Source of the DNA: Octopus sinensis
Lineage: Eukaryota
Direction: 5' to 3'
NCBI RefSeq assembly: GCF_006345805.1
Contig: NC_043009.1
Location: 7,936,001 to 8,000,000, forward strand
DNA: 64,000 bases
Positions 1-64,000 of the stretch are shown one piece after another (position 1 is the first letter of the stretch; every line of letters begins with the position of its first letter). Made by a program: the position numbers and the translations under genes. The notes below the pieces were generated by a model. That model was not told where the DNA came from and made no database searches. It saw only the letters and a list, made by a program, of their open reading frames with translations.

Positions 1-884
1 TAAAAGATGTGTGTAAAACTGTTCTTTCAGTTAACTACCATATCCACTCTAATGCTTTGGTTGGCTCAAAGCTTTAATAAAGATAAGACACTTGTCCAAA
101 GTGCTGTGCAGTGGAACTGAACCTGAAACCATGTAGCTTGGAAATGAACTTCTCTACCCAACTAACTATCCAGCTGTCCTTCCTTCTGATCTTTTTTTTT
201 CTTTCCTTAGTTACTTCTGTACCATAGTTTCATGCTGCTATCAAGGAATTTGAACATAGCCATCTTTAGCAGCCTTTTCTCATGTTAGTTGAAGCAGAAG
301 TCAAAGGAGGAGTGTCGTGTAATGAGCTCTTTCAAATGTTGGTATGCATGAATGACATAGTATAGATGGACTGAGAGATAAACTAAGTTATAAGAGGAAT
401 TAGTTTTAGTGTGCAAGAATGAAGACAGCATTGGTATGGCTGTGTGCTGCATATGGACGATAACAGATAGGTAAAGAAATACCAGGAGAAAGAAACCATG
501 GAAAAGAAAGACTGAAGTAGACATTGGCAGAAGTGGTAAAAGCTGATTTCAAGTTGTTGAAAATCTCACAAAGGAATGCAATAAATGGCAAAATATTGTG
601 GGGGGTGGGAAAGGAAGACCTGTTCATGCAAGCATGGAAAAAAAATTGATGTAGGAATGATGATGATTATGTGTGTGTGTATGAGAGAGATGGACTCTCT
701 CATTAAGAACAACCTATGAACGTCATCATCATCCTTTAATGTCCATTTTCAGTGCTGGTATGGGTTGGATGGTTTGACAAGATCAAACAAGCTGCAAGGC
801 TATGACTAGTCTCAGTATCAGCTTTGACATCGTCTCTACAGCCGGCTGTGCTTCCTAACACCAAACACATTATAATGTGTACTG

Positions 885-1183
885 GGAGGCACATGGCTTA
901 GTGGTTAGAGCAGCGGACTTGCAGTCGAGGGACCGCGGGTTCAAATCTCAGACCGGGCAATGTGTATATTTATAAGTGAAACACCTAAGCTCCACGCAGC
1001 TCCAGCAGAAGGTAATGGCGAATTTCTGCTGACTCTCGCCACAACTTTCTCTCATTCTTTCCTCCTGCATCTTGCAGCTCACCTGCGACAGACTGGCGTC
1101 CCGTCCAGGTGGGGAACCTATAGGCCAAGGAAACCGGGAAACTGGCCCTTATGAGCCAGGCATGGCTCAAGAAGGAACAAACA
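885..1183 (+). mobile_element. tRNA-derived SINE with V-domain-like core, nested in an RTE 3' tail fragment
   Basis: A box (TGGCTTAGTGG) and B box (GGTTCAAATC). GCGACAGACTGGCGTCCCGTCCAGG at 1085-1109 resembles the V-SINE core. Flanked by an imperfect TSD (ATGTGTACTGGG / ATATGTACTGGG), with the RTE tail (minus strand, ~720-884) resuming at ~1190. Confidence 0.75.
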
Positions 1184-2478
1184 ATATGTACTGGGTGCTG
1201 TTTATCTTTTTTTCTTTTTTTTTTGTGTCACCAGACTAGTGAGATTGACAAATAAATTGCAAGGCAGAAAAAGAATGGAAAAAGAAAAAAAGCTTCTGCT
1301 ACTCAATTGGGATGGGTGGAGAGTATTTGAGGAAGGAGAGAGATATGCCAACAAATGTTGAAAGGCTAAAGTATGATAGAGGGATAAACACGGGTATCTT
1401 ACTATGGGCATCCAGTTGATCAATCAACTGAATAACCTTCATTCAGTTTTGCATGCGAAGCTACTCAGTTTCACACAGAGTTGGAGTCTGGGCAGTTTGC
1501 CTGCTGGCCAGCTCCATGCCAGCATGGAAAGTGGACGTTAAATGATGATGATGATGTGTACCCTTGATATAGTTTCTCTAGTAGAATCAGTGTGGCACTG
1601 TGTGACTAGGCCTGACCATTGAATTACAGATGCAATCTGTCCTGATGGGCTTTTTTACACAGTTTTATTCACAAGGCTTTGATCAACTCATGGCTTTGAT
1701 AAAAAACATTTGCCCGATATGTGATGCAGTGTGACTGAACCTACAACTTCATGGTTGTGAAACAGACTTTTTAACCATCCAACCATGACTATGTTCTCTG
1801 CCTGCCTCTTTCTCTCTTTCTCTTATGTATATATATATATATATTCCTTCTTTCTGTCAGCCCCTTCACTCTTACTTCATTCATTCCACTCTTCGTTCTT
1901 TCGTTCCCCCTCTCTCGCATTTCCTGGCCTTCTCTTCATGCTCACCTTCCCTCCTCTTTCACTTCACTCTGTCCCTTTCATTTTTTTCTTGCCCCCTCCT
2001 TAATTCTTCTAACCCTCTACCTCTACTTCTCTCTCTTCTCTCCCCACCTGACTGGTGTTCGCCCAAGCCTGACCTTTCTTTCTTAGTTCAACTACCATCC
2101 ATGCAACATCTATATTCCTCCCTGTGTCTGTCAAATCTTATATCCCTGCCGTAAAGCTTCTACACAAGCTTGCTTAATTTAATTCGTCCTTAGTCGAAAG
2201 TCACCTGTTGTTAATGTCCTGTTTTTTTGCATTTGTGTACTATTTTTCCATTTGTTTTTCATCCTTGTTTACATATACATTCGCTGCTTTCTTCCAAGGA
2301 ATCTAGTGCTCTTAGCTTAGTTTTTCCTTGGAATGGGCTAGATTAGAGCAATCTCGAGTATAACCGGCTGAAATTGCAAAGATAATCTGGAACTCAACTG
2401 AAGAAAGAAACTCTGAATGACCCGTCCTTGTTTTCTTTGTATCATCTGTCTGGATGTTTTTCGTTCTTGTCCCATTTT

Positions 2479-2518
<40 letters not shown>

Positions 2519-4133
2519 TGCATAATGCTTATAAATACTTATACTTGCTGACCAAAGCTTTGTAATTGAATTTAGTAGGCAGAAGTTACCGCTGTATGTG
2601 TACACAGGTGTGTAAGTGCTTGTACCTCCTAACAGATGATGATTTGCATGGTGACAAGGAATTAGAAATTTTCTATTCCTATGTGTCTGCAAATAAAATA
2701 GTTAAAATAGTTAAAATAGTCTGCAAATAGTTAAAACTAGCTTTTTAATTTCTCTCACATTAGCATTGTTAGTTGCAGGTTTGCTACTTTCCTACTGATA
2801 ATCAACATTTCAATGCATTTTCTTTACTATGAGTGATAAATGAGCATCTGGGCAACCTGAGAAGAACAAGTAATATCCTCAGGGATAAATTATTCACCAT
2901 TTTATCAGCTTCAAGCTAATGTTTATGTCTTTTGCTGATATGCATTGGTTAAAAGAGTCAGACACATATACATGTATGATGGAATATGCATGTGTAAATA
3001 CGGTCATATGTTGGAATTCAGCACTGTTTGTACCTAATAAATTCCACTCAAAGAATTAATGAACCAAAGGCTACAGGACAAAACATTTGTTTGTGGTACC
3101 ATATGCTGTGGGTCAATCCAAGGAATATGTAATTTTGAAGGGAACCTGTTAGCCACGCAGCTATTCCTGCACTCACGTTAATTAATAACGAATATACAAA
3201 ATAATTATTGTTTTGTATTGACCAAACTGCATAACAGTCCAGGAACACACTGAACATAATGAATTCAATTCATATAACACCCTGTAAAAACAAATTAACT
3301 ACACGCAAACTGTTACATGAACCAAATGCATCCTGCCTATAAAATAGACGAACACCATAACAAAAACCCTCATCAAACAGAACAGGATATGCATTATACC
3401 CAATTATGAAATGCACATTAATAATATATTACAAAAACATAAAAAAAAGCCCCTCTTCATTAGCAACGAACCACAAGGCTGCGAGCACTGAATAAACTTT
3501 AAATGGCTAATGTAATTTACAAATTTATATGAAAATTTGAAAATTAAAAATTTCATTTCTCTGTTACATTGAATATTATCAAAGAACCAGTGCAGCTCAT
3601 ATTACAAAACAAAAGTTGTATATCCCACTAGAAATGACGGCCACATTTCTTTTATCATACGATGCTGTATTAACCCTTTAGCATTCAAATTACTCAGTCA
3701 AATGTAATGCTAATTCATTCATGTTGCTTTGAAATAATCATGTATTACCTCATAGCTTTGGAATTTCAATGATGTAGTTGTTTACTTTTAGAACAATATT
3801 GAGACGCTTGACCTGGCTGGTTTTAACATAAAACTGGTAGAATATTCGACCAGGTATGGCCAGTTTGGATGCCAAAGGGTTAAAAAAAAAAATGGAGTAT
3901 ATATATTGGACAATGTATTTCTGAATATACAAAATGATATGACAATCCTGGTTAGAAAATTTTTCATCATAAGTTTGCTCAGTCAAAGCTAAGTAGCTAA
4001 AAGAAAATACTTTCTTAAGCCCTTTGCTCCTTATGACTCTTCTCCACTGTTTTTTTAAAATCTGGACCATTGTTTCTGCTTCTCTTCCTTTCTCAGGTCT
4101 TGGTTTCAAATTGTCTTTCTTTTTTTTTTCATT

Positions 4134-4478
4134 CTTTTATTTGTTTCAGTCATTTGACTGTAGCCATACTTCAGCACTGCCTTAAAGGGTTTTAGTTGAA
4201 CAAATCGATCCCAGGACTTGTTCTTTGTATGCCTAGTAATTATTCTATCGGTCTCTTTTGACAAACCAAGTTAGGAGGGCATAAACACACCAACATCGGT
4301 TGTCAAGCAATGGTGGGGGGAACAAACACAGACACACACATAAATGTATACATTTATATATGATAGGCTTCTTTCAGTTTCTGTCTACCACATCCACTCA
4401 CAAAGCTTAGGTCAGCCTGAACCCAGAACCATGTGGTTGGGAAGCAAGCTTCTTACCACACAGCCATGTCTGTACCTA
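4134..4478 (-). mobile_element. CORE-type tRNA SINE (octopus-like family), internally deleted
   Basis: The reverse complement starts with a GGCTGTGTGGTAAGAAGCTTGC head and ends CAAATGACTGAAACAAATAAAAGA; same family as 38488-38866. Confidence 0.75.
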
Positions 4479-4769
4479 CTATCATGGATGTTTTTATAAC
4501 TTGCCTTTTTTTTAGGTAGGGGTGTTCGCCCTACACAAACCCATTTTTATCTCTAGGAAGAGTTGGTCCATAGTAGTCTGGCCTCTTTTCTTTGACTTGT
4601 CTAACATGGGAAATCCTACCAGGAGCTTGTACTAAACTGGCATGGCTTTGAGGGTCATTGAAGTGCACAAGCTGCTATGCTGTAACAAGGACTGGACCTT
4701 TTGGTGGAAACAAAAACACAGTTGTCAGGTTTTTTTTATAGAATTCCTCAGCATATGGATGATTAAACT

Positions 4770-5095
4770 GGGACTCTGTTAGTTACGATGACGAGTGTTC
4801 CAGTTGATCCAATCAATGGAACAAGCTGCTTATGAAATTAGTGTGCATGTAGCTGAGCGCTCCACAGATACGCATACCCGTAACACAGTTCTCAGGGAGA
4901 TACAGTGTGATACAAACTGTGGCAAGGCTGGCCCTTTGAATTACAAGTACAGCTCATTTTTGCCAGTTGGGTGGACTGGAACAATGTAAAATAAAGTGTC
5001 TTGCCCAAGGATACAACCATGCCACCAGAAATCAAACTCAAAACCTTACAATTGTGTGCTGAATACCCTAACCACTAAGTCACACACCCACACAT
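4770..5095 (-). mobile_element. tRNA-head SINE (same family as 53071-53381)
   Basis: Minus-strand head GACTTAGTGGTTAGGG...GAGTTTGATTTC followed by CCTTGGGCAAGACACTTTA; body aligns by eye with 53071-53381. Confidence 0.7.
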
Positions 5096-6464
5096 GGATA
5101 ATTAGAAGTTGTCTAAATAGCACAATTATAATATAAAATTCGACATATAATTAGCGGACTCTAATACCAGGCACCAATATTTTCTTGTTGCTAAAAGAAA
5201 CCTGACAGCAATATTTAGAAATGTATTTTAATGCATAGCAAATAGACTTAACCTGTTACATGGTTTAATTTCATTACTTGACCCTGGACACATTAGGTGC
5301 CAGGTATTTGGAAGCATTTGGGTCAGGTCTGAAAATATGACTTATTCCCTTCTTCCTCTGAGAAGGGTCATGGGGTGAGGGTGGAGGCAGAGCATGGATG
5401 ATGCCTATCCTCTTCTGATGAAGCAAAACAGGAAAAGAGTAAAAGGTAAGAAATCAGTGGAACTGTGCTTGACCCGTAACCCAGAAATCTGTAGATTGGA
5501 ACTACCCTCTGCTAAGAAACAACAACAATAGCCTTTTATTCCATGTGAGATAACCAAAATCCCCAACACCTTTCCCACTGCCTTCTGCTGCTTGATCCCT
5601 TCAGTTCCTCTTCCATTTCCCAATAATGGAGAAACAGGGATAAAAGGCAAAGACCCTCCTTGACATTTTATAACTTTTTTTTTTCTTAGGAGTTAGCATG
5701 ACCTAATGACTAAAAAATTTGGCTCATAATGAAAAGATTTCAGGTTTGAGTCTTCCACTCCATTGTGTGCTATCTTGATTAAGTGTCTTTTTATCAGAGA
5801 TTTGAATTGACCCAGCCCACTGAACAGATTGTATTTAATAATCTAAAAGTTCAGCCTCATAGGGATTCTGCTTGAGAACTACATTAAGGGTAGGTGTGTC
5901 TGTAGAATGTTCAGTTACTTAAATGGTAATTCAAACAATTGCCTGAAATATTAGTGTCATCATCATTGTCCTTTTAACATTGACTGTTCCATGCTTGTGT
6001 AGGTTGGATGGAGTTTTATTGAGGCAGATTTTCTACTCCCAGATGCCTTCCCAGTCTCTAACCCATACCTGTTTCCATGCAAGGTAATTTTTCCCTATGG
6101 CCAGACACATTTTTACACATTATCAGAAATGAATGACACACATAATGATCATATGATTGAAATTTACAGACAAACAAAAGACAAAGACAGGTATATGAAC
6201 AACAAGCAGGTGTATTAGTTTGACGCTTGGGAAAGTGAGAATGTCTTTTACATTTCGAGTCTATGCTCTTCAACAGAAAGGAATATGAGGAAATAAACAG
6301 AGTGAGAATAAAAAACTTGTGGATTTAGCAATCAAGAATGGTGACCATATGATGCGAAGACAAGGAGACAAGCATATGCATTCAAACATACATAAGTGTG
6401 TGTGTGTATGTAATGCATAAACAGCCTGAAAGACTGCTTTAAGATACATGAAGTAATTTATGTT

Positions 6465-6677
6465 CTTTTCTACTCTAGGCACAAGGCCCAAAAGTTTTGG
6501 GGAAGGGGCCAGTCGAATAGATCGATCCCATTACACAAATGGTACTTAATTTATTGAGCCAAAAGGATGAAAGGCAAAGTCGACCTCGGCGGAATTTGAA
6601 CTCAGAACATAAAGACAGACGAAATACCACTATGCATTTTAGCTGGCGTGCTAATGATTCTGCCAGCTCACCGTCTT
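6465..6677 (-). mobile_element. tRNA-derived SINE with Meta/Deu-like central domain
   Basis: Reverse complement GAGCTGGCAGAATCATTAGC...GAGTTCAAATTCCGCCGAGGTCGACTTTGCCTTTCATCC...ATAAATTAAGTACC; many copies in the window. Confidence 0.75.
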
Positions 6678-8571
6678 ACATGGAGTAATTTATAAATATA
6701 CCTGAAGTATTATAAAAGCATGAAACTATTAGTAGCTCTTTCATTTGTGTATCTCAATTGATATTTGTCTCTCACTGAATGGCGTACTTTTTTTTTTTTA
6801 TTCTACCTCTATTGGATTTGTAAACTACACACACGATGTACTTCTTTCAGTTTTTGCCTACAAAAACCACCCACAGTAGAAGACACTTGCGTAAGGCATC
6901 CTGCCGTAAGGGCTGAACCAGAAACCTTGTGGTTGGGAAGCAAAATATTTAGCCACTCAGCCACACCTGCATCTATGGGTTTGTCTTTTAACAATATGGC
7001 AATGATTCGAGTGTCTGTTCATTTTAGTGAATAGTATTATACTCTGAACATAGATGTTTTTCATTCTCACTAAACTCTCTGCTGAAAGTCTTTGCACAAA
7101 GAAGCATTTTTATTACATTTGTAAGATATTGTCTCATATTAATATATATTCTTATACATGATTTCCTTTTTCTTTTTAATCATGTTTCTTCTAATTAAAG
7201 AGAAACACAAAATGTAAAGACATTGGTTATGGTTCTATTTATAGGGGCGGTGGTGGTTACACAGCAAATATTAATGCAATTATTTACATACAACTTGGTT
7301 ATTATTAAATTAGTTATATTATTTATACACTGATTCAGGAAAGTTATCTCTTTTGGGGGGAAGATTTTTTTTGTTGTTGTGGCTTTTCTTTTTGTTCTGT
7401 GTTTCACATGCAAGTATCATATGTTTGGGTATTATATACAGAGATATTTTTATTCATAAGTATTTATGTGTGTATATACTCATATGCAAGCTGTCTGAAT
7501 AAGATCAGTATGAGCGTTGTGTGTTTATGTATTGAAATATACCAACTGATACCACAAAAGTGTATATTTGTGTGTTTGTGTATGTACAATAAGAACCGTG
7601 TCTTGTGAATTAACCAACTTATTTCAAATGTCAGCATCTTTTCTATACCTGTGTGTTTACAATGTGTGTCTGTGTGTCTACATATATCTATCTATAGATT
7701 TGTACATATAATTATCAAATATCTCATACACCAAACGTGTGTATGTATTTATATGAAACGTGTGTGTATGTGTGGTTGGATTTGTGTGTAGACATAATTA
7801 ATTCCTGTCTAAAATCAGTTAATCTGGCAAAAGCCATGGAAATGACATAAAGAGTTGAGATAAATAAAAAGAAAGTATTAGATATTCAATCAGTATTTAA
7901 GAAACATCGGTAATTACTAATGACATTTATTAATTATCAATATATTGCAGCCTGTCTACTAATTCTCTTGAACGACAGAATTCTAAGAACCAAATGAAAT
8001 CAAAACCAGAAAAATGTGCCAAGAAAAGATGACCTTACAAGTTTCTTCCCCATTAAACTCATTTGACACTAAATCTCTCTTGGATATGAATTACAAAATA
8101 AAAGACAAATTTTACAAGGAGAAAGCAAACCCATTACTATACAATAACAGGGAGAACTTTTAATTACATTATGCAGGGGTGATCTATTGAGTAGCAAAGG
8201 GACAAACTAGCAGCTATATATTGAAAGGGCAAGAATATGCCTATTGTATCTTGGATGTTGGACTGATCTATGACATCTTCGATTTTGGAATGGTCTGATA
8301 TTCTGGAGGTTGGACTAGTCCATGACATCTTTGATGTTGGACTAGTTCATGACAGCCAGGATATTGGTAATACTGGATGTTGAATTAATCTGTGGCATGT
8401 GGAGGTGCATGGCATAGTAGTTAGGGTGTTGGACTCATGATTTTAAGATTGTGGTTTCAATTTCTGGACTGGTTGATATGATGTGTTCTTGAGCAAAACA
8501 CTTCATTTCACGTTGTTCCATTCCACTCAGCTTGTAAAAATGAGAAATCCTGCAATGGACCTGTGATTCTT

Positions 8572-8791
8572 CCTATTTCTTTATTGCCCACAAGGGGCTA
8601 AACATAGAGGAGACAAACAAGGATGAACAAATGGATTAAGTCAATTACATCACCCCAGTGTGTAACTGGTACTTAATTTATCGACCCTGAAAGTTGACCT
8701 TGGCGGAATTTGAACTCGGAACGTAACGGCAGACGAAATACCGCTAAGTATTTCGCTCGGCCTGCTAACGTTTCTGCCAGCTTGCTGCCTT
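8572..8791 (-). mobile_element. Meta/Deu-like SINE inserted into an older tRNA SINE (8405-8840, plus strand)
   Basis: Family motif as at 6465. TSD CTGTGATTCTT (8561) / CTGTGACTCTT (8797). The host SINE head GGTGCATGGCATAGTAGTTAGGG is at ~8403. Confidence 0.75.
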
Positions 8792-9123
8792 TATATCTGT
8801 GACTCTTCTAGGGAGGGATGTATATGCTAGAGTAACCAGGGAACTATGCTCTTTATGGAGTAATGTAGACTAACCATTTTGGCTATAAGACTAATCTTAG
8901 AACATTCTAAATATTAGGCAAATCCTATAACCATCTTGGATGTAGGTTGAATCTATGACATTCTGGAGGTTTGACTAATGCATAATAACCTAGAGCTTAA
9001 ACTAATCCACACCATCCTGGAGTTTGCAAGAATCTATGTGTGGAGAAGTAGTCAACTCCTTCTGAAGGGGCAGTTCACATTCCTTACCTTATATTGCTCA
9101 CTTTGAGTATATCTTTATCCTAA

Positions 9124-9486
9124 ACTAGCAGTATCGCCCGGCGTTGCTCAGGTTTGTAAGGGAAATAACTATAAAGCATTTTTAGAGAGTTATAGCCACA
9201 AAATAGCAAAAAAATGGAAAAAAAATGATGGTAAATTTTTTTTGAGTAAAAAACAGTTTGCGGTTTGTGTTTCTGATTCTCGACCCCATGTCGAATTTAT
9301 CGATTTTTTTCAGAACTGGGTGAACTTTTCAAAATTTTCGCTGCGTTAGTTTTGAATTATGACATTGGGCTATGTGTGTGTCAAGTTTCATCAGAATCGG
9401 TTGAAAGCCGTGGTCAGAGTGAGGGTACAAGCAAACAGACACACAGAAACACGCACAGACAAACTGCTGTTTATATAAAGAGAGAT
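9124..9486 (+). mobile_element. Non-autonomous Helentron/HINE-like element
   Basis: Starts ACTAGCAGTATCGCCCGGCGTTGCTCAGG, contains AAGTTTCATCAGAATCGG and a CAGACA-type microsatellite, and ends CTGCTGTTTATATAAAGAGAGAT, the typical DINE-1/HINE layout. Confidence 0.65.
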
Positions 9487-9771
9487 AGTCCTCCTGCAAA
9501 TGTTCCCTTTCACAAGTAATTATCTAGTCTTTTCCCATAATATGACTATGGCCAATCACTACTTATATTACATGACTATGGCCAATCACTACTTATATTA
9601 CATTGGTCTACAAATTTACTTTGCAAGAAAAATGGTACATTAAAAACAAACCAGCAAAAAAAAACAAAAAAACTAATTAGTGATAATTATTTTGGAATGT
9701 AGAATGAAGGTTTGGCAATATTAGTCTAATTAATATTATTTTATTTTTTGGAATGACTCTCAAAGCACATT

Positions 9772-9930
9772 AATATTGGATTGAAAAACCCTTTTCGGAT
9801 AGAAAAAGTCGAAGTCAGCTTGTGATTGCAATAGTAGAGCATCTGTAATGTCTACAGGAAATGTGGGTTCGAGTCCTACAGGTGGCCTTTGAATCTTTTC
9901 TATCCCAAAGGGTTTTTTCAATCAAGTATT
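9772..9930 (+). other. tRNA-like pseudogene enclosed by ~36-bp inverted repeats
   Basis: Left IR 9772-9808, right IR 9894-9930. Cloverleaf-like 9814-9886 with T arm GTGGG-TTCGAGT-CCTAC and anticodon stem TCTGT/ACAGG, but a non-canonical loop AATGTCT. Confidence 0.6.
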
Positions 9931-12749
9931 TACATACTATTATTTATAGCTTTGTGTGCTCCGAGATCTATTCCAAAGCAAAATAATTATTTCATGTTCT
10001 CTTGAAAGCTTATAAGATTCTTTTGATATCAACAATTAACATTTTTTTCAGTACAAGTGCCATCTTTCTAAGCATGTTTTGGTCAGATTCCATCCTCTTC
10101 AGCAAACATACCCTTCACTGTACTTTCTAAAATGGTGTTGAAAAGTCAATAATTAAATGTACATTGTTATACATTGGTTGCTGGAGGAAAATTGAATTGT
10201 TTAGAGAATAAAATTTTTAGAGATGCTATCCACATAAAAATATAAAAAAAAAACCCAGTAATTAAGTTAGTGTGAAAATAATTAATGAAGGGAAAATTAA
10301 AAAGTTAACTAGACATAATTATGCTGTGAGATAAATAAACAATATTAAACAATAACTAATTTTATTTTAATTTTTCTGGTTAGATTTTTAATGCACCATG
10401 CATTAAATACGTTAACACTAACTTAACTATTGTTTATCATGCGAACGGCATCAATGAATTATTTATTCTCTATTAAAATACAATACTGGTTGTTATTTTA
10501 TATAGAATTGCAGAGTTCCAACTAAGGAAAAGTGAAAAACCAATAATCATTATCATCACCACCATCACTATCATTATATTCACCATTTCACTGCTGTTTG
10601 TCCATAGTCAGATGGATTTTGTTTTCTCTGGAACTTTTTGCCCTGTGTAACAATATTTTGATACACACCCTTCATGAGGTTCATCATCTGAGATCAGCCT
10701 TCACTACTTCTTCCCATGTCTTCCATGGTTTTTCTCTTCCATAGGTTCTTCCTCCTTGGATATGTCAGCACTTCTTTACCCAAGAGTCATCTACCATACA
10801 CCTCATATGTCCATACCTTCTAATTTGTACACCTTCATTCATCTAGTGGGGAATTATTGTCCCATTTCTTTTTAGCCTTTGCACATCTTCTGCCTTCAAG
10901 TTTCCGACATCATGAGGCACATGTCTTTAGAAGAGGTATGACAATGAATTTAATTGCAGAGTATATAATCCAGTATTTGACTGCTTCTTATTTTATTGAC
11001 CAGGAAATTATGAAAGGCCACAATCCCCCTCCACTTTTTTTAAACTGCTAAGTCAGAGAAGGCATAGTAGTACTCATGTTCTTTTTCATGACCTCCAATT
11101 ATCCTCAGATATGGCCTGAATACATTGCAACAGAGTGCAGGGTATGTAGTCCACTAAAAATGCACAAGAGCCAGGTGGTAGCGTTTAACAAGGTGATAGA
11201 TTGTCTACCTTCTGCTTTACCTATGATTTATTATTCTTTTCATTCTCTCCTCTGATATAAGTCAATTAAATAGAAGAAAAAACAACCAAATGATTGTAGT
11301 ATTGAACTTCAGCCTCATAGGTTTTAAATTTTAATCCAATGTAGGTATTTTAGTGTCTATTTGAACTTACCATTAATCCTATATGCTTTGGTTTACTAAT
11401 ATGTGGGTTAATTTTGTGTCATGTTTAGAGTTCCATGAAATGAAGATGCAGGTTAATAGCAAATTCTTAGAGACTCCACTGAAGTTAGGAAACATTTTTA
11501 GATTTCTTTGTATGTAATGTAATTTATGCAGTCTTGAGTTAGATAAATCTGCAGATTTTGACAATTATCAGGAGTACTTGATGTAGTAAACTTGTTAGAA
11601 ATGTATAGTTTTTTTCTTCTTACTATATTAAGTTTACTTGCTGATGTTTAGATACTAATTAATTTTTTCTTCTAATATACAAGTTATTAAAAAGTGCTGT
11701 ACCTGGAAGATTTTCCAATATAATTGTTTAGTTCCTTGTCTTTATTGTTCAATGAAAAATGTTTTACAGTAAACCTCAGTGATTACAAATGTTCTTCTAA
11801 TTTTATATCTTTCAAATTTTCAACTGTTTAAACAATTACTGTAGCAAGTCATTCCATTCTGGGAATATATATATGATATAACAGGGAAGCCTCTATAAAG
11901 TCAGTTACTGACTTGAAATAAGTTGCAAAATTTCCTTTGATTTACAACCAACCATCTTAAAAAAAAAAGGCTTGCATAGGATAATGTACTCTTAAATACA
12001 GTGTTCCTGAAAATAAGAAGGCATGATTGTATACCAGAATTCTCTGATCATAAGCCAGCATGATGAAGGCTGACCTAAAGGTTAAATAACATTAACAACA
12101 TAAGAGTACTTATTTGCAGATGTAGTTTCTGGCATCGTGTATTTTTAGAGAATGAAACCAAAACAATTTTGCCTCTCTTTCTCTCTGTGTCCATCTCCCC
12201 TTTGTCTCCCTTTCATTGTATTTTCTCTTGTTTATTATGGCAAATCTTATAATGGAAGTACTTTATGGAGTGGGGTAGCTTTTAATTTTCAAGTCATAAC
12301 ATGTCTAGCAGACCAACCTTTCAATCAGTCACATCAAAGATTGCTAATGCACCTGTGTAGCACCTGGTTAAAATACTCGTTATAAATAGAATGGAAAGAA
12401 AGGAGAACAATATCTTTCCTGTGTCCTAAGTTACTTTCTTTTTCTCTCTTAGATGGTTATAATTAATGAACGAATAATTAGCTGTGTGGTTAAAAGTTAA
12501 CTTCACAACAGAATAGTTCCAGGTTTGAGCCAGTGTCTTTTATATAGCCTATAAGAAAGAATTTAATAGACGAAAGCTGTGTGGAAACTTTGAAATAGAT
12601 TGAGTGCAGATGGCCTGATGGCTAGGTTAGCAAGTATTTATCTGAGAATTTGACAGTTCATGCTCTGTATACTGTATTGTGTCCATGGCTGTGACACCTA
12701 ATTCTCACAAAGCCTCATGTTCACATAACTGTAAACAGGCTTTACTTAC

Positions 12750-13096
12750 TTTTGAAGGAAATACATCGAACTCCAGAGAAAGGGAATGACAAACCTCCTC
12801 TTATGTAAAAGCTTTGTAGTTGTGGACACTCCAGCAAGGCCACCAGAAGTCAGATTTGTCTTAACAGTTCTATCCTTCTGGTTAAGTTGATTATGGTTTT
12901 TTACAAGCATTTGTTTGTTTGAACTTGAATTTTTAATGCAGCTTTGACTCATACTCATAACTGTTTCAGTTATGTTACTAAAAGCCCTAAAATTGGTTTT
13001 AACAATTTTTTTAATGTTTAGACAGCCGACAAAGGATAGCATTCCATCCATGACCTTTTTTTTACAGAGCCTCTGCGGCTAGTGGGAGTTGGAGAC
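12750..13096 (-). CDS. Candidate internal coding exon of an unidentified host gene
   Basis: Acceptor TTGACAG|G and donor AA|GTAAGT. Adding one A to the A8 run near 13056-13063 gives 348 nt, open throughout (SPTPTSRRGSVKKKVMDGMLSFVGCL...SMYFLQ), with the same intron phase at both ends. Product not recognised. Confidence 0.4.
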
Positions 13097-13827
13097 CTGT
13101 CAACAGAGCTTGATTTTGGGCATAATATAAACAAGCTCAAATTTAGTGCCAACAACATTTCATAGAGGAATCAAGATAATTAAATGATATACATATTTTG
13201 AATATTTTGTGAAAGCTTTTAATGTGAATTTTTAATAAGGTGCCTTCATGCATTGTAGAGCTTAAGGCTTCATCATCATCATCATCATCCAGTTGTGCTT
13301 ATTGCATGGACCACTGTGACTCCTTCTCTCCAGTCTGTCCAGTCCGCCAGTGCATATAGTAGGTTTTAAGAAGACCTTCAGGCCTTACTAAGTCAAATTT
13401 TGACATTTCCTTGAAGGAATGCACTTAAGGACCAAGTGGTAACATAACCAGGTGATAGATCAAGTATACTACTCAAGAATAAGGTACACTCCATTTGACA
13501 GTATGCCATATAGTTTCTATCTATCCAGTTTCACTCAGAAGGTTTGGGGAGTTGGCACGAGACTATAATGACAACAACTTCTTGAAATCACTCAGGTTAT
13601 TAATGATAAGCATAAATACATACATACATATTACACAACTGAATAAGTATTTTGCTTGGGACTATAGATGAAAACACTTACCCAAGGTGTTGCACTGTGT
13701 GAAATTGAACTCAAATTCATGGGGGTGATATTCTTAGCCATACAGCTATAGCTAATCAGTAGAAATTACAAATTGACTAAAGGGCTGATAGTTTCTTGCA
13801 TTGGCACCAATTTGTATTACCAGACAT

Positions 13828-16800
13828 AGGCGATATACCAGAATTCCCTAGTGTTGTCGGGACGTTCGGAGTCTGCGCAGTGATATGATTAGTTAGGGAG
13901 AGTAAATCATTAGACGCACATGCTTCTAGTGAGTTAGGATCCCAGAAAAACAGGGTCTCACTGAAGAATTCTCCCTGGGCAAATAAATTATCTTTATTGC
14001 TGAAAAGAAAGAAACTGCAGTCTGAGAATTACCGGTTTAGTAAATGTTTTTATCTTCATTTCACTTAATTTATCAAGCTTCTGTATTCCTAGCACGTATT
14101 TCGCCTTAATGTACTGATATATGAAAAATATATGGCTTGTGTTAGTAATACCAGCGATTATAATTATTTTTATTTTATCGCAATTTGATTTGTTTACATA
14201 TTTCTCGATAAATTATGAGCGCCAGGCGATATACCAGAATTCCCTAGTGTTGTCGGGACGTTCGGAGTCTGCGCAGTGATATGATTAGTTAGGGAGAGTA
14301 AATCATTAGACGCACATGCTTCTAGTGAGTTAGGATCCCAGAAAAACAGGGTCTCACTGAAGAATTCTCCCTGGGCAAATAAATTGTCTTTATTGCTGAA
14401 AAGAAAGAAACTGCAGTCTGAGAATTACCGGTTTAGTAAATTTTTTTATCTTCATTTCACTTAATTTATCAAGCTTCTGTATTCCTAGCACGTATTTCGC
14501 CTTAATGTACTGATATATGAAAAATATATGGCTTGTGTTAGTAATACCAGCGATTATAATTATTTTTATTTTATCGCAATTTGATTTGTTTACATATTTC
14601 TCGATAAATTATGAGCGCCAGGCGATATACCAGAATTCCCTAGTGTTGTCGGGACGTTCGGAGTCTGCGCAGTGATATGATTAGTTAGGGAGAGTAAATC
14701 ATTAGACGCACATGCTTCTAGTGAGTTAGGATCCCAGAAAAACAGGGTCTCACTGAAGAATTCTCCCTGGGCAAATAAATTATCTTTATTGCTGAAAAGA
14801 AAGAAACTGCAGTCTGAGAATTACCGGTTTAGTAAATGTTTTTATCTTCATTTCACTTAATTTATCAAGCTTCTGTATTCCTAGCACGTATTTCGCCTTA
14901 ATGTACTGATATATGAAAAATATATGGCTTGTGTTAGTAATACCAGCGATTATAATTATTTTTATTTTATCGCAATTTGATTTGTTTACATATTTCTCGA
15001 TAAATTATGAGCGCCAGGCGATATACCAGAATTCCCTAGTGTTGTCGGGACGTTCGGAGTCTGCGCAGTGATATGATTAGTTAGGGAGAGTAAATCATTA
15101 GACGCACATGCTTCTAGTGAGTTAGGATCCCAGAAAAACAGGGTCTCACTGAAGAATTCTCCCTGGGCAAATAAATTATCTTTATTGCTGAAAAGAAAGA
15201 AACTGCAGTCTGAGAATTACCGGTTTAGTAAATGTTTTTATCTTCATTTCACTTAATTTATCAAGCTTCTGTATTCCTAGCACGTATTTCGCCTTAATGT
15301 ACTGATATATGAAAAATATATGGCTTGTGTTAGTAATACCAGCGATTATAATTATTTTTATTTTATCGCAATTTGATTTGTTTACATATTTCTCGATAAA
15401 TTATGAGCGCCAGGCGATATACCAGAATTCCCTAGTGTTGTCGGGACGTTCGGAGTCTGCGCAGTGATATGATTAGTTAGGGAGAGTAAATCATTAGACG
15501 CACATGCTTCTAGTGAGTTAGGATCCCAGAAAAACAGGGTCTCACTGAAGAATTCTCCCTGGGCAAATAAATTATCTTTATTGCTGAAAAGAAAGAAACT
15601 GCAGTCTGAGAATTACCGGTTTAGTAAATTTTTTTATCTTCATTTCACTTAATTTATCAAGCTTCTGTATTCCTAGCACGTATTTCGCCTTAATGTACTG
15701 ATATATGAAAAATATATGGCTTGTGTTAGTAATACCAGCGATTATAATTATTTTTATTTTATCGCAATTTGATTTGTTTACATATTTCTCGATAAATTAT
15801 GAGCGCCAGGCGATATACCAGAATTCCCTAGTGTTGTCGGGACGTTCGGAGTCTGCGCAGTGATATGATTAGTTAGGGAGAGTAAATCATTAGACGCACA
15901 TGCTTCTAGTGAGTTAGGATCCCAGAAAAACAGGGTCTCACTGAAGAATTCTCCCTGGGCAAATAAATTATCTTTATTGCTGAAAAGAAAGAAACTGCAG
16001 TCTGAGAATTACCGGTTTAGTAAATGTTTTTATCTTCATTTCACTTAATTTATCAAGCTTCTGTATTCCTAGCACGTATTTCGCCTTAATGTACTGATAT
16101 ATGAAAAATATATGGCTTGTGTTAGTAATACCAGCGATTATAATTATTTTTATTTTATCGCAATTTGATTTGTTTACATATTTCTCGATAAATTATGAGC
16201 GCCAGGCGATATACCAGAATTCCCTAGTGTTGTCGGGACGTTCGGAGTCTGCGCAGTGATATGATTAGTTAGGGAGAGTAAATCATTAGACGCACATGCT
16301 TCTAGTGAGTTAGGATCCCAGAAAAACAGGGTCTCACTGAAGAATTCTCCCTGGGCAAATAAATTATCTTTATTGCTGAAAAGAAAGAAACTGCAGTCTG
16401 AGAATTACCGGTTTAGTAAATGTTTTTATCTTCATTTCACTTAATTTATCAAGCTTCTGTATTCCTAGCACGTATTTCGCCTTAATGTACTGATATATGA
16501 AAAATATATGGCTTGTGTTAGTAATACCAGCGATTATAATTATTTTTATTTTATCGCAATTTGATTTGTTTACATATTTCTCGATAAATTATGAGCGCCA
16601 GGCGATATACCAGAATTCCCTAGTGTTGTCGGGACGTTCGGAGTCTGCGCAGTGATATGATTAGTTAGGGAGAGTAAATCATTAGACGCACATGCTTCTA
16701 GTGAGTTAGGATCCCAGAAAAACAGGGTCTCACTGAAGAATTCTCCCTGGGCAAATAAATTATCTTTATTGCTGAAAAGAAAGAAACTGCAGTCTGAGAA

Positions 16801-18154
16801 TTACCGGTTTAGTAAATTTTTTTATCTTCATTTCACTTAATTTATCAAGCTTCTGTATTCCTAGCACGTATTTCGCCTTAATGTACTGATATATGAAAAA
16901 TATATGGCTTGTGTTAGTAATACCAGCGATTATAATTATTTTTATTTTATCGCAATTTGATTTGTTTACATATTTCTCGATAAATTATGAGCGCCAGGCG
17001 ATATACCAGAATTCCCTAGTGTTGTCGGGACGTTCGGAGTCTGCGCAGTGATATGATTAGTTAGGGAGAGTAAATCATTAGACGCACATGCTTCTAGTGA
17101 GTTAGGATCCCAGAAAAACAGGGTCTCACTGAAGAATTCTCCCTGGGCAAATAAATTATCTTTATTGCTGAAAAGAAAGAAACTGCAGTCTGAGAATTAC
17201 CGGTTTAGTAAATGTTTTTATCTTCATTTCACTTAATTTATCAAGCTTCTGTATTCCTAGCACGTATTTCGCCTTAATGTACTGATATATGAAAAATATA
17301 TGGCTTGTGTTAGTAATACCAGCGATTATAATTATTTTTATTTTATCGCAATTTGATTTGTTTACATATTTCTCGATAAATTATGAGCGCCAGGCGATAT
17401 ACCAGAATTCCCTAGTGTTGTCGGGACGTTCGGAGTCTGCGCAGTGATATGATTAGTTAGGGAGAGTAAATCATTAGACGCACATGCTTCTAGTGAGTTA
17501 GGATCCCAGAAAAACAGGGTCTCACTGAAGAATTCTCCCTGGGCAAATAATTATCTTTATTGCTGAAAAGAAAGAAACTGCAGTCTGAGAATTACCGGTT
17601 TAGTAAATGTTTTTATCTTCATTTCACTTAATTTATCAAGCTTCTGTATTCCTAGCACGTATTTCGCCTTAATGTACTGATATATGAAAAATATATGGCT
17701 TGTGTTAGTAATACCAGCGATTATAATTATTTTTATTTTATCGCAATTTGATTTGTTTACATATTTCTCGATAAATTATGAGCGCCAGGCGATATACCAG
17801 AATTCCCTAGTGTTGTCGGGACGTTCGGAGTCTGCGCAGTGATATGATTAGTTAGGGAGAGTAAATCATTAGACGCACATGCTTCTAGTGAGTTAGGATC
17901 CCAGAAAAACAGGGTCTCACTGAAGAATTCTCCCTGGGCAAATAAATTATCTTTATTGCTGAAAAGAAAGAAACTGCAGTCTGAGAATTACCGGTTTAGT
18001 AAATTTTTTTATCTTCATTTCACTTAATTATCAAGCTTCTGTATTCCTAGCACGTATTTCGCCTTAATGTACTGATATATGAAAAATATATGGCTTGTGT
18101 TAGTAATACCAGCGATTATAATTATTTTTATTTTATCGCAATTTGATTTGTTTA
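13828..18154 (+). repeat. Tandem array of 396-bp units, ~10.9 copies, nearly identical
   Basis: CGATATACCAG recurs at 13831, 14227, 14623, 15019, 15415, 15811, 16207, 16603, 16999, 17395 and 17790. The array ends in (TA)n at ~18154. Confidence 0.99.
13948..14038 (+). ncRNA. Type I minimal hammerhead ribozyme motif (first of 11 copies, one per 396-bp unit)
   Basis: Stem I TCTCA (13956-60) / TGAGA (14023-27); core CTGAAGA 13961-67; long stem II with TTCT/AGAA and an inner GCAAATAAA/TTTATTGC hairpin; GAAAC-TGCA-GTC 14011-22 with a palindromic loop. Predicted cleavage after C14022. Caveat: A.A mismatch at 10.1/11.1. Confidence 0.72.
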
Positions 18155-18179
18155 TATATATATATATATATATATATAT

Positions 18180-20363
18180 TCCCATCTCTTCCCATCTCTT
18201 CTCATCTTTCAGCCATTGGCGGTCTTTTTTCCTCCTCTCACCATTACGATTCTATAATTTAAATTCCCAATTCAATTTCAACTCCCGTTCGATGTCCGCA
18301 GCAAGTTCTTAAAAATTTATCTTACTATTTTATTCGTTGTTACTACGTTTCTTCATACATTGTTACGAAAATTTAACCTTTTAGGCTACTTTCAAGCCTT
18401 CGCCATAACTTGATTTATCGTTCTATCTCTCTCTCTACAAAATTTAACCTTAGGCCAGGCTACCTCAAGCCGTAATCCTATCTCTTCCCATCTCTTCCCA
18501 TCTCTTCTCATCTTTCAGCCATTGGCGGTCTTTTTTCCTCCTCTCACCATTACGATTCTATAATTTAAATTCCCAATTCAATTTCAACTCCCGTTCGATG
18601 TCCGCAGCAAGTTCTTAAAATTTATCTTACTATTTTATTCGTTGTTACTACGTTTCTTCATACATTGTTACGAAAATTTAACCTTTTAGGCTACTTTCAA
18701 GCCTTCGCCATAACTTGATTTATCGTTCTATCTCTCTCTCTACAAAATTTAACCTTAGGCCAGGCTACCTCAAGCCGTAATCCTATCTCTTCCCATCTCT
18801 TCCCATCTCTTCTCATCTTTCAGCCATTGGCGGTCTTTTTTCCTCCTCTCACCATTACGATTCTATAATTTAAATTCCCAATTCAATTTCAACTCCCGTT
18901 CGATGTCCGCAGCAAGTTCTTAAAAATTATCTTACTATTTTATTCGTTGTTACTACGTTTCTTCATACATTGTTACGAAAATTTAACCTTTTAGGCTACT
19001 TTCAAGCCTTCGCCATAACTTGATTTATCGTTCTATCTCTCTCTCTACAAAATTTAACCTTAGGCCAGGCTACCTCAAGCCGTAATCCTATCTCTTCCCA
19101 TCTCTTCCCATCTCTTCTCATCTTTCAGCCATTGGCGGTCTTTTTTCCTCCTCTCACCATTACGATTCTATAATTTAAATTCCCAATTCAATTTCAACTC
19201 CCGTTCGATGTCCGCAGCAAGTTCTTAAAAATTTATCTTACTATTTTATTCGTTGTTACTACGTTTCTTCATACATTGTTACGAAAATTTAACCTTTTAG
19301 GCTACTTTCAAGCCTTCGCCATAACTTGATTTATCGTTCTATCTCTCTCTCTACAAAATTTAACCTTAGGCCAGGCTACCTCAAGCCGTAATCCTATCTC
19401 TTCCCATCTCTTCCCATCTCTTCTCATCTTTCAGCCATTGGCGGTCTTTTTTCCTCCTCTCACCATTACGATTCTATAATTTAAATTCCCAATTCAATTT
19501 CAACTCCCGTTCGATGTCCGCAGCAAGTTCTTAAAAATTTATCTTACTATTTTATTCGTTGTTACTACGTTTCTTCATACATTGTTACGAAAATTTAACC
19601 TTTTAGGCTACTTTCAAGCCTTCGCCATAACTTGATTTATCGTTCTATCTCTCTCTCTACAAAATTTAACCTTAGGCCAGGCTACCTCAAGCCGTAATCC
19701 TATCTCTTCCCATCTCTTCCCATCTCTTCTCATCTTTCAGCCATTGGCGGTCTTTTTTCCTCCTCTCACCATTACGATTCTATAATTTAAATTCCCAATT
19801 CAATTTCAACTCCCGTTCGATGTCCGCAGCAAGTTCTTAAAAATTTATCTTACTATTTTATTCGTTGTTACTACGTTTCTTCATACATTGTTACGAAAAT
19901 TTAACCTTTTAGGCTACTTTCAAGCCTTCGCCATAACTTGATTTATCGTTCTATCTCTCTCTCTACAAAATTTAACCTTAGGCCAGGCTACCTCAAGCCG
20001 TAATCCTATCTCTTCCCATCTCTTCCCATCTCTTCTCATCTTTCAGCCATTGGCGGTCTTTTTTCCTCCTCTCACCATTACGATTCTATAATTTAAATTC
20101 CCAATTCAATTTCAACTCCCGTTCGATGTCCGCAGCAAGTTCTTAAAAATTTATCTTACTATTTTATTCGTTGTTACTACGTTTCTTCATACATTGTTAC
20201 GAAAATTTAACCTTTTAGGCTACTTTCAAGCCTTCGCCATAACTTGATTTATCGTTCTATCTCTCTCTCTACAAAATTTAACCTTAGGCCAGGCTACCTC
20301 AAGCCGTAATCCTATCTCTTCCCATCTCTTCCCATCTCTTCTCATCTTTCAGCCATTGGCGGT
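18180..20363. repeat. Tandem array of 306-bp units, ~7.1 copies
   Basis: AGCCATTGGC recurs at 18211, 18517, 18822, 19127, 19433, 19739, 20045 and 20351. The only differences seen are single-base homopolymer losses. Confidence 0.99.
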
Positions 20364-20699
20364 GCGCCCGCCCCCCCACCCCCACCAATACCGATGAACA
20401 CTGTTCTCACCCCCACCACCAATACCGGTGAACACTGTTCCTCACCTCCCACCACCAATACCAGTATACCCTGTCCTCACCATCTACACCGGATACGCCT
20501 TACTCATCTACACCGGGTACGCCCTACTCCCTCCCCCTCCCCCCACTACCCCTTCTCCTCATATGCTTTCACTGTGAAAAGACAAGCTGCTAGCGCCATA
20601 GCTCATCAACTGCCCACCGATCTTATGCTTCCTCCTGACACTGCCTCATTCCGACTATCCCCTTTAGCACCCTCCCGCCTCGTAATATCCTATGTTTTT

Positions 20700-21055
20700 T
20701 ATTTCTTAGGAACCTACACCAACCCTTCCTGCCATCGTTCCTCCTTACCCCAACCTTCCCCACTGGTTGCTCCCCTATATTACCCGCCTCAACTGGACCC
20801 CCCCTCTCCCCAACTCAACTCTCGAATATCTGTATTCTTTCCTCTACCTAATAACGTTACTCAGTGACGATAACGAATGTCTTTATTTCTTAGGAACCTA
20901 CACCAACCCTTCCTGCCATCGTTCCTCCTTACCCCAACCTTCCCCACTGGTTGCCCTCCTATATTACCCGCCTCAACTGGACCTCCCCCTCCCCAACTCA
21001 ACTCTAGAATATCTGTATTTCTTTCCTCTACCTAATTACGTTACTCAGTGATGAT
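20700..21055. repeat. Two tandem copies of a 184-bp CT-rich unit
   Basis: ATTTCTTAGGAACCTACACC at 20701 and 20885, with a few substitutions between copies. Confidence 0.9.
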
Positions 21056-21174
21056 AAATGCTGTGACTACAAAGACCCGGGCTGCTTTCTGCAGCAATTC
21101 CACATACCCCCTACTCATTCTAAGTACCCCGGATCCCCAAAGTACCCTGGATCCCCAAAGTACCCCGGACCTCG

Positions 21175-21431
21175 TTGCCCATGTGCCGCTGACACGTTAA
21201 AATGCTCGAACCGATCGTGACGATGCCGGACCCTCCGGCCCCTGTGCAGGTGGCACGTAAAAAGCACCCAATCCACTCACGGAGTGGTTGGCGTTAGGAA
21301 GGGCATCCAGCCGTAGAAACTCTGCCAGATTCAGACTGGAGCCTGGTGCGGCCCCTGGCTTCCCAGACCCGGTCAAACCGTCCAACCCGTGCTAGCGCGG
21401 AAAGCGGACGTTAAACGATGATGATGATGAT
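21175..21431 (+). mobile_element. RTE-family 3' tail fragment with (GAT)n end
   Basis: GTGGTTGGCGTTAGGAAGGGCATCCAGC...CCGTCCAACCCGTGCTAGC...GATGATGATGA, matching the 3' end of the RTE at 57193-60866. Confidence 0.85.
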
Positions 21432-21442
21432 ATGTCTTTTAA

Positions 21443-21822
21443 CTTTTACTTGTTTCAGTCATTTGACTGCAGCCATGGTGGGGCACTACCTTGAAGAGGT
21501 TTTGAAGAGGTTTAGTTGAACAAATCAACCCCGGGATTTTTTAAAGCCTGGTGCTTATTCTAACGGTCTCTTTTACTGAACCACTATGTCACAGGGATGT
21601 AAACACACCAACATCAGTTGTCAAGCAGTTGTGGGGGACAAGCAAAGACACACACACATATAATGGGCTTCTTTCAGTTTCCATCTACCAAATCCACTCA
21701 CAAGGCTTTGGTTGGCCCAAGGCTATAGAAGAAGACACTTGCCCAAGGTGTCACACAGTGGGACTGAACCTGGAACCATGTTGTTGGGAAGCAAACTTCT
21801 TACCATACAGCCATGCCTGCAC
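21443..21822 (-). mobile_element. CORE-type tRNA SINE
   Basis: Reverse complement GGTGCAGGCATGGCTGTATGGTAAGAAG...ACCTTGGGCAAGTGTCTTC...CAAATGACTGAAACAAGTAAAAG. Confidence 0.85.
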
Positions 21823-21849
21823 CATATAGTTTTTTCCTTTTTTCACTAC

Positions 21850-21850
<1 letters not shown>

Positions 21851-21890
<40 letters not shown>

Positions 21891-23095
21891 GTATGTGTAT
21901 GTGTATATGTATATGTATGTGTATATGTATGTGTATATATATGTGTATATATATGTGTATATATATGTGTATATATATATGTATATATGTATGTATATAT
22001 GTATGTATATATGTATGTATATATGTATGTATATGTGTATGTATATGTGTATGTATATGTGTATGTATATGTGTATGTATATGTGTATGTATATGTGTAT
22101 GTATATGTGTATGTATATGTGTATGTATATGTGTATGTATATGTGTATGTATATGTGTATGTATATGTGTATGTATATGTGTATGTATATGTGTATGTAT
22201 ATGTGTATGTATATGTGTATGTATATGTGTATGTATATGTGTATGTATATGTGTATGTATGTATATGTATGTATGTATATGTATGTATGTATATGTATGT
22301 ATGTATATGTATGTATATATGTATGTATATATATATGTGTATATATATGTGTATATATGTGTATATATATGTGTATATATATGTGTATATATATGTGTAT
22401 ATATGTGTGTATATATGTGTGTATATATGTGTGTATATATGTGTATATATGTGTATATATGTGTATATATGTGTGTATATGTGTGTATATGTGTGTATAT
22501 GTGTGTATATGTGTGTATATGTATGTATATGTATATGTATATGTATATATATGTATGTATATGTATGTATATGTATGTATATGTATGTATATGTATGTGT
22601 ATGTATGTGTATGTATGTGTATGTATATGTATATGTATGTATATGTATGTGTATGTATATGTATGTATATGTATGTGTATGTATATGTATGTGTATGTAT
22701 ATGTATGTGTATATGTATGTATATGTATATGTATGTATATGTATGTATATGTACATATATGTATATGTATATATATGTATATGTATATATATGTATATGT
22801 ATATATATGTATGTATATATATGTATATGTATATATATGTATATGTATATATATGTATATATATGTATATGTATGTATATGTATATGTATATATATGTAT
22901 ATGTATGTATATGTATATATGTATATGTATATATATGTATATATATGTATATGTATATATATGTATATGTATATATATGTATATATATGTATGTATATGT
23001 ATATGTATATATATGTATGTATATGTATATATATATATATATGTATATGTATATATATGTATATGTATATATATATATATGTATATATATATATG

Positions 23096-23126
<31 letters not shown>

Positions 23127-23175
23127 GTATATATATGTATATATGTATATATATGTATATATGTATATATATATA
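21851..23175. repeat. Compound TA/TG microsatellite, ~1.3 kb
   Basis: (TA)n core with blocks of TATG, TATATG and a long near-perfect 12-mer GTGTATGTATAT run at ~22035-22260. Confidence 0.98.
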
Positions 23176-23315
23176 CTAAGCAATAAAGGGTTTAGCAACG
23201 AATTGCCTTACCACATACCGAATTTAGAAATAGCAGTCAAAGAGTTATAGCTATTTCTTCTACTAAAAAGGGAGATCTCAGTAAAAACAGCAATTGGAAG
23301 GCAGACACAAACAGG

Positions 23316-23350
<35 letters not shown>

Positions 23351-23638
23351 GTATATATGTATATATATATATATATGTATATATGTATATATATATATAT
23401 ATGTATATATGTATATATATATATATGTATATATATATATGTATATATATATATGTATATATATATATGTATATATATATATGTATATATATATATGTAT
23501 ATATATATATGTATATATATATATGTATATATATATATGTATATATATATATGTATATATATATATGTGTATATATATATGTGTATATATATATGTGTAT
23601 ATATATATGTGTATATATATGTGTTATATATATGTATA
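23316..23638. repeat. TA-derived microsatellite flanking the LINE 3' end
   Basis: (TA)nTG variant repeats. Confidence 0.97.
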
Positions 23639-23726
23639 TAACTTAGAATAACTTAGAAAGGTTTTTGGCCAGTATTGGCCCAGGCCATGTCTAACTTAAT
23701 AGCACCACCTGGCGAAGTCTTTCAGT

Positions 23727-25500
23727 TCAGGATTTGGGCACCAAGGCCCATTCGAGCAGAGAGTTATTGTTTGCGGAGACATATCCGGGTGTGGGTGGTT
23801 TGTCCGGTACTGTTTGAAGGAATTTGTCCAAAGACTTCTTGAATTTTGTGTGGTCAGTTTCTTTTTTGACGTGTCCTGGTGTAATGTTGAAGAGAGCGGG
23901 TCCAATTGAGGTGAAATAGTTGTGCCGTATTGTCGTTATGTGATGCGATTTAGATTTTTGTTGTGGACGGATGGCACGTGGTCCAAGCCTTGGATGCGTT
24001 TTGAAGGTGATGCCAACATCATTCGGACAGTGCTGATGGAATATTTTCCACATCATACAGATAATGTAGCGTTCACGGCGTCGTTGGAGTGAATACAATT
24101 TCAGCTTCTCTAGTCTACCCCAGTAGTCAAGGTCTGACATGCCATCTATCTTTTTTGTGATTGACCTTTGGGGAGCTTCAATTCTCATAATATTTTGTTT
24201 TGTGTAGGGAGACCACAGTGGACAGCAGTATTCAAGGTGGGGTCGGGCAAAAGTGGAGAAGAGAAGGATAATAGCGTGGGAATCTCTCGACTGGAAGGTT
24301 CTGAGAATCCAGGAACACATTCTGCGGGCCATGTCAACTTTGCTGCTTATATGTGTAGCCCAGCTTATGTTGTTGTCCACTGTTACTCCCAGGTCTCTGA
24401 TGTTGTTGGATGCCATGAGAATTTCTCCAGAAGGAAGAGAGTATGGGAGTTTCAGAGCGTCCTCCCTTCCAAAGTGGATCAGTTCGAATTTGTCTTCATT
24501 TAGCAACATGTTATTCTTTTCCGCCCATTGGACAACAGCCAGTAGGTCTGACTGAAGGTTTATTCGGTCATCCACGCCATTGATGACCTTCTGGAGCTTG
24601 GAATCATCAGCGAAGGTTCTGATGTTGCTGTGTTTGATGGTGTCAGTAATATCATTTATGTAGATGATGAAGAGAAGTGGGCCCAACACAGTGCCTTGTG
24701 GGACACCACTGCTGACTTTGGCTGGGCTGGATTTGACTCCTTCGACTACAACATGTTGGGTTCTGTTAGAGAGGAAGCACTTGATCCATTGCAGCAGCTT
24801 ATTGGACAGCTTTCTCAGAAGGATCTTATGATCAACCCTGTCAAAGGCCTTGCTGAAATCAAGGTAGATGACATCAGTGTTGGAACCCTCTCCCAAGGCT
24901 CTCAAAATGTCATCAAAATGATGCAGTAGCTGCGTCAGGCAATCTCTCCCATTACGGAATCCATGCTGGTTGGGGTTCAGCATATTATGACTCTCAAGGA
25001 AGTGAGTCATACGCGATCTCAGCACCCTCTCAAATACCTTGATGATATGAGAGGTGAGTGAGATTGGACGGTAATTCACGGCAAGCGATTTGTTTCCTTT
25101 TTTGAAAACTGGGACAACAGACTGGGATAGAAGGTCTTCTGGTATATATCCAGCATCCAATGAGTTCCGCCACAGATTGGCTAGAGGGGGTGCAAGTTGG
25201 TTTTGACACATCTTCAAGACACAAGCAGGGAACCTATCGGGACCTACTGCTGAATTATGCTTCATTTCCTTTATTGCTGCTAAGACATCAGGAGCGCCAA
25301 ATGTTATGTCCGATAAAGTGTATTGGGGAGTAACATCACTGATACAGCCCAGATCAGTCATATCAGGATTGCTGAAAACAGAGCAATATTGTTTCTGCAA
25401 TATTTCTCCCATGGTTTTGGCATTGTCTTGAAGAGTACCATTTTCATCAATCAGAGGGCCAACAGTAGAACCAGTGACTCTGTGTTTTTTGCAAATGAAA
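23727..25500 (-). CDS. LINE reverse transcriptase and C-terminal region
   Basis: Motifs YRPISLTS, QHGFR, YLDFSKAFD, GVPQGTVLGP, FADD and YSLQRRRERY. The frame is open upstream of the annotated ATG (25412) to an A-run frameshift at ~25487. Confidence 0.97.
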
Positions 25501-25698
25501 AGAACACTTTGGGATTGAGTTTGATCTTCTCAATGGCCCAGGCCTCTTCAGCTCTTCGCTGACTATTGATGATAGACATCATGTTGTTTTGGAGTTTATG
25601 TTTTTTAATCTCTAGCGACGAGATGGCAGTCAGGTTGGTGTGTTGCTGTTGACAGTATTTCAGCATGTTGATCTTTTTGTTGATTCTTTTAATTTTCC

Positions 25699-26670
25699 TT
25701 ATGAGAGATTTTCTATTTCTAGGGATTCGACACTTAGATTTGTTGCAGATCTTAATGGGGTGTGTCTTGCACATATGTTCGTGATGGTGTCTACAAGTGA
25801 CTGCCAGGACTTTTTGATGTTAGTGGGTGTGTATGTGTGCGTGAAGGACCAATCGACTTGTGCAAGATCATTATTGATCGCTTCCCAGTTTGCATTGTGG
25901 AAATCCATAGTGTCAAATGGATGAGCAGGAGGGATGACATTTGTTTTGCATTTTGGCCAGTGAAATCTCAGATCACAGAGAACCATGTCATGGTCGGAGA
26001 GTAAGGTTTTCTCCACTGCAATATTGTGGATAGTATCAGTGTGATTGCTGAAAATTAAGTCTAAGACGTTTTTGTGACATCTCGTTGGTTCGAGTACCAG
26101 TTGGGACAAGAAGAAGTCATCCATGAAGTCAAGAAGCGATTCCACTGCCTCCCTGTCAGGGGTTGAGAGAGAAGAACCTGGCGGCAGACTGTTTGTAGAC
26201 CAGTCAACCCCGGGAAGGTTGAAATCTCCCATCATTAAAATGTTGTCAGGTTGACACTGCTGAATGAAACACTTTATGCTGTTGAGGCATTCCTTGAAGC
26301 ATGGTAGGGGCGTTTGGGGTGGTCTGTAGAGCCCAACTACTGTTAAGTTGTTGGTTTGACTGAATACAGCGACTGCTTCGCAGTATCCATTCGAAAATAT
26401 GTTCATGGCTTCTGTTGAGAATGAATCATGGACATAAATGGCAGTCCCACCCTTTCTTCTGCCAACACGATCAGCACGAATGGTTTTGAAATTTTTAACT
26501 TTCACCTCGGCTTCCAAGTGGAGGTCACTAAGATGGGTTTCAGTGAGGACGAAAAAAGGGATGTGGTTTGGATGGGCCTCGACCCAATCCTCCAGGAATC
26601 TTATCTTCCATTTTGTGTATTGGTGGAAGGGCTGATGCCTTGGGCATTAAGCAGAAATGTTGAGGCGAGA
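25699..26670 (-). CDS. LINE apurinic-type endonuclease domain (one frameshift at ~26610)
   Basis: LLNAQG...[+A]KWKIRFLEDW...LTETHL, RADR-GG-IYV, VGLYRPP, MGDFN, VLDLIFSN, SDH. Confidence 0.93.
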
Positions 26671-26921
26671 GTGATGGTGGTTTTAATTGTTTTGGTGATT
26701 TGTTTATTTGATTGCTTTTTAATGGCATGTGTAGTGGGGTAATAGTGGTGGATGGCGGGGGTGATAGCTCGGATGTTTTTTTCCAGTTCTTTTGCTAGAT
26801 TCATTATAGCTAAAAAGAGGAAGAAGAGGTGGTTTTCCTGTCTAGGGAACCGCAGGTGACTGTGGCCGCGGCTATTTTTATGTGAGTGGTTATCTTTAAA
26901 TGTCCGACGAGTCCCCGGGAG

Positions 26922-27137
26922 ATGGGTAAAGGGGCAATCCCTGTGCAAGCACAATCTGTCTCGCTGGGAATAGCGGCAGATTTGGGGATTCCTTGTTTGA
27001 GATATTGGTGGTTGTGGTGATGTTGTATTATGGTGGTTGCTGTTGTAGTTTGTGGGGATAGAGCGTTTTGTTCCAGGTAAATGGATGAATTTGCAGTCTC
27101 TATCAGTGCACAGTCTATGGCGAAGAGAATATCGGCA
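26922..27137 (-). CDS. Two CCCH-type zinc fingers in the LINE N-terminal region
   Basis: CRYSLRHRLCTDRDCKFIH (27137-27081) and CRYSQRDRLCLHRDCPFTH (26978-26922), both C-x8-C-x4-C-x3-H and both followed by LPGT(K/R)R. Confidence 0.8.
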
Positions 27138-27638
27138 AATGATGGGGTTTCGAGTGGGTGTGTAGGTGCGTGTGTGTGTGTGTGCTGTGAAAGGTGTAGA
27201 TGATAGTTTGTTGAAGTTTTGGCGACCTTTGTGACCTGTAGGAGGTAAATTCCTTGAGATAGCATTAGTAGTAGTAGCTGTAGTAGTAGTATAGTATAGT
27301 AAGAGATGTTGACAGTGGTAATGATTGAGGAGTTCGATTCCAAGACAAAGATGTTTGTCGATATATAGTGGGAGTAGTACTAGTAGTAGTAAGCAGAGGA
27401 GATGGTGTTGACAATGATGATGATTGAGCTGCTGGGGCAGTGAAAGGAAGGGGTGGTGCTTCCTGCTGTGTGACCCTGATGACTGGGGGGTCAATCGTTT
27501 CATTTAGCAAATCGGCCATTGTAGATGAATCAAGGAGTGGTTCATCCTGTTGTTGTTGTTGAGGTTGTTGTTGTTGTTGTTGCGCCGGTGATGCGTTCGA
27601 AGAGAAAACACATCTCAGTTTATCGAAGTGTTTATTTA

Positions 27639-27906
27639 TTATTTAAAAGCAACTTCGAATTGTTTTAATTTATTTTGTATCTGCTGTTCAGATCGAGTTT
27701 GCAAATGGTGAACTGTTCGTTTGGCAATTTCGTTCAGACACGAAGCACCTATGCTCTCTGTTTCGGTAAGGCCATGCCATGTGTTGATAAGAACGTCGAC
27801 TTCATTATCAGACCAGTTTTTTGTTGGATTTTTGGTGGCTAGCCATTCTGGTTGATATGTTTTATTAAATTTATTTTGTTCGTTCGTTTTGTTGATTACT
27901 TTTAAT
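27639..27906 (-). CDS. Myb/SANT-like (trihelix) domain at the LINE N-terminus, absent from the ORF track
   Basis: Translation from 27815: WSDNEVDVLINTWHGLTETESIGASCLNEIAKRTVHHLQTRSEQQIQNKLKQFEVAFK, matching the W-x3-E-x3-L-x3-W ... R-S-x2-Q-x3-K-x-K pattern. One extra A at 27642-44 joins it to the polyQ frame. Confidence 0.7.
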
Positions 27907-28113
27907 TATTATTATTTTTTTTTTTTTTAAGGAGAAGTATGTAGAATTGATTGTACAGAATGTTTGTTGTAATACTGAGAAGTTTGTATTTGAATTATGA
28001 GCTTGTAGTTATTTTATCTTTCTTTTCTTTTCTTTTTTTTTTTTTTCCTCTTTTTCTAATTTTTAATGTGTGGGTGATCCTTTAGTTATCAGAAGGGTTT
28101 GAAATATTTGAGA

Positions 28114-28121
28114 ATATATAT

Positions 28122-28154
<33 letters not shown>

Positions 28155-29538
28155 GTGTGTATATATATATATATGTGGTATATATATGTGTGTATATATA
28201 TGTGTGTATATATATGTGTATATATATATGTGTATATATATATATGTAATATATATATGTATATATATATATAGTATATATATATGTATATATATATGTA
28301 TATATATATGTTATATATATATTATATCTATATGTATAGTATGTATATGTATATATATATGTATATATATATATGTGTATAATATATATGTTGTGTTATA
28401 TATTGTATATATATATGTGTATATATATATGTGTATATATATATGTATGTATTATGTATATGGTATATGTATATGTGTATAGTATATGTATGTTATATAT
28501 ATATGTGTAGTATATATGTGTATAATATAATTTATATGTATATGTATATGTAAATGGATAGTATATGTATATGTATATATGTATATGTATATATGTATAT
28601 GTATATATGTATATGTATATATGTATATGTGTATATGTTATATGTATATGTATATATGTAATAGTGTATAGTAATGTGTATATGTATATGTGTATATGTA
28701 TATGTGTATATGTATATGTGTTAATGTATATGTATATATGTATATGTGTATATGTATATGTGTATATGTATATGTGTATATGTATATGTGTATATGTTAT
28801 ATGTGTATATGTATATGTGTATATGTATATGTGTATATGTATATGTGTTAATGTATATGTGATATATATATGTGTATATATATATGTGTATATATATATA
28901 TGTTATATATATATGTGTTATATATATGTGTATATATAGTGTGTATATATATGTGTATATATTATGTATATATATATGTATATATATATGTGTATATATT
29001 GTGTATATATATTATATATGTATATATATATATGTATATATATGTATGTATATATATATGTATATATATGTATGTATATATTATATGATATATAGTATAT
29101 ATATAGTATGTATATATATATATGTATATATATATATGTATATATATATATGTATATATATATATTTATATATATATATATGTATATATTATATATATGT
29201 ATATATATATATATATGTAAATATATATATAATATATATATATATATGTATGTATATGTATGTATATGTATATGGTATGTATATGTATGTATATGTTAAT
29301 TATGTATATGTATATATATGTATATGTATATATATGTATATAATATTATATGTATATATATTAATGTATATATTATATATATATATGTATATATGTATAT
29401 ATATATATATGTATATATTATATAAGATATATATATGTATATATGTATATGTTGTATATGTATAAATGTGTATATGTATATGTGTATATATGTATATGTG
29501 TAATATGTGTATGTATATATGTGTATATGTATATATAT
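28114..29538. repeat. Compound TA-rich microsatellite, ~1.4 kb, flanking the LINE 5' end
   Basis: Degenerate (TA)n/TATG tract. Confidence 0.97.
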
Positions 29539-30674
29539 GAAAGTTTAACGACTGACATTTACTTGCCTGAAAATAAATGTTCATTGATTAATTTAGTGCT
29601 GTCCTATATAAACATTTAGATCAATCTTACAATTAAAAAAAAAATAATAGATACACATTAAAGATATTTTTACTTTGGGAAAAACATTTACTTTTAATAT
29701 ATATATATCTTGTTTTGTATATTAAGTGTAGTTAAAATTTAAGAAGTAAAATCAACATTGTTCTAGTTCTTTTTTTTCTTTGCACTTTTATTTCCATTTT
29801 ATATATACACATGATTGCATTCATGCACACTGATATGCATACGTGCATATTTATACATTCATGCATACACACGAAAACATTTATATATCATATATTTTAA
29901 AGAAAAAACAATGTTTTCTTTCATTATTTTCAAAATTGAATTTTGCTTGATTTATCAACATCATGCCAAAAATGAACTAAAAATTGATATATATATTACA
30001 TATATTTCAGATACTGTTAACCTGTGTCCACTCTATCATATTTATCTGATATATTTTGATGATTTCAAGAAATTAGATCTGACCTTTCTCTAGAAATATA
30101 GTTAGTTCTAGTATGTAAAAAAAAAAACAACAACCCAAAACAAAACAAACAACTCTTAAATCAGACCACAAAAATATTTTATTTTTTACCTTCAATTCAA
30201 GAATTGTATAGCTAGACAGTTTTTATTATTATTGTTGCATTTCTTTTTATTTACGTAATAAAGCAAAAACAGAATTAAAATGGAAAATATATAAAAAAGA
30301 ATATTCTTGTAAAACTTTTGAAGAATTTTGAAGATCAATAGAAAGTTAGATCCGATTTCTGCTAGATGATGCAGAGTGTTTGTATTTGTGGAATAAACAT
30401 AGATATATGTTGGTAGGATCGAAATGTAATAAAATAGAATAGTTTTCCTTTTGTGGAATAATAGAACAGATATATGTTGAAATTAGACTAGTTTGTAGTA
30501 ACATAAACAAGGATAATGAAGTATGTTTGGTAACTGATATCAGCTGCATAGAAAAAAAACTCCTTTGAAATTGGTGCACGAGGTATGGTAGAGACATGCA
30601 ATATGCCTTCCTATTGGTACAGAACTGCTGTTACACATCACACACACCACACACACACATTGTAGATAACATTG

Positions 30675-31050
30675 AAAAGAAAGCCATTTGACTGATTGGC
30701 AAATATTCACTCACCAATACACTATATAATCTCTGGTCCGCAGATGCCCTTCTCTCTCTCTCTCTCTCTCCTCACTCTTTGTAATCTATCACTACTGCAA
30801 TGGTGTCCGTTCCTTTGAATTAGCTAATTGTATACCACTTCCAACCCGACCATACCAGTACACTTGTCTCTTCTGCTCTAATGGCCCCCACCTCCCCTGT
30901 TTCCTCTCTTGGGTTCTATAGTAACCACTTTGTTCAGTTCTCCCCTGTCCTTTCAGAATGTTAACCCTTCTGAAATTCCATCCCTACTCAGAAATACCCT
31001 ATGGATATTGACTTAATGATGCCCAAGCTGGACATAAACTATATTGATTT
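30675..31050 (+). pseudogene. Decayed 3' fragment of a LINE RT C-terminus (CR1-Zenon/Jockey-like)
   Basis: Broken translation KAI*LIG...IYHYCNGVRSFELANCIPLP resembles the KAIRLI...LFYRYYxGxCSxEL tail of such LINEs. Confidence 0.45.
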
Positions 31051-32597
31051 CACCATTCTTGGTGGACTTGGGAAGGTTACAGTTACAACCCCTTAATTTT
31101 AATTGAATTATTAAAAAAAACAACAAAACAAAACTTTACCATGTTTACCCCTGTTTTAGAATAGATAGACCATGTTACTGCATAGCAAAAGGGATGGCTA
31201 GAAGGGCTGGTTATAGGAAGTGCATCTAAGTGTATAACTATCTCAACAAACAAGTTCAACTCATGCCAGCATGGAAAAGCAGGCATAACAGAATGACATG
31301 AGACAGCAGTGATGCTGACAATGACATGCTTTGGATATTTGTTGGGAGTTGTTTGCATAACATGGAAGGGGTACATTTTGTCAATTGAATAGCATAAACA
31401 CCAGTAATATAATGGAATAAAATGATAAATCAATAATAAATGCATCATCATCACCATCATCGTCATTTTAATGTCCACTTTTCCATGCTTGCATAGGTTA
31501 GGGTTTGATACAGATTTTATGTGGCCGGATGCCCTTCTTGAACCAAATCTCACCTATTTCCAAGCAAGGTAGTATTTTCCTGTGACAAGATATGTTTTTG
31601 CAGAATATTGGAAATGAACAATCCCTCTTGTATAACAGCAACAATCATTTTAGAACTCTCACATGATGTGAAAACAAGGAGATATAAACATACTCACACA
31701 CATGTATGTATGTATGGTAGGCTTCTTTCAGTTTCTGTCTATCAAATCCACTCAGAAGGCTGAGTTATTTAAGTTATAATCTTCAGCATTAATGTTTCTT
31801 ATCTAGTCCAATACTGCTACAGTTAAGACATATAACTATCCTAGTCTCTGTTCAATAGCTGTAGATAACTACCATGGGGAGGCACAGCTGCTGTTAGAGA
31901 TAGTCAACCCGAAAGAAAACTTTACATGGATCAAAATTTATCGTAGCTTGATTTATTACTAACCATTTCTACAATATCGTGGATGAGATGGCTGATATCT
32001 TGGATTAGTCATTTAGAAATCAAAACAAGTCTGTGTTGAGCTGCAACAAGAGTTCTTTATCTTGGTGAGCAATTTGGTCAGGATTTTTCATTCAGCAGAG
32101 TTGTGAGCTTGAAATTAACAATGATGTCCTACTTGTTTGTGTCAGTCTTCAGCTACCGTACCGTACCGTCAGTTCCGTCATTAATACAACGAGGAATACA
32201 CTTGGTCTGCTGCTAGTTATGTGAGACATACTTTCAGCGAAATCTGTCTCGAATATTCTCATTAATTTGTTGGAGTGAGATGGAAACTATAAGCTGTAAG
32301 TATTGTTATCAACAATCAAATCAAACACGGTACTCATGGTGATGATGCTTAGTTGATTAATTTAACCAGTACTGGCTGTGGATTTCAGAACAAATATTAT
32401 AGCATAAATATGATATACTCTGTTCTTACACACTGTATATGTTTGTGTGTATGAGTATATATTTGTGTGTATATGTATATTTGTATGTGTATATGTGTGT
32501 GTGCATCTATTATATATCTATGTATAAAATATATATATATGCATTTCTTTGTGTATATATGTGTATGTGCATCTCTCTATATATGCATGTATGCATT

Positions 32598-32638
<41 letters not shown>

Positions 32639-32767
32639 ATGTGCATCTATCTATCTATCTATATATATATATAGCATGTGTGCATTTCTTAGTATGCATC
32701 TATCTGTATGCATGTGTGCTTGAATGTACATATATATATAATGCATGTGTGCATTTGTGTGTGTTTG

Positions 32768-32806
<39 letters not shown>

Positions 32807-33554
32807 ATACATACATACACACACACACACACATTCCATGATATTTCACTATTTTTATTTTATATAAGTGTGATAATGTTAAACATCAAAAGTCTTAATT
32901 TCTGCTTGACCTTTCAGTAATGAATGGCATCCTTAACAAAGTACGTATATTTATATGGTCACCTGACCTGCTTAAAATAGCAGTTAGTTAGATCTCCCTC
33001 AAATCTATTCCTTCTATCTGGAAAAAAATAAAATAGAATAAAATAAAAGCTCCATTGGATAATATAATTCTTATATAAAAAATACAGGATGGTCATGGTT
33101 GGAATAACTGTGGTCTAGTCATTACTGCTACACTTAGTATCTCTGTCTTAAACATGAAGTTGTCTTTGAGTCTGTTCAATAGCTGTAGATAGGTACCATG
33201 AGAAGGTACAGCTGCTAGTTAATGTTAGTCAACCTTGCTTGATCAGGTTGACCTGTGGTTAAACAATAAGCAATTACCTCTGTTGCCATGTAAGGAGGGA
33301 CGAGATGGAAGTTGTGGTATTCATACTTTTCCAAAGGCATTAATGATGTAAAAGAAGCGAGGTGGTTTCACATAGAAACAGATAATACAGTGGAGACCAG
33401 GCACTGAGAGCAGTATTTGTTACCATGTAGCCATTGTCTTGCTCCACCATGTATGTCATATGTTACTGACATTAACAATAAAACCATACTAGATAATGCC
33501 ATAGCATTTTGTACTATGCTGAATTATCATATTATTGAATAAATAAACCATCAT

Positions 33555-33860
33555 GGCTCTCGTGTCATCATCACCATTGTCATGTGATCATTGCCATCAT
33601 CACCACCACCACTACCATCATCACTGTCATCATCATCCCCAGCATATAATTATCAATTGTCTGTCATCATTATTACTATCATCATCATCACAGCTATCAT
33701 CACTATTATCACCATCTTTATCACCACCACCAACAACAACAACATGATGATCATCTTGCCATTATCATTATTGCACCACCACCACCACCATCAGTATTAC
33801 CACCTCCATCATCACCATTGTATCTCTAACACTATAATAATAGTCATCATCACCATTTCC
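33555..33860. repeat. Degenerate (CAT/CAC)n trinucleotide tract
   Basis: Direct inspection; source of the spurious polyHis ORFs. Confidence 0.9.
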
Positions 33861-34811
33861 CTTCTTACAATCACCAGGAACAGGATTATTCATGTCAATA
33901 CTTAGTGCATCCCTCCATATTCTGAGAGATAATATCCCTACTTAAACATGGATGTTCTGTTGGAACAAACTATACTGCAGTAAATATCATGAGAGAAACT
34001 CTCCTATTGGCATTTTGGTGCAAAAGGCATGCTTGTTTACATTACTAGGAGGGGGATAAATCACCTCCGTCACTGAGACTACTAGATCACGTGATTTTGA
34101 CCTTCCTTGGTCCCGTCAATGATGGATGCTCGACTGCTAGAGATAGCAGTAACTTATCCCTCTGCCAGTGGTATATAGAATAACTGGCCTGTCTAAAATA
34201 TGCCGAGAGCAACTAAACGATTCTGCATGTACTTGTTCAGTGGTTAAGCTGTTCTTGACTTAATGGAATTATGTGAAACTGTTTTGTAAGATAGATCTGG
34301 TTATCATCTGAGTCTGTCATGAGAATCACCCTGCTGCTGCCTTCTGGTTAAGGGGAGCAGGCAACTTTCAACTGTCTTCTTAGTGTAGTGATTGACATTG
34401 CATGTGAACAACTTTGAAAGCATTGAGGACAGACATTTTTCTCTTTATCCAAGCCCACATCAACTTCAGGTTCCATTTGGAGCAGAAAGTGAAAAGAGAT
34501 GATGGTGTTGCCCTACAGTGAATATCCTGAAAGATAAAGAGTGATAAGAATGGCTAGCATGAACAATCCTTCTCTCAGCATACATCTGTAGGCCACACGA
34601 TGCAGCTAAGAAAAGCACTTGCCTTCAGTAGTCAGATTAATCATAGATCTATGGGGTTTCTTGATAAGCTGAAGATGGCTGTTCTCCTGTTGGCATGTTT
34701 CATGTAATTCCTTTTGTATTCTACTGTTTTCCATTCCTATTTTCTCATCATTGATTCTGTGAAAACCTCTGCTACTACTACTGCTATTATTATTAATATT
34801 ATTATTATTAT

Positions 34812-35270
34812 TGAGTGAGAGAGCAGTTCATGCCATCAAAGTGACACTGGGGTAAAATATACAAAGCCCAATATACCCATCATGACTACCCGTCTGATAA
34901 GGGTACACCAGGCACATCCATCACAACCATATGTAAGTGACATGGTGATCTCATATCAAGACAAACAGCACATGACCTTGCAGGTGGGGCCCAGTTAGAA
35001 TTTTCTTCAGGTTGAGTAGCCCATCCCACTCAAAAGGTCCCTGAATAAGGGTTGCCCAAGGATGTTGAAAGAACCATCCATGTTTCCAGAGGTGAACTAT
35101 TCAAACCCCAAAGAATCCCTCTCAACACATGGCTATGATGCTCACCCACTACTTCTGCTCGTGATCAGAGATGCACATATCATCAGCCACTAAGGGACAT
35201 GCTCAACTGGTTAAGGTCAAACAACTGACAAGCAAATCTGTGGTATTGAGCAGAATATTTGCTGTAGCCC
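34812..35270. mobile_element. Probable dispersed repeat inserted in an (ATT)n microsatellite
   Basis: A higher-complexity block bounded on both sides by (ATT)n. Family not determined. Confidence 0.35.
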
Positions 35271-38200
35271 ATATTATTATTATTATTATTAAAAGATCAC
35301 CATTGTTATATTTGTTTAGGGTTCTTTCATTTTCTAACTTCACATTTCACCAATGTCAACTTCACCTCTCATCCTTTCAGAGTTGATAAACTAAGGTACC
35401 AATCTAATACTGGAGATGAGTTAATTAACTAAACCCTCTTCCAGAATGTACTACTTTGTAACAATGTTGGACATCTTTATTTATATTATTGCAAGAGCTG
35501 CAGACAGTAGAAATGATTGAACACTGGACAAAGGCCTTTCAGTGTTTAGCAATATCTATTGTGGAATTTTGAGATTGTTGGCTATCATGTAAAGAGTGTC
35601 TAGATTCTTAAAGAATTTTCAGAAAAGTGACATTTTCATTCTGTTGGAAAGGCAATATAAATATTTATGTCATGACTAATTTGATATAGGGAGAAAAGTT
35701 TTCAGCTTCATGTCTGCAACGTTGATTACAAAAATAAGTGATGCCTAAATAATTATAGATATACTTTGCATTCAAAGGTAATCACATAAAACATTTTGCA
35801 CACACTTACACACACACACACATATACACACACACATACTTTCACAAGTATACACAATTTATATATGTAGATGCACATATATGGATGCATGATCACATGC
35901 ATACACATTCACAAACATATTCATAGTCATATACGCATATATATCCATACATTTATGTAGACATGCTCATGAACACACATAACCACATATGTACACTTGC
36001 ATACATAAACTCTTGATTGCATGCTCATTCACTCACACTTGCATATGGACACACACACACACACATGCACATACATATACTCATAAATACTTGCACTCAC
36101 TCACACACAGACAAATATGCACATGCTCTCTTTGTTCATGAGGTCCTTTAATTCTCACTTTCTCAAGTACAATTAAACATTGGACCATAAGTGCTCACTC
36201 AATGGTTTCTCAAGTGCAGGATATTAATTCAGTGTACACAGGACTGAAATATATATGTATTTCAATGATTGTTTCCTCTAGCAAAATCCATTGTCATGAT
36301 GCCAACAGTTTCACCATAACTAACTCTAGCGTTGGTTTACATAACTCATGAGTGGGAGGTTTGTTTTTAATTTGGTATTGGCATTCTGCTAGATGGGTTT
36401 CTTGCCAACATCAAATGAGTCCTACTTAACTACCTGTATACCTGGAAATTGTAGGTTTTACAGTCTGTATCTGGAAGATATTTGACAGAAAACAGATTAT
36501 CTGCCTCCCTTTGTGTGTATACACACACACACACACACATCATGCGTGCATGCATGGAAGTGCACACATGCACATATATAGACATACACATAATAAAGTT
36601 GATAGAAGTTATCACTAGGTGGTTGATCAACCTGCTAGAAGCAACAGCCAAATTACTATTAAATTGCAATCTAATCTACTATCTTTACAAAAAAGAAAAA
36701 GAAAAGATATATTAGATAAAGTAGCTCTAAACACAAAATATCTGAAAATACAATGAGCTGGGCATAGCTGGAGTGTCTATGATAATTACAGGCAACATGA
36801 AACCAGTGAGATTTATGTGCTTAATGTTACTTTTGAAAAGTTGTAAGTCAGTGGCTGTGAATAGAACATGGATAGGGAAGGAATTAGATTTTTGCATGGA
36901 AACGCTTGCCAGACATATTTTCTTCTCATATCTCTTGCTTGCGAAACAACCACGCACACACATACACACACACATGGTGGCAATGGATCTTCAAATATCT
37001 AGCATTCCACTGCACATGTACCCTTAATATAAATCTTAGGCAGAATCAGCATGATAGAATGTGTGTGACAAGGTTGTAACTTTTTAATTACAAGTACACT
37101 TCACTCTGTAGGCTTTTAAACAGTTTCCATCATCCTGATTTCACTCTCAATCTATGGGTCAGCCTGTGGCTATAGAAAATGACATTTTCCCAAGATGCCA
37201 TTCAGGGACATTGAACCCAGGTCCTTGTCGTAATGAAGCAAACATTTTAGATATTTAGTCATATTGTGCTTACTATATATCTATATGCATAAAACAGAGT
37301 TTGTGTGTCTGTGTGTGGTGCATATGTTCGTTAAGGATTCGAAAACTGAGTTGCCAGTTTTGACATATGGGGTATCAAAAGATTCAGTAATCTTTTGGCT
37401 ACCAAATGAAGTATGTTTTTTGCACAACTCCTCTTTTTTACTACAAAAATAACCTCAAAAACAAGGTCAGGTCGCACAATTTTGAGGTCATTTGGCGGCA
37501 ATATTTGGATTTGCTTCAAATCTATGTTGCCAATTCTAATGTTTTTGGTGTCAGAAAATGCAGTAATGTACAAAGAGTGTTATGAGTGCATTTGTGATGC
37601 ACAAAACTGTATTTGTCAACAGAAAATGACCAAAAAACATGCATTTTTGGAACAATTATTGACATATTTTCCATCAATAATTGCTTTGTGCTACAACTAA
37701 ACTGCCAATGTGAATGTCTTCTGTATTCTACAATTAAACAATGTCTTTGAAGTATTGTGATACCATTTCTTTGCACAAATCCTTATTTTTCAACAGAAAA
37801 TTGACTAATGAACCATGTTTCTGGCATAATTGTGATCGCTTCTGGCATTACTACTGCAAACAATTTTTTCATGTAGATTTTCTTGGTAGCAAATGACTCA
37901 GGAATGCCAAACAAGTGTTCTCAGGTTTAAATTCAATAAAATTTCCCTAAGGATGAAGCAGAATAAGAGCCAATATTCATTCAAGTGTGGTAAAGACATG
38001 AAGCAATGACTAAAACCTTTCAAGCTTTTTTGCATTTAACATTTTTCTCTTTATTCAACCCAATTTATGCAAAGTTTACTACAGTCTCCCTATTTTTCAC
38101 AGTGGTTGAGCATCTACTATAATGCAGGTGGTGTGATGCAAAACAAATGTCTGACCTGATAACCTCAGTGAAGACAACAACAACACTGTGCATCTATGCG

Positions 38201-38394
38201 AGGGCAAATTAAGGTAACATAAACATGAGTCTGCCTACAGTGCGTGTCTCTTCATTGCTTGGGATGCACAGTGTGTTTCCTTATCAAAGACATGTACTGC
38301 AATACTAGTTGGTTGTGGTGTTATTGTTATCAATGACCCAGGCAATGCTGGAGTGCATTGTATGTGGTGCATATGTTCTGCTTGAACTGAAAAT

Positions 38395-38487
<93 letters not shown>

Positions 38488-38488
<1 letters not shown>

Positions 38489-38866
38489 GTGCTGGAGTGG
38501 CTTTGTGGCAAGTAGCTTGCTTACCAACCACATGGTTCTGGGTTCAGTCCTGCTGTGTGGCTTTGTGGCAGTAGCTTCTACTATGGCCTCAGGCCAACCA
38601 AAGCCTTGTGAGTGGATTTGGTAGATGGAAACTGAAAGAAGTCTGTCATATATATATGTGTATGTTTGTGTCTCTGTTTATCCCCCCATTATCACTTGAC
38701 AACCTACGTTGGTGTGTTTACATCCCTGTAACTTAGCAGTTTCACAAAAGAGACTGATAGAATAAGTAGTAGGCTCACAAAAGAACAAGTCCTATGGTTG
38801 ATTTCTTTGACTAAAGGTGATAGTCCAGTGTGGCCGCAGTCAAATGACTGAAACCAGTAAAAGAAT
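38488..38866 (+). mobile_element. CORE-type tRNA SINE, near full length
   Basis: Head GGAGTGGCTTTGTGGCAAGTAGC, B box GGTTCAGTCC, tail CAAATGACTGAAACCAGTAAAAGAATA. Confidence 0.85.
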
Positions 38867-38951
38867 ACACACACACGCGCACACACACACTACAATGTGG
38901 CTGTAGGTCATAACACCTGGGTAATGCTGGGGTGCTTTGCTAGTATATATA

Positions 38952-40219
38952 TGTTGGGTCATCCCACAAATAATGCAGATTTTTTTATACAATTTTTTTA
39001 TAAAATTAAGATAAACAAAGTTCTTTTTTAATCTCAAATATACTCTCCTTCATTTTCTACAATGCTCTTCCATCTATCTGGCAGACTTGCAAGGCCTGTT
39101 TCAAAATTCACATATATGTGATGAAAAATACTCCTCCAGTACTGTTCTGACTTCATCTACAAAATTTATATTTTTTCCGTCTAAATGATTTTGAAGACTG
39201 CAGAATAAATGATAATCAGATAGAGCAATGTCTGGAGAATATGGTGGATGGGGCATCGTTTCCCATTTAAACTGCTGCAGTTTTGGAATGTCATCCTCGT
39301 TATATGTGGCCAAGCATTATCCTGTTGGAAGAACACCTTTCGTCTTGAAGCCAAAGATGATCGTTTTTCTTCTAGCGCTGACTTAAGCTGCTCAAGCTGC
39401 TCACAGTTGATCTCCCTTGTTATCATTTGGTTTGGGTTTAAAAATTCAAAGTGGACTAAACCCTTCATATCCTACCAAACAGATAACATCTTATGTGGGT
39501 GAAGACCTTCTTTAGCCTGGGGTACCAGAGTTTCTCCTTTCCCTACCCACTGTCTTCGGTGCTTGACATTTTTATAGAGAACCCATTTCTCGTCACCAGT
39601 CACTATTTGGTCCAAAAAAGGTTCATTCGTGAGACATGACAGCAAAGAAGAGCGCACATTCACTCTCTGCGTGCGATTACATTTGGAAAGTTTGTGAGGA
39701 ACTCATTGACCCAATTTGCTGACTTTTCTGATGGCATGCAAGTGCCATTGAATGACCAAATCCAATCTTCTCTGCTAGTTCAACAGCTATGATGGGATTT
39801 TGTTCTACTAGGGTTTACAGGATGTCCTTGTCAAGCTCTACAGATCTTCCAGGACAAGGCTTGTCTTCTAGGCTGCAGCTTGGAATTTCTGGAACCACTG
39901 TTGACACTGGCTTATGTTTATTGTCTGATCCCCATATACTGCATTAATATTCCTCACACTTTCCATTGTGTTGTTGCCTTTATTGAACTCATGAAGCAAA
40001 AATATGCCAAATATGCTCCTTTGTCACTTCCATTATAGCTTAGAAAAAAATAACTGTTAAAAATCGAACTGCACTCTTCAAAACTTGCACTAAGAATAAG
40101 CACAAGGTAAAATTATTACATGGTTTTGTAGCAAGTTGATGCAGGTAGTTTATCCTGCCCCCTTCTGACTTTTAGTTCATGCAATTGGAAAAAAACTATT
40201 ATTTATGGGCTGACCCAAT
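38952..40219 (-). mobile_element. Decayed mariner (DD34D) transposon with TIRs
   Basis: TIRs TGTTGGGTCATCCCACAAATAATG / TATTATTTATGGGCTGACCCAATA in TA context. Fragments IVTGDEKW, MLSVW, FQQDNAWPH and HPPYSPDIALSDYHLF; spacing of 34 between the last two Asp after one frameshift repair. Confidence 0.9.
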
Positions 40220-40694
40220 ATATACATATATCTCATATAATGAATGTGAAAACTAATTTCTGTGTGTCAGTGTGTCACACTTGCCCCCCCCCCCTCTTTC
40301 ACTGTTCAATGACACTCCTATTCCTCATGATGGGGTAAGAGTAATAGTAGGCATAGAGCAGAGAGGGAGAGAAAGAGAGACAAAGAAATTTAGGGAGAGT
40401 TGATGTTTTATTAAAAGTAGTGGTGTTGGTGGTGGCAGTGGGAGTAATAATAAAAGAGAGAAAGAGGGAAATGATGTACAACTTTGTTTAACCATGTCTC
40501 TTTGACAAATTCCTGTCGCCGACATACTGAACACCATCATTTTTGTTTTATTTTTTGCTTTCTTTAATACATATATATGTATATACACACACATATAAAA
40601 TACAGTTTAACTGAAATAAAGTTTCACCCAAATTAAACATATCTAATATGATAAGCGTGAATGTTTGTGTTACACTTTTTCAACTTTAATAAAT

Positions 40695-41230
40695 CCTTTC
40701 TGCTAGAAGCACAAGGCCTCAAATTTTGGGGGAAGGGATTAAGTCAATAACATCGACCCCAGTATGGAACTGGTACTAATTTTATTGACTCAAAAAGGAT
40801 GAAAGGCAAAGTTGACCTTGGCGGAATTTGAACTCAAAACTTAATGTCAGACAAAATATCGATAAGCATTTTGCCCGGCCTGCTAATGATTTTTGCCAGC
40901 TCGCCGCTTTAATATAATAAAATAAATGTAAATGTTAGTGTGTCAGTGTGTCACACTTTTTCAACTTTACTCCTAGAGGTGATAGCCCAACATATACCTA
41001 TTTCTTTATTACCCACAAGGGGCTAAACATAGAGGGGACAAACATGGACAGACATAGGTATTAATTCGATTACATCGACCCCAGTGCATAACTAGTACTT
41101 AATTTATCAACCCCGAAAGGATGAAAGGCAAAGCCGACCTCGGCGGAATTTGAACTCACAACGTCACGGCAGCCGAAATACTGCTAAACATTTCGCCCGA
41201 CGTGCTAACGATTCTGCCAGCTCGCTGCCC
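40695..41230 (-). mobile_element. Two adjacent Meta/Deu-like SINE copies (40695-40910 and 40999-41230)
   Basis: Family motif present in both. The second has a 14-bp TSD GCCCAACATATACC. Confidence 0.8.
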
Positions 41231-41239
41231 AACATATAC

Positions 41240-41660
41240 CATTTTAGAACGAAACTGACTCTGTGAGTAAATTAAAAACATTCCAGGCCGAATCCGAACC
41301 TACAATCTTGAAACTTTGGATTCCCATTTTTTCATTACAGCGATTGTTTTTGACGATTTTTTTTTTTTTTTTAGGTGACTTTTTGCAACAAATTTATAAT
41401 CTAAAGGCTAACTCTGTGAGTAAATTAAAAACATTCTGGGCCGAATCCGGACCTGGAATCCTGAAATTTTGGATTCCTACATTTTCATTACTGCAATTGT
41501 TTTCAGTGATTTTTGTGACAAATATGATCATCATTGGGATATGACTCTGGAGGAAGCAACTGCAACAAATTCTCCAAAACAAGTCAGGGATCTGTTTGCA
41601 GATCTTCCCATTCAGGGTCAGTTGCTTAAAAGTTATATAGGGTGGCTTTTAAGCTAGTGA
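41240..41660 (+). mobile_element. Helitron-derived remnant with an internal ~153-bp duplication
   Basis: DHHWDMTLEEATATNSPKQVRDLFA (41526-41600) matches the Helitron RepHel D-x-x-W-x-x-x-L-x-EA...Q-x-R-x-LFA motif. ACTCTGTGAGTAAATTAAAAACATTC occurs at 41258 and 41411. Confidence 0.6.
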
Positions 41661-41680
41661 TATATGTGTGTGTGTGTGTG

Positions 41681-41731
<51 letters not shown>

Positions 41732-43937
41732 TTTTGTTTCTGACTTACAGTCAACTAACTGGGCAATACCCTATCATTTATATTCTGATTTCCGTAACTT
41801 TGCTAGCACGTATCTCTCTCTTGTCTACTCTATCATCCTATATATATTCTGATCCCTGTTCCTTCTGAGTGTGCCCTGGTACTAAGCCACCATCTTTCTC
41901 CTGTTCTCTCTTGCACTCTCACTCTCCTCCTCTCTCTTTCTCTTGCTCTCTCTCTCCCTCTGACTGTATCTCCTCTACATTAGCACACCTGTTTCTGTTC
42001 TCATTCTCAATCACTCTCTCTCTCTTTGACCAGGTAACCATGTATCACTTCAAGACCTCTATTTTTGTCATTCTGTTACACACTGAACTTTCATCATCTG
42101 ACATCAGACCACCTCCTCTAATGCTCCCTCCCATCTCAAAGGATCTTTGTCTTGCAAGTTTATTGAAGTAGATTTCCTACAGCCTGATGCACTTCCTGTC
42201 ACTAACCCTTACCTGTTTCCAAGCAATATGTTTCCCATGGCCAAACATGTTTTTGTAGAATGCAATAAACAATATTGAATGACATTCATTTACCACAACC
42301 ACATGATGTCAAGACAAGAAGAGACAAACACACACACACACACACACACACACGACGAGCTCCTTTTGGCTTCCATCTACCAAATCCACTCATAAGGCTT
42401 TGGTCAGCCTGGTGCTATAGTAAAAGACACTTACACTAGGTACCGCACAGTGGAACTGAACCCTAAACAATGTGGTTGAAAGCAGTCTTCTTAACCATAC
42501 AGCTATGTCTGCATACATACTTGTTAAGCCTTTGGAAATTCTACTAGAAACATGAATTATTCCTCTTCAATACAAAATCATTATAATGAATAATGGTAAA
42601 AAAAAAACAGAAAGCAAAAAACAACCCAGCAAAACAGAACAATGTCATCACCGTTATTGTGATTACTACCTACAGCTATGAAACAAACTATTGCAACTCC
42701 ACCACACCCACAACAATGAAACAAACCGCATCACTGCTGCCACCACCACCATCACAACCAGTAGTAAACAAATAGACAACTGTTACAAAGTGTAACATTT
42801 ACTTTTTAAATGTTGAAATTTATGAAGCAAATGTCCAGGTTCAGTGTTGAAACGAATTAAATCATAGACAATTTTTCAAATATAAATTTTAGTCTGATAA
42901 AAAGAAGTCTTTGCTGGCGTCTCCTTATTCTTACCAAAACCACCAGCAATGCCATGTAAAGCATGAATTATTCATCTTCTCTATGAAATCACTGTAAAAT
43001 CTTGGGATATATGAATGTAGTATTATATTAACACATTAAAGTTCATATTTTTTTTTAATGGAAATAGCTAATAATTTTTGGTATTTGACAGTATGCTGTA
43101 AAAATAAAATTAAATTGATAAGAGTTCATTTTAATTAAATAAGTAGAGTTGCAGGAAGCAGGGATGACTAAAATATATTTGTGTAAAGTTATATTTAATA
43201 TACTTGAACACACTTGGACATGGAAATACCTTCTGATGTGGAAATAGTTGCTGGAGACAATTCTCCTCTTAGACAATCAGTGAAAACACATTGGGCTGTG
43301 AATGATGTTAGTGGATCATAGGATGCAGGCATTTCTGTGTTCTTTCACATCATTAGCTATAAACACCAAAGCTGTCTTTCACAACTCAATAAGAATGAAT
43401 TTGTTCTTATATCAGGTTTGCTGATATATGTAAACTTGGTCACACTAGAACTAAATAAAGTTGTATTAAGCAGTATTGAATAAAATATAGTCATATAAAG
43501 TTTGATTCAACACATTGAAGTCAGCTTGGATGTAGGAAGACCTTCCACTGCACAAGTAGTCCAAGGAGAAAATTCATTTCCTTCCTTTTAAGTGGAAATA
43601 CGATTGGCAAGAATGACTTCATTGGATTGTAAGAGGCATATGTTTCTTTGTTCTTTCACATTATCAGCTATCTCCTTTCTTCTTTTTTTGCTCTCTCCTT
43701 CCTCCCTCTCTTCTGCTATTATCAGTAACGATGTCATCACACCACTAAACTAACTGCCAAGTTTCTTTATTAAAATTAGTTTCAGATTTTGACACAAGGC
43801 CAGTAATTTTGGAGGAGCAGGTAAGTTGATTCCATTGGCCCCACTGCTCAACTAGTATTCATTTTATCAAAACTGAAAAGATGAGCGGCAAAGTCGACCT
43901 CAGCAGAATTTGCACTCGGAACAATAGTGCAGTCAAT

Positions 43938-44007
43938 AGTGGGTTAGATGAGAGCTGAAGAAGGGGCAATGACCCCTGAAATATGGCATATACACTCATT
44001 ACCCACT
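43938..44007 (+). ncRNA. Type I hammerhead ribozyme motif, family 2, copy A
   Basis: CTGAAGA 43955-61; stem II AGGGG-CAATGA-CCCCT; GAAA 43978-81; stem III TATG-G-CATA; ATA triplet with cleavage after 43992; stem I ATGAGAG/CACTCAT (1 mismatch) extended by AGTGGGT/ACCCACT. Confidence 0.8.
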
Positions 44008-44168
44008 TTTGTCTTCAATTACATTGTCTGTTTACATCTGATGTCTCAATATGAAATATTGCAAAAATTAATGCTAGCTATAATGTAAAGAGCACTGCTG
44101 GCACAATAGAATGTGGTACTGACTCATGAAAACATTTAGTATACCTTATAATATATTGTGTTTACAAA

Positions 44169-44658
44169 AGGATCAGAATGGAAATCGATCAATGGAAATT
44201 GCAGATGTGTTACCAGTGCCGGTGGCATGTCGAAACTCTACTTGTGAAGACCCGTTGAGGCAAGTGAGGATCAGAATGGAAATCGATCAATGGAAATTGC
44301 AGATGTGTTACCAGTGCTGGTGGCATGTAAGAGAACCTTCCGTTTCGCGACCGTTGCCAGCACCGCCCCGTTTCGTGTCCGTTGCCAGCCTCGCCTGGCC
44401 CTTGTGCCGGTGGCACATAAAAAGCACCATCCGTTCGTGGCCGTTTGCCAGCTCTGTCTGGCACCTGTGGGATGGCACGTAAAAAGCACCCACTACGCTC
44501 ACGGAGTGGTTGGCGTTAGGAAGGGCATCCAGCCGTAGAAACACTGCCAGATTTGACTGGGCCTGATGAAGCCTTCTGGCTTCACAGACCCCAGTAGAAC
44601 CGTCCAACCCATGCTAGCATGGAAAACGGACGCTAAACGACGATGATGATGATGATGA
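44169..44658 (+). mobile_element. 5'-truncated RTE 3' UTR fragment with (GAT)n tail
   Basis: Shares modules (CTTGTGAAGACCCGTTGAGGCAAGTG; GGTGGCACATAAAAAGCACC) and terminal sequence with the RTE at 57193-60866. Confidence 0.88.
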
Positions 44659-44746
44659 AACCAACCCCAGGAATGCATCTAATATGTAAATTGGTATATC
44701 CAATAACTTAGCACTGCTGTATGCTGTGGCTATGTTTGGAGGCAAT

Positions 44747-44816
44747 AGTGGGTTAGATGAGTGCTGAAGAATGGGCAACGACCCCTGATATATGGCATAT
44801 ACACTCATTACTCCCT
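44747..44816 (+). ncRNA. Hammerhead ribozyme motif, family 2, copy B (core mutated GAAA to GATA)
   Basis: Perfect stem I ATGAGTG/CACTCAT, CTGAAGA 44764-70, stem II with one mismatch, GATA 44787-90, same stem III as copy A. Confidence 0.7.
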
Positions 44817-45158
44817 TTGTCTTTGATCACATTGTCTGTCTACATGTGACATCTTGATATGAAACGTTATAGTAAAAATCATTGCTAGCTATAAGTTCAA
44901 TAGAATATCTGTAGAAATAACCTAAACAAAATAATGTAAAGAGCACTGCTGATGCAATAGAATGCAGTACTGACTGATGAAAACATTTAGTATAGCTTAT
45001 AGTATATTGTGTTTGCATAACAAAGTACCATGTACCAACGGATCTTTAATAATCAGAGCATAAAGATGGATGAAATGCCGCTAAGGATTTTGGCTGGCAT
45101 GCTGACGATTCTGCCAGCTTGTCGCCTTAGTTACAATATTAATATTATGGTTTGTGTT

Positions 45159-45373
45159 AAGGTGGCAAGCTGGCAGAATTGTTAGCATGCTGGGCAAAAT
45201 GTTTAGCAGCATTTTGACCCTCTTCATGTTCTGAGATCAAATTCCACTGAGGTTAGCTTTGCTTTTCCATCCTTTTGGAGTCAATAAAATAAATACCAGT
45301 TGATTACTGGGGTTGATGTAATTAACTCAGTCCTTTCCCTGAAATTGCTGGCCTTGTGCCAAAATTTGAGACC
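45159..45373 (+). mobile_element. Meta/Deu-like SINE
   Basis: AAGGTGGCAAGCTGGCAGAATTGTTAGC...CCATCCTTTTGGAGTCAATAAAATAAATACCAG. Confidence 0.75.
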
Positions 45374-45765
45374 AATATTATCATGTGTGTATGTATGTGA
45401 ATGTTTCAGTAGGTCACTGGATTTGTGAAGTTAGTGTGCAAGCAAGGTAACTACACTGTTACAGATATGTATTGTATATGGAAAAGCAGTTTAAAGTGAT
45501 CCATGTGGAAAGAATACGCAGATGACCAAGGAAGATAGCTCTCAGCATGCTAAGGAAATGACTTATATTTGCATCAAGTAGTGAGACAAAGACCTAGAGA
45601 TCTATCCAACCCCTGTAAAAATGGATAAATGGATGTAAAAAAAAGTGGTGATGATGGTGTATTTATGTGTGTGTATGTATGTATATATATATATATATAT
45701 ATACACATACACACAAATATATATATATATATATATACACACACATGCATATATACACACATGTT

Positions 45766-45806
<41 letters not shown>

Positions 45807-46081
45807 ATATACACACAATGCATAAAGAGATGTGCTGCTAATACAGCTTAATGCCATCTTTATCTATTGTACATTTTAAACATCATTATTTATGCATTGC
45901 CATTTAAATACATGGCATTTATTTTGTAAAATATTGTTCTATTTACCTTATTACAGTCCACACAACCTACTTCAGCATCCACTGAATGTCACAGATGGGG
46001 ACACATTCATACATACTCAAGCATGCACACACAGGCAAAATAAGCATGTTCTATGCTGCATTGGTAAAATAGTTCTACCAT

Positions 46082-46445
46082 AGGTGCAGGAGTGGCTGTA
46101 TGGTAAGAAGTTTGCTTCCCAACCACATGGTTCTAGGTTCAGTCCCATTGCATGGCACCTTGGGCAAGTGTCTTCTGTAGCCTGAAGCCAACCAAAGCCT
46201 TGTGAGTGGATTTGGTAGATGGAAACTAAAAGAAGCCTGTCGTGTGTGTATTTGTGTCTGTGTGTGTACCCCCATCATTGCTTCATAATTGATGTTGGTG
46301 TGTTTACATCCCCATAACTTAGTAGTTTGGCAAAAGAGACCCATAGAATAAGTACTAGGCTTACAAAGAATAAGTCTTGGGGCCAATTTGTTTGACTAAA
46401 AGCAGTTCTCCAGCATGGCCACAGTCAAATGACTGAAAAAACCAA
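46082..46445 (+). mobile_element. CORE-type tRNA SINE, near full length
   Basis: GGTGCAGGAGTGGCTGTATGG...GCACCTTGGGCAAGTGTCTTC...CAAATGACTGAAAA. Further copies at ~42340-42515 (-), 47588-47740 (+), 47808-48195 (+) and 52600-53000 (-). Confidence 0.85.
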
Positions 46446-46652
46446 TAGAATACTGCATATTGCTATATATAAGAAATGTTTTTCATCTCATCCTTGAAAC
46501 AAAACATAATTTTGTGATTCGACCTTACTATTTCTTTGTGTCCGCATATTTTGAAATCATTTAATATATATGTTTCAGGTCTACATAGAATATGATAGGA
46601 AATGCATCCATTACATAAGACCTTCCAGAGTTAAAGTATTTCAATATATATA

Positions 46653-47526
46653 TAAGGTGTGGTAAGTAAATTCTTGCTATTTTATAATTTTGTTACGTGC
46701 ATGGGCATTGTTTGCTTTTGATTTTGTCAACTACACAGTATAGTAGGGTTAGTTGGGAACTGTCTGGTAGAAAAACAGTACCATGACGCAATTCAGTCTG
46801 CCTTAAATTTGGAAATGACATGCTGGATTGCTTGGCATTCATGCTGGGAGCTGAAATACAAACAGATGGTGAACACACAGAACAACCATTGGCTTGCCAT
46901 GTCCCCAAAACATGTACTAAGAGTGATAAAAATCAAACATCCAGTCAACATCATGGTGTTTCGAGTGATTACTAGCGATGGTGACGTTCATCTTCCCATA
47001 TGGCTTTAGATTCAACATGGAGGCCTACGTCAAATGCCTGGAGGAGTTAGTGCTACTCTGGGTCAAGAGAGAGGCTGTTGGAAGACCCAATGTATGGCAA
47101 CAGGACTCTGCACCACACCACACAAACAGAGAAACCCAGTCATTTCTGTCAGACAATTTCTGTGACCACATCACCCCTAATGTCTGACCACCTAACTCAG
47201 ACTGCAACCCCCTTGATTATTATGTGTGGGGTGCAGTTGAGCAAGAGACCAACAAAACTCCTTGTTACAGCAAAGATGAACTGAAGGCAAGGATTATGGC
47301 AGCATTCACCAACTTAAACTAGGAGACTTTCCAGAAGAGTTGCAGGAGATTCTGAAGTCGTCTAGAGGCTGTGGTTGAAGCCAATGGTGATTTTATTGAA
47401 TTAATTTACTTTTTAATATTTCAAGATATTTTAATGTAATTTTGGTAAATATATCTGTTAAAATGAGATGTCAGTATTATATCATTTTTGCATAATTTAG
47501 ATGACAGTATATTCACTGCACCCTTA
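46653..47526 (+). mobile_element. Decayed Tc1/mariner-superfamily transposon, maT (DD37D)-like
   Basis: Fragments HPVNIMVF-VITSDGDV, WQQDSAPHHT and PPNS-DCNPLDYYVWG. Right terminus AATTTAGATGACAGTATATTCACTGCACCCT; left end uncertain. Confidence 0.8.
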
Positions 47527-47530
47527 TGTG

Positions 47531-47588
<58 letters not shown>

Positions 47589-48217
47589 AGTGGCTCTTTG
47601 GTAAGAAGCTTGCTTCTCAACCACATGGTTCCAGGTTCAGCCCCACTGCATGGCATCTTGGACAAGTGTCTTCTACTATAGCCTCTGACCAACCAAAGCC
47701 TTATTAGTGGACTTAGTAGATGGAAACTGAAAGAAGCCCATTGCATATATATATATATATGTATGTATATATATTTGTGTATGTGTATGTATATATATAT
47801 ATATATAGGTGTAGATATGGCAGTGTGGTAAGAAGATTGCTTCCCAACCACATGGTTCCAGGTTCAGTCCCATTGCATAGCAGTAAGTATCTGCTTTGTA
47901 GCCATGAGCCAATCAAAGCCTTATCAGTGGATTTGGTAGAGAAACTGGAAAAGCTCTGTCATATGTATGTATATATATATATGTGTGTGTGTGTGTGTCT
48001 GCGTGGCTGTATTTGTTCTCCCATCACCACTTGACAACCGGTGCTGGCATGTTTACCTCCCTATAACTTAATGGTTCAGCAAAGAGACCAATAGAATAAG
48101 TACTGGGCTTAAAAAAATAAGCCCTGAGGTCGATCTGTTCAACTAAAATCCTTCAAGGCTCTCTAGCATTGCTGCATTCAAATGAGTGAAACAAATAAAG
48201 GAATATATATATATATA

Positions 48218-48600
48218 GATCCATAAAGAAGTGCGAATCTCTGGAAGTGAATGGAACTTGTGAAAGAGGAAGACCCGGGAAGACATGGAATGAGTTACTG
48301 AAGAATAACCTCAGGATACCAAACCTTTCAGACAAGATGAAAAAGCACCAAATACATCTGGCACTTTGCTGTATTCAAGAAGACCCATCCTCCACAGCAG
48401 AAGTGTTAAGGCCACTCACCCTGAAGAGGAAGACTAGCCTGCAGGAGTCCTGTGCTGGTGCCACATAAAAAGCACTCATGTTGGTGCCATGTTAAAAGTG
48501 CCCAGTACACACTGTAAAGTAGTTGGCATTAGGAAGGGCATCCAGCTGTAGAAGCCAAGCCAAATCAGATAAGAGCCTGGTGCAGGCTGGTGTAGTCCTC
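48218..48600 (+). mobile_element. Decayed RTE 3' fragment
   Basis: SLEVNGTCERGRPGKTWNELLK is homologous to AVEGTCGRGRPRKTWDEVVK of the RTE ORF, followed by the GTTGGCATTAGGAAGGGCATCCAGC tail. Confidence 0.8.
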
Positions 48601-49821
48601 CAGCTCTTCTGGGTGGCTTAGTGGACCACATTCTGCTCATATGTTCTATTTTGGCATAGTTTCTATGGTTAAATACTCTTCTTAACACCAAATATTCACA
48701 AAGTGTCTTGTGTATATTTTGATGTGGCACCAGCTTTAGAGAGGTTGCCATGTCCTCACTCAGACCAAAGGTGTCTCTTGACTTAGGTTGTCTCAGCTTC
48801 TTTAGCTCCCACTTTATAGTGTGTACTGGGTGCAATTTATCACAGCACCAGCACAGTTGCTCAGTGGTTCCATACATATAGAGTCTTCTCTATGACATAC
48901 ACATACACTCACACATCAAGATATGCTGTAAATGATTTCCAATTCATTATAAAAATGCTAATTTAATGCATGGAATTCAGTGTATAATTCAGTAAATGGC
49001 TATTATCTTCATGTTAGACAGGCATAATATCTGCAGCCTTTCAAGTTCAATGTTTATATTAGGTGTAAATCTATTTCAGCTCCATAATTCATAAAATATT
49101 GCGAAAATAGAAGCAGAATTTATAATGCTTACACTATGCCATTACAGAATGAGGAATGTGTGTGTGTGTGTGTGTGCGTGTGTGTGTAATGATTGAGATA
49201 ATTTTAAGAGATATATTATTCCATGTAAATGCATAAAATAGTAATAATGTGTGTTTGTGCATATGTATATAAATATATATATGTTAGATGTGTGTTTGTG
49301 TTAAAAATACAAATATGTGGATTTATAATGTGTTTATAATAGGCTATATTTGTTTGCTTGAATATGTTCGTACAAGTCACTTAACTTTTTTATTCTTATA
49401 TAAATAAATGTGTGTATGTGTGTACAAGAGTAGGCATGTGATTAAGCTTGCTTGTCAACCATGTGGTTTTGGATTCAGTCTCACTGAGTGGCACCTTGGG
49501 CAAATGTCTTCTAGACAGAAGTGGCACAAAGCTCATTGTGTGTGTGAATGTTTTACATTCTGCATTTTGCATGAAAAAGGTAGGAGTTATAACCTGTTGT
49601 TTGTTGACATTTCCTGTCAACAAATCATTTGCTAGTTCTGCACTTTCAAAGACCTGCAGAATAAATATTCCCTCACTTGAAAAAACTTATAAGAGTTAGC
49701 AACTGGAAAGGCATCCAACTGTAAAATAATCCCTTAGTAATATTCATTTGTCTAACCAATGTTAGCATGATAAAACTTTTTATTTGCTAAGAAGCAATAA
49801 ATTACAGAGTTCCCAGAGCTC

Positions 49822-49858
<37 letters not shown>

Positions 49859-51924
49859 GGCAATCCCTCTGGGCTGATTATTCACCTAATTTAACTTTTA
49901 TAGATATGATTATGTAGGTCAGGGCTGGATCTACAAGTCCTGTCACAGACAAGGCATCTTTTTGTTTTGTGGGAAACGATGCACAATGTTGAACAGTTTG
50001 TGCCACATTCTACAATTATACTTATTAAAATATTTGGTTTTTGCAATATCAAAGTGTTGGGTGTCTGGTGTTGGTTATTAACAAACAATTTCTTTTTTTA
50101 CATATTGTTGCCACACTTTCACAAATTTTCAAATGTCATTGAGTCACTTTCCTTTGTCAACCTTTTAATGCACTTCATTCATTCAGCAGTCTGTTTGGGC
50201 AACTGATGGTCACAATTCATCCAACTTAGCCTGGCTTTGCCTTCAAATATCATGTCTCATGATCATGACTTACTTGTTCTGACTTTGAATGTGCACGGTT
50301 TTATTTTCTGCCATCCCTGGTAATATTCATTTTATAGAAATGGTGTCTGACTTGTCCAGATTTCAGAGCTCTATAAAAGAGTGTGTAAACATGAAGAAGT
50401 TGTACCCATTCTTCTATATGGCTGATGACACTTCTTGATTACACTGGAAATGTCAGAAGGAAATCTTACACATCTATTGATATAACAAATAGAAGATTCT
50501 GTCCGGTATACTCAGGCAAGCCAATTTTTCTCTTGCATTGGAACTGTGGTTATGTGATGATATCAGCTTCAATGAACTGGCCATGTTGTACGAATGGTCA
50601 ACCAGCAGTAGCCCAAACAACTGTTTGACCCACAGATAATCTTTTAATTCATTTCAAATATGTATTTAAGAGTTTGAAAGTTTTGCGCCATTTTGGTGTC
50701 GATTGAAATATGCTTTGTAGAACATATTACAAAAGCTAACCATAATGATACATAATTTTCTGTTCAACTAAAGACACTCATGTTCTACAGAACACATCAA
50801 ATACACCCAAAATGAGACAAATATTTATGGTGCTCAAGGTATTTAAAATGAATTTAAAGAATTTTTAAAACTGACTATTGTCTAAATAACAAATGGAATG
50901 AATTTTTTAAGAATTGAGATTATTCCATACAAAACATTTATGGCAAACACCTTCAGAATTTGAGAAAACAAAACATGTATTGTTTTTGCAAGTGAGATAT
51001 GGCTTGCATTTTAGCTGGATACAAAAAAAAAAGACTAGTTTGGGTTGACTGCTAGCTGCTTTAAGTCAACACTAACTGAAGGATAAGAAATTTGGTGAAG
51101 AATTGAATAGTGTTGGCATTGATAACAACAACACTTCCTTTCAGAAACTGTCAAGGCCTGTAAATTGCTTAACCAGTTCAAAACAAAATCTGCCCAGAAA
51201 GAACTAAGAGTATATTGATACACAGGAACCATTTTAATTCCTCAAAAATTGAGGTCAAATTATTAAGTTCCTTGAAAGATTCAAAGTGGACTTCAAAAAT
51301 GTTAGAGACATACCTATTGTTTTTATATGAATGTTTTTCATTGCACTGAAAAACAATTAAGAAATTGTTGATGCACTTAGCATGGACAGTTACAAAAATT
51401 GTTTTCACCTTTTAGCAGTTAAACTGGTCATATCTGGCACAAATATTCCACCTGTTTTATGTTGAAAATGGCCAGATTCAGCTTCTCACACCTACCCTAT
51501 TATGTTGTCCTAACAATAAGCAATAACATCTTCAAAATCTCAACACTACAAGATAATACATAATTAATTTTATGGAATGTAAATAAGCATGGCATTTGAC
51601 AGAAAATCTGAATCTTAAAGAGATTCAAGTTAAACATTTAGTAAAACATTGAAAACATTTGTTTACTTTATGAAACATACTTATTATAATAAAATTATGA
51701 ATAACATGTTTTTCAAAAAGCTCAATCATTGGTATTTTCTGAAGCCCTAAATCATATATATCTAAATTTAAGGTACATCTAGATATATGTTGCAGCACAC
51801 CAGCACAGTGTGGCAAACTTTCTGAGAATCACTAATTCGAGTGGTTAAAAATGGAATAGATTTGAATAACTAAGATTACTTCCATTACAAAATACTTAGT
51901 ATTCAGAATGACTTGGTAGCATGT

Positions 51925-52135
51925 ATCATCATCATCATCGTTTAACGTCTGCTTTCCATGCTAGCATGGGTTGGACGATTTTGACTGAGGGCTGGTGAGC
52001 CAGATGGCTGCACCAGGCTCCAATCTTGATCTGGCAGAGTTTCTACAGCTTGATGCCCTTCCTAACGCCAACCACTCCGAGAGTGTTGTGGGTGCTTTTT
52101 ACGTGCCACTGACATGGGGGCCAGTCAGGCGGTCT
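51925..52135 (-). mobile_element. RTE 3' tail fragment
   Basis: (CAT)n followed by CGTTTAACGTCTGCTTTCCATGCTAGCATGGGTTGGACG...GATGCCCTTCCTAACGCCAACCAC. Confidence 0.85.
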
Positions 52136-53070
52136 GAAAATATTTAGGTGTTGTTGTTGGTGCAGTGTCATCATAGCTGCATTGTTGGTGTAGTGTAGTT
52201 ACAGGCAGGCATAGATACCTTCTGCAGCCTTCCAACTTTAACTTGTAGAACAACCAGGAAGTGACATCTGTACAGGAGAAAGACTGTACTAGTGTTTGGT
52301 TGGTACTCATTTCAGTTGAGTTTGTTGGAGCAACACCAGATGCCTTGCTCAAGGACACAACTTGCTACCCAGCACAGGAATTGAACTCACGATTTCATGA
52401 CCATGTGCTCCCAACACCCTAACCACTTGGTCATGTACATTCTCACACACACACACACACACACACAAGTAATCATTTTTGTTAACAATAGGCCTTACTG
52501 AGGCAATATATAAAAATATTTTAACGACTGTTTACCTTAATACCTACTGCTTACTCTGAGTGTATATATGTGTTTGTATCTGTGTGTGTGTGTGTGTATT
52601 CTTCTACATGTTTCATCATTTGACTATGACCATGCTGGAGCACTGCTTTGAGTTTTGGTCAAAGGAATTAATCCCAGGACTTATGCTTTGTAAGCCTAGT
52701 ACCTATTCTGTTGGTCTCTTTTCCTGAACTGCTGAGTTACAGGGACGTAAAGACACCAACATCAGTCAGGCAATGGGGAGGGGGACAAAGACACACACAC
52801 ACGCACGCACGCATGCGCGCACACACACACACAACACACACATAATGGGCTTCTTTCAATTTCTGTCTACCAAATCCACTCATAAGGCTTTGGTTGGCCC
52901 AAGACTATAGTAGAAGACACTTGTGCAAGGTGCCACCGCAGTGGGACTGAACCCAGAATCATGTGATTGGGAAGCAAGCTTCTTACCACACAGCCATGCC
53001 TGTGTGAGGAGCTTTCACTCAACTTCTGTCTATCGGATTCTGTTCACAAGGTGTTAGTGAAGCTGAGACT

Positions 53071-53381
53071 TAAACCCGCCAGTTACGAGACGAGGGTCCC
53101 AGTGATACGACAGCGAACAGCTTGCCTCGTAATTAACGTGCAAACATGGCTGAGCATTCCACAGGCACGTGTAACCTTAACGTAGTTCTCGGAGATAATC
53201 AGCGTGCACAGAGAGTGACAAGGCTGGACCCTTTGAAATACAAGTACAACTCATTTTGCCACTGAGTGGACTGGAGCAACGTGAAATAAAGTGTCTTGCT
53301 CAAGGACACAAGCCTTTGCCGGGAATCGCTCACAACCTTCGATCTGAGCCGAATGCCCTACACTAAGCCACGCGCCCTCAC
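53071..53381 (-). mobile_element. tRNA-head SINE with a 13-bp TSD, nested in a CORE SINE remnant
   Basis: TSD TGAAGCTGAGACT at 53058-70 and 53382-94. CpG-rich, so relatively young. Confidence 0.85.
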
Positions 53382-54519
53382 TGAAGCTGAGACTATATTA
53401 TGAGACGCTTGTCTATAACCACATGGTTGTGAAACAAATGTCTCAACCACATAGCCATGCCATACTTATATGCAATATATCAACTAAAATTTTTTTTTAA
53501 TCCTTGAAGTCAGTCCCCCAGCATGGCTAGTCAACGGACAGAAGCTCATAGAAGAATAAACTAAAAGGATATGTCATATTTTATATCAAAAATCTTTCTC
53601 CTTATATATACATAATATATGCAATATGTGCACACATACACTAAGTGCATTGATATTATTTTGATTTGCTTATACCCAGTCTCATCTGTATTTCTTCTTT
53701 CACTAGTGGTTGAAGGAAACCACCCAACAGCTTGCATGATTCTAAATTTTACCTGTAGACATATTCTTAATATTTATTCTTGTCTCCTATTTACAAAAGA
53801 GAGCAGAAAAACGAAGAGGGTTGGGATGGGATGGAGCACGTGAAAGCAGCTTCGTTGCTGATGTTTCTTTGTTCCATCTCCAGTGAAGCAACAATAGTTA
53901 TATAGATTTATATTGAGTATTCTTAAGAGAAAACAGATATCTATCTATCTATCTATCTATCTCCCCCCTCTTGCTCTCCTAATCCTACATCTTGCTTTCT
54001 CCATCCTCCCTTTTATTCTCCCCCACCTTTGCTATCACCATCTCTCTCTCTCTCTCTCTCTCACACACTCTCCCTCTCTCTCACACACTCTCCCTCTCTC
54101 ACACACACTCTCCCTCTCTCACACACACTCTCTCTCACTCTCTCTCTCCATATTTGGAATATTTCATTCCTAATGGTTGTAGTGTTTGTGGGGTTGTTTA
54201 ACCCTAGTCAGCTCTGAGCAAGCAGATTTTTCTCTGATCAAAGGCATTTTAGCAGTATCCATTATTTCTTTTGTTATTTTTGTAGACATACTGTATCCAG
54301 GATTACATATATTTTTTTAAAGTGACAGCTCAGTGTCATTTGTGAGGAGATTTGGCTACTATTTCCAACATGCCAAGCAACCATCAGTGGGTATTATTGT
54401 TTAGCTCTGATTGGATAGACTTTTGAGAAAAGCCATTTTAGTAGTGATCATTATCTCATCTTTATTTCATTTTATGCATACTGTATTCCAGAATACACTA
54501 TCTAAAATTTCCTAATTTG

Positions 54520-56205
54520 AAGAGAGATTTGACTGCTATTTCTTGCAGGTTGAGAGACCACATAGAGGCTCACGTGGCTCAATATCTCCTTGACACCAAT
54601 GAAACAACAAAAGATATGGGTTTTTTTTCCTTTTTAGCTGTGAGAGAGCATTTTGTTGCTATTTCTAGCAAGTTGAGTGACCATATAGAGGCTCTCTCCA
54701 TTATTAGCTCAAAATTTCTGTTTATCACCAAAGAAATAACTTAATGAATTTATCCTTCTCAACTGTGAGAGTTGAAGAATTTGGATGCTATTTCTCTAGC
54801 AAGATGAGAAATCATATAGAGTCTCTCTCTCATTGGCTAAGTATTTCTTTGTTTGCCATCAAAGAAGTGACAATAGATATAGATTTATCTTTGCTAACTG
54901 TTAGAAAAAGGTTTGGTTGCTATTTCTAGCAAGTAGAGAGACAATATACAGGGTGCAGTGAATATGTCGTCTAAATTACACAAAAATGAAAATAACATTG
55001 ACATCTCATTTTAACAGATATATTTACCAAAATTACATAAAAATGTCTTGAAATACTAAAGAGTAAATTTATTCAATAAAATCACCATTGGCTTCAACCA
55101 TGGCCTCTCAACGACTTTGGAATCTCCTGCAACTCTTCTGGGCAGTCTCCTTGTTTAAGTTGGTGAACGCTGCCATAATCCTTGCCTTCTGTTCATCTTT
55201 GGTGTTACAAGGGAGTTTGGTTGGTCTCTTGCTCAACTGTTCCCCACACAATAATAAAGGGGGTTGCAATCTGGAGTGTTGTTATGTGGCCAGATGTTAG
55301 GGGTGATGTGGTTTCAGGAATTCTCTGACAGCCATGACTGGGTTAATCTGATTGTATGGCATGGTGTAGAGTTCTGTTGCCAGACATAGGGCCTTCCGGC
55401 AACTACCCTCTTGACCCAGGGCAGCATTAACTCTTTCAGGTAGAGGCCATGTAGGAAAATGAATGGAAGCATAACATCACCATTACTAGTGATCACTCCA
55501 AACACCATGATGTTGACTGGATGGTTGATTTGTATCACTCTTGGTACATGTTTTGGGGACTCAGCAACCCAATGGTTGTTTTGTGTGTTCACCATCCCTG
55601 CCAGAAATTTTTCTTATCTGAAAAATACTTCATTATCAACAATGAAACAACAATAGATATGGGTTTATCCTTCCTAACACTGAGCGAGAAGAATCTGGCT
55701 GCTATTTCTAGTGAGTAGAGAGACCGTATACAGGCTGTCTCCATTATTTTTTCAATATTTCTACATCATCGATGAAAAAATGATGTGGATTTATCCTTCT
55801 TAAAAGTGAAAGAGAAGAATTTGATTACTATTTCTAGCAGGTTGGGAGACTACATAGAATCTCAATTGGTTCAATATTTCTTTACTTGTCCCCAATGAAG
55901 AAATTATATGGGTTTATCCTTCCTAACAGTGGAGAAGAATTTGGCTGCTATTTCTAGCAGGCTGAGAGATCACATAGAAGCTCTCTCTGTCATTGTCTCA
56001 ATATTTCTTTGTTCTTAATGAAGAAACAATAGACATGAATTCATCCTTCCTAACAGTGGAAGAGAAGAATTCAGCTGCTATTTCTAGCAGGTTGGGATAC
56101 CACATAGAGGCTCTCTCTCTCTGTCATTGGTTTAATATTTCTTTGTTTGTCACCAACGAAGCAACAATAGATATGGATTTATCCTTCCTAACAGTGGGAG
56201 AGAAC
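54520..56205. repeat. Degenerate ~125-bp tandem repeat (~9 units) interrupted by a transposon
   Basis: Recurrent GAGAAGAATTTGGCTGCTATTTCTAGCAGGTTGAGAGACCACATAGAGG...GATTTATCCTTCCTAACAGTG, four to five units on each side of the insertion. Confidence 0.85.
54949..55606 (-). mobile_element. Second, truncated copy of the maT-like transposon
   Basis: Terminus TA|CAGGGTGCAGTGAATATGTCGTCTAAATT. Minus-strand HPVNIMVFGVITSNGDVMLPFIF...WQQNSTPCHT...PDCNPL. Confidence 0.82.
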
Positions 56206-56567
56206 AAACTTTGTCAAACGCCATAACCATGGAACATTCCTTTCATAGTGGTTGGGTGGTGGTGGTGGTGGTGCTGCGCCTCTGGGATAATTTACATTCC
56301 ACAGCCTTGGAATCATCTGACAGAATTGGAAATTCCATATATGTGATGTGTGTGTGAAGTGGAGATGGAATCTATTCCAAAATTTGTCTCCAAGAATGTC
56401 AAGCATCTGGTCTCACTCCCTCGTTCCTTCCATACCACCGTTTGTCTGTTGACTGTTGTCTGCAGACTGTTCTCCGCTCCCACCTCTGGCGTTGTCTTGT
56501 TAGTCATCTATGGTCTGCAGGGATTACTCCCTCACACAAACACCCATACTCATGCCTCTGCCTCTGT

Positions 56568-56607
<40 letters not shown>

Positions 56608-56998
56608 GGGGAAACACTTAAAGAGAAGTTGTAACTAACTAGTAGTAGTGGTGTTGGTTAGGGTTGTGGTGGTGATGTTATTTAGTGGAAAACCAGGATT
56701 TTTTAAGAAAATAGAAACAAATGTTGAATGAAAAATATTATGTATGTAGCCATTTGTGTGTGTGTGTATATATAGAAATGTGTATATATGGTTATGAATA
56801 GAAATGTGTATATATGGCTATAAACGAGTGTCTTGTACATGTAGAAATAAGATGGATTGAATAAAGGGTTAGTGAATTCCATTTTTCACTGGGCACATGG
56901 CTTATTTGAATTTATTCCACTTGGTGAAAGTTTGAAGTTGCTGCCAGTAGAATTGTGAAATATATATAATACAGGCACATCCATTCAAAACACACACA

Positions 56999-57033
<35 letters not shown>

Positions 57034-57192
57034 CCTTTCAGTTTGCCAGCCTCTGTCAAACCATTCAACCCATGCTTGTATGGAGAATGGATGATTGTAT
57101 ATTCTCTCTCGCATCATCATCATCCTTCAACATCCATTTTCCATGTTGGTATGGGTTGGACCAAGTGTATGTGTGTGCATATATATATATAT

Positions 57193-60100
57193 ATCATCAT
57201 CATCATCATCATCATCATTTAGCGTCCGTTTTCCATGCTAGCATGGGTTGGACGGTTCAACTGGGGTCTGGGGAGCCCGAAGGCTGCACCAGGCCAGTCA
57301 GATCTGGCAGTGTTTCTACAGCTGGATGCCCTTCCTAACGCCAACCACTCCGAGAGTGTAGTGGGTGATTTTATGTGCCACCGACACAGGTGCCAGACGA
57401 GGCTGGCGAACGGCCACGCTCGGATGGTGTTTTTATGTGCCACCGACACAGGTGCCAGACGAGGCTGGCAGACGGCCACGCTCGGATGGTGTTTTTATGT
57501 GCCACCGACACAGGTGCCAGATGAGGCTGGCAGGTGCCAGACGAGGCTGGCAGACGGCCACGCTCGGATGGTGTTTTTATGTGCCACCGACACAGGTGCC
57601 AGATGAGGCTGGCGGACGGCCACGATCGGATGGTGTTTGTTACGTCCCCAAAGCACGGAGGCCAGTCTATGCGGTACTGGCTACGGCCACGTTCGGATGA
57701 TTTTCTTGTGTGCCACCGGCACTGGTACCACAAAGATACAAATTCCATTTATGCTCATCTATTTTGATTTGTTTTGATTTGATTTGATTTTCACTTGCCT
57801 CAACAGGTCTTCACAAGTGTCACTTGCCTCAACAGGTCTTCACAAGTGTCACAAGAAGGAAGGTATGCACAGGTGGACTGTCTACGTCGCCGGGTCTTCG
57901 GATGGTGTCTTTATGTGCCACCGACACAGGTGCCAGATGTGGCTGGCGAACGGCCACGATCGGATGGTTTTCTTGTGTGCCACCGGTACTGGAACCACAA
58001 AGATACAAATTCCATTGATGTTCATCTATTTTGATTTGGTTTGATTTTCACTTGCCTCAACAGTCTTCACAAGTGTCACGCGTGTCCTTGTGTGCCACCG
58101 GTACTGGAACCACAAAGATACAAATTCCATTGATGTTCATCTATTTTGATTTGGTTTGATTTTCACTTGCCTCAACAGGTCTTCACAAGTGTCACGCGTG
58201 TCACACACTTGCCTCAACAGGTCTCCACAAGTGTCACACACTTGCCTCTGCCTCAACAGGTCTTCACAAAGTGTCACACACTTGCCTCTGCCTCAACAGG
58301 TCTTCACAAGTGTCATAAGAGGGAAGGTATGCACAGGTGGACTGACTACGTCGCCGGGTCTTTGGATGGTGTTTTTATGTGCCACCGACACAGGTGCCAG
58401 GTGAGGCTGGCGAACGGCCACGATCAGATGGTGTTTGTTGTGCCCACAGCACGGAGGCCAGTCGATGCGGTACCAGCTACGGCCACTTCGGATGGTTTTC
58501 TTGTGTGCCACCGTACTGGAACCACAAAGATACAAATTCCATTGATATTCATCTATTTTGATTTGGTTTGATTTTTGATTTTCACTTGCCTCAACAGGTC
58601 TTCACAAGTGTCACACACTTGCCTCAACAGGTCTTCACAAGTGTCATAAGAGGGAAGGTATGCACAGGTGGACTGACTACGTCGCCGGGTCTTCGGATGG
58701 TGTCTTTATGTGCCACCGGCACAGGTGCCAGATGAGGCTGGCGAACGGCCACGATCGGATGGTGTTTGGGTCTTCGGATGGTGTCTTTATGTGCCACCGG
58801 CACAGGTGCCAGATGAGGCTGGCGAACGGCCACGATCGGATGGTGTTTGTTGTGCCCACAGCACGGAGGCCAGTCGATGCGGTACTGGTTACGGCCACGT
58901 TTGGGTGGTTTTCTTGTGTGCCACCGGCACTGGTACCACAAAGAATACAATTCCACTGATGTTCATCTATTTTGATTTGTTTTGATTTGATTTGATTTTC
59001 ACTTGCCTCAACAGGTCTTCATAAGTGTCACAAGAAGGAAGGTATGCACAGGACTGACTACGTCCCAGGTCGGGGCCACGGGTTATGGCCTGACTAGTCT
59101 TGCCGGGTCTTCTCATGCACAGCATACTTACTTCCATAGGTCTCGGTCTCTAGACATTTCCTTAGTGAGACCTAAAGTTCGAAGGTCGTGCTTCACCACC
59201 TCGTCCCAGGTTTTCCTGGGTCTACCTCTTCCACAGGTTCCCTCCACTGCTAGGGTGTAGCACTTTTGCACACAACTATCTTCAGCCTTTCTTGTCACAT
59301 GACCATACCAGCGCAGCCGTCTCTCTTGCACGCCACAACTGACGCTTCTTAGGTTCAGCTTTTCTCTCAAGGAACTTACACTCTGACGATTATGAACACT
59401 GACATTACACATCCATCGGAGCATACTGGCTTCATTTCTTGCGAGCTTACGCATATCCTCAGCAGTCACGGCCCATGTTTCACTACCATGTAGCATGGCT
59501 GTACGTACACATGCATCATACAGTCTGCCTTTTACTCTGAGCGAGAGGCCTTTTGTCACCAGCAGGGGTAAGAGCTCTCTAAACTTTGCCCAGGCTATTC
59601 TTACTCTAGCAGTTACACTTTCAGCACACCCACCCCCGCTACTGACTTGGTCTCCTAGGTAGCGGAAGCTATCAACTATTTCTAGTTTGTCTCCCTGGAA
59701 CGTGGCAGAAGTTGGTCTCTGCATATTTCCAGTGTTTATTGCTCCTGAGCATTTGCCACAGACAAAAACTATTTTCCTAGTTAGCCTTCCTTTGACATTG
59801 CTGCACCTCTTATGTGTCCATAGCTTACACTTGGTGCATCTTATAGAGTTTCTACCTACACCTTTTTTACAGATCGAGCAGGGCCATCTACCTGAAGGCG
59901 TTTGTGATTGATCTACCTTCCTACTTATTAGAACTTTGGTTTTGGCTAGGTTGATTCTAAGGCCCTTCGATTCTAATCCTTGTTTCCACACCTGGAACTT
60001 CTCCTCCAGTTCTGATAGTGACTCAGCAATTAGAGCAAGGTCATCAGCATAGAGGAGCTCCCAGGGGCAACCTGTCTTGAATTCCTCCGTTATTGCCTGG

Positions 60101-60866
60101 AGGACTATGATAAATAGGAGGGGACTGAGGACTGAACCTTGGTGGACCCCAACCTCTACCCGGAATTCTTCACTGTACTCGTTGCCCACCCTCACCTTAC
60201 TAGCAGCGTCTCTGTACATGGCTTGCACAGCTCTCACCAACCATTCTTCTATCCCTAGTTTCCTCATTGACCACCAGATAAGGGACCGGGGGACCCTGTC
60301 AAAGGCTTTCTCCAAGTCAACAAAAGCCAGGTACAAGGGCTTATCTTTGGCTAGGTATTTCTCCTGCAGCTGTCTTACCAGGAATATAGCATCAGTAGTA
60401 CTTTTCCCTGGCACGAACCCAAACTGCATATCATCTAAGGTAACTCTCTCTCTAATTAGTTCGGCTACAACCCTCTCCGTAACCTTCATTACCTGATCCA
60501 GCAGCTTGATGCCCCTGTAGTTATTTGTCTCTAGGGCGTCGCCTTTACCTTTGTAGCAGTTGACTATTATGCTGCTACACCAGTCATTGGGTATGACCCC
60601 CTCGTGTATCACCTGGTTAACTATACGGGTGACTAAGCTATAGCCGACACCACCAGATATTTTGAGCATCTCTGCAGTAATTCCTGATGGGCCTGGGGCT
60701 TTCCCTGTTTTCATGCTTCTAATTGCCTTATCTACTAAGGAACTGTTAACTCGGATTGCTGGTCCCTCTGTTGGGTCGACATTCGGCAGACACTCTTTAT
60801 CCCATTCATTTTCTTCATTCAGCAACCTATCATAGTGGCGTCTCCAAGTCTCTCTCTTTGCACCCT
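57193..60866 (-). mobile_element. 5'-truncated RTE-clade LINE with a ~1.9-kb repetitive 3' UTR
   Basis: RT ORF, modular UTR repeats and a (GAT)n tail at ~57193-57218. Both ends abut short TA tracts. Confidence 0.93.
59128..60825 (-). CDS. RTE reverse transcriptase (565 aa, N-truncated) with an inserted C4HC3 finger
   Basis: NYRGIKLL, QFGFVPGKST, FVDLEKAFD, GVHQGSVLSP, YADD, FRYLG and the RTE tail RRLRWYGHV...RGRPRKTW. Confidence 0.96.
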   Translation of the reverse strand: MLNEENEWDKECLPNVDPTEGPAIRVNSSLVDKAIRSMKTGKAPGPSGITAEMLKISGGVGYSLVTRIVNQVIHEGVIPNDWCSSIIVNCYKGKGDALETNNYRGIKLLDQVMKVTERVVAELIRERVTLDDMQFGFVPGKSTTDAIFLVRQLQEKYLAKDKPLYLAFVDLEKAFDRVPRSLIWWSMRKLGIEEWLVRAVQAMYRDAASKVRVGNEYSEEFRVEVGVHQGSVLSPLLFIIVLQAITEEFKTGCPWELLYADDLALIAESLSELEEKFQVWKQGLESKGLRINLAKTKVLISRKVDQSQTPSGRWPCSICKKGVGRNSIRCTKCKLWTHKRCSNVKGRLTRKIVFVCGKCSGAINTGNMQRPTSATFQGDKLEIVDSFRYLGDQVSSGGGCAESVTARVRIAWAKFRELLPLLVTKGLSLRVKGRLYDACVRTAMLHGSETWAVTAEDMRKLARNEASMLRWMCNVSVHNRQSVSSLREKLNLRSVSCGVQERRLRWYGHVTRKAEDSCVQKCYTLAVEGTCGRGRPRKTWDEVVKHDLRTLGLTKEMSRDRDLWK

Positions 60867-60989
60867 ATATATACACACACACACAAGTACACATATATAA
60901 CTTGAGGTTGTCATCTGAATAGTTAGTTAAGAAATGCAGGAATGTGTCGTACCCTGTGACTAGTCTAACAGCATCATAGTAAACTGCTT

Positions 60990-61460
60990 ACAAGGACAAA
61001 GGTAATTTTTTTTTTTCTTAAGCGAGAGGAAATCATACAGGTATCAAATTATTGGACCAGGCTATAAGTACCTTTTGGATTCATGCCCAAAAGAGGTACC
61101 ACGAATGCAATAATCCTAAGAACAACTTCAGAAGAAATATTTAGCTATGCGTAAACCACATTGCTTGGCATTTATTGACATGGAGAAGGCCTTTGACAAG
61201 GTTCCATGCTCTGTAATCTGGTGGTCATTAAGAAAACTAGGTGTAGAGGTAGTTTGTAAGGTTTTTGTACAAAGGTGCATTAAATAAAGTCTATCAACAA
61301 TGACTTCAGCAATGAAATAGTATGATGTTAGGATAGACCAAGGCTCAGTCTTCGTCTGTTTTCATAGTCCTGTAGGCCATCATAGAGGTGTTTAAGACAA
61401 GCAGTCCTCAAGAGTTCCTATATGCTGATGATTTAGTTTTTATAACTGAATTTGTAGTGG
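60990..61460 (+). pseudogene. Decayed RTE RT fragment, opposite orientation to the neighbouring RTE
   Basis: GFMPKRGTTNAI...AFIDMEKAFDKVP.SVIWWSLRKLG...EFLYADDL, with frameshifts. Confidence 0.8.
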
Positions 61461-61749
61461 AATTAGAAACATCATTGTTATTTATCATCCATTTTCCGTG
61501 CTGGCATGGGTTGGACTGTTTGACAGGAGCTGGCCCAGTTGGAGACCTCCTTCTTCTAGGAGAGGGAGCGGAGGGGATGACCATAAAGGACATGTCTGTA
61601 TGTATGGATGACTGTAATTTTACTTAGCTTGATGTGCAGAAAACCACCCCAAGTTCTAGTTCCTTGTCATCTTAGTGAGGCCCAGTGTCTGAAGATCCTT
61701 TCTCACCACTTCATCCCATGTCTGCCTTGGTCTATAACTTCCACATATT

Positions 61750-61963
61750 TCCTTACTACCTACAAAGGGCTTAACACAGAGAGGACAAACGGATTAAGTT
61801 GATTATATCGATCCCAGTGCGTAACTGGTACTTAATTTATCGACTCCGAAAGGATGAGAGGCAAAGTTGACCTCGGCAGAATTTGAACTCAAAACGTAAC
61901 GGCAGACGAAATACGGCTACGCATTTCGCCCGGCGTGCTAATGTTTCTGCCAGGTTGCTGCCT
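61750..61963 (-). mobile_element. Meta/Deu-like SINE nested in a decayed RTE fragment
   Basis: ~21-bp imperfect TSD GGTCTATAACTTCCACATATT (61729) / GGTCTATCACTTCCACAGATT (61971). Confidence 0.8.
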
Positions 61964-62832
61964 TTTCCTGGGTCTATCACTTCCACAGATTCCCTCCACA
62001 ATCAGAGATCAGCACATCTTTAAGCAGCTGTCCACATCCATACGCATCACATGACCATACCGGTGCAGTCTTGGGAGCAAAAACTAGAATCGAGAGTCTT
62101 CCATGTAAACATAGTAATGACCAAACTGTTTAATGTGTAAGAAAGAAAAGGAAGTACCCTGTTATCACCAGGGAAATGGCCTTGCTCAGTATGCAGGAAA
62201 GGAGTAGATGTAACCTACATGTGTTGTACCCTCTGAAAGCTACAGCTACATGAGATATAGTGGAATCAGAGGCAGACTAACAAAGAAAGTAAGCTTTGTG
62301 TGAGGCTGATGCACTGGAACCATATGCATAAGAACACACCAGAAATAGACACTCTGGAATGCATTGCTGGTTTCGTAACCGTCAATACCTAGGTGACATA
62401 ATTAAGTGGAAAGATGATTGTTAAGAAAGCATAGAAGCCAGGATAAGAACAGATTAGAGAAAGTTTAGGAAGCTATTATTTCTGCTGGCAATGAAGGTCT
62501 TCATACATTCTACCTCTCCCTCAGAGGGAAGGATTGAGCATATGATGTGTTAGAACTTTGGATTGCAATGCTGCATGATAGTGGGATGAGGGCTGTGAAT
62601 GCAGAAGACTTGGAACAAAGTGATAGAGGCTGATGCCATGCAGAAAAGATGACAAAGGACTGTGTTGATGATATGCAGTTCATATCATCATCAATACACA
62701 CCATGTACCCACAGCAGTATGTACCCTGACACAAGCACAGTGTTTAGACAGGGCAATATTTTCTCCCCTATCAAGCCTACATTTGATGCCACCACAACTT
62801 AAATCCTTGATTGCTCCATCTCCCTATTCATA

Positions 62833-63005
62833 CACTAGCATAGCTAGAGAGTGGGGTGGATCTAGTGTAGCGAGAAGGCAGCACTTTTAGTGGGGTGGCA
62901 CCACTTTTGGGTCTGCTGTAGGCAATATGTATTTTTTACGTGGAGGCCCAGGAGCAGCAAACTGAAGGGCTGCCCCATATGGCACACACTCTAGCTATGC
63001 TAGTG
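62833..63005. mobile_element. hAT-type MITE, 173 bp
   Basis: Perfect 17-bp TIR CACTAGCATAGCTAGAG / CTCTAGCTATGCTAGTG and an 8-bp TSD TATTCATA / TATTCACA. Confidence 0.8.
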
Positions 63006-64000
63006 TATTCACACTTTTCTTCCTCTCTCTTGTCTTCTTATCAGTCGTAGCCATCCATTTGTCAGCTCTATACCACCTGTATTGACTACACCATCCTCAT
63101 CACTCTGTTTCTCACACTCAATAGGCCTATATATATAAATATATAGGAGGCTGCAATAGGATTCTGTCATCACCCCCTCTTGAATATATTCTAACCCCAA
63201 CCTACTGTGCTGTCATCTACCTCTCCTCTTTCTCTCCATTCTGAAGCACCTCTTTTGCCAACCTTCACCTACACTTTTATCTCTTCACTTACCTCTCTAC
63301 TTTTGTTCACCTTTGCCATTGCCAATCACACCCCTACTGACACTACCCTCTAAAATCCCTGCCTTTTTCCTATCATACTCTTACTTCTTCCACTTCTCCA
63401 CCCATTCTGGTCCTCTTGATGTCACTGCTCTCTCACCTATTCCCTTCCTTGGATACCTGAGCAAAGGTATACAACCTAGGTTATTGAGTACTCTTTATGC
63501 CTACACTAATTTAATCCTACCTACTTTTTCAAATATCCATTTCTATCCATCTTTTCCTCTCATTTTCCCCCTTGGTCTACACACTTTAGGTTACAGAATA
63601 TTCTCTACATTTGCTGTATGCAGAGTATCCCACTTACCTTTCACACTATAAAGTGGTTGGCTTGTGAGCAGAGAAACCATACAGCTGTTAGGTCCCTCAT
63701 GAGCAAAAAGCACCCGGGACATTCTCTAAAGTGGTTGGTAATAGGAGAGTCATCTGACTCTAGAAACCAAGCTATGGGACCAGTGGCTTCCAGTCGGAAG
63801 TGACTTGGATTATTGGAAAGTCGACGCAAAAGGATTATGATGAAGCTGTAGTTGACTCTGTATCTCCTGAGCTTTCATTCTACCCATGTGTGTGTGTGTA
63901 TTTTTTTCCTGGCTCTCTTCTTTATCTCCTTTCTGCTCTTCCTTGTTTCTCCTGGACTTTCCTCTAGTATTCGAAGAAGGAGTATGTCCAGAATGTAATC

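What the first reader, a model, noticed from the sequence alone, without database searches (positions are those of the whole stretch)
26922..27906. Unusual LINE N-terminus: Myb/SANT-like domain + polyQ + two CCCH fingers ahead of APE-RT
Seen: WSDNEVDVLINTW...NEIAKR...RSEQQIQNKLKQFE, then QQQQQQPQQQQQ, a Ser/Thr/Pro-rich linker and two C-x8-C-x4-C-x3-H fingers. Established: ORF1 proteins of APE-type LINEs typically use RRM, CCHC knuckles, PHD or esterase modules; Myb-type DNA-binding domains are known from site-specific R2-group elements and from Harbinger accessory proteins, and CCCH fingers are usually RNA-binding. Inference: a domain architecture I do not recognise for a CR1-like element, which could couple DNA target recognition (Myb/SANT) to RNA binding (CCCH).
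Basis: partly seen in the sequence, partly recalled or inferred. Interest (0 to 1): 0.82.

Follow-up and report, generated by a model that had tools for sequence, protein, structure and literature searches.

The report
Myb-plus-CCCH ORF1 of octopod LINE
The flagged stretch is the decayed first gene of a dead CR1-like jumping element from an octopus-type genome, and that gene carries a domain combination not found in the surveys read here: a Myb/SANT-like DNA-binding domain where related elements have a PHD finger, followed by two CCCH zinc fingers, which may explain why both copies with readable flanks sit inside (TA)n microsatellites.

Summary
On the minus strand, window 26922-27846 encodes a Myb/SANT-like domain, a polyQ run, a Ser/Thr/Pro-rich linker and two C-x8-C-x4-C-x3-H fingers, directly upstream of APE and RT. 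The reading needs three 1-nt frame corrections, because the copy is dead.

- **Not a captured flank.** The same N-terminus heads an intact 407-aa ORF1 in a near-intact sister element in Argonauta hians (L001). A third copy (L010/P0045) has it too, and that one passes Pfam's own threshold for Myb_DNA-bind_4 (31.7 vs 27 bits). The window scores 26.0.
- **CCCH fingers are ancestral.** Six more distant relatives from marine metagenomes (ORF2 35-45% identical) carry a PHD-like finger, three CCCH fingers and the same C-terminal helix. The octopod lineage appears to have swapped PHD for Myb.
- **Target association.** Both Myb-type copies with readable flanks lie inside impure (TA)n arrays. None of five PHD-type relatives with a 3' flank does.
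- **Weak points.** Structure prediction was shallow and Foldseek found no match. The target-site idea rests on two copies. Repbase and Dfam could not be checked.

Verdict: a real feature and a new variant of a known kind, modular LINE ORF1. Interest is moderate.

The parts
28114..29538 (.). Impure (TA)n array with CA interruptions, upstream (5') of the element. Taken to be one half of the target microsatellite.
   Evidence: TRF. The commonest 6-mers on the element strand (ATATAT, TATATA, CATATA, TATACA) are of the same type as in the 3' flank.
27847..28113 (-). 5' leader of about 270 nt, A-rich. It may be 5'-truncated relative to the roughly 760-nt leader of the Argonauta copy.
   Evidence: Sequence read. 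Argonauta leader is L001 3186-3943.
27604..27846 (-). ORF1 start (ATG 27846) and the Myb/SANT-like (Myb_DNA-bind_4-type) domain. It is broken by 1-nt frameshifts in the A-run at about 27816-27821 and at 27642.
   Evidence: Pfam PF13837 scores E 1.3e-5, 26.0 bits (cut-off 27) on the frame-corrected sequence. Pairwise BLASTP gives 2e-14 against the Argonauta ORF1 N-terminus. Sister P0045 scores 31.7 bits.
27547..27582 (-). PolyQ tract QQQQQQPQQQQQ, encoded by (CAA)n-like DNA. It is part of the variable linker.
   Evidence: A shorter QQQQQ lies at the same place in P0045/L010 and none at that place in Argonauta.
27138..27546 (-). Low-complexity Ser/Thr/Pro-rich linker, with a frameshift at about 27266-27268.
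   Evidence: LLDSSTMADLLNETIDPP is conserved as LLNSSTFNDLLNETVNS in L009. S+T+P+N+Q make up 42% of ORF1.
27081..27137 (-). CCCH zinc finger 1, C-x8-C-x4-C-x3-H, followed by the motif LPGTKRS.
   Evidence: It aligns to Argonauta finger 1 and to the first finger of the PHD-type relatives.
26922..26978 (-). CCCH zinc finger 2, C-x8-C-x4-C-x3-H, followed by the motif LPGTRRT.
   Evidence: C, C, C, H and G-T-x-R are invariant in 5 of 5 aligned elements. The finger-region profile finds Yth1, MBNL1, Nab2 and CPSF30 in the PDB at E 0.002-0.1.
26763..26828 (-). Conserved C-terminal segment of ORF1, with a helix-like amphipathic sequence pattern (LFFLFLAIMNLAKELEKNIRAI). A possible oligomerisation element.
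   Evidence: It aligns with SPFLDLLKITQKLHTSLKKLL (Argonauta), SFLDMLNLVKEIQRSIL (L010), FLDILKQIREIASEMK (L013) and FLEEALLALETRIM (L012).
25699..26657 (-). APE endonuclease domain, running from FLLNAQGIS through FFVLTETHL. A frameshift lies at about 26613-26624. In this copy there is no stop between the CCCH frame and the first APE motif.
   Evidence: Pfam Exo_endo_phos_2 2.7e-14 and Exo_endo_phos 3.9e-10. Junction comparison with L009 and L001.
25413..25698 (-). Region between APE and RT, with two frame changes.
   Evidence: Three-frame translation. The joined query aligns over 98-100% of intact relatives.
23727..25412 (-). Reverse transcriptase (FADD motif) and C-terminal domain, as a 561-aa open frame.
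   Evidence: Pfam RVT_1 1.7e-29. 56% identity to Argonauta hians P0004.
23667..23711 (-). Conserved 3' UTR element: an 11-bp hairpin plus a small GGCC-N6-GGCC hairpin.
   Evidence: 33 of 35 nt (94%) match the Argonauta copy, against about 65% in the coding DNA. Consensus fold -21.9 kcal/mol with no covariation, from only 2 sequences. The motif is unique in the window.
23641..23657 (-). 3' tail of short tandem units: two TCTAAGT motifs (23651-23657 and 23641-23647) 10 nt apart. Argonauta has three tandem ATCTAAGT units. There is no poly(A).
21853..23640 (.). Impure (TA)n array with CA interruptions, directly downstream (3') of the element. Taken to be the other half of the target microsatellite.
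   Evidence: TRF. Composition.

Best explanation
Window 23641-28113 (minus strand) is a dead, roughly full-length copy of a CR1-like APE-type LINE of an octopod cephalopod. The flagged stretch is its ORF1.

In the family's intact state, ORF1 encodes a very basic protein of about 400 aa (pI about 10) with four parts:
1. an N-terminal Myb/SANT-like three-helix domain of the Myb_DNA-bind_4 type, with a strongly basic third helix;
2. a long, fast-evolving low-complexity Q/S/T/P linker;
3. two CCCH zinc fingers;
4. a short conserved C-terminal segment with a helix-like sequence pattern.

The fingers and the C-terminal segment are inherited from an older ORF1 type (PHD-like finger, three CCCH fingers, C-terminal segment) that more distant relatives still carry. 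In the octopod lineage the N-terminal PHD module was replaced by the Myb-like module and the middle finger was lost.

Inferred mechanism:
- The CCCH fingers and basic flanks bind the element's own RNA, as other ORF1 proteins do.
- The C-terminal segment multimerises the protein.
- The Myb-like domain tethers the RNP to DNA or chromatin at the integration site, helping direct insertion into TA-rich microsatellite arrays.
- ORF2p recognises the conserved 3' hairpin and primes on the short-repeat tail.

Shown: the anatomy, its conservation, the domain replacement and the TA-array flanks. Inferred: every binding activity and the causal link between the Myb domain and the target.
For: **Anatomy and frames:**

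**Domains:** APE and RT by Pfam.

**Myb-like call:**
- Window scores 26.0 bits, E 1.3e-5, over profile positions 2-72 of 89.
- P0045 scores 31.7 bits, above the 27-bit cut-off.
- The Argonauta N-terminus is homologous to both (E 2e-14 and 2e-11).
- AF2 gives three helices at residues 14-24, 33-50 and 54-84.
- The helix-3 half carries +4 to +7 charge.

**Family membership of the N-terminus:**
- Argonauta L001 has an intact 407-aa ORF1 at 3944-5167, followed by ORF2.
- L010 has Myb, polyQ, a CCCH finger and the C-terminal segment.
- L009 has the linker, fingers, C-terminal segment and APE start.

**CCCH fingers:**
- tblastn of Argonauta ORF1 against the window gives 6e-15 over fingers and the C-terminal segment.
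- All eight finger ligands and the G-T-x-R motif are invariant across 5 elements.
- The profile hits Yth1, MBNL1, Nab2 and CPSF30.

**Ancestral PHD + 3xCCCH ORF1:** seen in L002, L007, L011, L012 and L013. L005, whose ORF1 is cut off at the contig's 5' end, shows the three fingers and the C-terminal segment.

**CR1-type 3' end:**

**TA arrays:**
- Both flanks of the window copy and of L001 are TA arrays, with the same interruption motif on the two sides of each copy.
- TA arrays cover 5.3% of the window, about 0.9% without these two.
- L005, L007, L011, L012 and L013 have unique 3' flanks.
Against: - The window's own Pfam score is 1 bit below the curated cut-off, and the Argonauta domain alone scores only 13 bits.
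- No PDB sequence match was found for the Myb part.
- Foldseek against the PDB gave nothing better than E = 5, but the model is shallow (2 sequences, pLDDT 68.8).
- CCCH Pfam matches are all below threshold.
- Only three Myb-bearing copies were found, and only two have flanks. The 2/2 versus 0/5 contrast gives Fisher p of about 0.05 by my own arithmetic. TA-rich DNA could also attract the endonuclease or the 3' tail with no role for Myb.
- L010 pairs this ORF1 with an ORF2 that is only 26% identical. This is unexplained.
- The LINE clade was not placed by phylogeny, and Repbase and Dfam were not available.
Confidence: 0.72

Rival explanations
1. The N-terminal module is a chromatin or protein-interaction module: SANT-like histone-tail binding that functionally replaces the PHD histone reader of the relatives. 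It is not a sequence-specific DNA binder. The (TA)n association then comes from the APE endonuclease's cleavage preference, or from base-pairing of the 3' tail with TA-rich target DNA.
For: The module occupies exactly the position of the PHD-like finger in relatives. PHD fingers in LINE ORF1s have been proposed to give general chromatin targeting (PMC4120745). The 3' tail abuts TA repeats directly. The N-terminal half of the domain is acidic, -2.4 to -4.
Against: The third-helix half is strongly basic (+4 to +7) and two of the three domains have pI 9.7-10.1, which is more Myb-like than SANT-like. PHD-type relatives with homologous ORF2 proteins (APE-RT, 35-45% identical) were not found in TA arrays, 0 of 5.
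Confidence: 0.25
2. The N-terminal stretch is not a Myb/SANT fold at all. It would be a helical, coiled-coil-like oligomerisation region that resembles PF13837 by chance.
For: The single-sequence AF2 model gives two long helices. PDB profile hits are GCN4-type coiled coils at E 0.2-0.5. There is no Foldseek hit. Two of the three sequences score below the Pfam cut-off.
Against: Three sequences only 32-43% identical to one another all pick PF13837 as their best family, over the same profile span (positions 2-72). One passes the curated threshold. The invariant W-x11-W and R-S-x2-Q-I-x2-K fall where the profile aligns. The alignment-based model has three helices.
Confidence: 0.12
3. The Myb segment is foreign to the LINE: a captured flank, a host exon, or a fragment of a Harbinger-type Myb gene lying next to this copy by accident.
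For: No sister copy exists in the window. The N-terminus found no homologue in the first protein search. Frameshifts separate it from the fingers.
Against: The same domain starts an intact ORF1 that continues into the fingers in Argonauta. It also precedes the polyQ, finger and C-terminal segment in L010. Single-nucleotide corrections restore colinearity with both.
Confidence: 0.03

Closest known systems
CR1/Crack-group LINEs with a PHD-type ORF1 (Type III of Khazina & Weichenrieder; CR1 subgroups 2, 4 and 6 of Metcalfe & Casane 2014, PMC4120745; the 2A-PHD arrangement of Odon et al. 2013, PMC3708506)
   Same: Two-ORF APE-RT element with a 3' hairpin and a short tandem-repeat tail instead of poly(A). 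The N-terminal position of ORF1 is occupied by a small reader or binding module. The nearest relatives found here carry a PHD-like finger, and two of them a 2A-like NPGP motif.
   Different: The N-terminal module here is Myb_DNA-bind_4-like, not PHD. ORF1 also carries CCCH fingers, which those surveys do not list. No RRM, CCHC, Tnp22 or esterase was detected.
R2-group (RLE-type) LINEs with N-terminal zinc-finger and Myb DNA-binding motifs
   Same: A Myb-type domain at the N-terminus of a non-LTR retrotransposon protein is associated with insertion into a defined repeated target. (Own knowledge; the R2 review PMC12203849 was listed but not read.)
   Different: R2 has a single ORF, a restriction-like endonuclease after RT, C2H2 fingers and an rDNA target. 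Here the domain sits in a separate ORF1 of an APE-type element, next to CCCH fingers.
TRAS/SART (R1 clade), telomere-specific APE LINEs with a Myb-like region in ORF2 (own knowledge, not checked here)
   Same: An APE-type LINE in which a Myb-like segment is thought to aid recognition of a simple-repeat target.
   Different: The Myb-like segment lies between APE and RT in ORF2, not in ORF1. ORF1 has CCHC knuckles. The clade is different.
Microsatellite-targeting LINEs: Waldo (ACAY)n, Mino (AC)n, Kibi (TC)n, Koshi (TTC)n, Dong (TAA)n (PMC3812793)
   Same: Copies lie inside a pre-existing microsatellite, with the same repeat on both sides.
   Different: The review read (PMC3812793) lists none that targets (TA)n. 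There specificity is attributed to the endonuclease, and no ORF1 DNA-binding domain is invoked. Here the evidence is two copies only.
Harbinger/PIF Myb-like accessory proteins (SANT/Myb/trihelix; own knowledge)
   Same: A Myb/SANT-trihelix-type domain encoded by a transposable element as a separate protein that recruits the catalytic protein to DNA.
   Different: That is a DNA transposon system. No detectable sequence relative of this domain was found outside the LINE copies: only P0045 among 1.84 billion representatives.

Membership tests
Pfam PF13837 Myb_DNA-bind_4 (Myb/SANT-like, trihelix type) | HMM score at or above the curated gathering cut-off of 27 bits | tested here: inconclusive
   The frame-corrected window sequence scores 26.0 bits, E 1.3e-5. 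Sister P0045 scores 31.7 bits, E 2e-7, and passes. Argonauta scores 13.0 bits but is homologous to both.
Pfam PF13837 Myb_DNA-bind_4 (Myb/SANT-like, trihelix type) | Three-helix bundle with a long third (recognition) helix | tested here: inconclusive
   AF2 with a 2-sequence alignment gives helices at 14-24, 33-50 and 54-84, mean pLDDT 68.8. The single-sequence model gives only two helices. Foldseek against the PDB has no hit below E = 5.
Pfam PF13837 Myb_DNA-bind_4 (Myb/SANT-like, trihelix type) | DNA binding | not testable with these tools
   Indirect only: the helix-3 half carries +4 to +7 charge.
CCCH-type zinc finger (zf-CCCH and relatives) | C-x7-8-C-x4-5-C-x3-H ligand spacing, conserved among homologues | tested here: met
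   Two C-x8-C-x4-C-x3-H units. All eight ligands are invariant in 5 elements. 0.08 matches are expected per shuffle.
CCCH-type zinc finger (zf-CCCH and relatives) | Significant profile match to curated CCCH families or solved CCCH proteins | tested here: inconclusive
   Pfam matches are all below cut-off: window E 0.45-0.86, relatives E 0.002-0.05. The finger-region profile finds Yth1 (E 0.0024), MBNL1 (0.0046), Nab2 and CPSF30 in the PDB.
APE-type LINE of the CR1 group | APE endonuclease followed by RT in ORF2 | tested here: met
   Exo_endo_phos_2 2.7e-14 and RVT_1 1.7e-29.
APE-type LINE of the CR1 group | 3' end with a conserved hairpin and a short tandem-repeat tail, with no poly(A) | tested here: met
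   A conserved hairpin, then TCTAAGT x2 in the window and ATCTAAGT x3 in Argonauta. Relatives end in other short tandem units.
APE-type LINE of the CR1 group | RT phylogeny placing it within the CR1 clade rather than L2, Rex1, Crack or others | not tested
   No reference RT set (Repbase or RTclass1) was available. The 2A-PHD ORF1s of relatives match what PMC3708506 reports for the CR1 and Crack clades, which is a lead only.
Known ORF1 types I-IV (RRM/CCHC, Tnp22, PHD with or without RRM, esterase) | Presence of the type-defining domain | tested here: not met
   Pfam finds no RRM, CCHC, Transposase_22, PHD or esterase in the window or Argonauta ORF1. In that scheme it would fall under Type V, unclassified.
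Target-specific (microsatellite-inserting) LINEs | Independent copies consistently flanked on both sides by the same repeat type | tested here: inconclusive
   2 of 2 copies with flanks (window, L001) lie inside TA arrays. 0 of 5 PHD-type relatives do. The sample is far too small.

The most novel reading that the evidence does not exclude
An octopod CR1-group LINE lineage became a (TA)n-microsatellite-specific element by replacing the ancestral PHD finger of its ORF1 protein with a Myb/SANT-like DNA-binding domain. Target choice would then be made by ORF1p rather than by the ORF2 endonuclease. To my knowledge that would be the first APE-type LINE with a dedicated DNA-binding domain in ORF1, and the first (TA)n-specific LINE among those listed in the review read (PMC3812793). 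L010 may show that the same ORF1 cassette can be combined with a different ORF2 lineage.
Probability: 0.3. Interest if true: 0.72.

Novelty: new variant of a known kind. Interest (0 to 1): 0.55.

Why it matters
ORF1 proteins are the least understood part of LINEs. They are known to be modular (RRM, CCHC, Tnp22, PHD, esterase). Where APE-type LINEs are target-specific, the specificity is normally credited to the endonuclease.

An ORF1 that pairs RNA-binding CCCH fingers with a Myb-type DNA-binding domain would be a natural experiment on whether ORF1p can steer integration, especially since sister lineages carry a PHD finger at the same position. It would also add two domain types, CCCH and Myb_DNA-bind_4, to the ORF1 catalogue. 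Finally, it would give cephalopod genome annotators a marker for a family that gene predictors and the protein databases searched here almost entirely miss.

Tried and rejected
- **Sister copy in the window.** tblastn of each piece found none.
- **N-terminus against 5.8 billion proteins.** No hit.
- **Profile of window plus Argonauta ORF1.** It found only the decayed P0043.
- **HMMER over 1.84 billion representatives, Myb piece alone.** It found only P0045, plus a spurious repeat protein, P0044.
- **JGI metagenome scan with the ORF1 profile.** Nothing.
- **PDB sequence searches for the Myb part.** Nothing useful.
- **Single-sequence AF2 model.** Uninformative.
- **Foldseek of the better model.** No match.
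- **Exact look-up of the window's RT ORF, to identify the source genome.** Not on record.
- **Rfam at gathering threshold over the window.** Nothing.
- **Captured-flank idea.** Rejected after L001 and L010 were found.
- **PolyQ as a functional domain.** Rejected because it is not conserved in Argonauta.
Not adopted as the family state, because Argonauta has two overlapping ORFs and L009 has an in-frame stop. The window copy itself has no stop there.
Full report
**1. What is at the coordinates**

The feature lies on the minus strand. Reading 28200 to 23500 in three frames and checking the DNA gives one LINE-like unit.

- A leader of about 270 nt.
- ATG at 27846, followed by MASHQKSNKK.
- After a 1-nt slip in an A-run: NWSDNEVDVLINTWHGLTETESIGASCLNEIAKRTVHHLQTRSEQQIQNKLKQFEVAFK.
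- After a second 1-nt slip at 27642: IINKHFDKLRCVFSSNASPAQQQQQQPQQQQQDEPLLDSSTMADLLNETIDPP..., which opens a Ser/Thr/Pro-rich tract.
- After a third slip near 27267, two fingers: CRYSLRHRLCTDRDCKFIH (27081-27137) and CRYSQRDRLCLHRDCPFTH (26922-26978).
- A conserved segment with a helix-like sequence pattern (26763-26828).
- APE (Pfam 2.7e-14) and RT (1.7e-29).

Its start coordinate includes 60 nt of leader. The copy is dead, with at least six frame changes and several stops over 4.5 kb.

The CCCH pattern is not a chance product. Shuffles give 0.08 matches per window. The only non-microsatellite matches in 64 kb are these two, in one frame.

**2. Is the N-terminus part of the element?**

The window holds no sister copy, and the N-terminal query found nothing among 5.8 billion proteins.

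The APE-RT query found ORF2s of about 1000 aa from marine metagenomes (35-45% identity) and one named protein, Argonauta hians GAB1603590.1 (56% identity over the RT). The Argonauta locus (L001) holds a nearly intact sister element.

- A 407-aa ORF1 at 3944-5167 begins MTESGKINSRTWKDHEISTIINTWSELNEKGFTSL...GRSRSQIQSKVRLIIQHFKLIFPHINKLSKIL.
- It continues through a Pro/Thr/Asn-rich linker into two C-x8-C-x4-C-x3-H fingers and ends with SPFLDLLKITQKLHTSLKKLLENPR.
- ORF2 is open from about 5080 to 8217 and overlaps ORF1 in another frame.

The similarity to the window is significant.

- tblastn of this ORF1 on the window gives 6e-15 over the fingers and the C-terminal segment.
- BLASTP of the N-terminal domains gives 2e-14.

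Two further copies surfaced.

- **P0043/L009** is a decayed fragment 70-75% identical in DNA to the window. It covers the linker, fingers, C-terminal segment and APE start.
- **P0045/L010** came from a full HMMER pass over 1.84 billion representatives. It is a 157-aa ORF, MMNNNTSHVYTKQNWSESEIDTLINGWFNL...NRSAKQIENKIKQIAKGYHLIRKHVGKLHLILSTTVEQQQQQS. It is followed in shifted frames by RNPIICRYSLRERICLQQDCTFTHLPGTRRT and SFLDMLNLVKEIQRSIL.

The Myb-like segment, the linker, the fingers and the C-terminal segment are therefore colinear in three independent lineages. The captured-flank alternative is rejected.

**3. Is it Myb/SANT-like?**

- Pfam's best family for all three N-termini is PF13837 Myb_DNA-bind_4, over profile positions 2-72 of 89.
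- P0045 scores 31.7 bits against a curated cut-off of 27. The frame-corrected window sequence scores 26.0. Argonauta scores 13.0.
- The invariant residues W12, E16, I21, N22, W24, L27, R52, S53, Q56, I57 and K60 fit the usual W...W / R-S-x2-Q-x3-K layout of that family. This last point is my reading of the alignment, not a tool output.
- AF2 on a two-sequence alignment gives three helices with a long third one, at modest confidence (pLDDT 68.8).
- The single-sequence model, the PDB sequence searches and Foldseek gave no support.
- The helix-3 half is strongly basic (+4 to +7). The whole ORF1 protein has pI about 10.

I put the Myb/SANT-like fold at roughly 0.8. DNA binding is plausible but untested.

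**4. The fingers are older than the Myb domain**

ORF1s upstream of six more distant relatives were examined: L002 (L003 and L004 carry the same element), L005, L007, L011, L012 and L013.

- Five of them share one plan: a C4HC3 PHD-like finger, an acidic stretch and three CCCH fingers. L005's ORF1 is cut off at the contig's 5' end, so it shows only the fingers and what follows them.
- The last finger is C-x8-C-x4-C-x3-H followed by (L/V)-x-G-T-(K/R)-R.
- In all but L007 an FL(D/E)xxL segment follows the fingers.
- L011 and L012 add a 2A-like ...NPGP / ...RPGP motif near the N-terminus.

In a five-element alignment, fingers 1 and 3 of these relatives align with the two octopod fingers. All eight ligands are invariant. 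The middle finger corresponds to a Cys-free spacer in the octopod elements. The finger profile finds bona fide RNA-binding CCCH proteins in the PDB (Yth1, MBNL1, Nab2, CPSF30), weakly at E 0.002-0.1.

The lineage-specific event is therefore the replacement of PHD by Myb, together with loss of one finger. The polyQ is merely a (CAA)n tract in the variable linker, present in the window and L010 but not at that place in Argonauta.

**5. Element type and ends**

- The DNA of the window and Argonauta copies is about 65% identical in ORF2.
- In a 35-nt 3' UTR block it is 94% identical. That block folds into an 11-bp hairpin followed by a GGCC-N6-GGCC hairpin (no covariation is possible with two sequences).
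- The elements end in short tandem units, TCTAAGT x2 in the window and ATCTAAGT x3 in Argonauta, with no poly(A).
- These traits, the FADD RT motif and the PHD/2A-type ORF1s of relatives fit the CR1/Crack group as described in PMC4120745 and PMC3708506.
- No RT phylogeny was possible, so clade membership is a lead, not a result.

**6. Flanks**

- The window copy is bounded by impure (TA)n arrays of 1.4 kb (28114-29538) and 1.8 kb (21853-23640). Both have the same CA interruptions on the same strand.
- The Argonauta copy is bounded by (TA)n arrays with AAAT interruptions on both sides.
- Apart from these two arrays, TA arrays cover about 0.9% of the window.
- The repeat type is the same on both sides of each copy but differs between species, so the arrays look like pre-existing targets rather than element-borne tails.
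- The five PHD-type relatives with a 3' flank (L005, L007, L011, L012, L013) abut unique sequence.
- Two against five is suggestive and no more.
- Known microsatellite-targeting LINEs are Waldo, Mino, Kibi, Koshi and Dong. The review that lists them (PMC3812793) names none for (TA)n, and their specificity is attributed to the endonuclease.

**7. Mechanism (inferred)**

- By analogy with other ORF1 proteins, the CCCH fingers and their basic flanks bind the LINE RNA.
- The conserved C-terminal segment promotes multimerisation.
- The low-complexity linker gives reach, or condensate-like behaviour.
- The N-terminal module tethers the RNP to the integration site.
- The tether was probably chromatin-based (PHD) ancestrally and is DNA-based (Myb-like) in the octopod lineage, favouring TA-rich arrays.
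- The main rival keeps the tethering idea. It makes the module a SANT-like chromatin or protein adaptor and blames the TA flanks on endonuclease or primer preference.

**8. Known or new?**

- The ORF1 survey of the Jockey/CR1/L2 superfamily lists RRM, CCHC, Tnp22, PHD, esterase and zf/lz, and mentions no Myb or CCCH domain.
- A 2026 survey of vertebrate CR1-group elements mentions neither domain.
- Full-text searches for Myb or CCCH together with LINE ORF1 returned nothing relevant.
- Repbase and Dfam could not be consulted.

I classify it as a new variant of a known kind: LINE ORF1 domain shuffling. The possible ORF1-based targeting is the interesting part.

**9. Loose ends**

- In L010 the decayed Myb-CCCH ORF1 is followed, without a visible gap, by an intact 1093-aa ORF2 with a YADD motif. 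That ORF2 is only 26% identical to this family's ORF2. It could be a nested young insertion, an assembly chimera or a genuine ORF1/ORF2 recombinant. This is unresolved.
- The ORF1/ORF2 junction differs among copies. Argonauta has overlapping frames, L009 has an in-frame stop, and the window has no stop.

Noticed in passing
L010 1-4569 (Logan SRR29346471): A decayed Myb-polyQ-CCCH ORF1 of this family (354 to about 1444) is followed directly by an intact 1093-aa APE-RT ORF (1282-4563, YADD motif). That ORF is only 26% identical to this family's ORF2. It could be a nested insertion, an assembly chimera, or an ORF1 cassette recombined onto another LINE lineage.
   Followed up: partly
L011 358-1968 and L012 301-2100 (marine metagenome relatives): Their ORF1s carry a 2A-like motif near the N-terminus, before the PHD-like finger: ...GDGCVEANPGP and ...GCVEVRPGP. 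PMC3708506 reports 2A-like sequences in the N-terminal region of ORF2 in all but one case, so a 2A-like motif in ORF1 of CR1-like elements would be unusual.
   Followed up: partly
window 23667-23711 (-) and L001 8236-8270: A 3' UTR block is 94% identical between the two elements, although their coding DNA is only about 65% identical. It is predicted to form two adjacent hairpins just upstream of the short-repeat tail. A similar CAGGTGGT...CCATG block appears in the 3' UTR of L013.
   Followed up: partly
window 26601-26660 (-); L009 about 900-1000; L001 5080-5420: The ORF1/ORF2 junction differs among copies. In the window the CCCH frame runs into the first APE motif without a stop. L009 has an in-frame stop just before it. 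In Argonauta, ORF2 overlaps ORF1 by about 90 nt in another frame and has no ATG before codon M at 5416. This suggests reinitiation, read-through or frameshifting.
   Followed up: partly
window 18179-20363: A 306-bp tandem repeat of 7.1 copies at 99% identity. It is C/T-rich on the + strand (GC skew about -0.47), which points to very recent amplification. A 184-bp x2 repeat follows at 20698-21057 and a 34-bp x2.9 repeat at 20382-20481.
   Followed up: no
window 59128-60825 (-): A second, unrelated LINE: a 565-aa open RT frame (YADD) containing a Cys-rich CSICKKGVGRNSIRCTKCKLWTHKRCS motif. It is about 28% identical to the RT of the element studied.
   Followed up: no
window 21853-23640 and 28114-29538: About 90% of all TA-type array sequence in the 64-kb window is in these two blocks flanking the element. 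Smaller TA or TG/CA microsatellites lie at about 32440-32900 and 47526-47584.
   Followed up: partly
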